The position numbers were made by a program, and so were the translations under genes. From positions 13,239-77,238 of IMG/VR virus record IMGVR_UViG_3300005656_000005: 64,000 bases of DNA. One strand, written 5' to 3'. Shown in pieces: positions 1-64,000 of the stretch. The stretch comes from a virus (Duplodnaviria; Caudoviricetes). The notes beneath the pieces are model-generated. The model made no database searches. It saw nothing but the letters and a program-made list of their open reading frames with translations, and was not told where the DNA came from. Each line of letters begins with the position of its first letter. The stretch's first letter is position 1.

Positions 1-2
1 CC

Positions 3-926
3 CCACCGTTTGTTTTGCATGGCATCGCAGTTATGAAATGTTATGTAGTTGGCATCACATCCGTTAGTACGAAAGCCATGCAGGGCAAAATTAACTTTGC
101 AGTTGGTTACCAATGAGAAATCAACACTACCGAATATAGGGTTGTTTGTGCTATCCCCCCCTGCACACCCTTCTAAATTTATCCCTACACCTGATGCCAA
201 TGGGATATATATATTATCTAAGATAACCTTGCAGCGAATGTCAATCAAATGCTTGTTGCTGTCTATTGGTTCAATGCTGTATGTATTTTTTAATTGCAGA
301 TTTCTAATTTCAGAAGTAAAATCATATTGGTATTCATGTATGGCAATGCCTGTTGTATTCCACGGGAAAGTAAGTATAGCTGATGGCAAAGTATATACTC
401 CACCACCACCTTTAATCTTTATGCTTTCAGTAAAAAATAAAGTATATGTAACTGCATATTCACCTGCCGGAAAATAAAGCCATTCAAAACTTTGTCTGTG
501 TGATAACAGATAATTCTTTGCGGCTGTTATTGCGTTCCAGTTCTCAATACCTGTACGGGCTGCACCTGCACCGTACCAACGTACATCCATATTAACACCC
601 GCCTGCCGCTTCCATTTATTGTTATTGGCATCTGCGAATATCATTCCGTTATCTGCTGCATCATTGCCCGAATAAGGAAAGAATGTACCGCCCCGAATTG
701 TGTCGTTTATAAACAATGCTGTTGCTGCGCCGTTGTAACTTCCAATGGCTTCAATGGTTGATAGTGTTGCTGATGATGCGCTGCCGGATGCTTGGTTGCT
801 GATCCGGGTAGAATCACCACCTATTTTCAGCCATAATTCTGTTCCGTTAATTACAAGTATTTTTGGTATTGTGTCCTGCGCTGTTAAGCACAACGGGAAC
901 AAAAGAATTATTAAGGCTGCTTTCAT
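3..926 (-). CDS. Partial (runs off left edge) signal-peptide-bearing pectate-lyase-superfamily beta-helix protein, tailspike/depolymerase-like; absent from the ORF track
   Basis: Hand translation from ATG at 926: MKAALIILLFPLCLTAQDTIPK...MDVRWYGAGAARTGIENWNAITAAKNYLL...WLYFPAGEYAV; VRWYGA...AI.AA...LYFPAGEY is the typical start of Pectate_lyase_3-type tailspike domains; no stop before the edge. Confidence 0.75.
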   Translation of the reverse strand, partial: MKAALIILLFPLCLTAQDTIPKILVINGTELWLKIGGDSTRISNQASGSASSATLSTIEAIGSYNGAATALFINDTIRGGTFFPYSGNDAADNGMIFADANNNKWKRQAGVNMDVRWYGAGAARTGIENWNAITAAKNYLLSHRQSFEWLYFPAGEYAVTYTLFFTESIKIKGGGGVYTLPSAILTFPWNTTGIAIHEYQYDFTSEIRNLQLKNTYSIEPIDSNKHLIDIRCKVILDNIYIPLASGVGINLEGCAGGDSTNNPIFGSVDFSLVTNCKVNFALHGFRTNGCDANYITFHNCDAMQNKRW

Positions 927-934
927 AAAATGTT

Positions 935-3793
935 TTACAATGATGTTATAGTTTCCCATGCGCTACCTGTATAAACACATAGCTTATGCAATGTGGTATC
1001 GTAAACAATCAACCCCTCTGCCGGGCTGCTGATTGCGTTTTTCTGTGTCGTGGTCATTCGTGGTGGCAGCCATCCTTTTGTTGTAGATGAACTTTCCATA
1101 ATTGCAGATGCCACCGGCGCAGCCGTACCGCCAACAAATACGCCGCTTGTTGTATTCATGGATATTGCTCCGTTTGCCGTTACCCTTAACGTACTGCTAC
1201 CTTCAATTATTCCCCAGCCAATTTGAATATTTGCAGTTTCATTCAATGCCAATATCTTCAATCCATGACTTCCTGTATTAGTAGGACTTTTAATCGTTAA
1301 GCCATGATTTGCGTCTATGGTTGTTGGTGCAAGGATACCAACACCGCCAACATCATTTATACGCATGGCACGAATAGCCCCGTTATTACCCACAAGGAAA
1401 TCCATAAACGAACCTGTTGTACCTGCGCCTGTTGTTGTCTGAAAATTTAAATCGGCTGTTGTGGAAGTACCTCCGATAACCAACGGTACAAAAGCACTTG
1501 TACCCAAATAAGCAGTCCTCCACATTAAAGAAGCACTACCCAAATCATCTGTATTATCTGCATCACTTATAAGGCTTGTATTTATTTCTGTTGGAACGGC
1601 AAGGTTTGAAAGGGCTGTGTTTGCCTTACCGTCAATCTGTGTTTGAATAGCACTCGTAACCCCCTTAACATAACTTAATTCAGTTAATGATGGATAAGTA
1701 GCAACTGCCAATGAACCAATAGAAGATGCCCCTGTACCATATACAAGTTCATTAGTTGTAAGCGTACCTGTTATAGTTCCTGTACCTGTTGCAGTTAATT
1801 CCCCACCTGATAAAGATAAACCACTACCTACTGTTATGTAGCCTACGTGACCCCTATCTACTCCGGCTGTTTCAACCCATCCCATTAATGTATTTTGGGC
1901 TGTGTTGTTGGTGAGTGTGTCAATGTCTAAATGCCCTAACCCCGGATTAATTGATATTGAATCTTCATAAATTGCTAAATTACTAAACCTTGTACTGCCC
2001 GCTTCAAAATTTATATAGTCTGCCAATGTAATCTCAAAAAGGTTCCCATCCGCATCTACAGTATTATCAGTCGTCAACGTACTTCCTGCTGTAAGTGTTT
2101 GTTGCCATGTGGGGGTAGAGCCGACAACTGAACCTTCAATAATATTCCCACTTGCATCTACTTGTAGGGCATAGGTTGGCGTTCCTGTATATGAACCTAC
2201 TCCATATCCTCTTGCATTTAATGAACCCTTCAACAGTGTTGAGGTTACATTGTCATTACCCAATACAACCTGATTGCTTGCAAAGCCTCTCGCATCATAA
2301 CCAATAACAGTCATATTTTGTAAAGATGTTGTATATGGTATGCTGCTATCACGAGAAGCATTACTGCCTAAAAAAGTAACTGCTGTATCATATATGCTTG
2401 CAAAATTTGGGTAAGTATCTCCTAAGTGATAGCCTGCCCTGCTTCCAATAGCAGTATTCTTATAACCCATGTGCTTAACACCTAAAGCGTATAACCCCCA
2501 CAATGTAGAATCTCCGATGGCAGTATTATGAGTTCCATCACTCCAGTATAACGCATCTAATCCTACTCCTACATTATGGTCACCGACAATGTTACCGTAC
2601 AAAGCATCAAACCCAACTCCTACATTAGCAAACCCTGTTGTATTAGTCCACATAGTTCTCCCGCCGATTGCTGTATTTCTTGTACCTGTTGTATTGAATT
2701 GAAGTGTGCTAAATCCAAGAGCTGTATTTCTCCATCCAGTTGTATTCCAAAACATAGAAAGCGAACCAACTGATGTGTTATCATAACCAGTTGTGTTTCT
2801 TTGAAAACTGTATGCACCAATAGTTGTATTTTCATATCCTGTTGTATTAGTATTGCCGTTCCATGCCCCTATTGCTACATTTCGATAACCAGTTGTGTTT
2901 GAATACAAAGATGAATCTCCTATACCTAAATTACCAGTACCGTAAGGCCCTGTACTGCCTGTCAATGTAAAGTTTCCACTTTTTCTACCTATAAATAAAT
3001 TACGACCAGTTTGCGAAAAATTCGCTCCGGGTAAAGAAAAATCGTGAATAAACCTATCTGAACCTTTAAAAATTACACCAACTGTACTATCTACTGTTGC
3101 CGGTATATTTATTCCGCCAGTTGAAAATAACCTTAACTGTTCAGCGTTATTAGTTTTTATAATTAAATCATTCGCATTGGTTGTACCAAGAAATTTACCA
3201 CTTGCATTATTATTTCCGTCTAATGACCAGGCAGAATCGGAAACAACAATAGGTGTACCACCCCCACCGCTATATTGAGTTAACCTATTTCCGTTACTTG
3301 GGTCATAGCCCAACCCTACTGTTGTGCCACTTTCTGCCAATATCCCTGTACTATCTAATATAAGTCTTGTCAAGGCTCTTGTTTTGAATAAAATACTATT
3401 GCCACTAAGTGTTCCAAATGTTAGATCATCTACATCATTAGCCCAAGTATTTCCTACAGTCAACCATCCTACATCCCCTGTACTGCCTCCTGACGGAAGT
3501 AGTTGAACCCATTTTTGTATAGCTAAATACCGATACCAAATTGCTACTATTGGTGTTGTGGTTTTTATCATAGCCCCGTCATACCATTTAATATACAGAT
3601 TAGCATTTGCGGCTGTTGTATCAGTATATGTTGGAAGTATAAGTCCGACTGTTGGTTTTACTCCACCGTTAATTGTATATAAAAAATTATTGGCATTAGG
3701 ATTACCAATACTCCCATTAACGGGGAATAATACTTGTGCCTTTACAGAAAACATTAAGGCAATTAGTATTGATATTAAAAATAATTTTTTCAT
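935..3793 (-). CDS. Signal-peptide-bearing tail-fibre/adhesin-like repeat protein
   Basis: N-terminus MKKLFLISILIALMFSVKA|Q; central 17-aa NTTG..N.AIG repeats; C-terminal KGWLPPRMTTTQKNAISSPAEGLIVYDTT...W motif common in Bacteroidota fibre-like proteins. Confidence 0.7.
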   Translation of the reverse strand: MKKLFLISILIALMFSVKAQVLFPVNGSIGNPNANNFLYTINGGVKPTVGLILPTYTDTTAANANLYIKWYDGAMIKTTTPIVAIWYRYLAIQKWVQLLPSGGSTGDVGWLTVGNTWANDVDDLTFGTLSGNSILFKTRALTRLILDSTGILAESGTTVGLGYDPSNGNRLTQYSGGGGTPIVVSDSAWSLDGNNNASGKFLGTTNANDLIIKTNNAEQLRLFSTGGINIPATVDSTVGVIFKGSDRFIHDFSLPGANFSQTGRNLFIGRKSGNFTLTGSTGPYGTGNLGIGDSSLYSNTTGYRNVAIGAWNGNTNTTGYENTTIGAYSFQRNTTGYDNTSVGSLSMFWNTTGWRNTALGFSTLQFNTTGTRNTAIGGRTMWTNTTGFANVGVGFDALYGNIVGDHNVGVGLDALYWSDGTHNTAIGDSTLWGLYALGVKHMGYKNTAIGSRAGYHLGDTYPNFASIYDTAVTFLGSNASRDSSIPYTTSLQNMTVIGYDARGFASNQVVLGNDNVTSTLLKGSLNARGYGVGSYTGTPTYALQVDASGNIIEGSVVGSTPTWQQTLTAGSTLTTDNTVDADGNLFEITLADYINFEAGSTRFSNLAIYEDSISINPGLGHLDIDTLTNNTAQNTLMGWVETAGVDRGHVGYITVGSGLSLSGGELTATGTGTITGTLTTNELVYGTGASSIGSLAVATYPSLTELSYVKGVTSAIQTQIDGKANTALSNLAVPTEINTSLISDADNTDDLGSASLMWRTAYLGTSAFVPLVIGGTSTTADLNFQTTTGAGTTGSFMDFLVGNNGAIRAMRINDVGGVGILAPTTIDANHGLTIKSPTNTGSHGLKILALNETANIQIGWGIIEGSSTLRVTANGAISMNTTSGVFVGGTAAPVASAIMESSSTTKGWLPPRMTTTQKNAISSPAEGLIVYDTTLHKLCVYTGSAWETITSL
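2545..2899 (-). repeat. About 7 tandem 17-aa (51-bp) repeats, consensus NTTG(Y/W)xNxA(I/V)G, in the fibre gene
   Basis: NTTGYRNVAIGAWNGNT/NTTGYENTTIGAYSFQR/NTTGYDNTSVGSLSMFW/NTTGWRNTALGFSTLQF/NTTGTRNTAIGGRTMWT/NTTGFANVGVGFDALYG/NIVGDHNVGVG. Confidence 0.85.
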
Positions 3794-3814
3794 AGTTAAA
3801 TATGTTTTATAGTC

Positions 3815-4174
3815 TTATGCTAAGACTATTGGTTCGATGTCTGTTTGGTTAATGTCCCCAACTAAATCTACTGATAAAGAAATCACATTTGGCACTTCCG
3901 CCCAGGCTCTTATAGATTCATCTGTGCTTATTATTCTATCAGTAACCTCAATTGTTATGGTATCATTTGCAGGAACGGTGGCAAAACTTAAAACTGCTCC
4001 GGCAATAAATAATCCACTTGGTACAACAAACCCTAAATGCACTTTTACATCCGTATTCGATGTATTACAAAGGGTAATATTTACAGCTTTGACCTCTGAA
4101 CCATACAGATCATTCCAGTTATAGAATATCTCTGTTTCGGTATTCGGTAATAATGTTTTTACGGTTGCTGCCAT
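3815..4174 (-). CDS. Hypothetical beta-rich protein, probably virion-associated
   Basis: 119-aa ORF co-oriented between terminase and fibre genes; no recognised motif. Confidence 0.55.
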   Translation of the reverse strand: MAATVKTLLPNTETEIFYNWNDLYGSEVKAVNITLCNTSNTDVKVHLGFVVPSGLFIAGAVLSFATVPANDTITIEVTDRIISTDESIRAWAEVPNVISLSVDLVGDINQTDIEPIVLA

Positions 4175-4205
4175 TGACTTTTAATAAATTACATAAATAT
4201 AAGAA

Positions 4206-6206
4206 TTATCCACACAAAAACGATAAAACGCCTCCTAATTCTGGGTTCTTTTTTCTCACCTTCCTGTTCATTATCTTCATTGCCCCGATTAAGGCTTGTC
4301 CCCATGCCATTGTAAGGTCATTTTTATGCGTATCTTTTTTATTGAATTTCAGCATATCTTCTAACAATGGCAAGAACCAATTTTGTTCTAAATGGTACTT
4401 ATCTCCTTCGTGCAATGGAGTATTTGTAATGCTATTTAATAGCATTATCATTTCATCCATAAAAGCATTTTTACCTCCACTTGGAGCATCACCTTTTACC
4501 AATGAGTTTTGTGGCAACCCTATTTTGGATAACATCCAATCAATGTAACCCCTGTCTTGAAAGTAATCTACAATGTTTGAGTTCTTATTTTCTACCTGAA
4601 CCATAGCCCTGTTAAATACTGCGGCTTTTATTGCATCTTCATAAAATATTTCAGGGTGGCTTGGCCGGTTACTGTAAATCATTGTTGGGCATTTATAAAT
4701 ACCCGTTTCAAAAAAGTCTAAGAACTTATGATTTACCATTGCTCCATTTGAAAGCCTGTTACCTGATGTGTGTCTTTTATCATAGGGGTCAATGCCCAAT
4801 GAATTACCAACTATTATTGGCGGCATTGGGATTCCATCACTATCTCTTTTTAACGGGTCTTTTTCATGCTCTAAAGGGATATAGCTGTAACATACTCTTG
4901 CGTTATCAACATTAAATTCTGTGGCATCTGACATCCTCCAAACCACTTCTGAATCAACTACTCCATCCTTCCATTCGTGAATACCGTAAACCGTAATTGG
5001 TTCATTTGTTTTTGTGTCTTTTACTTTACTTCCTAAAAGAAGGATATTTCTTTCAGCTATACCTTCTGTATTATCCCAAATTCTTACCTGATCTGTACTG
5101 CCAAACATCTCATGCTCATTAAGCGGCAAAGCCCTTATTTCACTCATTAAAAACTCTTTTGGAATAGATTTCCTGTCCTGCATTATTTTTGCATAAATAT
5201 CCTCTGCATCTGCATCACCCCATTTATCATACATACCTTCAATTCCTTCCAATGGATTTGAATAATATCTGAATACTCTTGTTTTAGTTGAACCGGCCTC
5301 TGTTAATTCATCCGGGTTACTACCCTTCCAAAATTCAAAGGCTTCATCATTATGCTTTCCTGATGTATCTGCGGGAGAAGAAAATATATCAAATATTCCT
5401 TTTCGTTCTGTTCCAGGTGCAATGAATTTCTGATAGTTTAAGAACGTAGCGTAAAAACTACATTCCTCCCATTTATTCACTTCATCCAATACGCACCTTC
5501 GCATATTATTCATGGAATCAAATACATTGTGTCCTGATGCTCCATAAGTAAGTAAAATATCCCTGCCCTGATGGGTGTCGGTAGCCGTACTTACAAATTT
5601 CATTTTTTCAGCGATCTTATCCCCACTGGCAAAATCGGCAAACAGAATATCCTTTACCCATTTATCCATACTGTTCCATCCCATTGTTAAAACTCTCCAG
5701 CATGAGTTCATAACAGTATCCCTTGTCTTTGATTGAATACCTACTGATGCAAAGTCCATATTACCTATGGCTGATTCCCAAAGCACATCACTCATGCTTA
5801 TGGTTGTTTCACCGTCCTGCCGGTTTTTGATTGTATAACTTCCTATGGCTCTTGGATTATTTCTTACCCTTAGTTTATGGTAAACCTGCTTTAATCTTTT
5901 CAATCTAAATTCAGGATAACCAGATCCCATTCTGAAATTCTGTAAAAAAAAGTAATAGGATGGTGGCAACCAAACAGGCATCTCTTTTATGAAAATCCAA
6001 ACTCCTGTCTTTAATATTCTGGTTACTTCCTGCTGCTTGTATCTTTCTGTAACTACATCCGGCACTACCCTTTTCCAAACACATTCTTCCGGTGGTTTAT
6101 CCCAATTAATTATTTCCTCCAATCTTGTAGGCGCAGTTTTCCAAACATCCTTGTAGTCAAGGATATTGAATTTAACTTTAAAGCCTGTTATTGGGTCTGC
6201 TTTCAT
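4206..6206 (-). CDS. terL: Terminase large subunit (crAss-like type)
   Basis: KNRQDGET deviant Walker A, RCVLDEVNKW Walker B, C-terminal nuclease SLGIDPYDK...SNGA and late ND..MAWG; adjacent to the portal candidate. Confidence 0.88.
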   Translation of the reverse strand: MKADPITGFKVKFNILDYKDVWKTAPTRLEEIINWDKPPEECVWKRVVPDVVTERYKQQEVTRILKTGVWIFIKEMPVWLPPSYYFFLQNFRMGSGYPEFRLKRLKQVYHKLRVRNNPRAIGSYTIKNRQDGETTISMSDVLWESAIGNMDFASVGIQSKTRDTVMNSCWRVLTMGWNSMDKWVKDILFADFASGDKIAEKMKFVSTATDTHQGRDILLTYGASGHNVFDSMNNMRRCVLDEVNKWEECSFYATFLNYQKFIAPGTERKGIFDIFSSPADTSGKHNDEAFEFWKGSNPDELTEAGSTKTRVFRYYSNPLEGIEGMYDKWGDADAEDIYAKIMQDRKSIPKEFLMSEIRALPLNEHEMFGSTDQVRIWDNTEGIAERNILLLGSKVKDTKTNEPITVYGIHEWKDGVVDSEVVWRMSDATEFNVDNARVCYSYIPLEHEKDPLKRDSDGIPMPPIIVGNSLGIDPYDKRHTSGNRLSNGAMVNHKFLDFFETGIYKCPTMIYSNRPSHPEIFYEDAIKAAVFNRAMVQVENKNSNIVDYFQDRGYIDWMLSKIGLPQNSLVKGDAPSGGKNAFMDEMIMLLNSITNTPLHEGDKYHLEQNWFLPLLEDMLKFNKKDTHKNDLTMAWGQALIGAMKIMNRKVRKKNPELGGVLSFLCG

Positions 6207-6544
6207 TAATCGGAACCTGTTTTTGGAATTGATGTAACTATTTTACCAACGCTACTTTGCATCTCAATTATCTTTGCCCATATTTCCTGGTTGCTGTGTA
6301 CCTTTTCATTACCTGTTTTGCCTGTCAACTGGTTATTCAAATCCTCTACATATTTTAAACGTGCTTTCAGGTTTTTTAAAAACTTCATTTCATCCCTGTT
6401 TAATTCTTCCTGTAAAGCAATTTCTTCCGGGCTTTTATCACTGGTGTCCTGAATAAGTAATTTTTCCAGATACTTTAATTCCCTTTCAACAAAAAGTTCT
6501 TTAAACTCCTGTATCAATTCTTCTGCTGTTTTTTTTCTTGCCAT
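6206..6544 (-). CDS. Probable terminase small subunit (helical, coiled-coil)
   Basis: 112 aa, directly upstream of terL with TAATG overlap; positional inference only. Confidence 0.45.
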   Translation of the reverse strand: MARKKTAEELIQEFKELFVERELKYLEKLLIQDTSDKSPEEIALQEELNRDEMKFLKNLKARLKYVEDLNNQLTGKTGNEKVHSNQEIWAKIIEMQSSVGKIVTSIPKTGSD

Positions 6545-6546
6545 TG

Positions 6547-8877
6547 TTATTGAGCCTGTAAAGCATTTTGTTGTTGAAGATTATTTTTAACAGTAAGGGT
6601 TTCAATGTTCTTATCTGTCTGCGCTTTATTCCTGTCTTTCTGTAATTGATTTTTTATCAGCCCTTCCATTTGAATTTCGCTCATACCTAACTGTCCTGCT
6701 AACTGTGTTATCTGTGCCTGTACAGTTCCTTTGGCATAGGTGTTTTTAATATTTCCTTCTGCTTCTGCCGCTTTAGATGCGACTTGGTTTTCTCCCTGCT
6801 GCTTAATCAATTCCTGTGATTGCTCAAATTGCTGCTGCCTTATTTCATCGGCACGTTTTTTAAATTGCTGCTCTTTAACTGCAATAAATGCCCATTGGTC
6901 TTTCGGATTAGCAATGTTATTAACCATAAATGAATCGGATGCTGATAATACACCGGCCTGTTCTAATTGTGTCAGTTTATTTTTGAATAACTGCCTTTCT
7001 TCTTCACGCTGTTTTATTTTTACAAATACTCCTATTTCATGCAGTGGTGCATCCTTTAACCCGTCAATAACACTTACTTTTTTTGCGCCAATTACATTTT
7101 CAATAGCTTTTTTGGGTTTTCCTCCTTTTCTGATCGCATCCTGAACAATACTTGCCCATGTTGAAAATAATGCTTGCATCTGAAACTCTACGCCTTCGTT
7201 ACAATAATGAAGTGCGTTTATACTTGCATTGATAAGTAGTTTCTGCAATCCTATTAAACCTTCTTCATTTGCACTTTGTCCAGTAAGTTGTTGGTTAACT
7301 CCTGTGATACGGGAAATATTTATATTGGCTGCTGCAATGATATTCATGTACCCGATTATTTCTGATTTTAAACCTCCGGGTATATCAATAAACGGTTTAA
7401 ACTGACCATCATTTTTACCATCAAACCCTTCGGTATCTCCAAGCATAATATTCTGTTCCCATGCAAGGGTTAAAAGCCTTTCCATTGTCCAGTCATTTGC
7501 ATCATCTTTAAGGCTTTCTAAAGCACTACGCATATACCTTAAATCAAAATAACCTCCACCTGGTTTTGACATGATAACTGCGTGTTGCAATTTAATATCT
7601 GCTATCTGTGCTTTTTTATTTTCACCTATTGATAATTCAACAGCACTTTTTTCCTGACTTTTATAAATGTTGGTAGAAAAGTTTTGATAGCTTTCTTTAC
7701 CCTTTGTTCTTTGTGAATATGGCAGTTTGTGCATACCAAATACTTTTTCTGTATTTTGCAGCCACCAGAAACCGTATGTATTTTGCGCCCATATTTTTTC
7801 TGTTGCTTTATCCGGGTCTGTTGTGAATGTAGAAAACCTGCTATTCTTTCTTTTGCTTATGCCAATCCAATCAATTGTTTTTACTTCCACATACAGCAAA
7901 TTCATTTTCCATGTATCCCAATTATTTCTTGGCTGCTTTTCAATTTTATTACAAAAGCAATATCCCCATTGAGCATTATTTATTAGTTCTTCCAATTCTT
8001 TTTCACTCCCGATTTCACTTCCGAAATAATCAAATAACTGCATTGGCGTAACTGCCTTTGGAATTATCCTGTGGGTATTATCTGAATAGTCCGGCAACTC
8101 ACTGTATGGTGTAAGTACCGAACCTGGATATTCGTATTCGGCATCCGGCAATCCTGTCAAATCATTTTCATAAGCACTATGGCATGAAACCCCGTATTTC
8201 ATGTGGTCTTTAATCTCCATCAACTTTAACTGGTTTATCTTTTTAAGTTCTTTAAAATATTCCAGTATTGTTTCAAATGCGGTTTCAATTTTTAATGAAT
8301 AAATCAGGTTGATAAATATATCAAGTTCGTCATTATTGGTTAAGTCCAAACCGAATGGGCTATCTGAAAATTCTACCGAAGCGTTTTCGGTAGTGCCTAA
8401 ATCTACCTTACCTAAATTCAACCTGTCCTGTACATCCTGTAATTCCAATTCAACTGCTGCCTTATTCTTTAAAAAGTTTACATCACTTTGTTTCTTTTCA
8501 ATAGCCAACGGATCTACAGCAACGCATGATATTTCAATGGGTATTTTTTGAATGATAGAAATTGCGCTATTTAATTTCTCTGGTATAAGCGGGTAACAAT
8601 AATAATCAATGCCTATGGCTGTTCTTTTATTCTCCAATGTATTTGCATTGGAGTTTTGCAATAGCCGCTTTTGTTCTGACTTGAAAATCTTTTTAAATGG
8701 AAGCAGGTCAAATTCCCCTGCTGCATATTGCTCAATTTCACGTACATTTTTCCCTTCCAGTAAAGAAAATGTAGCAGTATTATGCCAGTAGTAATTAATT
8801 ACAGAAAGTGCAAAATCTTTACCAGAAACCTTATCAAGCGGGTTTAAAAAGTGAAATGACGGAATGAAATTTGCCAT
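6547..8877 (-). CDS. Portal protein (crAss-like)
   Basis: 776 aa, largely helical; YPLIPEKLNSAISII segment, TGVNQQLTGQS wing-like segment and long Q/E/K-rich C-terminal coil resemble crAss-like portals; next to the terminase genes. Confidence 0.78.
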   Translation of the reverse strand: MANFIPSFHFLNPLDKVSGKDFALSVINYYWHNTATFSLLEGKNVREIEQYAAGEFDLLPFKKIFKSEQKRLLQNSNANTLENKRTAIGIDYYCYPLIPEKLNSAISIIQKIPIEISCVAVDPLAIEKKQSDVNFLKNKAAVELELQDVQDRLNLGKVDLGTTENASVEFSDSPFGLDLTNNDELDIFINLIYSLKIETAFETILEYFKELKKINQLKLMEIKDHMKYGVSCHSAYENDLTGLPDAEYEYPGSVLTPYSELPDYSDNTHRIIPKAVTPMQLFDYFGSEIGSEKELEELINNAQWGYCFCNKIEKQPRNNWDTWKMNLLYVEVKTIDWIGISKRKNSRFSTFTTDPDKATEKIWAQNTYGFWWLQNTEKVFGMHKLPYSQRTKGKESYQNFSTNIYKSQEKSAVELSIGENKKAQIADIKLQHAVIMSKPGGGYFDLRYMRSALESLKDDANDWTMERLLTLAWEQNIMLGDTEGFDGKNDGQFKPFIDIPGGLKSEIIGYMNIIAAANINISRITGVNQQLTGQSANEEGLIGLQKLLINASINALHYCNEGVEFQMQALFSTWASIVQDAIRKGGKPKKAIENVIGAKKVSVIDGLKDAPLHEIGVFVKIKQREEERQLFKNKLTQLEQAGVLSASDSFMVNNIANPKDQWAFIAVKEQQFKKRADEIRQQQFEQSQELIKQQGENQVASKAAEAEGNIKNTYAKGTVQAQITQLAGQLGMSEIQMEGLIKNQLQKDRNKAQTDKNIETLTVKNNLQQQNALQAQ

Positions 8878-8889
8878 GATTTTTATAGT

Positions 8890-9582
8890 TTAACTTGCTT
8901 TTTGTTTAATTATATTTTTTGTCCTAATTGGTTTTTCAAATATATCTTTTACATTCCACCCTTGCTTATACCTATCACGTATAACATTAACGTCAATATT
9001 TAATATTTCAGCCCATTTAGATGTATTGTTCTTTTGACCTTTATATGATATAAGTATAGCATTTTTTCTATACTGCATATTTTCTTTTCTCGTTAAAAAG
9101 CAACAATACTTTGGAGAGTATATTTTGCCTGTTTTATTTGGGGATAACTTATCTTTATCAAGCTGTAATCCAGGTTTCCACCCATTTGCTACCGCCCAAT
9201 TATAAAATGCCATGCAAGATTCTCTCCATTCTTTACAAACTGTAACCCCATTACCTCCATAATTTTTATACCCAATACTTTTTTCCCTATAGCATCTGCT
9301 AATCATATTATTCCATACCGAAAACAAAGGGTGTTTATTAAGGCCATGCTGAAAATTGGCGGGGTTCTTTTCGTTTTTAGCCAATACCATTTCTATTCTT
9401 TTGCACCCACAAGACTTAGTACTACCGCTTGTTAAATGACCTAATTGGTAATTCTTTATTACCCCACAATCACAAACTGCAATTACATAAACTCTACCGT
9501 TTATCTTTTCAGTTAACCCAGTTATTGTAAGCCGATTAAACCGATTACCTATTAATTCTTGTTCTTTTAATACTTTGGGCAT
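8890..9582 (-). CDS. Phage HNH-family (homing) endonuclease
   Basis: IGNRFNRLT...CDCG...TKSCGC...HGL..HPLFSVWNNMISRC...YKNYGGNGVTVCKEW pattern. Confidence 0.82.
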   Translation of the reverse strand: MPKVLKEQELIGNRFNRLTITGLTEKINGRVYVIAVCDCGVIKNYQLGHLTSGSTKSCGCKRIEMVLAKNEKNPANFQHGLNKHPLFSVWNNMISRCYREKSIGYKNYGGNGVTVCKEWRESCMAFYNWAVANGWKPGLQLDKDKLSPNKTGKIYSPKYCCFLTRKENMQYRKNAILISYKGQKNNTSKWAEILNIDVNVIRDRYKQGWNVKDIFEKPIRTKNIIKQKAS

Positions 9583-9592
9583 ACCTTATATT

Positions 9593-10024
9593 TTACGCTG
9601 TAAATAACTTGTTTGGTTGTTTATTATTCTCTACCCCGCTTAACTTTAATAACCGTTGTCTTTTTTCTTCCATTACTTCATTAAGATTTTTTACCATTAA
9701 GTTGTAACTCATTTTTATGGTTTCGATCTTAGCTGTTTTTGCAAGTGCCTCAAACAAATCTTTATACAGATCAGATAACGGTACTGCTGATATTTGATTA
9801 AGCACAAGTGCTACTTCCATGTTGGTTAAATCTTCCACTTTGGTCTTAGCCAGTTTCTTTATTACATCTGCCGGTATTCTGTGTGATGCCGGGGCAAGTC
9901 TGAATATTGCCTTTTTAAATATTTCCATTATGTCATTGGGTAGTTTATCCCCTTCGTAAACTGCATCATTCCATTTTTTAAATTCCAAATCAATTTGCTG
10001 ATTAATTTCTGTTTCTGTTGTCAT
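9593..10024 (-). CDS. Hypothetical helical protein
   Basis: 143-aa ORF in operon order. Confidence 0.55.
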   Translation of the reverse strand: MTTETEINQQIDLEFKKWNDAVYEGDKLPNDIMEIFKKAIFRLAPASHRIPADVIKKLAKTKVEDLTNMEVALVLNQISAVPLSDLYKDLFEALAKTAKIETIKMSYNLMVKNLNEVMEEKRQRLLKLSGVENNKQPNKLFTA

Positions 10025-10053
10025 GTCGTTTCGTTTTTATTTTAAATTTGAAA

Positions 10054-10194
10054 TTACTTCTTTTTAGCCGATACTTTTTTAGGTAGCTTCCCTTTGGTTA
10101 CTGACTGCCATTTATTGCAATCCCAACTTCCATTCTTCCCTTTGGCTTTAAGGGAGAAACAAAGTCGTTGCTGTGATTTTGAAACAAAAGGCAT
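10054..10194 (-). CDS. Small basic protein (46 aa), below the ORF-track cutoff
   Basis: MPFVSKSQQRLCFSLKAKGKNGSWDCNKWQSVTKGKLPKKVSAKKK*; fills the gap between 10242 and 10024; MPF.SK.Q.R...W..T...LP pattern recalled from small phage proteins. Confidence 0.7.
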   Translation of the reverse strand: MPFVSKSQQRLCFSLKAKGKNGSWDCNKWQSVTKGKLPKKVSAKKK

Positions 10195-10241
10195 TTCGTT
10201 TAATTTTAAAAGTTACCAATTATCTTTCTTTGAAAACCTGT

Positions 10242-13200
10242 TTACTTTTTATTCAAATCATACGTTTGCGTACCAACGCCAAAAATAGAAGTAACGCCAA
10301 CTGTAAATATTGCTTTAACCCCCTGATCTTTTATTGCTTCCATTAGTCCGGTAAATACCAATGGAGTTAAATGTTCTTTTAAGTATCTATCTACGCTTAC
10401 CTCTTTATCATCTTCCTTTGCTCCCCAATTCATTACTACTTTATCGCCAATTGTTGTTCTACCTGAAAACATATCAATTGCCATTGCCGGTACAGGTGCT
10501 AACTTGCCTCTGGCAAAACTTAAGATAATATCAGCCCTTGTTTTTCCAAATGGCCCTTCTCCTGTTAGGTCAAATATTTTTCCGCTATTTGCTGATTTTC
10601 GTTGTCCACTTATTGCTTGGGCTGCTACTCTTACATATTGCTGAAATCCACCCCAAATATCCCATCTTGTATTGCCTTGTTTTATCTTTCCAAAATCGGA
10701 ACTTCTTGGGTCTGTTTCTACCGTTATTTTATCTTCATCATCATCTTCACCACCGGCAAAAGAAAATAATCCTAAAACTAACATCCCTAATCCTATAAAC
10801 TTACCCATATCTTTAAAATACGCCTCACGAACTTCTTTAGGAACTGTTTTATAAAATCTTGGTTGTGCCAAATAAGTAAGCATATTTAATCTTGATGCAA
10901 TTAATCTGGGTGAGAAGAATAATGAATTAAGAAGCGGTGCAATTTTATTTAATTTTTCACCTACATTACCCCTGCCTGTGGAATTGTTTACGTAGTCAGC
11001 CATTTGCTTATATTGTTCTGGACTGTTTTCAAATGTCAAACCTCTTTCCTGCATTGCATCTGCAAATCTATTAAACACATCAACTCTCATTTTATTTAAG
11101 AACATAGAATAGGAGCGTTCACTACCTTTTACAAGATTAGTTCCAGGAATTTTAACTTTCCCGATATTCAACGTCTTGCCGATTATAGGTATTTTTTCTG
11201 CAAGGCTACTCATAAATCCTTCCTCCCTTGCACTAAGTAATGGATTAGTACTGTCTGTTATTCCTAAACCTGATTCTTCCATTAATGCAAAACGTGGAGT
11301 TTCTTTTAAATCAAAAAACCACCTGTCATACATTTTTTGCGATACCCCTGCTTTTATCATATCGGCTGCTGCACCACCTAATTTTATTTTACCGTCTTGC
11401 ATCCCTACATTAAATACTAATGATGGATGTGAAATAGTTTGCACTATACCTTGTCTTAGCATTGCTGAATAATCAACTATGGTCATTAATGTACGTGGTA
11501 TATTGAATATTTCTGCTACCCCTTTTTGCGCCTTTTCCCAATTTGATAAATTTTGTTGTTGTTGTTTTATTATTCTTAACTGCCTATCCATTTTTAACTT
11601 TACCATTTTATCCTTTAAGTCCAATGCTTCTTTATCAAGTTTAATTGGGTCTTTTTTAATTGGTATGTCAAAGTTTCCAGTAGCTAAATCATTTTCAAGT
11701 TCCTTTATCTTATTAGCAGTTCTTGTTTTAAATGTTTGCAAAGCAATTTCTTCTGGTGTTTTCTTCCCTAATTCACGAATACGTTCTTTTTGCTCTTGTG
11801 TTGCTTTTTTTAATCGTTCTTTTTCAATTTTACTTTGCTCTTTTTCAAATTCTCTAATAAGCCGTTCTTCCTCTTTTTGTGCTTCCTTTATTTTATTTGC
11901 AGCCTCCCGTTTTTCATTTCCGAACTCTTTTATTTTATTACGTAGGCTTTCTATTTCTTGATTTCTTTTTATTTTCTGTCTTTCATTAGTTGGTTCTATC
12001 CCATTAATTAAATTTGAAAGTCTTGTAATTAATTTTGCTTCCTCCCTTAAATCAAAAATAGCGGCTGAAATTTCATTCCTTGTTTTTCTTTTCCCATTAT
12101 AATTACCGGCAATAATATCATGTACATCTTGTTCTGTTATTTGCGGGATATACGCCTGTAATTCTTGCTGAATATTTGTTATAATATCCCCTAATTTTGA
12201 AATACCTTCTTCTACATAACTTTTCATTAATCTGGTTACGTCTGGAGCAATAGCAAATAATTCTTTAGCGTATGGAATTGGGGTAACATTAAATTCACCT
12301 CTTGCTTTTTTAAGTTTTTCGCTAATACTTTCTTCAATCTTTTTTCTTTCAGCTACATAATCATCATGTGTCTTTTTTGTTTTCTTTGAAGATATTTTTG
12401 TCTTTTTTACTACTTCTATAGATTCCTTTTTTGTATCATCTGATTCTAATTTAGAAATCTTTTCATTATATGCTGCTTCTGCTGCTTTAATTTCCTCATA
12501 CTCTTTTATTACCTGTTCTTTTTGTTTTTCGGTAAGTGGTGCATTTTGGTTAAGTTCAATTTCCTGCACAAGCATCCCTGCCATACTATCATCAACTGGA
12601 ATTAACCCTTTTCTTGCAACTAAACTCTTAGCTACTTCCCTACCACCCATTATATCACTAAGGTCTTTGGCTTCTTTGTATTCATTAAGTAATTCATTGG
12701 TAGGAGAAACATTAATCCTGGCTTTAAGGGAGGCTAAATAACGCATCATCATCCTTTGGTCATACTTATCTGCCTCTACGCCACTTTTTAACTTATTAAG
12801 CATCTTAGAAATAGCCTGTGTATCTTCTTTTATCCGCTTGTCAACCTCGGCATCCCATTCCGCCATAGTTTCTGGTTTTGTATCATAGGTAGGCAATCCT
12901 AATTCTGCGGCAACCGCATCCGTTTCGGCATGAGTAATTCCGGTTAATTCTCCCTCACCTTCTACTGGTTCTCTTTTGGGTTTAGCCTCCTTTGGTTTTG
13001 GCTGCTCCTGTTCTTCATCTCTTAAAATATCTGCTGCTGCACGTTTAGTAAATTCATCAAAGGTTAGGTTCTGTAATTCTGCTGCTGTAATATCCTTAAA
13101 CCCTGCGGCTGCTTTTATTTTATTCCAAAGGTTATTTAACCACTCTTTGAAATCTTTTTTTCTTGTTTCTCCTACAAACTGCGCTCCCTTATCTCCTATT

Positions 13201-16200
13201 GCCATTGCAAGGGCTTCATGCTTCATGTAATCACTGTATTCTTTGCTTCCTTCGCTACCAAGTTTTGATGCCTCTGCTTTATAAAATTCATTGTTTCTTA
13301 CTTCTTTAAGGTACTTTGAATTTTCGGTTAGTTGCATACCCCTGTTATATACTTCGGTATTATTCAGTTTTGCCCATTCAGTCCATATATGGCTTGCTTC
13401 GTGTATCGGTGTGTTAGTGTTAATTTCTGCCCCGTTCAAATAAATTTTCCCATCATGCGAAAAACCCAAAATTTTCCCATCAGGCGACTTCATAAACATC
13501 GGCAACCCCGTTTCAACCTGTTCTTTCATTTCTGGTGTTATATCTACTGAATGTTGAGTGGATTCATTTATTTCACCAGTTTTAGTTTGTGTATCTATGG
13601 CAGCACTTTTAAACTCTGCAATAGCTTCGGAAGCGGAATTACCACCAACAGCCATCATAAATCCACTTGGGTCTTTTACAATCCAATCTCCTTTTTCTAC
13701 AACATCTTCTCCAGGCATACCAGAAATATCCTGTGTCCCATCATATTGAAATGCAGTTAAATTTTCATTCTTCCCTTTATTTATTGTTACTGTTTTCGGT
13801 TCCTGCTTAAACAAACTCTTTGCTACGTTACCTACTATGCCTAATTTATTTTTTGCAGGATTACCGTAAAAGCCTGTCATGCCTTCACCACCTACTTTTA
13901 AATCATTGCCTTGAAATTTAGCCGCATATTTTGCTGACATAACCTTCTCTGCCATATCCTTGCCTATAACTTCTGACAAAGGTTTTCCATAATATACCTC
14001 TGGGCTTACTCCCGGACTTTTTTGTTGTGCTACTTTACCTGTCGCTTTATCAACAGTTAATGCGTGTATTCCACCTGCTTTTAAGCTGATAGTTATATCA
14101 ATGGTATTATCTTCCTCATTTACTCTATTTTCTGCATGACGTTGAATGTAGTCAACCTGTTTTGAAAGGTCGTAGCGTTCTGCCTGTTGTTCTCCAGTAG
14201 TCCATGCTATTTTATCAGCACCTTGTTTTACTGCTTCTTTCAATGCTACTTTAAAGGCAAGTTTAGTCCATGCGTTTGTATCGGTTACGAATGGAGCAGA
14301 TGGAATTAATGTAGTTTTTGAATTATTACTCATGTAGTCATTAACCATCCCTTGTGCTTCTTCTTTAGTCTTAGCTAACAATCCCCACGTATCGCCCTGT
14401 GCATCATATATCTGAAATCCACCCCTCTCTGGTACAATTTTAAAATTACCACCTTTGTCAAACCCCTTCTTTCTGCCAACCTCACCCCAATCACTTTGCA
14501 GTTCTTCGATGAACAAAACTTTTTTACCTTCTGCATCTAACCGGGTATTCATTCTTACATGGGCAAGTATGTTGGGTTCTGACCAGTGATTAGATTTGAA
14601 TACACGATCTCCAATTTGCTGCGGAATCCCTTTATATCGTTCTTTATCTTTTTCAAATGACTTCTTAACTAATGTAAGAGCAGCATCCGAAAGATCTTCA
14701 AGTTCTGTTAAGTAATTACCACGCCTCTTTTCATCGGCATACCATCTTTCAAATGACATTGAACTTACTTCAATAGCTTTTTCCGGCATTGTAATCAATA
14801 CCTCTTTGTAGTTTGTTTTTTCACCTGGTAGTTGATAGCCTGAATACTTTGGATCGCTTTCATCATTTGATCTCCCCCCGTCTGATATTTCAGATATTTC
14901 ATAATGCTGTTCAGCTAATTCTTTAACCCTGGCTGGCAATGCTTCATATTCGGCATCATCATAAATATCTTCACCTTTTTTATTTTGAACGAACCAATCA
15001 CCAGACATATCCGCACTCATTCCATAACCAAGAGAACGCAGTTCGTTTCTAATATCTTCAAGTTTTTCAGCATTTGATTTTTCATCACCAATCTTTCCCC
15101 CTTTTACTACTTCAACTACTTCAATACGGTTTTCTTTCAAAAACTTTTGAATATCAGATTTTGATACAGAACCTGTTTGTGAATTTAGCCAATCGGTTAA
15201 CCCAGTCCACTTAGCTTCTTCTCCTTTGAATTTATCTGCCCATTGTTTTGCAGGTAGTTTATCACCTTTAAATTCGTTAATAGTTTTTTCCAGTGGTGAG
15301 TAAAATCCGTTCACCACATCTACATCAACACGCTTAACTGTTGCTTTTTTACCATTGGGCATTGTCATTTGAAAACTTGCACTATCTCCATCCTTAACCA
15401 CACTATCATACTTCTGCATTAATGCTTTTTCATCTTTAGCAATAAATACTTTACTTGCTGCTGTACCTCCAAATAAACGGGATAGGAATTTACCTACTCT
15501 ACCAATTACACCACCTGTTACTTCAATGGGTGTGCTTTCTTTTGTTTTGTAAAATTCATTGTAAGCCTTTTCTACAAGGTCTTTCATTTCTTGGGAGTTA
15601 TCACCCAGTTCTTTTGCTACATCGTTCTGTATGTCCTGTAATGATGCTGTACCTTCATCCACATAGTCTTTTACAATATCCTTCATGTCGGATATTTCCT
15701 GTGTGGTTGGTGATTGAATTGAAAATAGGGATTGTTGGGCTTTGTCGCCTTGTATTAAATCTTTTTCACGTAAAAGGTGCTTGGCTAATTTATCATTTAC
15801 AGATGCCAGTTCACCACGTTTTGTTTCAAGTTGTTTTTGGTAAGCATCTTTAACTCCATTTACATTATTTTCAAAATCTAATGCAGCTTTATCAACAGCT
15901 TCTTTGGTGTTCTCTCCTTTTATAAGTGACCGAATGGCTTTGTCTTTAAGTCCTGTCCATCCAGTTTTTTTACTTGGGTTAACTGCCAGTTTTAATTCTG
16001 TCTGTTGTTCTTCAATTTCCCTTAATTCTTTTTCCCACTGAATACGGTTTGCACTTTTATTTACTACCCTATCAAGATTTAATGGTTCTTCCGGGGTGAA
16101 CTTTGCATTGTTGATACTACGGTTTAAAGTGTTTGAGGCATTGGCTAAATCTTTATCTGTTGGGATATTCTTTTTATCCGCAGCCATAAACTCAAACAAT

Positions 16201-17249
16201 TCATTTTCGTGAGCATTGGTTAGGTGGTCATTCTTTGCTCTTATATCCCCGATCTTGGTGGCAATGTTTAAAATGTTATTCTTGGTATCTCCTTCGCCTT
16301 TATCTAAGGCTTCAAGGGCTTGCATGGCTTTACCATTTGGATTAAGGTGTGCAATACTTACAATCCTTTTTGCACTGCCTTCCTGTTCGTTTTCTTTGGC
16401 TTCTTTTAGTACTGCATTATAGCTTTCTCCAGCCAGTAATTTTTTACGGTAATAGGCTGCATTTTCAATATCGGTTTGCAGTGTACCTAACTTATTTGAT
16501 TTAAGTGAAAAATCAATAGCTTCCTGTGGTGTGCCTTCAAAATAAGTTGCAGGAATTGTAGTTGCCTTTCTACGCTTCATCCCTTCCAAACGGCTATGTC
16601 CACTTAAAACATAGGTGTTCCCATCTGGATGCTTATAAACTACTATCGGCTGTAATTTATTTTTGTCAAAATTCTCTGCAACATTGTTGGCACTACGTTC
16701 TGAAAACTTATTTTTCCTTCCCTGGTATTCCTGTTCATTAGTTTTTATTTCTGAAATAGGCACATTAACTACTTCAATGGCAGCATTTATTAATTCGTTG
16801 GCTTGGTCTATTGCACCTTCGATTTCCTTGCTGCCAATTCCTGCTGCAACTTCTGATTGCTGTTCAATAGCCTTGACATTTGGCTCTTGCTCAATGTTAT
16901 CTTCTTTGGTGAGTTTGGCGACTGCGATTTTATTTTCGGCAGGATCTTCCGCAATAATGAGTTCATCTTCCGATATTTTAGTGTTTTTAATAATGTTATT
17001 ATACCTATCTGTTATCTCTTTTACTTTTTCGGAAGTGTCGGGAGAAACGTATTCAGTTGGTTTAAATTTTTTAGGGTCTGGGCTTATGCTTTTTTTAAAA
17101 TCCTGTAACTCTTTAAACAATACTTCATGTGCTTTTATTGCAGCCTGAATAGCTTTTTCTTTACCGCCTTCTTTCGATAAATCTATCCCCTCAAAATATT
17201 TTTCAAGTTGTGAATCACCCTTTATATGAAGTTCTATACAGTCTGCCAT
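10242..17249 (-). CDS. Giant polyvalent internal-virion protein (ParB-like domain, uncharacterised central domain, HExxH metallopeptidase-like domain, helical C-terminus)
   Basis: 2335 aa; LQPIVVY...YVLSGHSRL (ParB/Srx), NGFYSPLE...VLFIEELQSDW...HSVDITPEMK block, TPIHEASHIW (HExxH), C-terminal SSDFGKIKQGNTRWDIWGG. Confidence 0.72.
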   Translation of the reverse strand: MADCIELHIKGDSQLEKYFEGIDLSKEGGKEKAIQAAIKAHEVLFKELQDFKKSISPDPKKFKPTEYVSPDTSEKVKEITDRYNNIIKNTKISEDELIIAEDPAENKIAVAKLTKEDNIEQEPNVKAIEQQSEVAAGIGSKEIEGAIDQANELINAAIEVVNVPISEIKTNEQEYQGRKNKFSERSANNVAENFDKNKLQPIVVYKHPDGNTYVLSGHSRLEGMKRRKATTIPATYFEGTPQEAIDFSLKSNKLGTLQTDIENAAYYRKKLLAGESYNAVLKEAKENEQEGSAKRIVSIAHLNPNGKAMQALEALDKGEGDTKNNILNIATKIGDIRAKNDHLTNAHENELFEFMAADKKNIPTDKDLANASNTLNRSINNAKFTPEEPLNLDRVVNKSANRIQWEKELREIEEQQTELKLAVNPSKKTGWTGLKDKAIRSLIKGENTKEAVDKAALDFENNVNGVKDAYQKQLETKRGELASVNDKLAKHLLREKDLIQGDKAQQSLFSIQSPTTQEISDMKDIVKDYVDEGTASLQDIQNDVAKELGDNSQEMKDLVEKAYNEFYKTKESTPIEVTGGVIGRVGKFLSRLFGGTAASKVFIAKDEKALMQKYDSVVKDGDSASFQMTMPNGKKATVKRVDVDVVNGFYSPLEKTINEFKGDKLPAKQWADKFKGEEAKWTGLTDWLNSQTGSVSKSDIQKFLKENRIEVVEVVKGGKIGDEKSNAEKLEDIRNELRSLGYGMSADMSGDWFVQNKKGEDIYDDAEYEALPARVKELAEQHYEISEISDGGRSNDESDPKYSGYQLPGEKTNYKEVLITMPEKAIEVSSMSFERWYADEKRRGNYLTELEDLSDAALTLVKKSFEKDKERYKGIPQQIGDRVFKSNHWSEPNILAHVRMNTRLDAEGKKVLFIEELQSDWGEVGRKKGFDKGGNFKIVPERGGFQIYDAQGDTWGLLAKTKEEAQGMVNDYMSNNSKTTLIPSAPFVTDTNAWTKLAFKVALKEAVKQGADKIAWTTGEQQAERYDLSKQVDYIQRHAENRVNEEDNTIDITISLKAGGIHALTVDKATGKVAQQKSPGVSPEVYYGKPLSEVIGKDMAEKVMSAKYAAKFQGNDLKVGGEGMTGFYGNPAKNKLGIVGNVAKSLFKQEPKTVTINKGKNENLTAFQYDGTQDISGMPGEDVVEKGDWIVKDPSGFMMAVGGNSASEAIAEFKSAAIDTQTKTGEINESTQHSVDITPEMKEQVETGLPMFMKSPDGKILGFSHDGKIYLNGAEINTNTPIHEASHIWTEWAKLNNTEVYNRGMQLTENSKYLKEVRNNEFYKAEASKLGSEGSKEYSDYMKHEALAMAIGDKGAQFVGETRKKDFKEWLNNLWNKIKAAAGFKDITAAELQNLTFDEFTKRAAADILRDEEQEQPKPKEAKPKREPVEGEGELTGITHAETDAVAAELGLPTYDTKPETMAEWDAEVDKRIKEDTQAISKMLNKLKSGVEADKYDQRMMMRYLASLKARINVSPTNELLNEYKEAKDLSDIMGGREVAKSLVARKGLIPVDDSMAGMLVQEIELNQNAPLTEKQKEQVIKEYEEIKAAEAAYNEKISKLESDDTKKESIEVVKKTKISSKKTKKTHDDYVAERKKIEESISEKLKKARGEFNVTPIPYAKELFAIAPDVTRLMKSYVEEGISKLGDIITNIQQELQAYIPQITEQDVHDIIAGNYNGKRKTRNEISAAIFDLREEAKLITRLSNLINGIEPTNERQKIKRNQEIESLRNKIKEFGNEKREAANKIKEAQKEEERLIREFEKEQSKIEKERLKKATQEQKERIRELGKKTPEEIALQTFKTRTANKIKELENDLATGNFDIPIKKDPIKLDKEALDLKDKMVKLKMDRQLRIIKQQQQNLSNWEKAQKGVAEIFNIPRTLMTIVDYSAMLRQGIVQTISHPSLVFNVGMQDGKIKLGGAAADMIKAGVSQKMYDRWFFDLKETPRFALMEESGLGITDSTNPLLSAREEGFMSSLAEKIPIIGKTLNIGKVKIPGTNLVKGSERSYSMFLNKMRVDVFNRFADAMQERGLTFENSPEQYKQMADYVNNSTGRGNVGEKLNKIAPLLNSLFFSPRLIASRLNMLTYLAQPRFYKTVPKEVREAYFKDMGKFIGLGMLVLGLFSFAGGEDDDEDKITVETDPRSSDFGKIKQGNTRWDIWGGFQQYVRVAAQAISGQRKSANSGKIFDLTGEGPFGKTRADIILSFARGKLAPVPAMAIDMFSGRTTIGDKVVMNWGAKEDDKEVSVDRYLKEHLTPLVFTGLMEAIKDQGVKAIFTVGVTSIFGVGTQTYDLNKK

Positions 17250-17251
17250 TT

Positions 17252-18112
17252 CTAAATTATAAAGTGTTTTAAAGTTAGTTCTACTATCGCCACTATATCA
17301 CTATCTTCTGCTAATATACGCTCTCTTTGTTGACGTTGCTTTTTTTCTGCATCATATTGACTTTGATTTACTCCTAACCCACCACTTCCACTTGTTGAAC
17401 CTCCAGGTGGTGTTGGTGTAACTATTATATCATCAATAAGGGTTAGGTTATCTTCTATTTCCAACCCAATCTCCTTAACCAACAAATCAGTTAATATCAA
17501 AGAATCTGTTTTACTCAACCCGATCTGATTACTTATTTCATCAGAAAGGGTAATGGCATCGGATAATGATATAGCAAACTGTCTTGCTACATTTATCACA
17601 TCCATTAATACTATCGTATCATCAATGTTAAGTTCAAAACGCTTAACGATAGCATCTGTCAATGAAACTGTATCACTCTGGCTTAGTGTAACAGTTTTTG
17701 CAATGGCATCTGAAAGCGTTACGGTATCTGTCTTGGATAACCCGATATTTTTAATAACTGAATCAGCAAGCGTAACTGAATCCGATTTACTTAACCCGGT
17801 TTCCTTTGCAATAGCATCACTTAATGTTACTATGTCCGATTTTGAAAGAACTATTTGTTTTGCTATATCATCTGATAGCGTAACAGCATCACCTAAACTT
17901 ATATTGTATGTCGTTCCACCCCCCCCTGCAAGTTCAAAGTTTATATCAGGGAAAACAGGCTGTGTATAAACCGATAACGCAAAATCAACAGAACTTAAAA
18001 CAGGTTGAGTATATACCGTTAAAGCAGATTCATAAGGGGATATATCCGGTTGCGTATAAGCGGATAAATCAAAATCTACTGCGTTTAACGCTGGTGGTAT
18101 ATATTCTGCCAC
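17252..18112 (-). CDS. Repeat-containing virion accessory/fibre-like protein
   Basis: About 8-9 x 18-aa repeats LSKSDxVTLSDAIAKxxG plus 3 N-terminal (V/Y)xxxL(S/T)xYTQP repeats. Confidence 0.6.
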   Translation of the reverse strand: MAEYIPPALNAVDFDLSAYTQPDISPYESALTVYTQPVLSSVDFALSVYTQPVFPDINFELAGGGGTTYNISLGDAVTLSDDIAKQIVLSKSDIVTLSDAIAKETGLSKSDSVTLADSVIKNIGLSKTDTVTLSDAIAKTVTLSQSDTVSLTDAIVKRFELNIDDTIVLMDVINVARQFAISLSDAITLSDEISNQIGLSKTDSLILTDLLVKEIGLEIEDNLTLIDDIIVTPTPPGGSTSGSGGLGVNQSQYDAEKKQRQQRERILAEDSDIVAIVELTLKHFII

Positions 18113-18113
18113 A

Positions 18114-18890
18114 TTATTCTAAATAAGGACTTCCCGGTGCTGTATAATAGGTTGCCCCTGATTTATACTGCACAAAAGCCGCCCCGACTTTACCTGTTTT
18201 AATTGTTGATGCCCATGTTCCACCTGCTCCTGTTACTATTTTTTCAACTAATACTTGATTAGTCATTAATTCATCATCTGCCTCAACCACTGTTACTATT
18301 GCACCGGCAACTGGAACGGCACTTAATGTTACTGTACCACTTATTGCAAAAGTAGCAATTTCATCTTCTTCCCACATAAACTCTGTGAACCAATTAGAAC
18401 TTAGTGCTGCGTTACTTGCCACCGATGCTCCAACAACTTGCACAAGAATTGATTCTCCCGGTCTGATAATAAAGTCGTGATTTTCAACAAGCAATGGGAG
18501 GATATTATTATCGGAAGCAATGACTTGCTCTACTATGGTGTGCATCCGACTGCAATACTGTTGCCATATAATATCACCTGCCGTTGCGGTTATTGGCTGT
18601 CCATCAATTATCGCTGTCCTTATTTCTACTGAATCACTTGATGATTGTGTTGTTTGCCATGCCGTTTTACTTAAAATCGCACCACCACTAATTGATGTTG
18701 CACGGCTAAGTTTCACCTGTGGCATAACCGAAGTTAAAGCAGCCAAAGTATCTATTTGGGCTGTTGCTCTCCTGATAATAATATTCACTCTTGAACCTAT
18801 CTTATTGGTGATAGTACATAGGTTTTGTGTAGTGCTATTATTACCAATCGTGGTAGCTGACGGTATGCTTCCTTTAAATGATATTGCCAT
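18114..18890 (-). CDS. Virion accessory protein, paralog of 18900-19433 with extra C-terminal Ig-like domain
   Basis: Shares QNL.TI.N...RR.T.Q.D....SVMPQVKLSRAT...WQQYC.RMHT.V.QV with the neighbour; C-terminal FAISGTVTLS..PVAGAIV. Confidence 0.6.
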   Translation of the reverse strand: MAISFKGSIPSATTIGNNSTTQNLCTITNKIGSRVNIIIRRATAQIDTLAALTSVMPQVKLSRATSISGGAILSKTAWQTTQSSSDSVEIRTAIIDGQPITATAGDIIWQQYCSRMHTIVEQVIASDNNILPLLVENHDFIIRPGESILVQVVGASVASNAALSSNWFTEFMWEEDEIATFAISGTVTLSAVPVAGAIVTVVEADDELMTNQVLVEKIVTGAGGTWASTIKTGKVGAAFVQYKSGATYYTAPGSPYLE

Positions 18891-18899
18891 GTCTTATTT

Positions 18900-19433
18900 T
18901 TAATCTTCTTCCCATACTATATTACAAAACCAATGATTCGTAGCAGGGTTAGAAGCACCTGCTGAAGCAACTATTTGTATAAGTAATGCCTGATTCTGTC
19001 GAAGAATAAGGTTTTGTGTTTCTACGATAAGCGGGGCTACATTGTTATCAGGAGCAAGCACCTGACCTACTACTGTGTGCATCCGCATACAATATTGCTG
19101 CCATAGCGTTGTACCTGCTGTTGATGTAATTGCTGTTGCAACGCCACCGTCAGAAGCAGTACCTCCCCGAATAATTGTATTTGCATTTGAAGCATTTGTG
19201 GTATCAAATTGCCCTTTTGAAATTACTGTGCCTCCTGTTGGAACGGCTGTTGCTCGTGAAAGTTTTACCTGTGGCATTACTGAAACGAGAACTGCGGTTG
19301 CATCCACCTGTACGGTAATTCGCCTGATTGTAACCAACTTTGTTGCATCAATGTTTTCAATAGTAAAAAGGTTCTGCGGTGTTGCCGCCGTACCTAATGT
19401 CCTGAATGATGCTGCTGTAAAATAACCTGCCAT
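18900..19433 (-). CDS. Virion accessory protein, paralog of 18114-18890
   Basis: Same shared motifs, ends WEED. Confidence 0.6.
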   Translation of the reverse strand: MAGYFTAASFRTLGTAATPQNLFTIENIDATKLVTIRRITVQVDATAVLVSVMPQVKLSRATAVPTGGTVISKGQFDTTNASNANTIIRGGTASDGGVATAITSTAGTTLWQQYCMRMHTVVGQVLAPDNNVAPLIVETQNLILRQNQALLIQIVASAGASNPATNHWFCNIVWEED

Positions 19434-19452
19434 AAATTTGTTTTTTTAAAAG

Positions 19453-19944
19453 TTAAGATACTGTTAAAGTCCAAGTAATTACGATACTGTCCACTGCTGT
19501 TTTATTCACCACTGCAAACGAAGCACTCATCCACATATTTACGGTATTGGCTGTTACAACATCAAATGTTCCGGCTTCGGTTATTGCACCTGTACCAACA
19601 CCTGCGCCAAATGTAGCCACCACTGTTACCACTGCCGCAGGTGCAGTTTTTGAATCAAAAGCTACTCTGGCAACCTCTGCCCCCAGTAAAGTAGCAGCGG
19701 GAGAGCCTGTGCCAATAGCCATCCATCCCATTTTTGGAAGGGTAGGTGCTGCCAATATCTGATTAGCAACGCCATTCTTTCCGGCTGTTGTTACTGTGTT
19801 TTTTATAAACCTTTCATCTTTAAGTTTCCAGTTTTCATCAAATAGCTGAACGTGCATATTCGCATAAATACCTAAAGCAGATGCCATTCCTTTGGTAACA
19901 CCCATTGAAATTTCATCTGTTAGTTTTGCATTTGACTTTATCAT
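19453..19944 (-). CDS. Tail-fibre-base/attachment-like protein
   Basis: NTVTTAGKN...MAIGTG....LGAEVAR...VATFGAGVGTGAITEAG pattern typical of fibre N-terminal attachment modules. Confidence 0.6.
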   Translation of the reverse strand: MIKSNAKLTDEISMGVTKGMASALGIYANMHVQLFDENWKLKDERFIKNTVTTAGKNGVANQILAAPTLPKMGWMAIGTGSPAATLLGAEVARVAFDSKTAPAAVVTVVATFGAGVGTGAITEAGTFDVVTANTVNMWMSASFAVVNKTAVDSIVITWTLTVS

Positions 19945-19947
19945 AAC

Positions 19948-20367
19948 TTATTTTTTAATTGCTATTTGATTTGCTGGTTTATAATTAACCTTTACTGATT
20001 CAGTTGCCCCGTTCCACCCTTTTACCAATACAAAACTTTCAGGTAATAATCTGTTTTCCAATGCCTCAATTACCTTATTATTTGATGCTACTATATCCTC
20101 ACATATTTTCTGTACCGAAGTTACAAATTCTTTTGGGTTTAAATCTACTTTTACCTCTGGTTTTGGAATATCCTGGATTGCTGATACTAACTTCTCCATT
20201 TTATCAGCCTGATTATTAAATGCGACCACTACTGCTTTATCATCTTTATTATTTAAAGCAGTGGCTAACCCGTTAAAAGCCTTAATCAGTGCTTTGTTAC
20301 GTTTGTCAGCCTGAATATCATCAAACTCCCGTTCATCTATTTCTTCTATATCGTCAATCATAAACAT
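19948..20367 (-). CDS. Hypothetical protein (true start probably ATG at 20361, ATGA overlap)
   Basis: Overlaps the TGA of the 1403-aa gene. Confidence 0.55.
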   Translation of the reverse strand: MFMIDDIEEIDEREFDDIQADKRNKALIKAFNGLATALNNKDDKAVVVAFNNQADKMEKLVSAIQDIPKPEVKVDLNPKEFVTSVQKICEDIVASNNKVIEALENRLLPESFVLVKGWNGATESVKVNYKPANQIAIKK

Positions 20368-23300
20368 TTTATTAATGCTTCAAGTCGCTTACTTCTTTTA
20401 ATTAAATCATTCTGAATATCCCGTTTGGTTTCATCCTTTTCTGTTATTCTGCTCTTTGATTTAACTTGCCTTTTTTTACCTGTCAATTCATTTAATTTTG
20501 GATCGCTCTGTTCAATAAACTTCAAACTCAAATCAGGCTTTATTACCTTCTCTATCTCTGCATCCCTTTCTTTTTCAAGTTTGGTTATGGCTTCGGTCTT
20601 TGGTTCGGCTACCTCTCCCCCTTTACCACTACCTTCTACTACATTAGATGTTAGTGGTTCTGCTTTGGGAGTGGATAGGGATTGTTCTTTGGTTGCAAGT
20701 TCAAGTATTTCTTTTGGCACTTCTAATTCAGCACTCTCAATAATTTTTTTGGCATCATTCGCTGTCATTGCCCCTTCTTTTACAGCTTTTTCATATTTGC
20801 CATCTGCCAATGCTATGCTTATAGATAATTTACTACTTGGTAAAAACTTCCCTTCACTATGTAACTTTTCATACTCTTTTACTGTATCGTAATCTTTTTG
20901 ACTGAAAAAATCTGCTTTGTTTTTAAGCAAAAATTTCATATAAGCATCTAAATCTTTTATTTCTGTATTTTCATAAACGCCGTCTTTAGCTTTTATGCCA
21001 ATAGAATTAAGATACTTTTCATACAAACCGTCAGTACCGCTCCACCCCATTATCTTATTGGATATATACCTTGCTTCGTTAAATATACCTTCCCATTTAT
21101 CCCTATTTTTAACATCGTATTCAGCAATATCATACATCCATGCAGGCTTGCTATTACCCTTTAAGTCCACATCATTCCCAATGATAGATTTAGTTCCATT
21201 TTGGGTATTGCCGATACGTTTATCCATATCCTTTTCCCCATCAATATTGACAATTTCTTCATTCTTAATACCATTTTTTTCTGTTTCATTTTTGTTTATT
21301 TTAATGTTATCTACTACTCCATCCTTACCTGATTGCTGTTCGGTAGGGGGTGGTACAACTTCTGTTGTAGCTACTTCTGGTTGCTGATTAAGTTTAGCCA
21401 GTAGCATTTTAGCGTTTTGATCTGCTACTTTAATTGCTTCTACATTTGACAGGTTATCAACTTCGGGTAAGTTTTCTTTTGCAAGAGCAAGTTTTTCCTG
21501 CATTGATAATTCACCCCACTGTTTTTTTACTTCCGCTTCTGTCTGTACTGGTTCTACATAATTTTTCTTAAAGGCTGCTAACCTTTCTTTTTTATTGGTG
21601 GGTTGTTTTACTTCTTCCGGTTTTACTTCCGGCTGTGTGGTTTCAACTGGTTTGGCAGGGTATAATTCAATAGCTGCGTTTGTCAATCCTTCCCCAAACT
21701 GATTTACAGTGCTATTTAAAGCCATTGTTGCCATTTCGGCTGCATCTTCACCTTCGTATGGATTTCCTTTATCATCAAGGTTCTGTGCTTGCTGTGCTAT
21801 CATTTTTAAGGCTGCTTCATCTTCCATGTTCTGAAACACTCCTAACTTACCTGTTTCTCTTGCTGCATTTAATAAATCAATGGCTTCTGCTGTAGCATCG
21901 GTTGTTATTTTTTCATCAGTTGTTTCTTCTGTGGTAGTTTCGGGTGCGACTTCTGCTACAGGTTCTACCACATTTCCAAATTCATCAATCTGAACTTTAT
22001 TATCTAAAAGCTGTGTTTGTTGGCTATTAAGATTTTTTAATTTTTCATCAATCTTTTTAATTACCGCTTCATCTTCAACTCCTTTTTTCTGTTCAATTAA
22101 TAATTTCTGTGCTGTTGAATTTGCTACAAATAATTCTTTTTGTGGACGGGTTAATTCCCTGCCAATAACCTGCTCTGCTTTTTTCAGTTCCGATAATCCA
22201 ACTTCTGCTGTATTAAGTAATGATATTTTACTGTTCAATTCCTGTTGATCGTAATTACCTTGCTTAAAGCCTATCATTAAAGCGTCCATTGCTTCGTCCT
22301 TGTAAACTGCTGCATTATAAATAACAGATGAAGGTGCAATATTCCTTTCTTGCTGAACATCTTTATGAACTCCCATCCCTCCAATAAGCACAGTACCAAT
22401 AGCTGTTTGAATAGCAGTGTTTTTTGCATCTTCAATTGCCTTACCCACATTCATATTCGGATCTCCAAATAACATTCTTGAACCGCTTTCAAAAAGGCTT
22501 GTGGCAGTTTCTTCCAATGTTTCTTTTCCTATGTTGGTTGCATATTTTTTACCATAATCCAGAAATTCATTTTTTGCTTTGGTTAAAAGTTGGGTAGCTA
22601 ATTTATCAGTAAAACCTTCTGTTCCCATTTTAGATGCCAATTCAGAATAAGCACCTTTAACGCCTTGGATATTAAATAATTTGCTTTCAGGGAATATTTT
22701 TTCACTTGCTCCATTGGCTAAAGCAATTAAGCCTGCATAAGTTGTTCTACCTAACCCGCTTTCAATAGGTAAATCAAAAGCATCTTTATACGCCTGATCG
22801 TAACTGGTTAATGTACCACTACTCCAAAATCCTGCACCTGATGCAGCCACTTTTGAAAGACCTGCTAATCTTCCCAATCCTGCGGTTGCTGTCTGCATTA
22901 AACCTTGTCCAATAACCTGACCTGTTGTGTTAGCAATATTTTGTGCTGTGCTGGCTGCTGTAGTTAATTGTAATTCGTCATTTGCACCTACCGTTGTTGG
23001 AAATAATTCTGCTGCTTTTTTTTCTGAAAGTGCAGTAACATCATCCCTTACACCTACTATATCTCCCAATGATTTTACAGAACTTGTAAAGACTTCTTTG
23101 ATGGCTTTTATAGGTTCACCAAAGAAACTGTAATCTTTAACACCTACGCCGCTTTCTGCATCATCAATGGCATCTTTTACCACTTGGCTATTCATATCAT
23201 AGCCCTGTGCTTTTAAATGTTCTTTTAGCGTTATTCCTTTATACCCACTTTCTTCATATCCTTTTACATTCCCACTTTGTATGGCATTGAAATTATTTAT

Positions 23301-24569
23301 ATCTGCAATAACAGATTGCTTTAAAAGTATCGGATATTCTTTTTGTAAAACCTGTGGTGATTTGTAATCTTTTTGCTTTGATGCTATATCATCTTTTAAT
23401 TGAGTAACCATTTGCTGATAAGTAACCTTTTCTTCTTCGGTAAGCGTTCCTGCATTTGCTTTTTCAGTAGCCAATTGAACTATATCGGATAAGGCAGCTT
23501 GTTTGTAAATTATGTTTTGTCTTATGGAATTATTAAGCCTGCTTTCTACTGCTGCATTTACAGAATTTAAGTTTTTGTTTTCTTCATCTTCATCCCTAAA
23601 TAGTTTTCCTAACTCATTACGTCCTGATGCGTCTTTTATTCTTCTTTGTTCTTTTGCTTCTGTAATATTTTTTAGTTCGTTCTTAAAAACTAAATCCCCA
23701 ATTTTTTTAACCCCGGCATCATAAGTAAGATTCCCATTAGCTACTTCTGTTTCTACTTTCTGTATAATATCTTCCCCTATTGTTGCTTTTAAAGTATTTA
23801 GAACTTTATCATTCCTGTTTTTAATAGGGTTGTAATATTGTTGCTGTGTAGCTATTAATGATTTATCAACGTAACCTTCATCATCTTGTTCCAGCGTTCT
23901 TTTTTTGCCATTAATTACTACTTCATTAAGGGAATTAAATTCACGTTCTGTTTTTTGGTTGTAAGCGTTCTGTATTTTATCAATGTAAAGACTTGCTGTT
24001 TCCGGTGTGGCAAATACCCCATCAAAAGTATCAGATAGCCCTAAATCTGAATTGGCTTTCTTAACTAAATTATCAAGTTCTGTGGCTTTTGTTTTTTTAA
24101 CGGTATCAAACTCAATCATAATACCTTTCCCGTCCCTGCCTTGTGCATACGCTTCTACTGCTTCAACTGGTTTATTTGTTGTGGTAGCAATAACCTGTAA
24201 ATCTATTTGCTCTGGAGTTTTTGAATTAAGCCTTTGCTGTAATGAAGTACGGTATCCTTTTTTATCAATTATATTGGCAGGTATGGCATCATCCGGTATT
24301 TCTACTTTGCCTAAAACCTGGCTGTTGGTAATAATAGAATTATCCTTCTTTTTTTTATTTATTTCAAAAGCGGGGTCAAGAAAATTTTCAGTAAAGTTTT
24401 CAGTTGATTTTAATTGGGGATTGGAAGTGCCAACTGTTCCACCATCGCTTCCATCTACTGAAACGGTATCTCCAACTTTTTTTTTTACTGGGATACCAAA
24501 TTCATCCACAAGTTCTGTGGATCTTTTCTTTTTAATCGGTATTCCAAATTCGTCTGCGTTAGGAAACAT
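20358..24569 (-). CDS. Large internal virion (ejection) protein
   Basis: 1403 aa, helical K/E/A-rich, duplicated N-terminal DEFGIP(I/V)KKK, Gly/Ala hydrophobic mid-segment; follows two smaller ejection-type genes. Confidence 0.65.
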   Translation of the reverse strand: MFPNADEFGIPIKKKRSTELVDEFGIPVKKKVGDTVSVDGSDGGTVGTSNPQLKSTENFTENFLDPAFEINKKKKDNSIITNSQVLGKVEIPDDAIPANIIDKKGYRTSLQQRLNSKTPEQIDLQVIATTTNKPVEAVEAYAQGRDGKGIMIEFDTVKKTKATELDNLVKKANSDLGLSDTFDGVFATPETASLYIDKIQNAYNQKTEREFNSLNEVVINGKKRTLEQDDEGYVDKSLIATQQQYYNPIKNRNDKVLNTLKATIGEDIIQKVETEVANGNLTYDAGVKKIGDLVFKNELKNITEAKEQRRIKDASGRNELGKLFRDEDEENKNLNSVNAAVESRLNNSIRQNIIYKQAALSDIVQLATEKANAGTLTEEEKVTYQQMVTQLKDDIASKQKDYKSPQVLQKEYPILLKQSVIADINNFNAIQSGNVKGYEESGYKGITLKEHLKAQGYDMNSQVVKDAIDDAESGVGVKDYSFFGEPIKAIKEVFTSSVKSLGDIVGVRDDVTALSEKKAAELFPTTVGANDELQLTTAASTAQNIANTTGQVIGQGLMQTATAGLGRLAGLSKVAASGAGFWSSGTLTSYDQAYKDAFDLPIESGLGRTTYAGLIALANGASEKIFPESKLFNIQGVKGAYSELASKMGTEGFTDKLATQLLTKAKNEFLDYGKKYATNIGKETLEETATSLFESGSRMLFGDPNMNVGKAIEDAKNTAIQTAIGTVLIGGMGVHKDVQQERNIAPSSVIYNAAVYKDEAMDALMIGFKQGNYDQQELNSKISLLNTAEVGLSELKKAEQVIGRELTRPQKELFVANSTAQKLLIEQKKGVEDEAVIKKIDEKLKNLNSQQTQLLDNKVQIDEFGNVVEPVAEVAPETTTEETTDEKITTDATAEAIDLLNAARETGKLGVFQNMEDEAALKMIAQQAQNLDDKGNPYEGEDAAEMATMALNSTVNQFGEGLTNAAIELYPAKPVETTQPEVKPEEVKQPTNKKERLAAFKKNYVEPVQTEAEVKKQWGELSMQEKLALAKENLPEVDNLSNVEAIKVADQNAKMLLAKLNQQPEVATTEVVPPPTEQQSGKDGVVDNIKINKNETEKNGIKNEEIVNIDGEKDMDKRIGNTQNGTKSIIGNDVDLKGNSKPAWMYDIAEYDVKNRDKWEGIFNEARYISNKIMGWSGTDGLYEKYLNSIGIKAKDGVYENTEIKDLDAYMKFLLKNKADFFSQKDYDTVKEYEKLHSEGKFLPSSKLSISIALADGKYEKAVKEGAMTANDAKKIIESAELEVPKEILELATKEQSLSTPKAEPLTSNVVEGSGKGGEVAEPKTEAITKLEKERDAEIEKVIKPDLSLKFIEQSDPKLNELTGKKRQVKSKSRITEKDETKRDIQNDLIKRSKRLEALIKCL

Positions 24570-24572
24570 CTG

Positions 24573-26492
24573 TTAATCTTTAATTGTTACTCCATTTGCC
24601 TTTAGTAATACTTCGTACTCTTTTGCACTATACCCTGCTGCTGCTGCTTTCGATGGTATATCTGACCTGTTAATTTCTGTTTTTGTTTTTGTACTTCCGC
24701 TTGTTGTTGTACCACCTCCATCAGTATTAGTGGTAATACCTCCTGTTACATCAATTCCCATGTAAGAGTTTAATTCTTTTGCACCTGAATTTTTAAGTTC
24801 TTCATTCAGTATATTTGTTCCGATATTATACAGGTTTGTTGATTTAGTATTGTCTAAATTACCCACAAGCATACCATCTTTTAAGACTTCTATTTCCACT
24901 TCTTTGCCATTTACTTTCCTGGGGCCAAAGACATTAATTTTGCCATCTACTAATTGTATTCCATATTTTTTACCGGATAAATCCAATGGCTTAAATCCTC
25001 CTGCTGTAATTATTTTTCCATCCTTATCTCTTTCCTCTGGAATTTCAATACCCAAATATTTAAGTTGCTCTACATTAAGCTGCCTTAATTTATCAGGTGT
25101 TATTACTCCATTAGAATCTGCAATTTTTAGCATATCAGCATAGATACGTTTAGCCCTTTCCATTGCACCGTTAATCTGTGTGCTACCACCTGATTGGGCT
25201 GCTTTCCACTTATCTTCTTCCAGTTTAAGTTGTTTCCCTTTTAAATACTGATCGGCTTTATTATTTCTTATGGTTTCTGCTAATGTTTGCTTTTGAATCG
25301 CATTATCATTTGAGGTTAATGTTTTATCTATTTTATCGGGTGCAGCTTTTGCAAACATATCAAGGAAAGATAAATCCTCTGGTTTTAATGGCTTGGTAAC
25401 GTCTATAAATTTTACATCGCTTTCCTTATCTCCACCAACAAGTAAAACTTTTTCACCTGTTACATCATCAATGTAAGATTTGTTTTTTATATCCTCCAGT
25501 CTTTTTTTAGCGTAATCGTTATATCTTTCTGCAACAGCTAATATACCACCAATAATAGGATTGTCTGATTTTACTTTTTCTACATCAACTTCTGTTGTTA
25601 GCGATGTTGTAGGCAATTCCCCGACTACATTAATTCCAGATGTGGTAGCTATTTTTTTATAATTAGGATCGTTTAATGCGCTATTAAAAAAGTTTGCAGA
25701 CGTTGCCCATACGCCAATATCGCTTTCTTCAAAAACTAATTTCTGTTGTTCATATTCTGCCTGTTGTTGCGGTGTTGCATTTGGTGGTAAAATAGGTGCA
25801 GCAAAACCATTCCCATTCAGGTACGCAATTTTCCATGTATTGCCTATTGAAAACTGTTTTATTGTTTCTTTAATTGTAGCATTACCATCAAGCCCTGTTT
25901 TAATAACGTCTACTTCATCTATAACTGCATCTCCATTTTTAGGAACTACTACTTTATGGTCAGGGATTTCCGGTAATATTAAAATATCGGTGCTATTAAA
26001 TAAATCTTCTGCCTGTTTAATCATTAACTCTTTTCTATTTGCAGGTATGGTGTTATCTCCCTGTACTTTTGCTTTATAGGCATCAAGTTTTATTTTACGG
26101 GCATTGGCAGCGTCTATTTTTTTAAGCATCCCTTGTATGTCAGTCTGAAAAGATACTTCTCTTGCCATTTTTTCTTTTGGACTTGATGGTGTTCCTAATC
26201 TTGCTTCTTTAGCCCTGCGTTCAATTAGCTGCGCCTGGGCTTCCATAAGTTCACCTTTGTCCTTTTCAAGTCCATTAACTAAGTCATAAGCTGTTAACTT
26301 TGCAAGTTGTTTTATTTTTTCATCTGCATCTATTTGTGCTTGGTCATACTGATCTTTTTTATACCTTAAAGTATAGGCATTTAATAACTCAAATGGTCTT
26401 GTGCTTATTTCAAATGCACCTGTGCTACCGCCACCTAATGAACTTTCACCACGATATTGGGCGGCATTTGATATTTCGTTTATTGTAGCCAT
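24573..26492 (-). CDS. Internal virion (ejection) protein
   Basis: 639 aa, no Cys, positioned after the small ejection protein. Confidence 0.6.
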   Translation of the reverse strand: MATINEISNAAQYRGESSLGGGSTGAFEISTRPFELLNAYTLRYKKDQYDQAQIDADEKIKQLAKLTAYDLVNGLEKDKGELMEAQAQLIERRAKEARLGTPSSPKEKMAREVSFQTDIQGMLKKIDAANARKIKLDAYKAKVQGDNTIPANRKELMIKQAEDLFNSTDILILPEIPDHKVVVPKNGDAVIDEVDVIKTGLDGNATIKETIKQFSIGNTWKIAYLNGNGFAAPILPPNATPQQQAEYEQQKLVFEESDIGVWATSANFFNSALNDPNYKKIATTSGINVVGELPTTSLTTEVDVEKVKSDNPIIGGILAVAERYNDYAKKRLEDIKNKSYIDDVTGEKVLLVGGDKESDVKFIDVTKPLKPEDLSFLDMFAKAAPDKIDKTLTSNDNAIQKQTLAETIRNNKADQYLKGKQLKLEEDKWKAAQSGGSTQINGAMERAKRIYADMLKIADSNGVITPDKLRQLNVEQLKYLGIEIPEERDKDGKIITAGGFKPLDLSGKKYGIQLVDGKINVFGPRKVNGKEVEIEVLKDGMLVGNLDNTKSTNLYNIGTNILNEELKNSGAKELNSYMGIDVTGGITTNTDGGGTTTSGSTKTKTEINRSDIPSKAAAAGYSAKEYEVLLKANGVTIKD

Positions 26493-26504
26493 TGTTATTT
26501 TAAA

Positions 26505-27158
26505 TTATCTTGTCACTATTGTTCCCGGTGCTGTTCCTGTTGTTCTTACTGGTGCTGGTGTTGTTGTTACTACCTGACCGCTATTGTTTAAAATTGTTGG
26601 TGGCGGTAAAGTATAATTGTCGTTATACAAATTATTTGATGCCAAATTCGTTACGCCTTGCATTGTTAAGTTCAACCCGCTATTTATTGTTTTATTGGCA
26701 TCTTCTTTTTGTTGGTTCAATGCAGCAATCAAATCTTTTGTTTGATTATCCTGCCATCCCCATTCTGCATCTCGGCTTTTTGCTACCATGTCCAATCCTC
26801 CAATATATTTCCCAAACCCTTCCAAATTAGTTGCATGAAACTTATCACCTACCGTTATTATGCCTTGCATATGCCTGTCAAATGCTGCTGCTGCATCATT
26901 CGGATCACCTCCTAATAATTGAACTACATCCAATTGATTTGCAAATGAACGGTTTATTAGATTGGTTTCATAATCTCTTGTTTGGGTATCCCCTTGTGCT
27001 TTATTTTGTAAAGCATTTAAGATGGTAAAAACTTCTTCCGGCGTTTCGTATGCCTTACGATTTTTTATCGCATCCTTTTGTTTTTTATTTGCTCTGGATG
27101 ATTGGTAAGCACCTACTCCGATGCTGACTACGCCCACAGCTATAGCTGCCCATGACAT
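26505..27158 (-). CDS. Small internal virion protein (T7 gp14-like position)
   Basis: MSWAAIAVGVVSIGVGAYQSSRANKKQK: hydrophobic Gly/Ala N-terminus followed by a basic helix, typical of first ejection proteins. Confidence 0.68.
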   Translation of the reverse strand: MSWAAIAVGVVSIGVGAYQSSRANKKQKDAIKNRKAYETPEEVFTILNALQNKAQGDTQTRDYETNLINRSFANQLDVVQLLGGDPNDAAAAFDRHMQGIITVGDKFHATNLEGFGKYIGGLDMVAKSRDAEWGWQDNQTKDLIAALNQQKEDANKTINSGLNLTMQGVTNLASNNLYNDNYTLPPPTILNNSGQVVTTTPAPVRTTGTAPGTIVTR

Positions 27159-27169
27159 TAGTTTTTAAT

Positions 27170-27667
27170 TTAATGTGTTACTAATTGTTGATTAGGAATA
27201 AAGGAATTATTTACATAATGTCCTCCTAACAACGGATTTTCATACTTAGCTAAAATTTGTTCCCCTACAAGTTCTGCTGCCGCTTCCTTTGCTTCATTGC
27301 TGTCATTTTCAGGCACTATATCTGTTGGGTGACAGGTTATCCATACACAATCATCCAATATCAATAAAACCCGCCTTGTATTAGGTCTGGTTATCCCCTT
27401 GTCACCGGCCTGTAAAAACTGTACGCCGTCATTTTCACTATAAACCGCAACCCTTCCTTTCATTATAAAATATGGGTGTTCTGTGTTATGAACTCTTGAT
27501 GTTACCCAGTTGTCTTTACCATCCTTTCCTTTTGGCATAAATATTTCTCTTATGTACATTCCAGGAACAAACGTATGGGTAACAGGACAAACAATAGGCT
27601 CATGGTTTAACATGGCTACCTCCAGTTTATCAATTAACCCGTTTGCTTTATTTTGTACTTCGTTCAT
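27170..27667 (-). CDS. Cupin-fold protein of podovirus tail/ejection modules
   Basis: HTFVPGMYIREIFMPKG...VTSRVHNTEHPYFIMKGRVAV. Confidence 0.65.
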   Translation of the reverse strand: MNEVQNKANGLIDKLEVAMLNHEPIVCPVTHTFVPGMYIREIFMPKGKDGKDNWVTSRVHNTEHPYFIMKGRVAVYSENDGVQFLQAGDKGITRPNTRRVLLILDDCVWITCHPTDIVPENDSNEAKEAAAELVGEQILAKYENPLLGGHYVNNSFIPNQQLVTH

Positions 27668-27699
27668 TTATATATAAAATTACTCTTTTTTTCGTTATA

Positions 27700-30600
27700 T
27701 TAAAGATTTCCTGTAAACCCGGTTTGCTCCGAAACAGAACTCTTTGAGATAATCAAATCCAATTCATCAAAGGCCACCCTTTTTACATCATTTGTGCTGC
27801 CATAAATCAATGCGTTTGTGTTATCCCTAACCAATGTAACGGCACAGAAATATCCTCTTGGTTTCTTACCTGCTACGTTTGGATCTGAACCATATAAACC
27901 ACCCCTGCTATTCTTATCGCATAGAAATTCTGCGTTCCATTTGTCCATTTTCTTTGTCCATCGTACAGGTGGAATTTCGCTTTCAAATGTGGTATCATCT
28001 ACTGTTACTTTTGATGCAAACCACATGGTTTCATCCTGAATTTCCATTGCCATTGGATTCTTTGCCTTGTCTGGGTTTTCATTTATGGCTATCCCTATCA
28101 CACAATCCACAGCTTGCCCAAAGAACTTATTGTATTCAATTGGAATAATGCTATGAATATATGGAACTCCTAAATAGAAACTTACAAATGCCGCCCCGGT
28201 ACTATTGTTAAATACTATGTTTGAATAGCCTTCCGGCGTATAAGATGCAAATGTTAAAAGTTCTTCTGTTCTGGGTTCAATTAAAATTGTGCTGCGGTAA
28301 TTTATAAACGGTTCCTGTTCATTATTTATTCCAGATTGGTTCAAGGCTTTAACTGTTAATTGTAATGCGTTAGTGTGGTAGTTCATACCTGTTACCCATC
28401 TCATTTTAGATACATCGTTAACGGCTGTGCTATTCACATTTTCCATGTACTGAATTGTTTTCTTTACCCACAAATTAAATTTGCCTTCTGAAATGTCTTT
28501 GGCAATATTAAAATCGTGTTTAACCAAGCAACCTTTCCCCTTGTCAATCCATGTAGCCCATCCATCATTAAAGTTTATAGAACCTATGCTATCATACCGG
28601 CATCCAAATATTCCGCTTATCTTAGGCTGTGTATCGCTTATTAAGGCATCTGCCGGTGCAGCTTGTACCATGCCGTTAGAATTTACCCTTAAAAATTCAT
28701 CTGAAATCTGGAATAAGAAACTGTCAAACTCTCCAATGCCCAAACCTATTTTACCATCATAAATTGCCATTGCAATTACATCGCCTTGCTCTGGGGCATC
28801 CAATGTTTTTTCCAGATCACCGAAACGATTAAACTGGCCTATTGAATTTATGGTTATGTTCCGGCCATGCCTTCTTTCGTTTTCAAATTTATTTACAAAG
28901 TGAACTTTACCCACATCGCTTAACCCCGTAAATATTCCTTCCGCATTTGCCTGTCCCCAAAAGTCTGATGGAAATTTATGTTCAAACTGTTGTGGCGGGT
29001 TACTCTCTAATGGGTTGCTTCCCTCAATTTGCCTTATTACAATAAATGTATCAAAAGTTGTAAATGTTCCTGATGGTATCGCTAACAGTTTTTGACCACT
29101 AATATCAATCAATGGCAATGATGCTATTTCAAAGTATGTTGGCTCTACTGTACATTCTCTTGGCCTTTGTAATTCTATTTTTGCACCAACGACTAAATCA
29201 TCCAGGTTGCCATCGTCACTAATCAATATCTGGTTAAAAAATTCTGCCGGGGCTTCGGCTTCGCCGCTTATTACCTTATCGTGGAATGGGCTAAGTATCT
29301 GATAATTTAATAAGCCAAATGTGGCTACATCAAATATGCTTCCATCTCCGTTGCTTATAAATTCAACCCTGTCATTTTTTTGGTATTGGTAAAGTGTATT
29401 GGTTTCAAAATTATAAGTAGCATTGTAGTCATTTAGGCTTTGAATAGTAAGTTTTATTTTACGATCTGCCGTCCTTTCAATTTTATCAATTACCCATTGG
29501 AGTTCATAATTATTTACATTCGTTCCCCTTACTATTTTTAAGCACGTACCCCAATCTGGCAATACCATTCCAATAGCACTATATGTAAAACTACAAAAAC
29601 TCAATACTCCTTTGTCCTGTGTTTTAGGTATGTCCAAATAATTATCTCCTGTTGGTAAACTACCGCTAAGTACCGTTGCCGGATATACAGCACTTAATCT
29701 TCCGCAATCTCCCTGCACAACAAAACCAAATGGATACCTGCCACCTGATTTAAGACCTCTGCCACTTACTAAAGCAGGTATCTTATTAAGACTTGCTGTT
29801 GGTAATATTTCAGTTGTATGTTGTGGAGAAAAACAGGCTGGTAATAAAGTATTTGCGGTTGAAGGTAAACATGGATTACAACCATCTGCACAGTCAGCCG
29901 TAAAGCAATTATTTACATCCATTATTACTGCTCTCACACTTCTTGCCCTTGTGCTGTAATTCCTTACTTCAAATGTAGCAATACCAGTAACGGCATCTGT
30001 TACCTGATATTTAGAACCGCTTAAAGCCACCCTTATGCCGCCTACTGGTAAATTATCACAATCTACTACAGGGATATTTACTGTTTCATAAAAGTCAGTA
30101 ATGTAGGTTGGGAAATCAACATTTGTTATTTGTGCATTTACCTGTACCATGTTATTGTACCTGCCATCCATTACTACTGTTTTCACAGTATTAAATCCTG
30201 CACCACAATTTGTTTCAACCCTTACCTGTACTGTTATTGTTTGTGTGTTATTACTTCCGTAATTATAGAAATTAAAAAAACCGTTATGATCTGTATAAGC
30301 CTTTATTACTCCGTTACTCCATAATTCAGCCCCCTCAACAGGGACATTATTTGCATCGGTTACATATCCGGTATAAGCAGATGAACTATGAGTACCTGTT
30401 TGAAATTTAAGATAGTTATCACTAATTATTAAGGCTTCATCTAATTCTACATCACCGGAACAGGTATCAAAATACAATTCTCTTGCCCTTTGATTTACTA
30501 TCCCACTTATATCTAAATACCCGGTATAACTGTGTATGTCAGGTATTGTACCTACAACAAATGTAGATGTTAATTGACCTTCTGACGGTATGCCATTGAT

Positions 30601-32220
30601 TTCATTTTGAGATGCTAATCTTATAAAACCTTTTGTACCTTTTGGAACTTTTAATGTGTATTTCTGATAATAAAAATTACCATTTAAAACATCAATTGTT
30701 AGCCCAAATGCTATTTCTTCTTTTGCAAGTCCAGGGATAATCCCAATTTCTTCTGTATTTGTAAAATAAGGCTCTGCCCTATACTGTGTCATTTGCGACC
30801 AATAGTTAGTTCCTTCTACATAAGCTATAAAGTTTCTTACTTTTTTATCTTTGAAATATTGCCCCATAGCAGTAGGTATAAGCCATGCTGAACCGCCTAA
30901 TGTAAAAGGTATTCCAAATCTTGCACTATCTGTTAAGTCATCGGTATCTCCTGCATTTCCTCCTTCACGATAAACAAAACCATTCATATTTCTACTTGGT
31001 TCGTAATTATGTATTATCGCATAGGCTGTTACTGTTGCATATTCGCCTACACAATTATCGGCTGCACAGTTAATTCCTATTTCAAATTTAGCTGCTTCGC
31101 TTCCATCAACGGGGCAATTACCTTTTAAGTAATTATAAAAACCTAATGCTGTATTGCCATTATTAGCCAAAGGTATAATCCCCTGTGGTTGTCTTGGCAT
31201 TGGATTAAATACTCTTGCTGTTTCAACCGGGCTTATTGGATTACACTCTTTATCGTTACAAAAAATATAATCAAATGTACAGTTTACCAAATCAATATTT
31301 AATAGGTCTGCAAGTTCTCTTTCATACCAATACTGCGAACTGCTATTGTATGGTTGGTACTTTTCAACTACTTCAACTGATTTCCAGTTTATACCATTAT
31401 CTGTGCTTACTGCAAATTCAATTTTATCAACCAATGGATTACCCAAAGGAATAGTAAATTTTATACATCTTGGATAGCCTTCACTGGCATCAAAGCATCC
31501 TTTACTATCCTGATAATAAAGTGTACTTATATCACTCCATTCGTTTGCTCTTTGATCGTAATAAATATGCCTGAACCGTACTTTAAAACCTACATCTATT
31601 AAATGATTTGTAAGGTCAACCTGGCTTGCTGCCAACGTAACCCATTCACCTTCCAATGCTCCACAGGTTTCAGGTACACACATTTGAGTATAAGCACATA
31701 AATCAGGGCAGTTATCAAAAAAGGCTGTGGCAAAACTTCCTGTAGCAATGCTTGCTTCAACATCAATCATCCCTATTTCATTTTCACCGTCTGTCCATAT
31801 CAGTTGTTTCCCATGTTGGTGAGCGCAAAACCTATCGTATTTTAAAAAGCATCTCCATTCTTCAATAGCATGTTCCGGTGCTGCACTTAATGTAAGGCAA
31901 TCACCATCATAAACAATTTGGCAAGTGCCATCACCATTTAAACGGGCAATGTAGTGTACCGCATTTGTATTGTACACCCACCAGTAAAGTTCGTTTGTAA
32001 GTTCGCTGAAATAATGTCCTATGGAATAATTATCACCTACTGGTTGGTCAATAAGACAGGCTAAATAATTTGCAACAAGTGGAGTTGTTTTTCCAAGTGT
32101 TCCTGTACCATTAATATTACGTTCCCTGTTAAGCATATAATATGCCTCTGTAGGGGTCAAATATTTTTTTGACTTGTCAAGGTTTACAGCAATAGGTTTA
32201 TTTATTTGTCTTTGCTGCAT
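27700..32220 (-). CDS. Tail nozzle/stabilisation protein (crAss muzzle or P22 gp10-like)
   Basis: 1506 aa beta-rich; N-terminal AYYMLNRERN...N, propeller-like W.DG.NEIG.ID; positioned between ring and ejection genes. Confidence 0.68.
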   Translation of the reverse strand: MQQRQINKPIAVNLDKSKKYLTPTEAYYMLNRERNINGTGTLGKTTPLVANYLACLIDQPVGDNYSIGHYFSELTNELYWWVYNTNAVHYIARLNGDGTCQIVYDGDCLTLSAAPEHAIEEWRCFLKYDRFCAHQHGKQLIWTDGENEIGMIDVEASIATGSFATAFFDNCPDLCAYTQMCVPETCGALEGEWVTLAASQVDLTNHLIDVGFKVRFRHIYYDQRANEWSDISTLYYQDSKGCFDASEGYPRCIKFTIPLGNPLVDKIEFAVSTDNGINWKSVEVVEKYQPYNSSSQYWYERELADLLNIDLVNCTFDYIFCNDKECNPISPVETARVFNPMPRQPQGIIPLANNGNTALGFYNYLKGNCPVDGSEAAKFEIGINCAADNCVGEYATVTAYAIIHNYEPSRNMNGFVYREGGNAGDTDDLTDSARFGIPFTLGGSAWLIPTAMGQYFKDKKVRNFIAYVEGTNYWSQMTQYRAEPYFTNTEEIGIIPGLAKEEIAFGLTIDVLNGNFYYQKYTLKVPKGTKGFIRLASQNEINGIPSEGQLTSTFVVGTIPDIHSYTGYLDISGIVNQRARELYFDTCSGDVELDEALIISDNYLKFQTGTHSSSAYTGYVTDANNVPVEGAELWSNGVIKAYTDHNGFFNFYNYGSNNTQTITVQVRVETNCGAGFNTVKTVVMDGRYNNMVQVNAQITNVDFPTYITDFYETVNIPVVDCDNLPVGGIRVALSGSKYQVTDAVTGIATFEVRNYSTRARSVRAVIMDVNNCFTADCADGCNPCLPSTANTLLPACFSPQHTTEILPTASLNKIPALVSGRGLKSGGRYPFGFVVQGDCGRLSAVYPATVLSGSLPTGDNYLDIPKTQDKGVLSFCSFTYSAIGMVLPDWGTCLKIVRGTNVNNYELQWVIDKIERTADRKIKLTIQSLNDYNATYNFETNTLYQYQKNDRVEFISNGDGSIFDVATFGLLNYQILSPFHDKVISGEAEAPAEFFNQILISDDGNLDDLVVGAKIELQRPRECTVEPTYFEIASLPLIDISGQKLLAIPSGTFTTFDTFIVIRQIEGSNPLESNPPQQFEHKFPSDFWGQANAEGIFTGLSDVGKVHFVNKFENERRHGRNITINSIGQFNRFGDLEKTLDAPEQGDVIAMAIYDGKIGLGIGEFDSFLFQISDEFLRVNSNGMVQAAPADALISDTQPKISGIFGCRYDSIGSINFNDGWATWIDKGKGCLVKHDFNIAKDISEGKFNLWVKKTIQYMENVNSTAVNDVSKMRWVTGMNYHTNALQLTVKALNQSGINNEQEPFINYRSTILIEPRTEELLTFASYTPEGYSNIVFNNSTGAAFVSFYLGVPYIHSIIPIEYNKFFGQAVDCVIGIAINENPDKAKNPMAMEIQDETMWFASKVTVDDTTFESEIPPVRWTKKMDKWNAEFLCDKNSRGGLYGSDPNVAGKKPRGYFCAVTLVRDNTNALIYGSTNDVKRVAFDELDLIISKSSVSEQTGFTGNL

Positions 32221-33618
32221 CTACACCATTTTATTGAAGTTAACAATCAGCACATCTCCTTCAAACCATGTATTAGGGCTACGTTCAATATTTCCTGTTG
32301 TACTATTGAATGTAAACTGACTTAGCTTTTTTGTTTCAATAGCATTGTTCACAATTATATATTCCAAATCAAATGCACCGATAAGGTCATCGTTTTGGTA
32401 TGCCGTATCTCCTGGAACTGGTAAACCTGCTGTAGATGCTGCCGGAACTTTAACAGCAATTTGAAATGGAGTTATTTTAGGTGTGACGTTACATACTGCT
32501 GCTGTACTATCACATCCTGTTACAGAAGCGTTTGTAATGGTTACTGTGTCTGTTGCAACCGGGCAATAATTATTCCATGCAGGTTCTAACCAGTTAAATT
32601 TAGGTGTCAGTCCGATAATATGAATAATATCATCAAGGCTTACCCTTGACATTACTTTTATCATGGCTCTCCTTTCAATGCCATACCTTGTCCACCTGTA
32701 TGCTTTGTCAGGGTTTGAAACATTCTTTTTGCCATCAATAGCCATTGCCTTAATATATTCAACTAAGGTTTCAAAAGCTACTTCTGGTACTGCTAATTGT
32801 CCGTTTAGTTTTGGGATAAAACCACGATATTCCAAATAAACCTGTGTCTTTCTGAAATTGTAATCAAACTGTATTTGGCCTGTTTCTTCAAATATTTTAT
32901 AGCTACCTACATTTGTATCACAAACATCACTACATGGTGCGTAATGGCAGCAATAAGCATCATAGCAACAATTTCTAATCGTTTCAATATTTTCTGCTGT
33001 GGGATTAATGCACCCACATACTGACAGGTCAATTGTTGCTATGTATTCTTTTGTTGTTGCGTAATCTAATGCACCACTTGTTAAATTCCAATAAGGTATA
33101 GTGGTTTCCAGATAATATCCACCATCGGGATAAAGTTTTTTAATGACTGTTTTTTCTGCTGTTGTGGTACTTGGAACCCCTTCTGCATCAATGGTGTTTA
33201 CCGTTACTATTTCTGTTGTTTCTGTTACGGTAAGATCATTGCATATTGTACTATCCTGTCCACAAACAGCACAGGTATCTTCACATTCAATTGTGGTTAT
33301 TGAATTATCATTTGTCAGTTTTGTATTTAATGGTATGGCTATTTTTTCGCCGTAGTCATTAATGTACCCTACAAATGTTTCAATGTCAAAATCCGGTGGT
33401 AAAGATGCAGTACGGGTATTTTGATTAACGGTTATAAGGCAATTCCTTCTACCGCTTTTTAATGTTTCACGTTGTAGTTTTTTTAATCCCCTTGCTGCCC
33501 AATGAAAATGTAATTGCTGTGTCTTACCAATATCTTCATAAAAATCTATGATGCTGGCGTTAACCACCTTTGAAAGTGGCACTAACTTTTTTAATATGTC
33601 TGGGCAATTTGGATTCAT
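32221..33618 (-). CDS. Tail ring/adaptor-like protein, Cys-rich
   Basis: 465 aa; ARGLKKL...LPPDF.....G...YLEYRG...VPE.AFE.L..YI pattern of crAss-like ring proteins. Confidence 0.55.
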   Translation of the reverse strand: MNPNCPDILKKLVPLSKVVNASIIDFYEDIGKTQQLHFHWAARGLKKLQRETLKSGRRNCLITVNQNTRTASLPPDFDIETFVGYINDYGEKIAIPLNTKLTNDNSITTIECEDTCAVCGQDSTICNDLTVTETTEIVTVNTIDAEGVPSTTTAEKTVIKKLYPDGGYYLETTIPYWNLTSGALDYATTKEYIATIDLSVCGCINPTAENIETIRNCCYDAYCCHYAPCSDVCDTNVGSYKIFEETGQIQFDYNFRKTQVYLEYRGFIPKLNGQLAVPEVAFETLVEYIKAMAIDGKKNVSNPDKAYRWTRYGIERRAMIKVMSRVSLDDIIHIIGLTPKFNWLEPAWNNYCPVATDTVTITNASVTGCDSTAAVCNVTPKITPFQIAVKVPAASTAGLPVPGDTAYQNDDLIGAFDLEYIIVNNAIETKKLSQFTFNSTTGNIERSPNTWFEGDVLIVNFNKMV

Positions 33619-34211
33619 TAATTTTGCGGATTACTGTTGTTTGTTTTATCTACAAACCCTATTTTTTGAAAATATATTTCGTCCAACCGATTTCGTACCT
33701 GTGCGCCAATGGCATCATCAACTTCAATATCTTCATCAATGTCTTTCCCACTCCCTGCGTAGATAATGGTTATTGGATTTGAGTGTGTTCCTTTCGGGAA
33801 TATTATTTTTTTACCTAAAACTACATAGGGGTAATACAGATCAGGTAGGCTATCATCATCCTTTAAAAGTTGGGTTTGATTTATGTTGCTTTTTACATAA
33901 ACACAATCATCTGTCAGCTTTCCTATTTTTCCTAACCACCTGTCATTTGGCAATCGGCTCATAATATCCAAACTGGAAATATCAACTTCGTTATCTACCA
34001 CTTTTAATGGTTCTGATTCTTTTGATAGATTTCCTGGCATATTAAAAACCCCTTCTGTCGCATTTTCTCTCCAGTACCATAACAGAAAAGCATAGGCATA
34101 TTCCAGTTTAGCGGTAGCAATAAAAGATTCACGGCTAATAGCCACTTCATCGGTGGCTAATGGAAATTGTTTTTCCCATGACAGGTTAGCTATTTCAAGT
34201 AGGTTTGCCAT
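33618..34211 (-). CDS. Tail ring/adaptor-like protein
   Basis: 197 aa in the ring-gene position; weak pattern support. Confidence 0.45.
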   Translation of the reverse strand: MANLLEIANLSWEKQFPLATDEVAISRESFIATAKLEYAYAFLLWYWRENATEGVFNMPGNLSKESEPLKVVDNEVDISSLDIMSRLPNDRWLGKIGKLTDDCVYVKSNINQTQLLKDDDSLPDLYYPYVVLGKKIIFPKGTHSNPITIIYAGSGKDIDEDIEVDDAIGAQVRNRLDEIYFQKIGFVDKTNNSNPQN

Positions 34212-34471
34212 TATTTTTTACCTGAAAATTTTATAGGGTTCGTTTGACTGAAATACTCTTTGTTAAACCATGTTTGATTTCTTCCTTTCCCCTTAGTTCC
34301 GCTTTCAGAAACTATAAAGCCGTTCTCAATTTGCCGAACACTTAAATTTTCATTCTTATCCAATTTAATGTTAGGTATTGCAGATTCGGTTGTACTCTTT
34401 GTTGTACTTTTTTTAGCTGCCGGTTTAGCAGGTGTACTTGCCATCATTTTTTTGGGTGTGTACTGTGCCAT
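34211..34471 (-). CDS. Small basic protein (86 aa)
   Basis: K/S/T-rich N-terminus, ends KFSGKK. Confidence 0.55.
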   Translation of the reverse strand: MAQYTPKKMMASTPAKPAAKKSTTKSTTESAIPNIKLDKNENLSVRQIENGFIVSESGTKGKGRNQTWFNKEYFSQTNPIKFSGKK

Positions 34472-34872
34472 TATTTTTTATTTTTTGTGTAATTAATTTT
34501 ACGTTCCCTAAGATTAAAATATTCTTGCTGCTCTATGTGCTGATAATATTTTGCTTTAATTTCAATATACTTGTAAGCACTCCAAACAATACCGCTAACT
34601 GCACTTGTTCCACAAACCACAAATGGATATAAAATTAAATTGTTCCATTGTAGTAATTCAATCCATCCTAACCCTGCTGCTGCTAAAAAAGATATTGAAC
34701 TATGTATTGAAGGTCTGCACCAAATACAGGTTATTAAAGGTTCAAAAATCTTACTGCTTTTGCTCTCTGCCCACAATCTTACTTTATGTAGCCCCATACC
34801 TTCACTTAGCAAAATTTCAATACCTATATTCCATATACTTGTAAGAACTATTATGCTTAATAATGTTATCAT
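34471..34872 (-). CDS. Small multi-pass membrane protein with CxxC (holin-like or DUF1360-like)
   Basis: 2-3 hydrophobic segments, PLITCIWCRPSIHS, basic C-terminus. Confidence 0.55.
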   Translation of the reverse strand: MITLLSIIVLTSIWNIGIEILLSEGMGLHKVRLWAESKSSKIFEPLITCIWCRPSIHSSISFLAAAGLGWIELLQWNNLILYPFVVCGTSAVSGIVWSAYKYIEIKAKYYQHIEQQEYFNLRERKINYTKNKK

Positions 34873-35591
34873 CTTTTCCCTGCTGCTTCATTCATTTGAA
34901 ATAAAGATGCCTCTGAAATATGAGTACTGAAACCCTGCACCAGATAATATAAAATTAACTCCCTTGCCCACTCTCCAAATTCGTTATCAATTGAAGTTGC
35001 GGGATCAGCTACTTCATTATAATAAACGGGGTCTTGTATTGTATTTATTGTTCCGTATATTGGATAACGTATGTATTCCAAAGTGCAACTTCCTAATTCT
35101 CTTGGTAAAAATTCAATCGTATTCCCTATCATTTTACAGATAGGTTTTTTGGGTGACGGCTTTAACCCAGAAATATATGTTTGCGCCCTAACGTAAAACT
35201 GTTGCCCATCCAACATTTCGGCTGGCGTTTTAATTATTTCTGCCACAGGACTATCTTCATCGCAGTTAGTATTATCTACTTCGCATCCAGTTTGAGATAA
35301 CGATAAAATGTAAAGATTGTCATAGTGGTAATAATCGGAAGGTCTTGTAATAACACCATTAGTAATAGGTGCTGAATAAGCAGTAATTAAGGTTGCAATA
35401 AAATCCTTTGCTTTTTGGGTAGAATAAGAAATTGGTAAATTCTGATTTGAAGCATCCCCTGTTATATAGTCAAGAACCCTGTTAGAAGCTATCCTTATAC
35501 CTTGATTGAACATTGAATAACTCCAATATCCGTTTTCGTCCTTATTCGCCAATAATCTTGCGGCATCTTCGTATAAACTTATAGAATCCAA
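34869..35591 (-). CDS. Tail ring protein / tail tubular protein A-like (crAss-like)
   Basis: ANKDENGYWSYSMFN...LEYIRYP.YG...Y....DPATSIDNEF pattern. Confidence 0.65.
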   Translation of the reverse strand: MDSISLYEDAARLLANKDENGYWSYSMFNQGIRIASNRVLDYITGDASNQNLPISYSTQKAKDFIATLITAYSAPITNGVITRPSDYYHYDNLYILSLSQTGCEVDNTNCDEDSPVAEIIKTPAEMLDGQQFYVRAQTYISGLKPSPKKPICKMIGNTIEFLPRELGSCTLEYIRYPIYGTINTIQDPVYYNEVADPATSIDNEFGEWARELILYYLVQGFSTHISEASLFQMNEAAGKR

Positions 35592-35607
35592 TGGCTTTCA
35601 TTTTTTA

Positions 35608-36879
35608 TTATGCTAAAATACTTAATACAATTGGTATGTTCTTTATTAACGCATCTGCTGCTGTACCTGTTAAATCATTTGAACGTACATAAATGCTATC
35701 GGCTGCGTTATATCCTGCTTTAATGAATGACTGTGCTGTTGGGCTTGACTGAATAAAGCTGCTTGAATTTATCTGTACAAAAGTATTCGCCTCTGTTAAT
35801 GCTGTATAAGTACCAGATAAAGTACCAATGTATAAACCCGCTGATGTTCTTGTCCATGTAATTGTAACCTGATTTAAAGAACTTTCAACTGCGGTAGGGG
35901 CATCTGTACTTGATTGATTTAATATTGCTTTATACAGGAATAAATTTGATGAATAATTACCTATTACCGGCGTTCCTTCGTTACAATTGCAGGTGCATTG
36001 GCAACCCAATAGTTTTTCCAGGTCAGCGATATAATCACTTGGATCTTCACCGCATTGTGCAGTTAATTTTGCAAGCTGGAATAACCACAAAGCATTTAAG
36101 GCTATTGAAGCGGTTTCATCTTTTTGCGCCTGTGAACAATCTGAATTTACTTTTAATTGAAGTTCTGCAAGTTTGGCCTGTACGCAACATTCATCAATGA
36201 TGCAGTAGATTATTTTTTCGCATTTTACCTTGTAGTTCACTTTAAAGTAAACGCTGTCACCGTATGAATAAAGAACACAGGCTGTACCTGTTAATTTGTA
36301 TTGCCCCTCGTATAATTGAACGCTGAATGAACCCATTACGGTTTCAAGTGGCGATAATCCGCTTGCTGTTGGGTATTCAAGTGTGAGATCATTAACCTGT
36401 GATGAAAATGCTGTTCCTTTATAATTTGGAGGATTATTTAAAAGTACTACCAACTCCCCGGTGTTACAATCTCCTTTCAATGTAGCATCTAAACAACCGT
36501 ATTTCCTTGTAGCATTATCGGGGTCTGGAGGACAAATATTTACTGTTTTTGAAATTACCCATGTGTCACCGTTTGCATCTGTAAGCCTTACTGCAATGGT
36601 ATAAGTTCCATATTGATAATTACCTGCGATAAGAGGTATGGCAAAAGAAAAAATAGAAGTCATGGGTGGATAAATATCAAACCCTGACGTTATATAATCA
36701 TTAATGACAACACCAACTGGATTTGTGATCTTTACGCTTGCACCCTGTACATTATCATATCCCGTTCCGATCCAAACGCTTGGGGTTACATCTACTAAAA
36801 AGTTGCCACCGCAAAGGTCAGCTACTATTTTTGAATCAAGCGATGTTACATTAGGACTTCCGGTTGTTGGAGTTGCCAT
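35608..36879 (-). CDS. Cys-rich virion structural protein (auxiliary capsid or tail hub candidate)
   Basis: 423 aa, beta-rich, 15 Cys including CQCTCNC; second large gene after the capsid gene. Confidence 0.5.
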   Translation of the reverse strand: MATPTTGSPNVTSLDSKIVADLCGGNFLVDVTPSVWIGTGYDNVQGASVKITNPVGVVINDYITSGFDIYPPMTSIFSFAIPLIAGNYQYGTYTIAVRLTDANGDTWVISKTVNICPPDPDNATRKYGCLDATLKGDCNTGELVVLLNNPPNYKGTAFSSQVNDLTLEYPTASGLSPLETVMGSFSVQLYEGQYKLTGTACVLYSYGDSVYFKVNYKVKCEKIIYCIIDECCVQAKLAELQLKVNSDCSQAQKDETASIALNALWLFQLAKLTAQCGEDPSDYIADLEKLLGCQCTCNCNEGTPVIGNYSSNLFLYKAILNQSSTDAPTAVESSLNQVTITWTRTSAGLYIGTLSGTYTALTEANTFVQINSSSFIQSSPTAQSFIKAGYNAADSIYVRSNDLTGTAADALIKNIPIVLSILA

Positions 36880-36898
36880 TTTGTTTTATTTTAAATGT

Positions 36899-36958
36899 AA
36901 AAAATGGGCTGCATTACTATTGTCGTTCTACTTGAATTTGCCAATAATAATGCGCCCA
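36899..36958 (-). terminator. Long hairpin with U-tail, intrinsic-terminator-like
   Basis: Arms 36942-36958 and 36905-36922 pair over 17 bp (one bulge, one G-U), 19-nt loop, followed by T6 on the minus strand. Confidence 0.6.
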
Positions 36959-36966
36959 CCTGAAAA

Positions 36967-37143
36967 CTATTTTTTCCCACTAAAACTCATGCGAACTGAC
37001 GGCTTACCAAAGGAACTCATAGTGGCTGCTCTACCTGATGGAGTATAGCTTCCTTTAGATGCTTTAGCACTTGATTTCTTTGGAGAATAAGTGTTTCCTG
37101 ATTTTTTGTTGCTGCCCATGCAGCCGGGGCCTCCCATACACAT
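36967..37143 (-). CDS. Small very basic protein (58 aa), below the ORF-track cutoff
   Basis: MCMGGPGCMGSNKKSGNTYSPKKSSAKASKGSYTPSGRAATMSSFGKPSVRMSFSGKK*; fills the intergenic gap in operon orientation. Confidence 0.65.
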   Translation of the reverse strand: MCMGGPGCMGSNKKSGNTYSPKKSSAKASKGSYTPSGRAATMSSFGKPSVRMSFSGKK

Positions 37144-37161
37144 AATTGTAAATTTTAGTGG

Positions 37162-38103
37162 TTATGAAACTAATTCTTTTTCTTTAACTTTTTTTGTTGC
37201 ATCTTTTCTTAAATCATCAAGCAGTAATTTCCCTGCCGGTGATGTTAAAAATTCAATGAAATACCTTTGTCTTTCCATCGGCGTATATTCACTTCCGATT
37301 GCTTTTAATTCAATCCAGTTTTCACCTTTTTTCTTTGCTACCTGGCCTTCAACTGCATCAAAAGACAATACTCCCCGTGAAACCAATGTGCCTACCAATA
37401 CCTGCACTTCTTCATCAATGGTTGTATCTTCTTTTAAAATATCAGTCATGGCATCATCGGATTCATCCATGTAATTCACCAATGCGTTCTGTGCTGCTTC
37501 TAAGCTGTCCGGTAATTCATAGAATGTACCGAAAATACGAATAAGCATATCCTGTGCCTGTTGCAGATTTAAGCCATCAATTTTGTTGGCGGCTTTCAGC
37601 CTGTCTTTAAACGCTTTGTTTTCACTTACCACTTCCACATTTTTATCGTACAATTTGAAACATGGTCTTGGCACTTCCAAACAGGTTCCTTCAAAACCTT
37701 CCATCCACGGGCTTACTTCCAGGTATCTTTGTACGGCAGGGTTATCGGTGGTTAATGTATTGTGCCGGAATTTCCTGGCATCATATTCCATCTGTGTAAA
37801 CTTTTCATTTGCCGGAATTTTTTCTTTTTCGATCTGTTCATCCTGATAAGGGGTATTGCTGTTCAGCTTTAACCTTATGGTTCGGTTCTGTCCTTTTTTC
37901 TCATTGGGTATTTTCTGCCCAAATGTTTTGCTTTTCGGATCGTAGTCAATAACCTTTTCTGCGTTATCCAGAAAGGTCATTTGTAGGTTTGGCTCCCATT
38001 GTGGAAGTGTGTTTAACCTTACCCTTTGGTGTTGATTTATCTGTTGATAAATTTGTGCTGTTGGATGCAGATGCTCCAATAGAACGTAAGTCTTTAATGC
38101 CAT
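37162..38103 (-). CDS. Conserved capsid-operon protein (position of crAssphage gp75)
   Basis: 313 aa immediately downstream of the major capsid gene; F..G.L....P.VQRYLE.SP...G pattern. Confidence 0.5.
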   Translation of the reverse strand: MALKTYVLLEHLHPTAQIYQQINQHQRVRLNTLPQWEPNLQMTFLDNAEKVIDYDPKSKTFGQKIPNEKKGQNRTIRLKLNSNTPYQDEQIEKEKIPANEKFTQMEYDARKFRHNTLTTDNPAVQRYLEVSPWMEGFEGTCLEVPRPCFKLYDKNVEVVSENKAFKDRLKAANKIDGLNLQQAQDMLIRIFGTFYELPDSLEAAQNALVNYMDESDDAMTDILKEDTTIDEEVQVLVGTLVSRGVLSFDAVEGQVAKKKGENWIELKAIGSEYTPMERQRYFIEFLTSPAGKLLLDDLRKDATKKVKEKELVS

Positions 38104-38174
38104 TTTGTTTTTGTTTTAAAAATTATGAACCAACTTTAAATTACGGGCTGATTCGATAACCGTTTTTATGTTTT

Positions 38175-38230
38175 TAAAAAGAGAGGGGGAAAGCCTTTTT
38201 TTCATACGCCAGCCCCCTTTTTCTCTTTTA
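38175..38230 (-). terminator. Intrinsic terminator downstream of the major capsid gene
   Basis: AAAAGAGA..AGGGGG / CCCCCTCTCTTTTT inverted repeat with T-tail on the minus strand. Confidence 0.6.
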
Positions 38231-38243
38231 TTATTTACTTATT

Positions 38244-39665
38244 TTACAGGCCCATATAACCCCAAGTGTTCGGGCAATGTACCTCCTGCAAAAATCGACT
38301 TTTTATGCTCCACTCTTGCGTTTCGCAACCAGTGCCAAATGTATTCCTTACACCAAGTACACCATTGCTATCTGTCATGTTATCCCAAACCCTTCCGTCC
38401 ATTGATTTGAAATAAACAGTGGTCAGCATTTTGTTGCTGTAGCCATTGCAGGATGTAGTGATTGAAGTACGGTTTACGGCTTCTGAATTGTTGCACATTG
38501 GAACGAAGATGGCTGAATTTTTAAATACCATGTTCGGGCCACCCAGTAACTTACCATTACTGAAAGTACATTCTTCATAGATATGAAGTGTCATACCTTC
38601 AACTTTGATACCGCAGTATTCCAGGTTAATCCATGCACAATCGTTCAATGGCCTTTCAGAATATTGCAGATTAGCAATACCTACTGAATTTGCCATGCGC
38701 TGCCATTGTGAGAATAAAACACCACCCGCAAAGATTGCGTATTCACGGCAAGCAATACCGGCTGCATCCAGATCCCTTTTCCATGCACGTATATCATCTG
38801 TTGTAATTTCAGATGTAGATGCAGGTTGGAATTTGATACCCCTTGCTTTGATGGCAGGAATGATACCGAAATTAGGATTCAATAACCTTTCGTAATGCTT
38901 ACGCATTTCAAAGTCCTTGTACATATCGGCAAGGGCTTTTGTCCACCACTTTTCGATTGTGTTACCGCAATCATCGGTGAATGGAATTTTAAGGTACTGG
39001 CATTTGTTTAAAGCATCACCGCAAAGTGTTCCTTTGTCACCAATGGTAATCATATTCAGATCATATACGATTGGTAAATCATCGAAACGGAATTGCCCGG
39101 TAGGACAGGCACAATCGGCAATTTCAGAACCGGAAAGAACCAATAACTGATCTCCGGCTGTTACTACCTGTGCTGCTCCTGATGTGTTGCGTAAACGCAC
39201 TGTAATGGTTGTGTCATACCCTGTTGCATGGGTTACGGCAGTTACTACGGCAAGTTCACCGGATGGGCTTAAAACGATTGTATTACCTACCTGTGGTAAG
39301 TAATAAACGCCACCTACAAACTGGTTTGCATTTGCAAGGGCTATGATGCCGGTTGCTGGATATGCACCAATGGTTACGTTTGTTTTTACTGTGATCTGAT
39401 GAAGCTGTGCATTGTTTTCGATCAAACTGTAAGCGGGGTAGCAATCGGTTTCAAAGTTCATAAAATCTTCTAACCAGGTACTCATGGTACATTGCTCGAT
39501 AATATTACAGTTGTATGTTTCCTTGTAAATTTTGTCGGTGTGGATGCGGCCAGCGAAGGCGGCATCAAAAAAATCTTGTGCTACTGGGGTTCCGACTGTA
39601 CCCGAAAAGTAGCCTTGCTGATAACCAAGTCCGTTAGGATTGTTGGTGGTTACGATAGCGGCCAT
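38244..39665 (-). CDS. Major capsid protein (crAss-like size, with beta insertion)
   Basis: 473 aa, follows an acidic scaffold-like gene, followed by a terminator; C-terminal EWSIKSRFLQEVHCPN strand. Confidence 0.72.
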   Translation of the reverse strand: MAAIVTTNNPNGLGYQQGYFSGTVGTPVAQDFFDAAFAGRIHTDKIYKETYNCNIIEQCTMSTWLEDFMNFETDCYPAYSLIENNAQLHQITVKTNVTIGAYPATGIIALANANQFVGGVYYLPQVGNTIVLSPSGELAVVTAVTHATGYDTTITVRLRNTSGAAQVVTAGDQLLVLSGSEIADCACPTGQFRFDDLPIVYDLNMITIGDKGTLCGDALNKCQYLKIPFTDDCGNTIEKWWTKALADMYKDFEMRKHYERLLNPNFGIIPAIKARGIKFQPASTSEITTDDIRAWKRDLDAAGIACREYAIFAGGVLFSQWQRMANSVGIANLQYSERPLNDCAWINLEYCGIKVEGMTLHIYEECTFSNGKLLGGPNMVFKNSAIFVPMCNNSEAVNRTSITTSCNGYSNKMLTTVYFKSMDGRVWDNMTDSNGVLGVRNTFGTGCETQEWSIKSRFLQEVHCPNTWGYMGL

Positions 39666-39709
39666 AATATTTTTAATTTAAAATGTTAGTAAATATTTTA
39701 AATTACTAC

Positions 39710-40876
39710 TTATCGCCCCGGATTAAATCTTTGTGGTTGCCCTGCTTTTACAATCTTTCCCGTACCCTTTGCTTTCTCGGCCTGTGAACTACCGCCCACA
39801 CCAATAGACTTAGGGTCAACAAATGGAAACACCTTTTTAAATTCTTCAACCTGGCGTGTACCTCCTTCAAGGTATGCGGTTTTGGCTACTGAATCAAAGG
39901 CTTTTGATTTCAAAACAAGTTCGGCAATGTTCTGTAGATTTAATGAGCCGTCTGTTGCGTTAAATAATAATTCCTTCCTTTTAGCAATGTCCTTTAGGAT
40001 GTCTTTTGCTTCGGCAACTACTGTTTCAGGGAACTCGTATGCAACCGGGGCTATTTCGGTGTCGTCCACCTTCCCCAATTCCAAGTTGATTTTACGTTCC
40101 AGTTTATTGAAGTGTTCCTCAACATTAGAGGTAAATTCACTTTCTTTCTTGGTGTAAAACTCCTTCGCTGTAAGTGCTTTTTTAAGATTATCTAAGGTGT
40201 CTTTTGCTTCTTCTTGTTTTTCTGCACCTATGGCTTCAAATTTCTTTTTGCCATAGTCAAACTTTTTCTGTGCCAATTCCTTTTCCGTTTCATCTTCAAT
40301 TGCATCAATCTCGGCTTGCTCCAGTTGATAATACCTTTCTTTCTGGATGGCTTTTATTTGTTCCGGGTCTGTTATACCGGCTTCTTTCAATTGTTGTGTG
40401 AGTGCTGCTACTGACAGTTCTGTAAGGTCTGATTCTGCAACTTGCTTTAACAGGGAAAATTGGGCAATGCTGCCACCGTTTTCAACATAGAGGTCAAGCA
40501 TCCTTTTTTCAACTTCCTGTTGCTGCTTTACTTTTTGTTCATCGGTAAGTTCTGTTTTCTGTGGAAACCGTTTTTCGTATTCAGCCTTAATTTCATCATC
40601 GGTTAAAGGCTTTGTGGTGTCGGCAATTTGATTTCCTGTGGTGGCTGCTGCCTGTGTGCCTGTATCTGCTGCGGCAGCTTGTGTATTGGTGTCTGTGGCT
40701 TGTGCTGCTGTACCTGTATCGGCTGCTGCTGCTGGCTGCTGTTGGTTTGCTGCCCCTTCTAAATTCGGTAAAGGATTGGCTTTAAAACTTGATACGGTTC
40801 CTGCTGAAACTATCTTTCCAGTTCCTTTATTTTCTGCATTTTCTGCTGTGGCTGCTGCCTGATTTTCACCTTCCAT
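39710..40876 (-). CDS. Capsid scaffolding protein
   Basis: 388 aa acidic coiled coil with low-complexity AAADTGT repeats, directly upstream of the capsid gene. Confidence 0.65.
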   Translation of the reverse strand: MEGENQAAATAENAENKGTGKIVSAGTVSSFKANPLPNLEGAANQQQPAAAADTGTAAQATDTNTQAAAADTGTQAAATTGNQIADTTKPLTDDEIKAEYEKRFPQKTELTDEQKVKQQQEVEKRMLDLYVENGGSIAQFSLLKQVAESDLTELSVAALTQQLKEAGITDPEQIKAIQKERYYQLEQAEIDAIEDETEKELAQKKFDYGKKKFEAIGAEKQEEAKDTLDNLKKALTAKEFYTKKESEFTSNVEEHFNKLERKINLELGKVDDTEIAPVAYEFPETVVAEAKDILKDIAKRKELLFNATDGSLNLQNIAELVLKSKAFDSVAKTAYLEGGTRQVEEFKKVFPFVDPKSIGVGGSSQAEKAKGTGKIVKAGQPQRFNPGR

Positions 40877-40976
40877 AAAATTAATTATTTCGTTATCGGT
40901 TAAATTTCCATATAAAATTATATATAAAATAGCCTAAAACTTTGTAGTGTAATATTTTTTAGGTATTTTTACTACC

Positions 40977-41159
40977 ATGACAGATTGCGAATTACTCCAA
41001 ATGTTAGCAGACGGTTATACCGTAAAAGAAATCTTCAATGAAAAAGGTATCAATAAAAGAACCTTAGAAAAGAGAATACTTATTCTAAGAAAAAGGTGTG
41101 ATGCCGATACGGTTACAGAATTAGTAGTTAAATATTTCAGATTAAAATTAATAGAATAA
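40977..41159 (+). CDS. Solo LuxR/GerE-type helix-turn-helix regulator
   Basis: LLQMLADGYTVKEI....GINKRTLEKRI..LRKR....TVTELV matches the LuxR C-terminal HTH. Confidence 0.78.
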   Translation: MTDCELLQMLADGYTVKEIFNEKGINKRTLEKRILILRKRCDADTVTELVVKYFRLKLIE

Positions 41160-41185
41160 CTAACGCTAATAATAGCATTTAAAGA

Positions 41186-41527
41186 TTAATTCTGCAACTT
41201 AGTCAACCACCCTTTTTTATTCTCTTTTATTTCTTCTTTAAGGTTAGATTCTTTTTCAGGTGGTGCAAATCCCATTTCAATTAATACTTCCTCTGTCTGA
41301 ATTTCTACGTCCTGTTTTTCTGCTATCTTTTTTTTAAGATATTTCATTAATGGCAATTCCCATCTTGGAGGTAAAGGCCGTTTTGTATTTTCCTGCAACC
41401 CTCTTAATAAAACACTTCTACCTATGCCCACTTCTTTTTCAATTCTAAAAACAGGGATTCCGCTTTCAGAAACTAATTGTGAAATCAATGGAATGTTTGC
41501 AGGTTTCTTTTTTTTAGTCTTTTCCAT
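41186..41527 (-). CDS. Hypothetical protein, possible HTH
   Basis: LISQLVSESGIPVFRIEKEVGIGRSVLLR is HTH-like. Confidence 0.4.
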   Translation of the reverse strand: MEKTKKKKPANIPLISQLVSESGIPVFRIEKEVGIGRSVLLRGLQENTKRPLPPRWELPLMKYLKKKIAEKQDVEIQTEEVLIEMGFAPPEKESNLKEEIKENKKGWLTKLQN

Positions 41528-42098
41528 AAATCGGTCTGCCTATAAGATGTGAACTATAATCACAGGTCATAAAATTATTGTCGCTTTTACTTCCATCCTG
41601 GTAACAAACAAACTTGTCGCAGATCATGTATTTATGAATATTAGCGGTAAGCCCTAAATGCCTATCAAGATGAATTGATTCAGGTAAAGATAAATAGAAA
41701 TCGTAAAATGATTCATGTACTATGTAAAGGGTTAAGCTACTGAATAAACTTGTTATCCTATTATTTAAAATTGTTCCGGCATAAATCATAGCATGGTAGG
41801 TATGAAATTCATCTGGCATTTTTTCTAAAAAATAATCCCATGCAAGTTTGCCATCTGGTGATTTAAAGAACAAAATATCATCCTCCGCAATACACACCAT
41901 TTTGTACCCATTATCTTTTGCATCCTGTACGATTTGCCGGTGGGCTAAATGCACTCCACGTTTTCTATCGTGCCTATCAATTATACCCTCCCAAAATTTT
42001 ATGTAAAACCCTTGTTCTTTTGCCTGTTGCTCTGCCTGTGATTTTCTTTCCTCCCGGTGCATTAAATTAATCACATTTACTGGCAATTCTTCTGTCAT
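41514..42098 (-). CDS. Glycosyltransferase family 25
   Basis: VINLMHREER...AHRQIVQDA...VCIAEDDILF. Confidence 0.78.
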   Translation of the reverse strand: MTEELPVNVINLMHREERKSQAEQQAKEQGFYIKFWEGIIDRHDRKRGVHLAHRQIVQDAKDNGYKMVCIAEDDILFFKSPDGKLAWDYFLEKMPDEFHTYHAMIYAGTILNNRITSLFSSLTLYIVHESFYDFYLSLPESIHLDRHLGLTANIHKYMICDKFVCYQDGSKSDNNFMTCDYSSHLIGRPIYGKD

Positions 42099-42113
42099 TT
42101 TTATATGTTTTAC

Positions 42114-42229
42114 GTCACATTTTGTATTTGTGACAGCATCCTATTGTTTCCACACCTTACCACACATCAAAGTACTATGTAGTTCAAAGCTAAACTAAGT
42201 ATAAAGCACTATGTAGTTCAAAGTACTTT
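42114..42229. promoter_or_regulatory. Intergenic operator/promoter-like element: 21-bp direct repeat plus inverted repeat
   Basis: AAAG(T/C)ACTATGTAGTTCAAAG at 42169-42189 and 42203-42223; GTCACA-N9-TGTGAC at 42114-42134; TAGCTTTG (-7 box) on the minus strand at 42185-42192. Confidence 0.55.
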
Positions 42230-42494
42230 ACGATACATTGTTCTTTGGCTTTAAACTGTCTATTTTACGGTTTATTTTTTCTATTATTTCATCGTACTCA
42301 ACATCTGTAAAATCTTTTTCAAAGTACACTTGTAGTTTTGGGAATTTAATGTTATGGTTTGGGAAGCATAGCCAGTAATAATCAGGCATCATTTTATTGA
42401 ACGCTTGTATTATTTCAGAAACTCCTTTTCGTTCACCGTTTGATTCATCAAACATGAAGTCAGGATAGTAGAATAGTGCTATTGGTTTTGCCAT
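42228..42494 (-). CDS. Hypothetical protein
   Basis: 88-aa ORF, TAATG-coupled to the upstream GT25. Confidence 0.55.
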   Translation of the reverse strand: MAKPIALFYYPDFMFDESNGERKGVSEIIQAFNKMMPDYYWLCFPNHNIKFPKLQVYFEKDFTDVEYDEIIEKINRKIDSLKPKNNVS

Positions 42495-43126
42495 TATCTG
42501 TCTTGTTTTAATTTTTTAACTTCCGATTCATACCTTGTTTCCAAAAACCTACTCCAATCTGTGAACGCTTTCCCTATGTCTGAATAATCAGGTTTTTGAG
42601 TGAACAGCATTGGGTATGAAATGAACACTTTTTTATTGGGTTGAAAATCCCTTACAAGGCAATTATCTACCGGCTCATTTATTGTTTTACTACAAACAAA
42701 TTCCATTGCTTTTTTTGAATATGCAGTAGCATGGGTAGCATACATAATTCTTACTGGCAATAGATTTTCAGAATGGAATTTTTGTAACCCTGATGCACAG
42801 TTACCACCCAAATAAAATAAAGCCCAATCTTCGGGTAGCTGATCTATGCACTTATCCATTGTTTCATTAAATGTTTGTGCATCTACAAGTGGTAAAATAT
42901 CATCTTCAAAAACCAGGCATCTTTCACCACCGGCTGCAAGTACTTTTCTAAAATACCTTTGCATACTATCTACTAATCCCTGGCATGGGAAATCAGGGTT
43001 ATCGGTTGCCTTCCATAGTTGATAATTAACCCCAAATAGTTCCATAACTCCTTTTGCTGATTCTAACCTGTCAGTTCTTTTTTCAAGATTTATAAGGGCT
43101 ATATGTTTAAAGTAATCATGCCACAT
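42494..43126 (-). CDS. Glycosyltransferase family 25
   Basis: LINLEKRTDRL...CLVFEDDI...W.LFYLGG...YATHATAYS. Confidence 0.82.
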   Translation of the reverse strand: MWHDYFKHIALINLEKRTDRLESAKGVMELFGVNYQLWKATDNPDFPCQGLVDSMQRYFRKVLAAGGERCLVFEDDILPLVDAQTFNETMDKCIDQLPEDWALFYLGGNCASGLQKFHSENLLPVRIMYATHATAYSKKAMEFVCSKTINEPVDNCLVRDFQPNKKVFISYPMLFTQKPDYSDIGKAFTDWSRFLETRYESEVKKLKQDR

Positions 43127-43766
43127 TGCTTTTCTTATTTCGTTTTAGTAATTGATCTCCCCAACCCCAATGCTCATAAATAAATTCTTCTACAGGTTCA
43201 TAATCGTACTTGGAAAGATATTCTTCGATCTCTGGTTTTAAAGCACACCCTTCATAAACTTCTTTTGTATTTGTTTCTAAATATATGGCATCGAAATTAT
43301 TCAATAAGTCACCAGCACCTTTTAGAACAAATATCTCTGCCCCCTGCGTATCAATAGCAAGCAACCACCCATCTCCTATTTCTACACCAAGTTCTTTTAA
43401 TACCGTTTGCAATGTTTTTGTTTTTGTTTCAAAGTGCCTAACATAAGAAACTTCTGGGTGCGCTGTTTTATGAAAACCAAGTTGCAAGTAAGATGAACTT
43501 TGACCTTCATTGTTTGAAACATTAAATACTACATCCTTCCCATCTACTTCTCCTAAACAGGCATTAACACCTATCTGAAATGGATACGGTTTAAGGTTTT
43601 CTATAAGTTCATTATAAATTTCCTTTACCGCTTCAATCCATATTACTTTTTCAATTCCCAAATCTGCATAGGCTTGTCTTTCTTGTCCACTGCTTGAACC
43701 GCAATGAACTATGCCTTTAATATTCAGGTTATGGCGTGGCAGTAAATCTTTAAATTCTATTAGCAT
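43116..43766 (-). CDS. FkbM-family SAM methyltransferase
   Basis: GIVHCGSSSGQE...VIWIEA...SSSYL...IDTQGAEIFVLKGA...YLE. Confidence 0.82.
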   Translation of the reverse strand: MLIEFKDLLPRHNLNIKGIVHCGSSSGQERQAYADLGIEKVIWIEAVKEIYNELIENLKPYPFQIGVNACLGEVDGKDVVFNVSNNEGQSSSYLQLGFHKTAHPEVSYVRHFETKTKTLQTVLKELGVEIGDGWLLAIDTQGAEIFVLKGAGDLLNNFDAIYLETNTKEVYEGCALKPEIEEYLSKYDYEPVEEFIYEHWGWGDQLLKRNKKSNVA

Positions 43767-43767
43767 C

Positions 43768-44148
43768 TTATTTTATTTTTTTATAGATTTCAACAGTTAA
43801 GTAATCAATTAGGTAAGAATAGGCTTCATCACTTTCCTCTACTACCAATTTCATTCCTATTCTATCCATGACAAATGTTACTGCATGGAATATTTCGTGT
43901 TGTAAATTACCATAATCTTTAGGTGTGCCGGTAAATTTAACCAAACGTATTAATGTCTGATTTGTAGAAAACATTACCGTTCTCCCTTGCACCGTCTTGC
44001 TCGTTATTGTTGCCATAGATATATCATCGGCAGATAAATTGTACTTTTTAAAATGCTTATCTATTTCTTCGTTAGTTTCCCCAAAAGAAACCATTACATC
44101 AAATGGATAAATAACTAATGGTATTATAAAATTTAATTTCTTTTTCAT
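43768..44148 (-). CDS. Small HExxH protein (zincin-like)
   Basis: LQHEIFHAVTFVM...DEAYSYL. Confidence 0.6.
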   Translation of the reverse strand: MKKKLNFIIPLVIYPFDVMVSFGETNEEIDKHFKKYNLSADDISMATITSKTVQGRTVMFSTNQTLIRLVKFTGTPKDYGNLQHEIFHAVTFVMDRIGMKLVVEESDEAYSYLIDYLTVEIYKKIK

Positions 44149-44684
44149 TTTTTTATTATTAAAGCCCCGGCATCTTCCAATTTATTTTCAGGTATCAAAT
44201 GTATTTCAAGGCCATTGGCTTCTGCAAATTCTTTTACTGCTTGCTTAACCCCGTATGCAGGATTTTCATAATCGTGAAACGCCATTACTCCACCCGGAAC
44301 TAATTTACTCCAATAGGCGGGTATATCCCCACTCACGCCTTCGTATGAATGATTACAGTCAACGTATGCCAATCCCAATGTACCATCTTCAATGTAATCA
44401 GCCATTTCTACTGATAGTCCACGAAGTACTGTTACATTTTCTTTAAACGGTTCAATTCGTTTCATGGCATCGTCATAATTTTTATCATGCCAATCCTGGT
44501 GGTTGTTTCCATCTCCGGTTATTCCTAATATTTTACCCCAGTTATCAACCATGTATAATTTTTCTATGCCATTGGTTAAAAGTTCATGGGAGTTATACCC
44601 TTCTGCACATCCGATTTCTGCGGCTGTCTTTGGCAATCCTAACTGCTTTAAAAGACTTGGTAATTCTCTCCTATAAGTTATCAT
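44145..44684 (-). CDS. Class I SAM methyltransferase (Methyltransf_24-like); start moved to MITYRR
   Basis: AAEIGCAEG...AYVDCNHSYEGV..D....L.PGGVMAFHDY. Confidence 0.82.
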   Translation of the reverse strand: MITYRRELPSLLKQLGLPKTAAEIGCAEGYNSHELLTNGIEKLYMVDNWGKILGITGDGNNHQDWHDKNYDDAMKRIEPFKENVTVLRGLSVEMADYIEDGTLGLAYVDCNHSYEGVSGDIPAYWSKLVPGGVMAFHDYENPAYGVKQAVKEFAEANGLEIHLIPENKLEDAGALIIKK

Positions 44685-45324
44685 TTTCGTTTTTTTTATA
44701 CTTGTTATAGATATAATCAAAAGTCTTTCCCCTTACTAAAGCGTTTTTTATATTCATAAATTTGGTATTTAATAAAATAGCCCAATCTTGAATACATAAA
44801 TTAAGCCCATTATATTCAATATATACATTACTCCTTCTGTTTCTATTTTGATTGGGGCGTGTATCCCATTTACAATTTTCAGGGCTATATTCTTTATCAT
44901 TATCTACTCTCTCTAAAGTATGTTTTTCGCTTGGCTTATCGCCCATATCTAAAATAAAATTTTCAAAACTTGAAATCCATCTATCACATACAAATATTCC
45001 TCTCGCTCCGTAATCAGGATATTGTGGATGATTAGGTCGTCCACATCTTGCTTTCATATTACACCAAGCATTATATTCAGATGTTGTGAATGTTAATGTA
45101 TGGTTGCCATGATGCGTATGAATCAATTTTGCCATTTCTCCTATTCCACAACCGCATGATTTAGTTAATCCCCTTTTTATATTTCTTGCAAATATATCTT
45201 TAACTTTTCCACAGTCACATAGGCATTTAAACTTTACTTCTTCCCCTTTTTGAAATGGCAACAATTCTAATATAATTAATTTGCTAAATCTTTGTCCTAC
45301 AAAATTAAAATAGTCTGGTTTCAT
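44671..45324 (-). CDS. Phage HNH-family (homing) endonuclease; start moved to MKPDYF
   Basis: VGQRFSKL...CLCDCG...SCGC...EYNAWCNMKARC...DYGARGIFVCDRW...TLERVDNDKEYSPENCKW. Confidence 0.85.
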   Translation of the reverse strand: MKPDYFNFVGQRFSKLIILELLPFQKGEEVKFKCLCDCGKVKDIFARNIKRGLTKSCGCGIGEMAKLIHTHHGNHTLTFTTSEYNAWCNMKARCGRPNHPQYPDYGARGIFVCDRWISSFENFILDMGDKPSEKHTLERVDNDKEYSPENCKWDTRPNQNRNRRSNVYIEYNGLNLCIQDWAILLNTKFMNIKNALVRGKTFDYIYNKYKKNENDNL

Positions 45325-45433
45325 AAAAACAAAATCCTGCAAACAGAAGGTAAATCACAATCAGTTTTAAGTGAAGGTGCATCTGCTTACAGGAATTTAT
45401 CGTGAATAATTTCATAACTGAACTGTGATTTAC
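45305..45433 (-). promoter_or_regulatory. Structured leader of the HNH gene with two interleaved stems and a 36-codon uORF
   Basis: Stem B 45416-45433/45350-45366 (17 bp, 1 bulge); stem A 45382-45394/45335-45347 (13 bp, 2 G-U); uORF 45415-45305. Confidence 0.55.
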
Positions 45434-45446
45434 AACACTAATATAG

Positions 45447-46238
45447 TTATTTTTTTAACTCGTGCCAATTAAAATTTAAAGGGTCAAAATCATCTATCTT
45501 ATCGGTAAACCAATATATTGAATTTTCTTCGTTTCCATTAAGCCTTGCGAAGTTTGAGTATATGGTCATTCCGGTTCCAATATTTGACATATTATCAATC
45601 TGCTTTGCCGAACCGCCAACAAAAGTAAAGCAGTTTAATTCAGGCTCTATAATGATACAGGCGTGATCTATACCTATGGAACGGTGCATAACACTATCCA
45701 ACATATCCATTACCTTTTGAACCGATTCTCTTTTTATTATCCAGCAATGCGTACTGAAACAACCCAGAACTCTTATCACTCTTGGGTCGTCTGTTAATTC
45801 TGCGTCCCTTCCAATATTGCTACCATTTAGCATATACCCATTCCCATTGTGCCAATGCGGGGGATTGCAGTGGAATAAAGCACCTCCAAAAAATATATCC
45901 CAATCGTGTGTTTCAAAAAACTTTTCCATGTAATCAATGCGTTCTTTGAAGTCAGTAGCCATCACAACATCGTCCTCTAAAACGAAACAGTGCTTATTTT
46001 GTTTAATTGCTTCTACCATCATTTCCCGCATCCCCATCCAACATCCGACAGCACCAGGAGTTCGCCCAGCCATTACCTTAAACCTATGCTCGGTCATATC
46101 GTATTCTTCTGGCAACTTACCCCTTGTTCTTCCGGCAACTAAACCGACACGATATAATTCTTTTTCAATATGCTCCCTGCGGTCTAATCTTTGGTCAAGG
46201 TTTAAATAAGAAATGTAGCAATCATCAAGTAAACTCAT
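45447..46238 (-). CDS. Glycosyltransferase family 25
   Basis: YLNLDQRLDRR...GAVGC...CFVLEDDV. Confidence 0.82.
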   Translation of the reverse strand: MSLLDDCYISYLNLDQRLDRREHIEKELYRVGLVAGRTRGKLPEEYDMTEHRFKVMAGRTPGAVGCWMGMREMMVEAIKQNKHCFVLEDDVVMATDFKERIDYMEKFFETHDWDIFFGGALFHCNPPHWHNGNGYMLNGSNIGRDAELTDDPRVIRVLGCFSTHCWIIKRESVQKVMDMLDSVMHRSIGIDHACIIIEPELNCFTFVGGSAKQIDNMSNIGTGMTIYSNFARLNGNEENSIYWFTDKIDDFDPLNFNWHELKK

Positions 46239-46957
46239 TGGATATAATTTTTAAATGCTGAATAAACATTTTTAACTTCCGACTTTAATTTATCGGCTGC
46301 ATTTGGATACCTGATATTAAACCTCCCCCTCCATTCTGCATCAATTGGTTCACGTAATCTTTCAGGTAATGAAATTATGTAATCATCCGTTATGGTAGAA
46401 TAATTATGTGGGTAAAGGGTTTTTAATTTAATAAATATTTCATGAATAGAAGGCCATTCTGTAGGGTTAAGCGGTGCAGGTGGTTGTCCTAAAAATAAAC
46501 GGGCATCATCAATGATTATTATTGCATCTGCCTGATACCTTGCTATTGCATCCAGTTCTTCCATTAATGGACATTCTGAAAATTGACTTTGGTTTGGTTC
46601 GGGATCGCTGTAATGCGAATCAATAAAAAACATGGCATAGTTATAAACCGGAACATCCTTATCCGGCTGTGGTATCTTATTTTTTTCTGCAATTAAACCA
46701 TCAATTATTTTTGGTAACAGATCAACGGTGTGTCCGGTAAGCCATGTTACGTTTTCAATGGTTTCATCTATTACTGCACGATTTTCTATTAACTCAATTG
46801 TTATTACTTTTTCAAAATGCTTTGCAGCTATTCTTGTACTATCTCCACCGGCTGTACCACACTCCACTAATGTTGGTATCTCTACATAGTGTATAAGATG
46901 ATTAATCAAATACATCGGTATGCCGCCAGTATTAACCCCATTTAACTCGTATCCCAT
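46235..46957 (-). CDS. SAM-methyltransferase-like protein
   Basis: TLVECGTAGGDS...VITIEL...FFIDSH...PLMEELDAI...IIIIDDARLF. Confidence 0.68.
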   Translation of the reverse strand: MGYELNGVNTGGIPMYLINHLIHYVEIPTLVECGTAGGDSTRIAAKHFEKVITIELIENRAVIDETIENVTWLTGHTVDLLPKIIDGLIAEKNKIPQPDKDVPVYNYAMFFIDSHYSDPEPNQSQFSECPLMEELDAIARYQADAIIIIDDARLFLGQPPAPLNPTEWPSIHEIFIKLKTLYPHNYSTITDDYIISLPERLREPIDAEWRGRFNIRYPNAADKLKSEVKNVYSAFKNYIQ

Positions 46958-46968
46958 AATTTATGTTT

Positions 46969-47634
46969 TTATATTTTTACCCATTTTTTATTGCTGACTA
47001 TTGTATGTGCAATAATTGGTTCAGGAAAAAGAATTTCAATTGGTGTTGGTACATAATCTTCATGCAACAAATCATTTCTTATAAAAACAGCGTCAAGTTC
47101 AGCTACGGTATAAACTAATGTATATCCTTTCCTACTCATAATTCTGTTTAATGCTAACAGGCTTGCCCCATAATAGTCGTCCCCCGCCCACTTATGTTGA
47201 GAATCGTATTCAATAGCGTAGCTTTCATCGTTTGAGAACTTAGAATTAAATTCAGTTATTACCACCTTTGGCTTAATCTTAATAGCATTAAGTATGTACG
47301 CTTCATTCCCATCAATATCCACAGACAGCAAGTCCAATTCAAACACTTTGTACATTGAAAATATCCGGTTGATGTTATGGGCTGTTATAAACTCTTTTTC
47401 AACTATAGGAGATAAGGGTTCTGTATCCATAAGCAGCCCTCTCCACCCTTTATTTAAACGCAGATGTGCGGTGTTAGATAGTTCAACCCCATCCCTTGCT
47501 CCGAACTCCACAAATGTTCCTTTCTTAATTCCAAACTGACTAAATATTAATTCCAAAATACCGTCCTGCCCTTTTTGGGAATACACACTTCTTTCGGCTA
47601 TGCTTAATTGGTATGGGCTTAAATTAAATTTCAT
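46969..47634 (-). CDS. FkbM-like methyltransferase; start moved to MKFNLS
   Basis: VYSQKGQDGIL...FVEFGARDG..LSNT...WRGLLMD...DLLSVDIDGN. Confidence 0.8.
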   Translation of the reverse strand: MKFNLSPYQLSIAERSVYSQKGQDGILELIFSQFGIKKGTFVEFGARDGVELSNTAHLRLNKGWRGLLMDTEPLSPIVEKEFITAHNINRIFSMYKVFELDLLSVDIDGNEAYILNAIKIKPKVVITEFNSKFSNDESYAIEYDSQHKWAGDDYYGASLLALNRIMSRKGYTLVYTVAELDAVFIRNDLLHEDYVPTPIEILFPEPIIAHTIVSNKKWVKI

Positions 47635-47636
47635 TT

Positions 47637-48392
47637 TTACAGTTTTATCCATGTGTCAGGAATAATGTCTTTGGTATCAGCACCTCCCCATCCCGCTTGG
47701 AACCATAGTTCTTGTGTAATAATTACTTTATCATGGTTACGATTAATATAGGACGACCACCATGAAAAAGTACTACTGCTGTTTATATTTGAGTGGCAGC
47801 AACTAATCTCTATAAAGTCCTGCATAATATCGCTGTTGGTGCTGTACTCAAAATTATACAGATGCCCGAATTTATTTTGAAAATAATTTAGATCATCTGA
47901 AAATACTTTAAACCTTGTAATGCCTGTTTTTTCTGTTATCAATGCCATTGCTTTTGTAAGGTATGGTTCATCTACTAAGATGTGCTTACCTGCTATGGTG
48001 AGATAATCCCCAAATCTTGCCTGTATAGAACAAACATCTGGTATCAATTCCCAACGCAAATTAAAAGATTCAATCATTTCATCTTTATAGTCTTTGAAAT
48101 AAAGTTCTGATTGAAAATATCCTTGTAAGGTAATGTTATTGTTTCTCCAGGATTCATCAAAAGGGATTTCATCATAATGGAAGTTTTTTTCTTTTACTAC
48201 TATTGCCGGTATCCCTGCGTTATAGGTTGGGTCTTGAAGGTGTTTTAAATAAATTGGCGACCAGAACTCATTGCTTGTTCTTGTCGGTACGCTGAACTTT
48301 AACCCGTGTTTTTTTGCATACGCAAATGCTGCTGCACAAGTGAAAAAGAAATTACCTGCTCTACCTGCCGGGATAAAAGATACATGGCTCAT
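47637..48392 (-). CDS. Glycosyltransferase family 11 (alpha-1,2-fucosyltransferase-like)
   Basis: GRAGNFFF...LQGYFQSELYF...SIQARFGDY...VFSDD...D...ISCCHSNINSSSTFSWW. Confidence 0.85.
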   Translation of the reverse strand: MSHVSFIPAGRAGNFFFTCAAAFAYAKKHGLKFSVPTRTSNEFWSPIYLKHLQDPTYNAGIPAIVVKEKNFHYDEIPFDESWRNNNITLQGYFQSELYFKDYKDEMIESFNLRWELIPDVCSIQARFGDYLTIAGKHILVDEPYLTKAMALITEKTGITRFKVFSDDLNYFQNKFGHLYNFEYSTNSDIMQDFIEISCCHSNINSSSTFSWWSSYINRNHDKVIITQELWFQAGWGGADTKDIIPDTWIKL

Positions 48393-48402
48393 AGTTATTC
48401 GT

Positions 48403-49389
48403 TTATTTGTTTGTTTTTTGTACCTCTGAATTAACCCAATTATACAGGCGTGTAATTCCCTGAATTAAAGGTTTTGATGGCGACCAATTTAAAACTGTTT
48501 CACAAAGTTCATTATTACTATTTCTGCCTCTTACACCCTGCACACCTTCGACATTTTTTATTGTAAGGTTTTTGCCCGAAATATCAATTATCATTTGTGC
48601 AAGATTATTAATTGAAATGAGTTCTGAACTTCCAATATTTATCGGGTTTGTATAGTCGCTATCTAACAGCCTTAATACGCCTTCAATTGCTTCGTCAATG
48701 TATAAGAAACTTCGTACAGCCTGACCATCTCCCCATACGTCTATTTCGTCACCATCTTTAGCCATTGCAACTTTACGGGATAATGAGGCCGGGGCTTTGG
48801 CTCTTATTCCGTCATAGGTGGTAAATTCACCAAATACATTATGAAAACGGGCAACCCTGATATTTAATCCTTTATTCCTGTAAAAGGAATCATATAGACA
48901 TTCGCTAAAAAGTTTTTCTATTCCGTATGCACTTTCCGGTCTGCTATGCCAAACCATATCTTCGGACAAAGAAACATTATCAGTACCCATTTGGAATTTT
49001 TCAGAATAAGCACAAGCTGATGAACTCCAAAATATTTTTTTAATTTTAAATAGTGAAGCATAGTGTGCCACATTCAAATTTAATAATGCTGAATCATACA
49101 TTATTTCTGAATCATTTTCACCTGTGGCTAAAAATCCCATTCCTCCCATAGAAGCACTATACTGAAAGCAAACATCGAATGAATCATTGCTTGTATAAAA
49201 CATCACTTTTGAAGCCTCTAAGGAATCCCTTAAATCACAAAATATATTTTCATCTGCCGGTGATTCGGTAAACTCATTTTTTTTAATGTCAACACATCTT
49301 ACCCAATACCCTAATTCTTTTAACTTGATAACTGTGTTAATTCCAAGAAATCCTTGTCCTCCAAAAACTATTGCCGTTTTTTGTTTCAT
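48403..49389 (-). CDS. NAD-dependent epimerase, GDP-mannose 3,5-epimerase-like
   Basis: GGQGFLG, MGGMGF, YGIEK, RFHNVFG, KAPASLSRKV, WGDGQAVRSF, GVRGRNS motifs characteristic of the GME subfamily. Confidence 0.85.
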   Translation of the reverse strand: MKQKTAIVFGGQGFLGINTVIKLKELGYWVRCVDIKKNEFTESPADENIFCDLRDSLEASKVMFYTSNDSFDVCFQYSASMGGMGFLATGENDSEIMYDSALLNLNVAHYASLFKIKKIFWSSSACAYSEKFQMGTDNVSLSEDMVWHSRPESAYGIEKLFSECLYDSFYRNKGLNIRVARFHNVFGEFTTYDGIRAKAPASLSRKVAMAKDGDEIDVWGDGQAVRSFLYIDEAIEGVLRLLDSDYTNPINIGSSELISINNLAQMIIDISGKNLTIKNVEGVQGVRGRNSNNELCETVLNWSPSKPLIQGITRLYNWVNSEVQKTNK

Positions 49390-49802
49390 ATTATTTTATT
49401 TATTATTAAAAATCTTCTGTGAACTGGATGTGTTTTTGTGGGTATTGATTCATAAAATTTCCCGTTCTTAGGAACTTGGTTTACCGATACCGAAAACACA
49501 AGTGAAACAGTATGCCTTTTATTCCCTTTTTGTACCTCTCTTGGGAACTCCATAAATCCTAACAATTTTGGAACGTAAACCCGTATCCCCATTTCTTCTT
49601 TTGCTATTCTGTTTATTGCTGAACCTATGCTTTCTCTGAATCTTATCCTACCTCCGGGCAAATGCCACTTTCCTTTATATGGCTCAATATCCCTTTTTAT
49701 CAAAAATACTTCACCTGCTTCAACCAATAAAATATCCACACATACCCTTGTTGACTTTGAGTAAATAAAGTTATAGTCTTTATCGGATAAATAGCCACTC
49801 AT
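49386..49802 (-). CDS. Nudix hydrolase, GDP-mannose mannosyl hydrolase-like
   Basis: VCVDILL...LIKRDIEPYKGKWHLPGGRI..RESIGSAINRIAKEEMG. Confidence 0.75.
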   Translation of the reverse strand: MSGYLSDKDYNFIYSKSTRVCVDILLVEAGEVFLIKRDIEPYKGKWHLPGGRIRFRESIGSAINRIAKEEMGIRVYVPKLLGFMEFPREVQKGNKRHTVSLVFSVSVNQVPKNGKFYESIPTKTHPVHRRFLIINKII

Positions 49803-50521
49803 TTTAGTTGTTTTATTTTATCTAATATTGATTGATGAAATCCTGGTGGTGTTCGGCTGACATTGTTTTGATAATGGCTACCTGAATGAACACGGTGAAA
49901 GTACTGTAATCCCTGTACTATTTTTATTTTTTTACCAGACCGGAGCCAGTTGTAACAAACATAGATTGAATCGGAAGTAACCGGGTTTACTGTACCATCC
50001 CAATTGTGTAGGTAGTTTTCCCTGTTGACAAAGTAGTTTGCCGCATTTAAACAGGTTTCAAACATGGGTTTATCAATCCACTCATTTACATTTTCTTTTG
50101 AAATTAACAGGGCTGAATACCCTCTGAAATCAAAGTTTGGCATTGCATATTCGGGAGTGTAAATTGTGTCTGCATCCCATTCAGTTATTTCAAATATTCT
50201 ATCCAGATAATCGGTATCAATGACATTATCTGAATCCAGCAAAATACAAAATGGTTGCTTGGCCCCAAATACTGCTGTTCTTTTGTTGAAGTAACAATCT
50301 TGATTGGAAAGGTTACGGCTTAAAGTTATCTTATTGCCATAAGACTGATTTAAAACATCAATAATTGTTTTTACCTGTTTAAATATTTCAAGATCGCTGG
50401 CATCATCTGAAATATAAATATCCGATATTCTTTCATCGGCAATAACCTTGCTGAAACTTTCTACTAAAACATCAACCCGGTTATATGTCGGGATTACAAG
50501 TGAAATTTTTCTATCTTCCAT
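49799..50521 (-). CDS. Glycosyltransferase family 2 (GT-A)
   Basis: ISLVIPTYNR...ISDDASD...ILLDSDN. Confidence 0.85.
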   Translation of the reverse strand: MEDRKISLVIPTYNRVDVLVESFSKVIADERISDIYISDDASDLEIFKQVKTIIDVLNQSYGNKITLSRNLSNQDCYFNKRTAVFGAKQPFCILLDSDNVIDTDYLDRIFEITEWDADTIYTPEYAMPNFDFRGYSALLISKENVNEWIDKPMFETCLNAANYFVNRENYLHNWDGTVNPVTSDSIYVCYNWLRSGKKIKIVQGLQYFHRVHSGSHYQNNVSRTPPGFHQSILDKIKQLK

Positions 50522-50834
50522 TTAGCTGTTTTACTCGTTTATTAAATTTTTTTATTGCGTTCTTTTTATTTAGTGCTGATACATAAACACAACCTGTTTT
50601 AATCAATACCTTTTTTACTATACCGGCATCAGCTTTATTTATTCTTGTGGGTAATAAGGCATCTACCTTTTCATATTCTGCAAGTTCTATATCTCCTGTT
50701 TGCGTATTTATTTGAAATAAGACATGGCCTCTTTGTGGTGTAATGGTTCCCAGCTTCTTTAATTCGTATTTCTTCTCTGCCTGGTTTACAATTTCAACTT
50801 TGTCTTTTTCTGGTATGTGCTTATCTAATTTCAT
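50511..50834 (-). CDS. Hypothetical protein
   Basis: 107-aa ORF in operon order. Confidence 0.55.
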   Translation of the reverse strand: MKLDKHIPEKDKVEIVNQAEKKYELKKLGTITPQRGHVLFQINTQTGDIELAEYEKVDALLPTRINKADAGIVKKVLIKTGCVYVSALNKKNAIKKFNKRVKQLNGR

Positions 50835-51088
50835 AATTGAAGCGTTAATTGTTTTACTGTTGGCAAATGTTGTTTTATTTCTTGTGGCTGCTCCGGTTCA
50901 CCATAAGGTGTGTGTGGAACGAATTTCAGAAACTTTCCTGACCTGTCAAAATAATCAAAGCCGCACTTGTCATTCCATTCTCCGATTGCTACTATTAAAT
51001 CTTTACTGCCACATTCACAAACCGCTTTTTTAATATGCGTTCTTAGTGGCATTATTTCTTTACAATTATTACAGTAGGATTGTGACAT
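50831..51088 (-). CDS. Zinc-ribbon small protein; start moved to MSQSYC
   Basis: CNNC...CECGS. Confidence 0.55.
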   Translation of the reverse strand: MSQSYCNNCKEIMPLRTHIKKAVCECGSKDLIVAIGEWNDKCGFDYFDRSGKFLKFVPHTPYGEPEQPQEIKQHLPTVKQLTLQL

Positions 51089-51089
51089 A

Positions 51090-51326
51090 TTATTTATTGA
51101 TAAAAATAATAAATTCTGATCTGTTTTCTGCACTGTCGGAAATATAACAATCAATTTCGTTTCCCTTTATGAACTTTTTAATCAGCCCCAGGTGTTCTTC
51201 TTTTCTTAAAACTGAACTGGATTTGCAGTACCATCCAACGGTTGTACTATCTGTTAAACTTTTTCTGATTGGATTAATAATCTTACAGTTTAGGCTTAAC
51301 AGATATTTTCTTAATTGTTCGTTCAT
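51090..51326 (-). CDS. Hypothetical protein
   Basis: 78-aa ORF, stop 1 nt before the next ATG. Confidence 0.5.
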   Translation of the reverse strand: MNEQLRKYLLSLNCKIINPIRKSLTDSTTVGWYCKSSSVLRKEEHLGLIKKFIKGNEIDCYISDSAENRSEFIIFINK

Positions 51327-51335
51327 GGTTTATAG

Positions 51336-52142
51336 TTAGTTCAGTTTTTCGTTAACCAGTGATTCATCCTGTCCTTCTAATCCCCATTTTGAAACTATTA
51401 AATAACCGCCATTAACGGGTTGCAATACTATTGGGTCAGGAATGTTTTGTTCAAGTTTATACCCGTCTGTTACTCTCATTTGGTTCATATCAAAATCTTT
51501 TACGGATGCACAGATTTTAAATTCGGGTTTTTCATATTCACTTTTCTGTTTAATATCAGTCCGGATTAGAGTGTCCCCCCTTCGCCAGTTTGCCGATGTT
51601 TTAATCCAACCATAACTTCCTTGATTTTCTGCACACGGCAAATAAAAACCTCTACTCAATACACCTCTACTGATATATTCATACTTATACCATCCGCAAG
51701 CATGTTTCTTGCAATCTTCTTCACGTAACTTAAATTTTGATATTTCTGTTACGTTCTTATCGGGTACATCACCAATATAGTATCCAACATTACCGCACAA
51801 TAAACCATACTTCTTACAGATTTTTTCTACCTCTTTTTCTGTAATGAATTTACTGTTTGGATAAAATGTTGAGTAATATTCAATGTGTTTGGCTAACTGT
51901 TCGCTTTCCTGTTTTGTTCTTATATCTTCTGCTGAATCAATGGATGGTTTTGAACTTACAAATCCTAATTTTCGTAGGGCTTCCCCTTTGGATGTATCAA
52001 TATTTTTAGCTAAGATACTCTTAGCTTCATTCAATAGCCTTTCGGTTGCTGTATCAAAGTCTGAATGAATTTGGGCAACCAATACATTTGTATCAACCTT
52101 TGGCTGTGCCAACTGCTGTACTTTTCTTTTTAGATTAAACAT
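51336..52142 (-). CDS. Hypothetical protein
   Basis: 268 aa, C-terminal DPIVLQPVNGGYLIVSKWG. Confidence 0.6.
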   Translation of the reverse strand: MFNLKRKVQQLAQPKVDTNVLVAQIHSDFDTATERLLNEAKSILAKNIDTSKGEALRKLGFVSSKPSIDSAEDIRTKQESEQLAKHIEYYSTFYPNSKFITEKEVEKICKKYGLLCGNVGYYIGDVPDKNVTEISKFKLREEDCKKHACGWYKYEYISRGVLSRGFYLPCAENQGSYGWIKTSANWRRGDTLIRTDIKQKSEYEKPEFKICASVKDFDMNQMRVTDGYKLEQNIPDPIVLQPVNGGYLIVSKWGLEGQDESLVNEKLN

Positions 52143-52170
52143 AATTGTATTTTTTATAGTTAAAAATAAT

Positions 52171-52314
52171 TTATCTTATTGGTATTACACTATCCCCACA
52201 TGACTGTTCTGTAGTTACTTCCCAATCCAATTCCTGTATTGATTCAGCACCTTCACTTACATTAAGTTCTGTTGGCTGTTTCGGCTCTTGTACTTCTTTT
52301 TCTTTTGGGTTCAT
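52171..52314 (-). CDS. Small acidic protein (47 aa), below cutoff
   Basis: MNPKEKEVQEPKQPTELNVSEGAESIQELDWEVTTEQSCGDSVIPIR*. Confidence 0.5.
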   Translation of the reverse strand: MNPKEKEVQEPKQPTELNVSEGAESIQELDWEVTTEQSCGDSVIPIR

Positions 52315-52319
52315 AGTTT

Positions 52320-52487
52320 TTATTTTATAAGTTTTTCTAATTGAATGATTTTTATTTTCAACTCCTGATATTCAGTTGGGTACTCCCCTTTCCTGTAATA
52401 AGGATTAGGAAATTTAAAGCAAGAATTTTTCCGTTGGTATAACCGGCGAATGACTTCTGCTGTAATATCTTTTTCAACCTGTGTCAT
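52320..52487 (-). CDS. Small protein (55 aa), below cutoff
   Basis: MTQVEKDITAEVIRRLYQRKNSCFKFPNPYYRKGEYPTEYQELKIKIIQLEKLIK*, TAATG-coupled to the ParB gene. Confidence 0.55.
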   Translation of the reverse strand: MTQVEKDITAEVIRRLYQRKNSCFKFPNPYYRKGEYPTEYQELKIKIIQLEKLIK

Positions 52488-53569
52488 TAACGGGCTTTGT
52501 TTTGTTTTTTATTTTTGTGAATCCAGGTTCTTACCTCTGCTAAATCTTTTTGCATCCACTTTACAATATCGGCTACATCTTTTTTACTGCCTTCCGGTAT
52601 GTCAAATTTATTTGTGATGGCCTCCAGTTTGTCGGCAAGTTTTATACAGTTCTGGATCTGCTTAACTTCATCCCGGCTTTCGTCATACTTAACCGTTCCA
52701 TCATCTTCCGTTTTTTCTGTGCTATTATTAGCAACTGTATTACCCACAAGGTCAAGTCCTTTTCTTTCGTATTCTTTTAATTCTGGATTGGTGGTGCGTA
52801 TTTCTTCTACCTGTTTATCCAGTTCGCCCAATTCTTTAATTTCACCGGCTAATTCATCTTTTGGAAACGGGGTAGGTGATGCCGTGTTTTTGTGGCTATC
52901 TTCTTCTACCTTGTCGGTTTGCTTATCGGCTTTCTTTTTCCCTTTTATCAATGTCACACATTCGGTCAGCTTCATATCAGCCAACATCATTTCATTTTTA
53001 ATGCGATCATCTGCGGAAGCAATTAAAATATAATTATCTACCTGCTGTCTGGAAACACCCATTAATTCCGCAACTTCTTCATTTGATTTTGGCTTTTCAG
53101 AATAATTAAATTTAACATCGTATGCCACGGCTGCGGATTCAAATGGTTTTAATTTTTTCTTGTGGTTATTTGAAGTATACTGGTTAACCATTCTATCCAA
53201 TTCGGTTACATCGTTTTTATTGGAGAAAAATTCAACCAATGTTTCAGGTGTCCATCCTTCCCGTTTCTTTTCAATAAGTAATGATATTGCTTTATGTCGC
53301 CTGTGGCCTTCTTCTATGTATGCCGTTCCATCTGGCAATATATCCAATACAAATGGGTCTTTGAGATTATGAATAAAAATAGATTCACTCAATTCCTGGA
53401 TTTCGTCAAACACAATCCGCTTATTAAAATTCTCCCGTACTTTTATTTTTGAAAATTCAATGTAGTAGCTTGCCCTTCCGGTCTGTTTAAAGTTTTCACG
53501 CAAATATTTTCTATTCGCAACTTCTTTGATTTCTAAATACGGTAAATTTAATTGGGTTGTTTTTGACAT
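52487..53569 (-). CDS. ParB/Srx N-terminal domain protein with HTH
   Basis: IKVRENFNKR...IQELSESI....LKDPF...YIEEGHRRHKAI; later NEEVAELMGVSRQQV HTH. Confidence 0.8.
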   Translation of the reverse strand: MSKTTQLNLPYLEIKEVANRKYLRENFKQTGRASYYIEFSKIKVRENFNKRIVFDEIQELSESIFIHNLKDPFVLDILPDGTAYIEEGHRRHKAISLLIEKKREGWTPETLVEFFSNKNDVTELDRMVNQYTSNNHKKKLKPFESAAVAYDVKFNYSEKPKSNEEVAELMGVSRQQVDNYILIASADDRIKNEMMLADMKLTECVTLIKGKKKADKQTDKVEEDSHKNTASPTPFPKDELAGEIKELGELDKQVEEIRTTNPELKEYERKGLDLVGNTVANNSTEKTEDDGTVKYDESRDEVKQIQNCIKLADKLEAITNKFDIPEGSKKDVADIVKWMQKDLAEVRTWIHKNKKQNKAR

Positions 53570-53582
53570 AAGTTTTAGTTTT

Positions 53583-53792
53583 TTATGTGATTATTTTATG
53601 TTTTAAAAATATTACTGCTTGTTTCTTGGGCAACATATCCGGTAGCATTAGTTCACCCTTTTTAACTGACATCATACCGGCGCATGGAACAACAGGCAGA
53701 ACCTCATAAACTATTTCCAGATCATCATCGTCTTTATAGAACGTATCCCCAGGTTTTAGATTGCTAAGTACTGTCAGTGTGTATTTTTTCAT
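53583..53792 (-). CDS. Hypothetical protein
   Basis: 69-aa ORF. Confidence 0.5.
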   Translation of the reverse strand: MKKYTLTVLSNLKPGDTFYKDDDDLEIVYEVLPVVPCAGMMSVKKGELMLPDMLPKKQAVIFLKHKIIT

Positions 53793-53962
53793 TTGCTTAA
53801 ATAAAGTGCTAATTCAATTTTATTATCAAACCTGTTCAATACAGAAACTATTTCATTCACACAAACAGTTTTTTTCTTTTGCAACCTCACCGGCTCCGGC
53901 ATAGCTAAGATAGCCTGTACCTTTCTCTGGGTTTCTGAAAAACGCCCTATTGGTTTTCTCAT
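53789..53962 (-). CDS. Small protein (57 aa), below cutoff
   Basis: MRKPIGRFSETQRKVQAILAMPEPVRLQKKKTVCVNEIVSVLNRFDNKIELALYLSK*, ATGA overlap with the next gene. Confidence 0.55.
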   Translation of the reverse strand: MRKPIGRFSETQRKVQAILAMPEPVRLQKKKTVCVNEIVSVLNRFDNKIELALYLSK

Positions 53963-53963
53963 T

Positions 53964-55094
53964 TTATTTGTTTAGTTTTTGTTTTACTTTTCTATATAGC
54001 ATTGAATTTATATAACTACGATTGTCTTTTCCGGTTGTACAATCCCCTAATCCTCTTACTATTTCCATTACATCATTTAAACTAAGACAGGCTACATCAG
54101 TGTTATCTGTTACTGTTTTTTCTGTGGATGGTGCGGGTCTTTGGGCAGGTTGGTAACTCAAAAATTCGTGTGCAAAGAATGGGAAGTTAGGATTAAACCC
54201 GCCTTTTTCTTCCATGTAAAAAACAAACTCATAACTGTGCTTGTCAGACTTTTCTATCTTGGATATTTTACCTTTGTTACTTTCATCACCAACGGAAATA
54301 ATTCTGTTATCTGATAAGCGTTTTACTGAATGAATTGGTTCTCCTTCTACATATTTGAAAGGACTGTCACCACCAACTTTAATTACACCCCGGAAACTAT
54401 CAACCACTTCTGTTATTTCCCATTCCTTACTATCCTTACCTGTATCTGTTTCGGGGTCATTGTCAAACATACCTGCATAGGCTTCTATATCTTTTTCTTC
54501 CTTACCTGTGTATGCTTTGTTATCGGGGTTAAGGGAGTTGTGTTTTGATTCATATAATTCAATAATTTTTTTGGCATCCTTGCTTGTTTCATCGGCTTTG
54601 ATACCACCCTTATTTAAGTCAACAAATGCTTTTAAATAACAAATAGCCAAATCAAGGTCTTCTCTTATAGCATCTACTTCGGATTGGGTGTACGTTCCTA
54701 TGTTGCCATATTTTGTGCCATCTTTATACCCCATTTGGTACATATCCATTTGGCTCATTATTCCTGTTTTCAAACCCTTATCCTCTACTACTGTATCTGT
54801 TTTTGGTTCGCCACCATTAAGTACGTTTTCTATGGCTTGTTTTATTGCTTCGTATCTTTCGATTGGGATATATCTTGTCGTATAAAAATGATAGTTTTGA
54901 GAATCATCTGAATATTGATTAAAACTCCTTACTTCTATCCTTTCCTTATCCTTAGATAGTGGTGGTTGCTTTGATTGTTTGAATTTGACAATATCTGCCC
55001 ACCTGCCATTATAAGGCGGTGGTTGATTTTCGGAAAAAACTAAAAACTCTCTTACAAGTTCATCTGTCCATTCAAACTTTGGTGTATTACTCAT
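53964..55094 (-). CDS. Hypothetical mosaic protein
   Basis: 376 aa, patchwork of short blocks. Confidence 0.55.
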   Translation of the reverse strand: MSNTPKFEWTDELVREFLVFSENQPPPYNGRWADIVKFKQSKQPPLSKDKERIEVRSFNQYSDDSQNYHFYTTRYIPIERYEAIKQAIENVLNGGEPKTDTVVEDKGLKTGIMSQMDMYQMGYKDGTKYGNIGTYTQSEVDAIREDLDLAICYLKAFVDLNKGGIKADETSKDAKKIIELYESKHNSLNPDNKAYTGKEEKDIEAYAGMFDNDPETDTGKDSKEWEITEVVDSFRGVIKVGGDSPFKYVEGEPIHSVKRLSDNRIISVGDESNKGKISKIEKSDKHSYEFVFYMEEKGGFNPNFPFFAHEFLSYQPAQRPAPSTEKTVTDNTDVACLSLNDVMEIVRGLGDCTTGKDNRSYINSMLYRKVKQKLNK

Positions 55095-55098
55095 GGTT

Positions 55099-55284
55099 CT
55101 ATTGGTTTAGATTGTTGATTTTTAGATAGTATTTTTCAAAGTATGATTTAGCTTTTTTATAAGTTCCGTTTGGTGGGAAATTTATATTTTTATTCACGCC
55201 ACCCTGTTCATAATATTCAGGAGTGCCATAAAATAAAACTTGTCTTACTACTTCCAAAACTTCTTTTTCACTATAAGTCTCATG
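55099..55284 (-). pseudogene. Startless or frameshifted small gene
   Basis: 61 open codons (HETYSEKEVLEVVRQVLFYG...NNLNQ*) with no in-frame ATG; the ATG at 55283 is one base out of frame and stops after 11 codons. Confidence 0.4.
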
Positions 55285-55320
55285 TTAATAGGTTTTATTG
55301 TTTACTTTGATTGGTAGTAT

Positions 55321-55605
55321 TTATTTTATTGGGTAACAAACTGTGTCAAACTTTTTATCTGCTTCTGCTGAAGGGTTCCCTTCGGGATATACTAATTTAT
55401 AGGCACTATCATATTTTGCTGAATAGTATTTATAAAGTTCATTGCCACATTCAGATTTTATAACATAATACTTTTCAACTGAATCATAGTACTTTGAAAG
55501 TAATGGACGATATTTAGGATATACGTGCTTACCATTTTTTACATACCCATCATTGCACCCAAAAATAAAAGCACACAAGACTAAGGATAGAATAATATAT
55601 TTCAT
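55321..55605 (-). CDS. Predicted lipoprotein
   Basis: MKYIILSLVLCAFIFG|C lipobox. Confidence 0.65.
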   Translation of the reverse strand: MKYIILSLVLCAFIFGCNDGYVKNGKHVYPKYRPLLSKYYDSVEKYYVIKSECGNELYKYYSAKYDSAYKLVYPEGNPSAEADKKFDTVCYPIK

Positions 55606-55674
55606 AATTGGTAGTATTTATGTGTTTTGTGGTTGAAGATTAGATTCCCTTTCCTTTAGTAGTTCTGTTGAGGG

Positions 55675-56064
55675 TTAATTAACAGGAGTGAAAACATATT
55701 TTTTATTTTCGCTTGCCTCTTTTTTAAAGTACATTTTTGCAAACCCTTTTGCTTTACAGCTATCAGTAAATGTTATTGCCTCATAATCATATCCCATATT
55801 TGAATAAAAGTCAGACCCCGAAATGTACCTTTTAAGTATTAAGTAATGAGGGAATTTATTGATGTGCATAAATAAAATCGCATATTCCCCTGTTGATTCA
55901 TTTTTAACTAACGAATATTGGTATGGTAATTTAAACTCACAATCGCTTTTTACTACATATTTTTTGTATAGCAAATCATCGTTAGATTTATCAACTATAA
56001 ACACAATATTATACCCAATCCAACATATACAAACGATGGTTAAACAAATAAGTAATACTTTCAT
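55675..56064 (-). CDS. Membrane-anchored or secreted hypothetical protein
   Basis: MKVLLICLTIVCICWIGYNIVFI hydrophobic N-terminus. Confidence 0.6.
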   Translation of the reverse strand: MKVLLICLTIVCICWIGYNIVFIVDKSNDDLLYKKYVVKSDCEFKLPYQYSLVKNESTGEYAILFMHINKFPHYLILKRYISGSDFYSNMGYDYEAITFTDSCKAKGFAKMYFKKEASENKKYVFTPVN

Positions 56065-56097
56065 AACATTTAAGGTTTAGATGGTGAAGGCTTAGAT

Positions 56098-56316
56098 TTA
56101 CTTTTTGTTCTTAATCGTATCGGCTTGAATTTGTGGCTGTATTTGCCCAACTACTTTTTGAATTACCCCTTTCCTGGCGTTTGGTGCTACATCTCCCTGA
56201 TCTGAAATTAAAATATTCCATTCCTGCAAACTCAACTTTGCTACATACTCTTTTTCGGGTTCAGGAATAAAGGAAATTAAAACTGCTGCGAATAAAAATA
56301 ATAGTACTTTTTTCAT
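56098..56316 (-). CDS. Secreted small protein
   Basis: MKKVLLFLFAAVLISF signal-like N-terminus. Confidence 0.55.
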   Translation of the reverse strand: MKKVLLFLFAAVLISFIPEPEKEYVAKLSLQEWNILISDQGDVAPNARKGVIQKVVGQIQPQIQADTIKNKK

Positions 56317-56332
56317 GTTGTTGTTTTAAATT

Positions 56333-56764
56333 TTAAAATAATTCTGTTTGTTCCAATCTTTGAGTGATAATATTTTCTTTTTCTTTCTTAGCGTTTTCAC
56401 CTTTAGCAATTAATACGTTTGCGAAATCAGCTACATGGCTTTCATCTGGATTAAATCTTTCTGGTGGTTTAACATTTGCGTATTCTGATCTACGGGAACT
56501 TAAAGCATAAACAATGCAAGGGTTTCCATCCGGTGAATTTCTGCGTAACCCAGTATCGAATAAAGCCCCGTCCACAGGATTTGATAACTCTGATACGCCT
56601 GTGCGCTTCCATACCTTTTCAGGCTTGCATCTTATCTGTGCTGCAATCTCATAATTTGTTCCGTCCATGATCCACTCCAAAGCCAAGATTATTTTTTTAT
56701 TAATCGTGTCCCTGGCATTTGGAGCCATGATTACAGAATATGCAAAACGGCTTGTGTCAGTCAT
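56333..56764 (-). CDS. Hypothetical, possible winged-HTH protein
   Basis: GTNYEIAAQI...VWKR..SEL...DTG.RR...G....VY. Confidence 0.45.
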   Translation of the reverse strand: MTDTSRFAYSVIMAPNARDTINKKIILALEWIMDGTNYEIAAQIRCKPEKVWKRTGVSELSNPVDGALFDTGLRRNSPDGNPCIVYALSSRRSEYANVKPPERFNPDESHVADFANVLIAKGENAKKEKENIITQRLEQTELF

Positions 56765-56774
56765 TCGGTTTGTT

Positions 56775-56963
56775 TTAAGTATTAATGCTACTATTAGCGT
56801 TTACTTTTTCTGATATTTTCCTAATACGCTTTATTTTTTGCTGAAACTTTTCTGCTTCTGTTTTTCTTTTTTCAAATTGGCTACGAATTAACTTAGCAAT
56901 ATTCTTTTCTCTTTTAGAACTTGGCCTTAATTGAAAAAACTCTATTTTCTGTAATTCCTGCAT
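56775..56963 (-). CDS. Small basic hypothetical protein
   Basis: 62-aa K/R-rich ORF. Confidence 0.45.
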   Translation of the reverse strand: MQELQKIEFFQLRPSSKREKNIAKLIRSQFEKRKTEAEKFQQKIKRIRKISEKVNANSSINT

Positions 56964-56996
56964 AATTTTAATTCGATGGTTTTAAATATTCTGCTA

Positions 56997-57653
56997 CTAT
57001 ATATTTTTTTTGAGTTCTATATTCTCTTTTCTGGTTGCCTTTAATTCACTATTCATTCTGGACATAGAATCAGCCATCTTGGAAAAATGTTCTGATAATT
57101 CATCCGGTTCCCCGGTTCTTCCTGGATCACCCATTACTTTATGTTGAGTTGCCTGTTCATCACGAATATTATTTAATTGCTGCCAGCGTTCTTCTCTATA
57201 TTTTTCAAAGGCTGTCATAAATTTTGGAATATCCATACTTTCATACATTGCCCCGTACTCACCCCTTACTAATTTTTGTAGAAACAACATCAAATCCTCC
57301 ATAGCCAGGTTATCTTCTCCAGCGGTATCAATTACCGCTTCTGCTAAATCAAGTGTTTGAATAGGGTTCATCCCACGGTTTAAGTTCATCCCTTCAAAAG
57401 CTAATGTCAATGCTGCGGTAATAATTCCAACAATATTTGCAAAATCTTTTTTAGCTAATTCGGGTATCCTTTCACTCAAAGGGATAGATAAAACTTTATC
57501 GTATTTCACAAGGCCTTGCGGTGTCTTATAATCTCTTAAAATTGTAGATACTTGCAGTTTATCACCTGCCACCATAGCGTTTATTAAATTCATCCTTAAC
57601 GCCACTCCTGTATTCTCCTGTGTTTTTTGTACCTGATTGTTTTGCGTTTCCAT
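56997..57653 (-). CDS. Replication-associated protein (helicase-loader position); true start may be a downstream Met
   Basis: Directly after the initiator gene; helical. Confidence 0.45.
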   Translation of the reverse strand: METQNNQVQKTQENTGVALRMNLINAMVAGDKLQVSTILRDYKTPQGLVKYDKVLSIPLSERIPELAKKDFANIVGIITAALTLAFEGMNLNRGMNPIQTLDLAEAVIDTAGEDNLAMEDLMLFLQKLVRGEYGAMYESMDIPKFMTAFEKYREERWQQLNNIRDEQATQHKVMGDPGRTGEPDELSEHFSKMADSMSRMNSELKATRKENIELKKNI

Positions 57654-58449
57654 GTTTTTTATTTTCGTATTCTAAATATTGTGGGATTCTAAAAAATAAA
57701 TTTTGCTGTGGCGTTACTCCGGTTGATAATATTCCTTCAACTACCCCTTTCCATTTATCCGGCAGAAATCCTTTTTGTGTAATTAATTCTCCAAAATCAA
57801 TTGGGGTAACAAATTTTGCCCTAAAAATTTCATCGTAATTATTTTCTTTTATAAAATCAACAAATTCCTTCCATTTTATAAAAATAATTTCGCTCAATTT
57901 TGAAGCCTGGCCATTTAGGATTGTTCGGTATTCTTCCCAATTTTTTTGATAAATTAATTCAAGATCAAATTTTACAGGTTCTTCCTTTCCTATAATCCTT
58001 TCCTTTTCCTTATTCCCTTTCCTATTCCCTTTCCCTTTCCTGTCGTCCAAGTTGTTTCCTATATTATTCTTTGGTGTTTCCAAAGTGTTTCCTGTTTCAT
58101 AACCTATTGGTGGTGAAGGTATTTTGCTTTCATAAGTTGCTTCTGATCCAGTAATTCTTTGGTGTTCTTTGAATGATGGAATAACCCCGTAAAATTTATT
58201 CTCTACCTCATACTTTTTCAAAAACTCATTTTTTTCCAGAGAATTTAAAACATTTTCAAAGTTTAATTCATCATACGGCAGCACATCTAACTTTAATTGG
58301 TTTGGATTCCATTTAAACCGTCCCTCTTTATCAGCACAAAGCCATAGCCCAGAGAAGGCAAGTCTTAATGGCAACCCTGATTCCTTTTCAGCTAAAAAAA
58401 GATCATGATGCCTATAAAATTCCGGTTTTATAGTTCTAATCCTTGCCAC
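57562..58449 (-). CDS. Phage replication initiator / replisome organiser
   Basis: MARIRTIKPEFY...RLAFSGLWLCADKEGRF N-terminal wHTH with low-complexity KGKGNRKGNKEKE linker. Confidence 0.8.
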   Translation of the reverse strand: MARIRTIKPEFYRHHDLFLAEKESGLPLRLAFSGLWLCADKEGRFKWNPNQLKLDVLPYDELNFENVLNSLEKNEFLKKYEVENKFYGVIPSFKEHQRITGSEATYESKIPSPPIGYETGNTLETPKNNIGNNLDDRKGKGNRKGNKEKERIIGKEEPVKFDLELIYQKNWEEYRTILNGQASKLSEIIFIKWKEFVDFIKENNYDEIFRAKFVTPIDFGELITQKGFLPDKWKGVVEGILSTGVTPQQNLFFRIPQYLEYENKKHGNAKQSGTKNTGEYRSGVKDEFNKRYGGR

Positions 58450-58930
58450 TAATCACCTCCTTTTTTTTTAAGGCTTTTTTAACAGGCTCAATTGGCCTTT
58501 CTGTTACTTCATGGTACGCATTCAAAACAGCGTTGTAAATCTCTTTTTTAAAATCCTTTATTTCCCATAACATATAAATTAGGTCATGTAATTCTTCTTC
58601 GGTTAAAGATGTAAATAATTGAACAGCGCAACTTTGAATAAATGTGTCTTTAAGTTTTAGCCTTAATTGTTTTATTATTTCTTTTTCATAAACAGGGCGT
58701 TCCTTATTTATTTCATCATGGCAACTTTCGCACACAGTCATAAAATACTCATTAGGGTAATCCCACGGATCGTTACCCGAAATATAATCAAGATGATGTA
58801 CGTGTAAAGTAGATGTTTTATCAAAACAACCCCCATTGGTGCAAGTAAAGTTATCCCTTGATAAAATTTCAAGTCGTTTCTTTTGCCAACGTGGATCTTT
58901 TAATTTCTCTACGTAAGTAATTTTTGCCAT
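58436..58930 (-). CDS. HNH endonuclease; start moved to MAKITY
   Basis: KLKDPRWQKKRLEILSRDNFTC...LHVHHLDY...VCESCH. Confidence 0.82.
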   Translation of the reverse strand: MAKITYVEKLKDPRWQKKRLEILSRDNFTCTNGGCFDKTSTLHVHHLDYISGNDPWDYPNEYFMTVCESCHDEINKERPVYEKEIIKQLRLKLKDTFIQSCAVQLFTSLTEEELHDLIYMLWEIKDFKKEIYNAVLNAYHEVTERPIEPVKKALKKKEVISGKD

Positions 58931-58941
58931 TATTAGCAATA

Positions 58942-59160
58942 TTAAGCAGGGTTTTGAACAAGATTGATTCCTAATATTTCTGAAAGTGCAGTAAGTTCTG
59001 CTTCTTCAAAACAGTTTCCATTTTTTTTGTTGGAAAACTGAACCTCGGTAATACTGATACCTTTTTCCTGGAGTTTTGCTATAATAGATTTTTGGGTTCT
59101 ACCATCCTTGTAGCGATCTATTTGTTCACCGATGGTTAATGCTGCTTTTATTGTTGCCAT
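58942..59160 (-). CDS. Cro/XRE-like HTH regulator
   Basis: 72 aa, first gene of the divergent arm, GRTQKSI...GISITEVQFSNKKNG...ELTALSEILG. Confidence 0.65.
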   Translation of the reverse strand: MATIKAALTIGEQIDRYKDGRTQKSIIAKLQEKGISITEVQFSNKKNGNCFEEAELTALSEILGINLVQNPA

Positions 59161-59176
59161 TTTTAAAAAGTTTCCA

Positions 59177-59184
59177 CAAACATA
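59177..59184 (-). promoter_or_regulatory. Bacteroidota sigma-A -7 box for the leftward (XRE/replication) arm
   Basis: TATGTTTG on the minus strand, 16 nt upstream of the ATG at 59160; -33 box only TTTA. Confidence 0.55.
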
Positions 59185-59193
59185 AAAACAATA

Positions 59194-59224
59194 TTTGGAA
59201 AATAAAAATAATTATTTACTTTTG
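59194..59224 (+). promoter_or_regulatory. Bacteroidota sigma-A promoter for the rightward (ninG) arm
   Basis: TTTG (59194-59197), 19-nt spacer, TACTTTTG (59217-59224). Confidence 0.7.
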
Positions 59225-59246
59225 TTTTCAAATAACCGCAAAACGA

Positions 59247-59858
59247 ATGAGTAATCTCCAGCAATTTAAAATCGGTGACTGTTCCTGCGGATGTGGTGGA
59301 ATAAGCGTACATGGCCGGAAAGTGGGTAAGATATTTTACTGTTTGAATAGCTACCAAAACATGAAAAGAAAGCAGTATGCCTCAAAAACAAATCAAAATA
59401 ATAAAGTCAGATCACTTGGAAATAAGCAAGTACAGGAAGGGAATTACGATGCGGCCAGCAGACAGGCTTTAAAATATGATCTGGATTATTGTTTCAGGAG
59501 AATAGTAAAAATGACCGCAGCCGATAATGATGATGGTTTAGTTTCTTGTTACACTTGTACCAATATCGCTCACTGGTCAATGCCATTTATGCAATGCGGA
59601 CACTTTATTAAAAGGGGTGAAACACAGTTACGTTGGGATTTTCGTAATGCCCGTGTACAGTGCAAAACCTGTAATGAAAATTTAGAAGGAAATTTAAAAA
59701 TTTATGCCGAAAGATTAAATGAAGAATATCCAGGCTTGCCAGATCAGCTTCGTGAAATAGCCCAGGAACCGTACAGTTACGGAATTTCAGAATTAAAGCA
59801 ACTACTGATTGATCTCCGGGCCAAACTAAGAATTGTAGAAGCTAACCATATAAAGTAA
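59247..59858 (+). CDS. ninG: NinG/Rap-family recombination endonuclease; start moved to MSNLQQ
   Basis: LD..FRRIV...CYTC...QCGHFIKRG....RWD.RN...QC..CN..L.GN...Y..RL. Confidence 0.82.
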   Translation: MSNLQQFKIGDCSCGCGGISVHGRKVGKIFYCLNSYQNMKRKQYASKTNQNNKVRSLGNKQVQEGNYDAASRQALKYDLDYCFRRIVKMTAADNDDGLVSCYTCTNIAHWSMPFMQCGHFIKRGETQLRWDFRNARVQCKTCNENLEGNLKIYAERLNEEYPGLPDQLREIAQEPYSYGISELKQLLIDLRAKLRIVEANHIK

Positions 59859-59880
59859 TAACCAAAAAAACAGTTAAATT

Positions 59881-60075
59881 ATGAAAAAGGGTTTTTATAG
59901 GGAAGATGAAACCGCTTTAACCAAAAGGAAAGTTTATACAAAACGTGAAAAAGATTTGTATAACAGGGCTGTGAAAAGATGTGCAAACTTGGTTGCAACT
60001 TATGATGGTATTATTCCTGACCAATTTGAAAGGGCAGTCATCGTTAATGCCATTATAAAATTTACGAAAAGATAA
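59881..60075 (+). CDS. Hypothetical protein
   Basis: 64-aa ORF. Confidence 0.5.
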   Translation: MKKGFYREDETALTKRKVYTKREKDLYNRAVKRCANLVATYDGIIPDQFERAVIVNAIIKFTKR

Positions 60076-60145
60076 TACCACTAACCAAAACCCAACCACC
60101 TAAGCCCTATACAAAGAGATTTTTAAACAGTTTAAAATATGAATT

Positions 60146-60322
60146 ATGGGATTCTTTTCAAGTATTACAAGCGCAATAGTAAAGACAGTATTAACCCCTG
60201 TGGCAGTTGTAAAGGATGTTGTGAATATTGCAACAGGTGAAGAAGCTGATGCCACTAAGGAGCTACTTCAATCAGCAGGTGAAGATTTAGAAGATGCTAT
60301 TGATGATGCCTGTGGTGGATAA
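60146..60322 (+). CDS. Small protein (58 aa), below cutoff
   Basis: MGFFSSITSAIVKTVLTPVAVVKDVVNIATGEEADATKELLQSAGEDLEDAIDDACGG*. Confidence 0.6.
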   Translation: MGFFSSITSAIVKTVLTPVAVVKDVVNIATGEEADATKELLQSAGEDLEDAIDDACGG

Positions 60323-60396
60323 TTAACCCCCTGTACTTACATGGGGAGTAAAAAATAAAAACAATTAAACACTTAACCCCTAAACCCCACTGACCA

Positions 60397-60531
60397 ATGA
60401 AAAAGAAAAAGCCAAAATACCAGTACGTCAACCTTGACGGTCAAGCAATCACCGGGGAATGGGATTGTATGGCTAAGTTTGGAATTAAAAAAGTTGTTGT
60501 AAAAAGTAAAATTAAAACCAATGAACAGTAA
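60397..60531 (+). CDS. Small basic protein (44 aa), below cutoff
   Basis: MKKKKPKYQYVNLDGQAITGEWDCMAKFGIKKVVVKSKIKTNEQ*. Confidence 0.4.
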   Translation: MKKKKPKYQYVNLDGQAITGEWDCMAKFGIKKVVVKSKIKTNEQ

Positions 60532-60865
60532 TAAACGTGATATAGTTCCAGAATCAGATTGCGGTAACTACCTAACCCCTGCACCAGTAGCGGAACTACC
60601 AAAGGATGCAGAGGGGAAGGCTAAGGAACTTATGGAGAAGTTTTTAACTAAGGTAGGGCAGGAATGTGAGCATGACAGTTATTGCGATAAGCCTGAATGT
60701 TGTTATAATGGAATAGTTCATTGTGTTGTGAATTTAGACATAGCAAAACAGTGCGCCCTTATTTGTGTGGATGAAATATTGAATTGTAAGCATGGATGGA
60801 ACAAAGAAACATCATCATTCGTTACCTACTGGCAACAAGTACGCACAGCAATTAACCAATTATAA
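60521..60865 (+). CDS. Hypothetical Cys-containing protein
   Basis: 114 aa, AKELMEKF...AKQCALICVDEI...YWQQVR. Confidence 0.55.
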   Translation: MNSNKRDIVPESDCGNYLTPAPVAELPKDAEGKAKELMEKFLTKVGQECEHDSYCDKPECCYNGIVHCVVNLDIAKQCALICVDEILNCKHGWNKETSSFVTYWQQVRTAINQL

Positions 60866-60883
60866 ACTAAATAAAGTAAGGAT

Positions 60884-61153
60884 ATGAAATACGTTTTAGT
60901 AATTATTTTCTTGGCATCATGTACGGTTTATAAGAAGCCGCAGAAATTTGATTTTGGTAAAGGATTAGTATTATGCCATTGCCCATCAGATTCAGTATAT
61001 AAGCTTACTTCCCCTGCGGTTGTAGGAAAAGTAAACCCTGATTCCTGTAAGCATTATTATACAATGGTAACATTAATGGCTTGTAATCCTCCATCAAATC
61101 AATGTAATATCGCTACCTGTATGGATTGCGGCTACAGTTGGAAATCATATTAA
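60884..61153 (+). CDS. Predicted lipoprotein with Cys/His zinc-ribbon-like motifs
   Basis: MKYVLVIIFLAS|C lipobox; CHC...CKH...C...CNIATCMDCG. Confidence 0.6.
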   Translation: MKYVLVIIFLASCTVYKKPQKFDFGKGLVLCHCPSDSVYKLTSPAVVGKVNPDSCKHYYTMVTLMACNPPSNQCNIATCMDCGYSWKSY

Positions 61154-61233
61154 CCACCACCTAAAACAGCAATACGGCATGGCCAAAGATTAATGGATGC
61201 GGCAATTTACTTTTATCTAAAAAACAAACAACC

Positions 61234-61818
61234 ATGACAAACACAAATCAACAGGAACAGCTTTACAGCCGACAAGATGTAATTAACGCATGGGATAGTG
61301 CCTATGGAGGCGACAGATATTTAAGCGGTGAAGATTACGTTGATGACCTTTTACCAAGCCCACCAGTAGAGGATGGTAAACAGGGAGGGGAGGTGGAGGA
61401 ATTTTTGGAGTACATCCATAATGCAAGGAATAAATTTACTGCTTTTATTGGTTCTTATGAGTGGAGAAACGATTTAAGAACAAGCGTTGATGATATTTTA
61501 ATTGCTTATGACCAAATGACCGACAGGCTCAAATCCCAACCCTCTACCCCTGTACAGGATGGATGGGTAAGCGAAAAGCCAAATAAGGAATGTGTGTTTG
61601 TTTCAGCCACTAAATATGAAAGGAATGATGAAGATTTGCTTTGGGATTATACGGTTTGGCAAATTAAAAAATTAGACGGGGAAGATGAAGATGGCAATCC
61701 TGCATGGTATTTTGGATTGCTTAATGGGGATGGCGAAGAATGGGGGCCGCTGGAAGATTTATCTGCTCACCTTTATAAAATTATCCCCTTACCACCCGTA
61801 AACAAACAACCTTTGTAA
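61234..61818 (+). CDS. Hypothetical protein
   Basis: 194 aa acidic. Confidence 0.55.
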   Translation: MTNTNQQEQLYSRQDVINAWDSAYGGDRYLSGEDYVDDLLPSPPVEDGKQGGEVEEFLEYIHNARNKFTAFIGSYEWRNDLRTSVDDILIAYDQMTDRLKSQPSTPVQDGWVSEKPNKECVFVSATKYERNDEDLLWDYTVWQIKKLDGEDEDGNPAWYFGLLNGDGEEWGPLEDLSAHLYKIIPLPPVNKQPL

Positions 61819-61819
61819 T

Positions 61820-62071
61820 ATGCCATTACCAACATATAAAAAATATAAACTAAGGAGAGAAATAGAGTCATCTAATATATTTTTTGACACAAACAAATCG
61901 AACCTTATTGTTGAATACTCTAAGTGTAAAAATTATTTTCGATTAATAAAAACAGATGGGGCTACTTATTTATGGAATAGAATTAATGAAAATTCTGGGT
62001 TAAGGGTATCACCAAATAACAGGTATTGGTATAATAGCAATGGTAGGTGTATTACATTCCCTATTTTTTAA
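61820..62071 (+). CDS. Hypothetical basic protein
   Basis: 83 aa, flanked by an 18-bp direct repeat. Confidence 0.5.
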   Translation: MPLPTYKKYKLRREIESSNIFFDTNKSNLIVEYSKCKNYFRLIKTDGATYLWNRINENSGLRVSPNNRYWYNSNGRCITFPIF

Positions 62072-62098
62072 CAACCTTTGTAATATGGGATAAAATAA

Positions 62099-62124
62099 AA
62101 AAGCCACCTGTTAGAGTGGCTTTT
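62099..62124. terminator. Bidirectional intrinsic terminator between convergent arms
   Basis: AAAAGCCAC-ctgttaga-GTGGCTTTT, with T-runs on both strands. Confidence 0.8.
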
Positions 62125-62184
62125 ACCTTACCCTGATTCTTGTAAGGATTTTAACCTGTTTGTTTTATTGGGAATGATAAGTAT

Positions 62185-62451
62185 TTAGATACAATCAATT
62201 TTCTTTTGGGATTGATGGTTTATGCAGAACTTAGATGCCAGTTGTTCGGTCAATGATAAATGTTTGGAACAACCAAATTCTGCACACACTATTGGTTCAT
62301 CCTGGTCTGCCCCATTAAAATTAATTCTTGTTGGTGGAATAACCAGTAATATATCCTTCATCATTTCTTTTACAGTTTCCCTACCACTTCTTAATGAATA
62401 ATAATGACGGTTATAATCTGCCATGTAATGCTGTCTTTCTTCTTTGGTCAT
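62185..62451 (-). CDS. Hypothetical protein with C-terminal Cys motif
   Basis: CAEFGC...FCINH. Confidence 0.5.
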   Translation of the reverse strand: MTKEERQHYMADYNRHYYSLRSGRETVKEMMKDILLVIPPTRINFNGADQDEPIVCAEFGCSKHLSLTEQLASKFCINHQSQKKIDCI

Positions 62452-62466
62452 ATTATTGGTTGTATT

Positions 62467-63651
62467 TTATTTTCCCTGGTTTACTGATTTTATTTTAGCC
62501 TCAATCTCATTTTTCATTTCTTCATTATCATTCAGGAGTTGTTTTACCGAATCTATGCCTTGTCCTATTTGAGATCCGTTGTAACTAAACCAGCTACCAC
62601 TTTTTTTAATAACCCCTTTCTCTATTGCTAATTCAACAATTTCTCCCAGTGTGTCTATTCCGGTTCCGTACATGATATTAAAAACAGCTTTTCTAAAAGG
62701 TGCTGCACATTTATTCTTGATAACCTTAACAGTAGTTTGATTACCCTCTTTAACACCATTTGCAAATACTGAATTATCATTAGTTATTGAACGCCTTACC
62801 TCTAATCGAACAGAAGCGTAAAACTGCAAAGACATCCCGCCTGTTGTAACTTCTGGACTGCCATGTAGTACCCCGATTTTATGCCTTAACTGATTAATGA
62901 AAATACAAAGGCAATCATGTTTAGCTATTGTCCCAACCATTTTTCTGCAAACCTGCGACATTAATCTTGCGTGTAATCCCATTTTATTATCACCGCACTC
63001 CCCTTCCAATTCGGCTTTTGGTATCATTGCCGCAACACTATCAATAACCACTACATCCGCTTTGCCTGAACTCATTAATCTATCCGCAACTTCAAAACCC
63101 TGTTCTCCACATGACGGTTGACAATATTGTAATTCATCTACATTTACTCCCAAAGCTGCCGCATATTCGGGGTCAAAAGCATTTTCAGCATCTACCAATA
63201 AACATTTCAACCCTTGTTTTTGGGCATCGGCAATAGCGTATAAAGCAATCGTTGTTTTACCGGAACTTTCCCATCCAAAAATTTCAACTATTCTGCCTCT
63301 TGGTAATCCGCCAATTCCTAATGCCTCATTTAATAAAAGTGAACCCGTAGATATTGTTTGGTATTTTGAGTCTGGTTTCGCACCAAACATCATTACTGTT
63401 CCTGCACCAAAATCTTTGTTGATTTTATCCATCGTTTCATTTGAAGTAGAAAGTATTTTTTTAGAAGGCTTTTCTTTTAATCCAACTTCATCAACTACTA
63501 ATTCTGTTTTGGGAATAATAACCGGAATTTCAGGAACAATAATAGGTTCTTTGTTGTTAAATTTAACCCTGCAATTAGCAGAACAAAATTTTGCAGAACT
63601 TCTTTGGGCTTCAAAAGATTTTCCACATTCAAGGCAATTTACTGTAATCAT
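62467..63651 (-). CDS. recA: RecA recombinase with N-terminal C4 zinc-finger extension
   Basis: STGSLLL..ALGIGGLPRGRIVEIFGWESSGKTT, VVIDSVAAMIPKAELEGE, FINQLR.KIG, TTGG..L.FYASVR, G.WFSY; N-terminal CLECGKSF...KFCSANCR. Confidence 0.95.
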   Translation of the reverse strand: MITVNCLECGKSFEAQRSSAKFCSANCRVKFNNKEPIIVPEIPVIIPKTELVVDEVGLKEKPSKKILSTSNETMDKINKDFGAGTVMMFGAKPDSKYQTISTGSLLLNEALGIGGLPRGRIVEIFGWESSGKTTIALYAIADAQKQGLKCLLVDAENAFDPEYAAALGVNVDELQYCQPSCGEQGFEVADRLMSSGKADVVVIDSVAAMIPKAELEGECGDNKMGLHARLMSQVCRKMVGTIAKHDCLCIFINQLRHKIGVLHGSPEVTTGGMSLQFYASVRLEVRRSITNDNSVFANGVKEGNQTTVKVIKNKCAAPFRKAVFNIMYGTGIDTLGEIVELAIEKGVIKKSGSWFSYNGSQIGQGIDSVKQLLNDNEEMKNEIEAKIKSVNQGK

Positions 63652-63709
63652 TAGCGTAAAGTTTTAATTGGTGAATAATTACGCTAAAATACGCTAACAT
63701 TTACGCTAA
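63651..63709. promoter_or_regulatory. Four TACGCTAA-core repeats upstream of recA
   Basis: TTACGCTAA 63679-87, ATACGCTAA 63689-97, TTACGCTAA 63701-09, and inverted TTAGCGTAA 63651-59 abutting the start codon. Confidence 0.65.
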
Positions 63710-64000
63710 TCCAAGTTTTTTACCATTTATTTTTACGGTAACTAATCAATAAAACCACCATAAGCGGTAAAATATTAACGATACCCAAACCCTATATAAA
63801 CCCAGTTTCCAATAATTTGCCGATTAAGCCACAAAACAGGCAATAAGGTATAAACAGCCAACCAAACCCAGGAACGGCAAATTTGCCCCTATAAACTATA
63901 CTGACAATTAATTTTTGCCTATATCATAACTCCCAAACTTTGCCAGACCTGCCCAACCTGGAAGCAAACCAAGATCATAAACAGTATAAAACCCAATACC

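Follow-up and report, generated by a model that had tools for sequence, protein, structure and literature searches.

A soluble glycan-building cassette beside phage virion genes, with virion protein as its possible target

An uncultured phage of Bacteroidota-type bacteria carries, next to its head genes, a cassette of 11 soluble sugar-pathway enzymes. Our best reading, to which we give a probability of about 0.45, is that this cassette glycosylates virion protein in the cytoplasm. A variable set of glycosyltransferase and methyltransferase genes ending in the same transferase, GT25a, precedes virion genes in three phage groups without detectably related capsids, an arrangement that is new here. 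Since virion genes border the cassette in each of these groups, a virion target is favoured over a host glycan, a choice that the original prediction had left open. The window is a 64,000-nucleotide stretch (positions 13,239 to 77,238 of IMG/VR record IMGVR_UViG_3300005656_000005); the record itself is 77 kb long and 74% complete, and its replication module seems to be missing.

Eleven soluble enzymes in three blocks

The cassette occupies positions 41514-50521 of the window on the minus strand and encodes three GT25-like transferases, GT11, GT2, GME, a Nudix hydrolase and four SAM-methyltransferase folds. Its features, in the order of transcription, are as follows.

49799-50521, minus: GT2-family GT-A glycosyltransferase (GT2), 240 aa; Pfam PF00535, 34.2 bits
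49386-49802, minus: Nudix hydrolase, 138 aa; Pfam NUDIX, 44 bits
48403-49389, minus: predicted GDP-mannose 3,5-epimerase (GME); Pfam SDR epimerase, 101 bits; PDB 2c59, E 6e-74
47637-48392, minus: GT11-family transferase, 251 aa; Pfam PF01531, 59.7 bits
46969-47652, minus: FkbM-like methyltransferase 2 (FkbM2), 227 aa; Pfam PF05050, 19.7 bits, below cut-off
46235-46957, minus: class I SAM-methyltransferase-like protein of unnamed family, 240 aa; motif I GTAGGD (GxGxG)
45447-46238, minus: GT25-family glycosyltransferase (GT25c), 263 aa; Pfam PF01755, 34.8 bits; EDD motif
44671-45342, minus: HNH homing endonuclease; phrog_374, E 5e-60; start likely the ATG at 45324
44145-44720, minus: Methyltransf_24 (TylF-like) O-methyltransferase; Pfam PF13578, 58.3 bits; weak TylF match; start likely the ATG at 44684
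43768-44148, minus: small HExxH protein, 126 aa; phrog_1365, E 4e-13, a widespread phage family
43116-43766, minus: FkbM-family methyltransferase (FkbM1), 216 aa; Pfam PF05050, 49 bits; TIGR01444, 51 bits
42494-43126, minus: GT25-like glycosyltransferase (GT25b), 210 aa; Pfam, 17.8 bits, below cut-off; weak PHROG 'glucosyltransferase' match
42228-42494, minus: 88-aa protein, kept between GT25b and GT25a in the related locus L030
42099-42227, minus: intergenic gap before GT25a, with repeats, a TAnnTTTG-type element and a hairpin
41514-42098, minus: GT25-like GT-A enzyme (GT25a), 194 aa; AlphaFold model, pLDDT 87; Foldseek matches

All 11 enzyme genes of the original prediction are present, and their families hold in Pfam, structure, alignment and PDB matches; GT25a, GT25b and FkbM2 fall below the Pfam cut-off (17-18 bits for GT25a and GT25b against GT25) but are otherwise supported, and the EDD motif is invariant in an alignment of GT25a, GT25b and GT25c. 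GT2 carries DSD/DTD motifs and is 53% identical to its counterpart in L030 and 48-51% to those in L128, L130 and L132, with no homologue among cultured phages. GT25c is 50% identical to L030 and 48% to L132, the Methyltransf_24 protein 50% and 53%, respectively, and GT25b 73% to L030 and 32-35% to the group B loci described below. FkbM1 (64% identity to L030, 48% to L130, and 33-37% to cyanophage homologues that adjoin glycosyltransferases) is probably a sugar O-methyltransferase. FkbM2 shares 39-42% identity over 60 aa with clear FkbM ORFs of the relatives, and a bacterial homologue adjoins GME (E 1e-23). The remaining SAM-fold protein, also foreseen, has the GxGxG form of motif I; Pfam and PHROG searches gave no match for it, and its structural neighbours in the Atlas, a class I methyltransferase and domains fused to GT2/FkbM proteins (TM 0.66-0.76), are a lead, not proof, that it is class I SAM methyltransferase-like.

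The genes share one strand, as expected of the tightly coupled operon first described, but the run of enzymes is interrupted: the HNH, HExxH and 88-aa genes are interleaved, and gaps of 105 and 130 bp divide the cassette into three blocks. The HNH gene is an insertion, not a pathway enzyme, and many relatives have related copies, scattered beside their capsid gene. The HExxH protein, which is missing from L030, probably lies outside the glycan pathway; its Atlas neighbours are unnamed phage proteins, and an M78-like match (0.86) is a lead. The 88-aa protein is 56% identical to its L030 counterpart at the same position, and family searches including PHROG gave no match. GT2 is the first gene of the cassette, and its start overlaps an upstream gene (50511-50834); a Cys-rich 107-aa ORF lies beside the cassette at 50831-51154.

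None of the 11 enzymes has a transmembrane helix, and the 77-kb record holds no polytopic membrane ORF. The cassette phage thus encodes no recognizable flippase (Wzx), polymerase (Wzy), initiating undecaprenyl-phosphate transferase or membrane-anchored glycosyltransferase, in agreement with the original prediction.

The sugar donor

The 'GME-like epimerase' can be defined more sharply. It matches PDB 2c59 over residues 8-326, and the alignment keeps all eight signature residues (S143, C145, Y174, K178, N203, K217, R243 and R306; list from PMC8787198). It is therefore predicted to be a true GDP-mannose 3,5-epimerase and is the only nucleotide-sugar enzyme of the cassette; because of this, the donor would be GDP-L-galactose or GDP-L-gulose, not GDP-fucose. 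Its identity is 57% to L130 and 41-47% to cyanomyovirus orthologues. GT11 is the neighbour of GME not only here but also in cyanophages and 6 bacterial loci, and since this adjacency recurs, GT11 is probably an L-galactosyl (fucosyl-type) transferase using the product of GME. Its donor-binding motif is non-canonical (QARFGDY versus HVRRGDY/HVRRTDY in L030 and S-SCSM1).

The Nudix protein matches the GDP-mannose mannosyl hydrolase 1rya weakly (E 6e-7), and its homologues (37-49% identity) adjoin GME in Saccharibacteria and other CPR loci. We read it as a probable GDP-sugar hydrolase that adjusts the pool of GDP-mannose and GDP-L-sugars. It is missing from L030 and so is not essential to the cassette.

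GT25a, the terminal gene

GT25a defines a new phage family of about 190 aa, with 132 clusters at E<=1e-30. Among the best Foldseek matches of its model are the LOS-type GT25 beta-1,4-galactosyltransferase 8xlz, which ranks first, Mimivirus R655 (E 4e-8), human COLGALT1 and PBCV-1 A64R (E 6e-6); the two giant-virus enzymes are 11-16% identical to GT25a in sequence. R655, COLGALT1 and A64R glycosylate proteins, which we counted in favour of a protein acceptor. GT25a was not found in cultured phages by tblastn, and GT25a-like genes are rare in Bacteroidota (9 weak matches in 401 genomes). The best relative among these sits in a glycocin-like peptide locus with a GG-leader Cys/Ser-rich peptide, thioredoxins, a GT14 enzyme, a C39-ABC exporter and HlyD; we counted this locus, too, for a protein acceptor, a link that rests on 22% identity.

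In the gap before GT25a, the 15-bp sequence TTTGAACTACATAGT occurs twice as an exact direct repeat, at 42174-42188 and 42208-42222; within the window, exact copies are confined to this gap. A TAnnTTTG-type element lies there too, and a short hairpin directly precedes the start codon. The gap may be GT25a's own promoter/operator.

The cassette precedes virion genes in three lineages

Downstream of GT25a lie the following genes.

41186-41527, minus: HTH-like protein, 113 aa; 34% identity to L030 7312-7704
40977-41159, plus: LuxR/GerE-type HTH ORF, 60 aa, read from sequence; weak Pfam GerE match, E 0.006
39710-40876, minus: putative scaffold, at the start of the virion operon; synteny
38244-39665, minus: putative major capsid protein, 473 aa, at the start of the virion operon; >260 homologues

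The distance of about 640 bp to the head operon that had been noted is borne out (637 bp), but the two units are not contiguous, as both HTH genes lie between them. Homologues of the 113-aa protein lie on the opposite strand in relatives (in L030, the one at 7312-7704 is a minus-strand gene), and the LuxR/GerE-type ORF points towards the cassette and away from the head operon. From this gene layout, with a convergent regulator gene in between, the cassette appears to belong to an upstream operon that is not co-transcribed with the head genes. We infer the scaffold and capsid labels: the pair is syntenic in 34 loci, Pfam, PHROG and PDB searches gave no match for either, and the capsid structure model is poor.

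In the phage's own capsid lineage, glycosyltransferase and/or methyltransferase genes fill the slot before scaffold and capsid in every locus with enough upstream sequence (the window, L005, L006, L008, L011, L015, L018, L019, L020, L022, L024 and L030). The content varies, and GT25a comes last in all of them except L008. Orthologues of GT25a occupy the equivalent position in 10 metagenome loci and in 18 IMG/VR loci found by a GT25a profile search. Co-occurrence thus holds for the window's capsid type and extends to two groups in which the window's capsid profile found no capsid protein. In group B, the order GT25b-GT2-GME-GT11-FkbM-GT47-GT25a leads directly to a portal gene (phrog_6547, E 5e-55) and 383-aa and 455-aa proteins; in group C, the cassette leads into virion structural proteins (phrog_13977 and phrog_14478). 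Host genes flanking the cluster, which would have spoken against a phage function, were not seen, as 28 of 28 related loci are phage contexts. In the GME tree, the phage copies group apart from the bacterial and cyanophage ones, and the topology conflicts with capsid lineage, indicating that the cassette moves between phages.

The likely product and its acceptor

These data support the earlier proposal of a multi-sugar, O-methylated glycan made by soluble enzymes in the cytoplasm. The cassette should be a self-contained, horizontally mobile, glycan-building unit, and its product should be a short, methylated, L-galactose-containing chain. We infer the following order of steps. GME would turn host GDP-mannose into GDP-L-galactose/L-gulose, with the Nudix enzyme probably trimming the GDP-sugar pool. 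Five soluble transferases (GT25a, GT25b, GT25c, GT2 and GT11) would attach sugars singly from nucleotide-sugar donors, and four SAM-dependent methyltransferases (the two FkbM enzymes, the Methyltransf_24/TylF-like enzyme and the unnamed one) would O-methylate them. Because GT25a is kept by nearly every relative, is placed last and adjoins the virion genes, we propose that it is the acceptor-specific (priming) transferase, with the variable enzymes elaborating the chain. Its retention, at 27-52% identity, across soil, freshwater and wastewater phages suggests a conserved acceptor rather than a hypervariable O-antigen or capsule. The acceptor would most likely be a virion protein, giving a glycan-decorated virion.

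Several observations count against a virion acceptor. No candidate stands out, with no collagen-like repeats or marked Ser/Thr-rich segments, and in groups A and B, the capsid-like proteins have conserved C termini and no Ser/Thr-rich tails. The cassette and the head genes are transcribed separately, with a regulator gene between them. Bacterial GT25, GT11 and GT2 enzymes mostly act on lipid-linked oligosaccharides, and the first-ranked fold match of GT25a is of LOS type. Accessory genes in general often land at the boundary before structural genes, and searches found nothing homologous to the mycobacteriophage enzymes of proven function.

A somewhat less probable reading, to which we give around one chance in three, is that the soluble phage enzymes extend and methylate host-primed undecaprenyl-linked glycans, which the host flippase and ligase then export. 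In gene content, the cassette resembles polysaccharide loci of bacteria and the 'cell wall synthesis and modification' clusters of cyanomyoviruses (such as S-SCSM1 and S-SCSM2R), and the missing initiating transferase and flippase are expected if host-made intermediates are hijacked. One variant involves the general protein O-glycan of Bacteroidota; throughout the phylum it keeps a conserved inner core, which could be the substrate of the conserved GT25a. The assembly of these O-glycans takes place on undecaprenyl phosphate at the cytoplasmic face, and methylation and fucosylation are common among them (PMC12871550). The phage's signal-peptide proteins contain the sequon D-[ST]-[AILVMT] 22 times where 8.0 are expected, a 2.75-fold enrichment that its other virion proteins do not show (32 observed versus 30.5 expected); the exported phage proteins should therefore receive whatever O-glycan the host cell makes. 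If this variant is true, Sec-exported fibre, tailspike and small partner proteins, as well as host surface proteins, would get a phage-specified glycan. In the other variant, which has been proposed for cyanophage clusters, receptors are masked through changes to O-antigen or capsule; hypervariable O-antigens fit poorly with a GT25a kept across three lineages and several habitats. Both variants leave the constant position beside virion genes unexplained, and the enzymes have no membrane-association signal. Moreover, the 77-kb record contains no integrase or resolvase, and no capsid homologue or prophage copy occurs in 401 Bacteroidota genomes; the phage thus looks virulent, making lysogenic conversion and long-term receptor masking unlikely.

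It is unlikely that the acceptor is instead a small peptide or metabolite, such as a glycocin-like phage peptide, or a non-virion phage or host protein. The glycocin-like RiPP locus of GT25a's nearest Bacteroidota relative and the small conserved 88-aa (42228-42494) and Cys-rich ORFs in and beside the cassette point that way, but no exporter or leader-peptide gene adjoins the cassette, the three lineages do not share these small ORFs, and the constant neighbours are virion genes. DNA hypermodification to evade restriction is very improbable: phage glycosyltransferases are classically DNA-modifying, authors of cyanophage papers raise this option for similar glycosyltransferases, and precursor genes could sit in the absent part of the record, but no known DNA sugar modification uses nearly as many as five transferases and four methyltransferases, a GDP-L-galactose supply together with GT11 and O-methyltransferases of FkbM/TylF type belongs to glycan chemistry rather than to known DNA chemistry, the cassette lies by virion rather than nucleotide-metabolism genes in all three lineages, and, extending the original observation, the 77 kb contain no thymidylate-synthase-like hydroxymethylase or TET/JBP (weak for TET, whose control search also matched nothing).

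Comparison with known systems

Among cultured phages, T4-like cyanomyoviruses (S-SCSM1 gp121-134, S-SM2, S-SSM7, P-SSM2 and S-SCSM2R; PMC12801897), the only ones with a true GME orthologue, offer the nearest analogues in their 'LPS / cell wall synthesis and modification' clusters. Like the cassette, these clusters place GME before GT11, side by side with GT25, GT2 and FkbM methyltransferases, and encode soluble enzymes of predicted function without a flippase. By contrast, they belong to large myoviruses of cyanobacteria, lie in hyperplastic regions rather than at a head-module boundary, and also make GDP-fucose; the S-SCSM1 cluster comprises GMD, Fcl, GME, alpha-1,2-FucT, glycosyltransferases and methyltransferases. 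They have no homologue of GT25a, GT2 or GT25c, and the S-SCSM1 GME falls in a separate clade.

Bacteroidota protein O-glycosylation loci (LFG; PMC12871550) similarly make methylated, fucose-type glycans with glycosyltransferases at the cytoplasmic face, and their sequon is the one enriched in the phage's exported proteins. The phage encodes neither the undecaprenyl-phosphate priming nor the flippases, oligosaccharyltransferase and ligase on which these loci depend, and GT25a-like genes are rare in these bacteria. Serotype-converting temperate phages (GtrABC-type O-antigen glucosylation) also alter a glycan, but do so through a membrane flippase, a polytopic transferase and lysogeny, whereas the cassette phage lacks such membrane proteins and an integrase.

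In giant viruses (chlorovirus PBCV-1, A64R, PDB 2p72; Mimivirus, R655, PDB 9crz), virus-encoded, cytoplasmic machinery independent of host pathways uses GT-A transferases to make oligosaccharides on virion proteins, which in PBCV-1 are methylated. These are eukaryotic viruses with other sugars and linkage chemistry, and A64R and R655 resemble GT25a in fold at low identity.

The glycosylation site in mycobacteriophages is a Ser/Thr-rich C-terminal tail, unlike the capsid-like proteins of the cassette phages. Mycobacteriophages also differ in host envelope and phage type, tblastn found no homologues of GT25a, GT2, GT25c or FkbM1 in them, and the cassette is far larger than their gene sets and has its own nucleotide-sugar supply. 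As cited in PMC12801897 and PMC11256854, Che8, Corndog and Myrna (Freeman et al. 2023, Cell Host Microbe) are the only experimentally shown instance of the mechanism that we propose for the cassette: soluble phage glycosyltransferases encoded beside structural genes decorate the phage's own capsid or tail proteins in the cytoplasm.

The cassette encodes soluble glycan-building and methylating enzymes

The glycan-enzyme cluster described in the original prediction was recovered by profile, alignment and structure searches, which re-identified its enzyme families on the minus strand from 50521 to 41514. Read from 50521, this cassette encodes a GT2 enzyme, a Nudix protein, an SDR epimerase, a GT11 enzyme, a weak FkbM-type protein, a SAM-fold protein and a GT25-like enzyme (GT25c), followed by an HNH endonuclease, a Methyltransf_24 protein, a 126-aa HExxH protein, a clear FkbM-type protein, a second GT25-like enzyme (GT25b), an 88-aa unknown protein and a third GT25-like enzyme (GT25a). 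The features discussed here and in the junction with the head operon are as follows.

48403-49389, minus strand: GDP-mannose 3,5-epimerase (GME)
47637-48392, minus strand: GT11 enzyme
46969-47652, minus strand: weak FkbM-type methyltransferase (FkbM2)
44671-45342, minus strand: HNH homing endonuclease
43116-43766, minus strand: FkbM-type methyltransferase (FkbM1)
42099-42227: gap upstream of GT25a
41514-42098, minus strand: GT25a
41186-41527, minus strand: 113-aa HTH-like gene
40977-41159, plus strand: 60-aa LuxR/GerE-type HTH ORF
39710-40876: putative scaffold
38244-39665: putative major capsid protein

GT25c exceeded the PF01755 gathering score (34.8 versus 24 bits), whereas GT25a and GT25b, at 17.0 and 17.8 bits, fell under it. 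Both can be aligned to GT25c, and an EDD motif is invariant among 13 aligned sequences from the three paralog groups. The best structure matches of the GT25a AlphaFold model (pLDDT 87) were the GT25 enzymes beta-1,4-GalT 8xlz, Mimivirus R655 and human COLGALT1, with PBCV-1 A64R lower among the matches. A predicted GT-A fold, the EDD (DxD-type) metal/donor motif and nearest structures within GT25 together place the modelled protein in this family. FkbM1 was above the cut-off in both Pfam (PF05050, 49 bits) and TIGR01444 (51 bits); FkbM2, at 19.7 bits, was under it and is homologous to clear FkbM ORFs of related phages. The structural neighbours of the SAM-fold protein are methyltransferase-like, and some are fused to GT2 or FkbM domains.

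As had been noted from the sequence, there is no membrane-anchored glycosyltransferase, as all cassette enzymes are without a transmembrane helix, and no flippase, Wzy or Und-P transferase, as the 77-kb record is without a polytopic membrane protein. A search for the components of a Wzx/Wzy- or ABC-dependent polysaccharide locus (initiating phosphoglycosyl transferase, flippase or ABC exporter, polymerase or ligase) found none, with 0 ORFs on the coding strand of the record having more than three hydrophobic segments.

The gene at 44671-45342 was rejected as a pathway enzyme because it is a homing endonuclease. Related HNH genes are scattered through the phage lineage (loci L003, L005, L014, L016, L017, L018, L025, L027, L028 and L033), most often immediately 3' of the capsid gene, and one copy lies within this cassette. 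The slot before the head genes also holds an IS1595 transposase in L005 and a GIY-YIG gene in L024.

A predicted GDP-L-galactose supply

The GME-like epimerase proved to be a genuine GDP-mannose 3,5-epimerase, closer to characterised GME than to GalE or Fcl, by both full-length similarity and signature residues. It matched Arabidopsis GME (PDB 2c59) over residues 8-326 with an E value of 6e-74, clearly ahead of the runners-up, which were non-GME SDRs at 1e-18. The GME signature consists of the triad S143/Y174/K178, the acid/base pair C145/K217, and R306, R243 and N203 (PMC8787198); all eight residues are conserved in the HMMER alignment, in which the chain index is 2 off the published numbering. 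The product from GDP-D-mannose is predicted to be GDP-L-galactose/L-gulose, and since GME is the sole nucleotide-sugar enzyme of the cassette, the GDP-mannose would be drawn from the host.

The GT11 enzyme scored 59.7 bits with PF01531 (gathering score 23.9). Its gene follows that of GME in the window, and the same order recurs in cyanophages (Bellamy and S-PRM1, for example) and at six bacterial loci; because of this recurrent adjacency, the enzyme is best read as the transferase that uses the GME product. HxRRxD is a donor-binding motif important in the GT11 family. It is absent from the window enzyme, which has QARFGD in the columns where L030, a locus of the same capsid lineage, and the cyanomyovirus S-SCSM1 have HVRRGD/HVRRTD, suggesting altered donor use or a decayed or weakened enzyme.

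In the genomes of Saccharibacteria and other CPR bacteria, homologs of the Nudix protein, up to 49% identical, adjoin GME; the Nudix gene is missing from L030. Gene neighbourhoods suggest that an L-galactose glycan module may be widespread in tiny-genome CPR bacteria. Five CPR loci (L059, L063, L066, L079 and L092) carry GME and Nudix genes, often also with GT11 or FkbM.

Regulator-like genes separate the cassette from the head operon

The spacing of about 640 bp previously given between the cassette and the scaffold/capsid operon was measured at 637 bp. Cassette and operon are not contiguous, as two regulator-like ORFs intervene: the 113-aa HTH-like gene and, on the opposite strand, the LuxR/GerE-type ORF. 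Homologs of the former in L005, L006, L024 and L030 have the opposite orientation. GT25a also has an upstream gap of its own of approximately 130 bp, containing two exact copies of a 15-bp direct repeat (TTTGAACTACATAGT) 34 bp apart. The repeats, which adjoin a TAnnTTTG-like element and have no further exact copy in the window, may act as an operator. A TGTCACA...TGTGAC hairpin lies immediately 5' of the GT25a start codon.

For the putative capsid protein (473 aa), there was no PHROG, Pfam or PDB match, the AlphaFold model reached a pLDDT of 50, and an hhalign comparison with the structural protein of the Flavobacterium elemo phage gave no match. The putative scaffold is cysteine-free and carries a nearly identical KGTGKIV(S/K)AG motif at its N- and C-terminal ends.

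The phage and its probable host

The full record, of which the window covers bases 13239-77238, is 77,238 bp long, has 120-bp inverted ends and is estimated to be 74% complete; nearly all genes are on the minus strand. The large terminase shares approximately 23% identity with its counterparts in Flavobacterium 'elemo' and Cellulophaga podophages, which, together with a GC content of 34-41%, points to a host among the Flavobacteriia/Bacteroidota. The gene adjoining the terminase gene, a 776-aa ORF (6547-8877), probably encodes the portal: it bears a faint resemblance to the phrog_6547 portal of L130, a locus from another phage group (23% identity over 162 aa, E 1.5e-6). The elemo phage, a cultured distant relative, differs in gene order, and its annotation holds no glycosyltransferase or methyltransferase.

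Lysogenic conversion was rejected, as no integrase or resolvase was found in the record and a capsid-profile search of 401 sampled Bacteroidota genomes yielded no prophages.

Related cassettes adjoin virion genes in three phage groups

Over 260 homologs of the putative capsid protein were found, the closest of which are 77-90% identical and lie on Logan contigs of up to 76 kb; IMG/VR single-protein scans found nothing when queried with the scaffold, with the capsid protein or with the capsid alignment. A metagenome scan delimited 34 loci of this capsid lineage (group A). All those with enough upstream sequence carry glycosyltransferase and/or methyltransferase genes 5' of the scaffold and capsid genes. 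The contents of this slot vary. In L030 the cassette is syntenic with that of the window at 50-73% identity; L011 has TylF/Methyltransf_24, GT2+DUF5672, Methyltransf_23 and GT25a; L020 and L008 have a GT2/FkbM/unknown set in common; and L005 and L024 have FkbM and GT25a only. GT25a is the final gene in ten group A loci and is lacking from L008.

A GT25a profile matched 18 IMG/VR loci. In group B (L128-L130, L132 and L133), a cassette closely similar to that of the window, in the order GT25b-GT2-GME-GT11-FkbM/Methyltransf_24-FkbM-GT47-GT25a, is directly followed by a portal gene (phrog_6547, E 5e-55) and then by genes for 383-, 455- and 292-aa proteins. In group C, the genes after GT25a encode virion structural proteins (phrog_13977 and phrog_14478). 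The window capsid profile had no match in either group, and the portal is the sole faint link. By gene order, glycosyltransferase genes are positioned at the structural module in three phage lineages. A search of 1.84 billion representatives gave 132 clusters of the GT25a family at E<=1e-30; no members were found in cultured phages.

Origin of the cassette

The four GME sequences encoded in cassettes stood apart, in trees, from 81 sequences of bacteria and cyanophages (support 91-93). The window copy paired with that of L130 from group B (support 95) and not with that of L030, which belongs to the window's own capsid lineage; the branches are long and the groupings call for caution. This long-branched tree gives a picture of a phage-resident cassette that may have been exchanged between lineages. 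Recent capture from a host was rejected, given uniform GC, the rarity of GT25a in Bacteroidota and the phage GMEs forming their own clade.

GT25a-like genes gave 9 weak matches in 401 Bacteroidota genomes. The best was a protein with two GT25 domains (22% identical; probability 97% in hhalign), encoded in a glycocin-like locus of a Bacteroidota genome (L125:7043-14656, genome G261). This locus also encodes a 78-aa precursor, in which a GG leader precedes a core rich in Cys, Ser and Thr, as well as two proteins with thioredoxin domains, a GT14 'Branch' enzyme, an ABC exporter with a C39 peptidase, and HlyD, a gene content that identifies it as a predicted peptide-glycosylating context. Bacteriocins glycosylated by GT25 and GT14 enzymes may be so far undescribed in Bacteroidota.

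Candidate targets of the glycan

Direct glycosylation of a virion protein fits best with a conserved terminal transferase, variable elaborating enzymes and full solubility, and it is further favoured by the absence of lysogeny genes and by the invariable placement against virion genes in three lineages. GT25a would act as the conserved terminal transferase, and the variable enzymes would elaborate the glycan. We give this reading a probability of roughly 0.45. Three observations count against it. First, no acceptor is evident: a search of the virion proteins found no Ser/Thr-rich tails or collagen repeats. Second, the usual acceptors of these enzyme families are lipid-linked glycans. Third, homology to the proven mycobacteriophage enzymes is lacking, as searches of 50,697 phage records with GT25a, GT2, GT25c and FkbM1 gave no mycobacteriophage match.

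The main rival reading, editing of host Und-P-linked glycans by the cassette, is somewhat less probable. The general O-glycan of Bacteroidota has a core conserved phylum-wide, and this glycan, which often carries methyl groups, is assembled on the cytoplasmic face (PMC12871550). In favour of host-glycan editing, signal-peptide phage proteins, fibre and tailspike included, show a 2.75-fold enrichment of the Bacteroidota O-glycosylation sequon D-[ST]-[AILVMT] (22 sequons versus 8.0 expected by shuffling), and the remaining, non-exported virion proteins show none (32 versus 30.5). The sequon-rich signal-peptide proteins are encoded at the following positions.

Genome 11575-14197: sequon-rich signal-peptide proteins
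Window 935-3793: sequon-rich signal-peptide proteins
Window 55321-55605: sequon-rich signal-peptide protein region

A narrower form, which we regard as unlikely, is that the phage rewrites the host's general protein O-glycan and the product lands on its own Sec-exported fibre and tailspike. Cytoplasmic phage transferases and methyltransferases would extend the conserved undecaprenyl-linked core, and the host flippase and oligosaccharyltransferase would then attach a methylated, L-galactose-bearing glycan, specified by the phage, to the exported phage proteins.

Modification of phage DNA is highly improbable, because the cassette chemistry and the genomic neighbourhood are both wrong for it, and the original claim that hydroxymethylase and TET genes are absent held in so far as PF00303 (thymidylate-synthase fold) and PF12851 (TET/JBP dioxygenase) were unmatched, but in a record from which about a quarter of the genome is missing and with a TET control search that was also without a match.

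Discussion

What is new here is a GT25a-led enzyme set, a built-in L-galactose supply and evidence for one mobile cassette serving three phage lineages. To our knowledge, virion glycosylation has been experimentally shown only in a few mycobacteriophages and giant viruses. If direct glycosylation of a virion protein is correct, it would extend to abundant uncultured podophages of Bacteroidota-type hosts in soil, freshwater and wastewater, and GT25a would be a marker gene for finding and counting such phages. A glycan coat could alter particle stability, adsorption, grazing and immune recognition. The phage GME, the GT11 variant and several sugar O-methyltransferases might also serve to synthesise rare L-sugar glycans. 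If the cassette instead edits host glycans, this would be the first phage known to edit the Bacteroidota protein O-glycan. Rewriting of that O-glycan would imply host-recognition gear that is matured in the periplasm and glycosylated by the phage, and a viral toolkit that opens the still unknown steps of Bacteroidota O-glycosylation.

Among proven mechanisms, the closest is the glycosylation of virions in mycobacteriophages, for which the Che8, Corndog and Myrna enzymes are proven. The enzymes of the present cassette are unrelated to the mycobacteriophage set and would come with their own GDP-L-galactose supply. The nearest cultured analogues are the glycan clusters of cyanomyoviruses, which contain the same families and a GME 41-47% identical to that of the window, and whose putative function is usually ascribed to host-surface modification.
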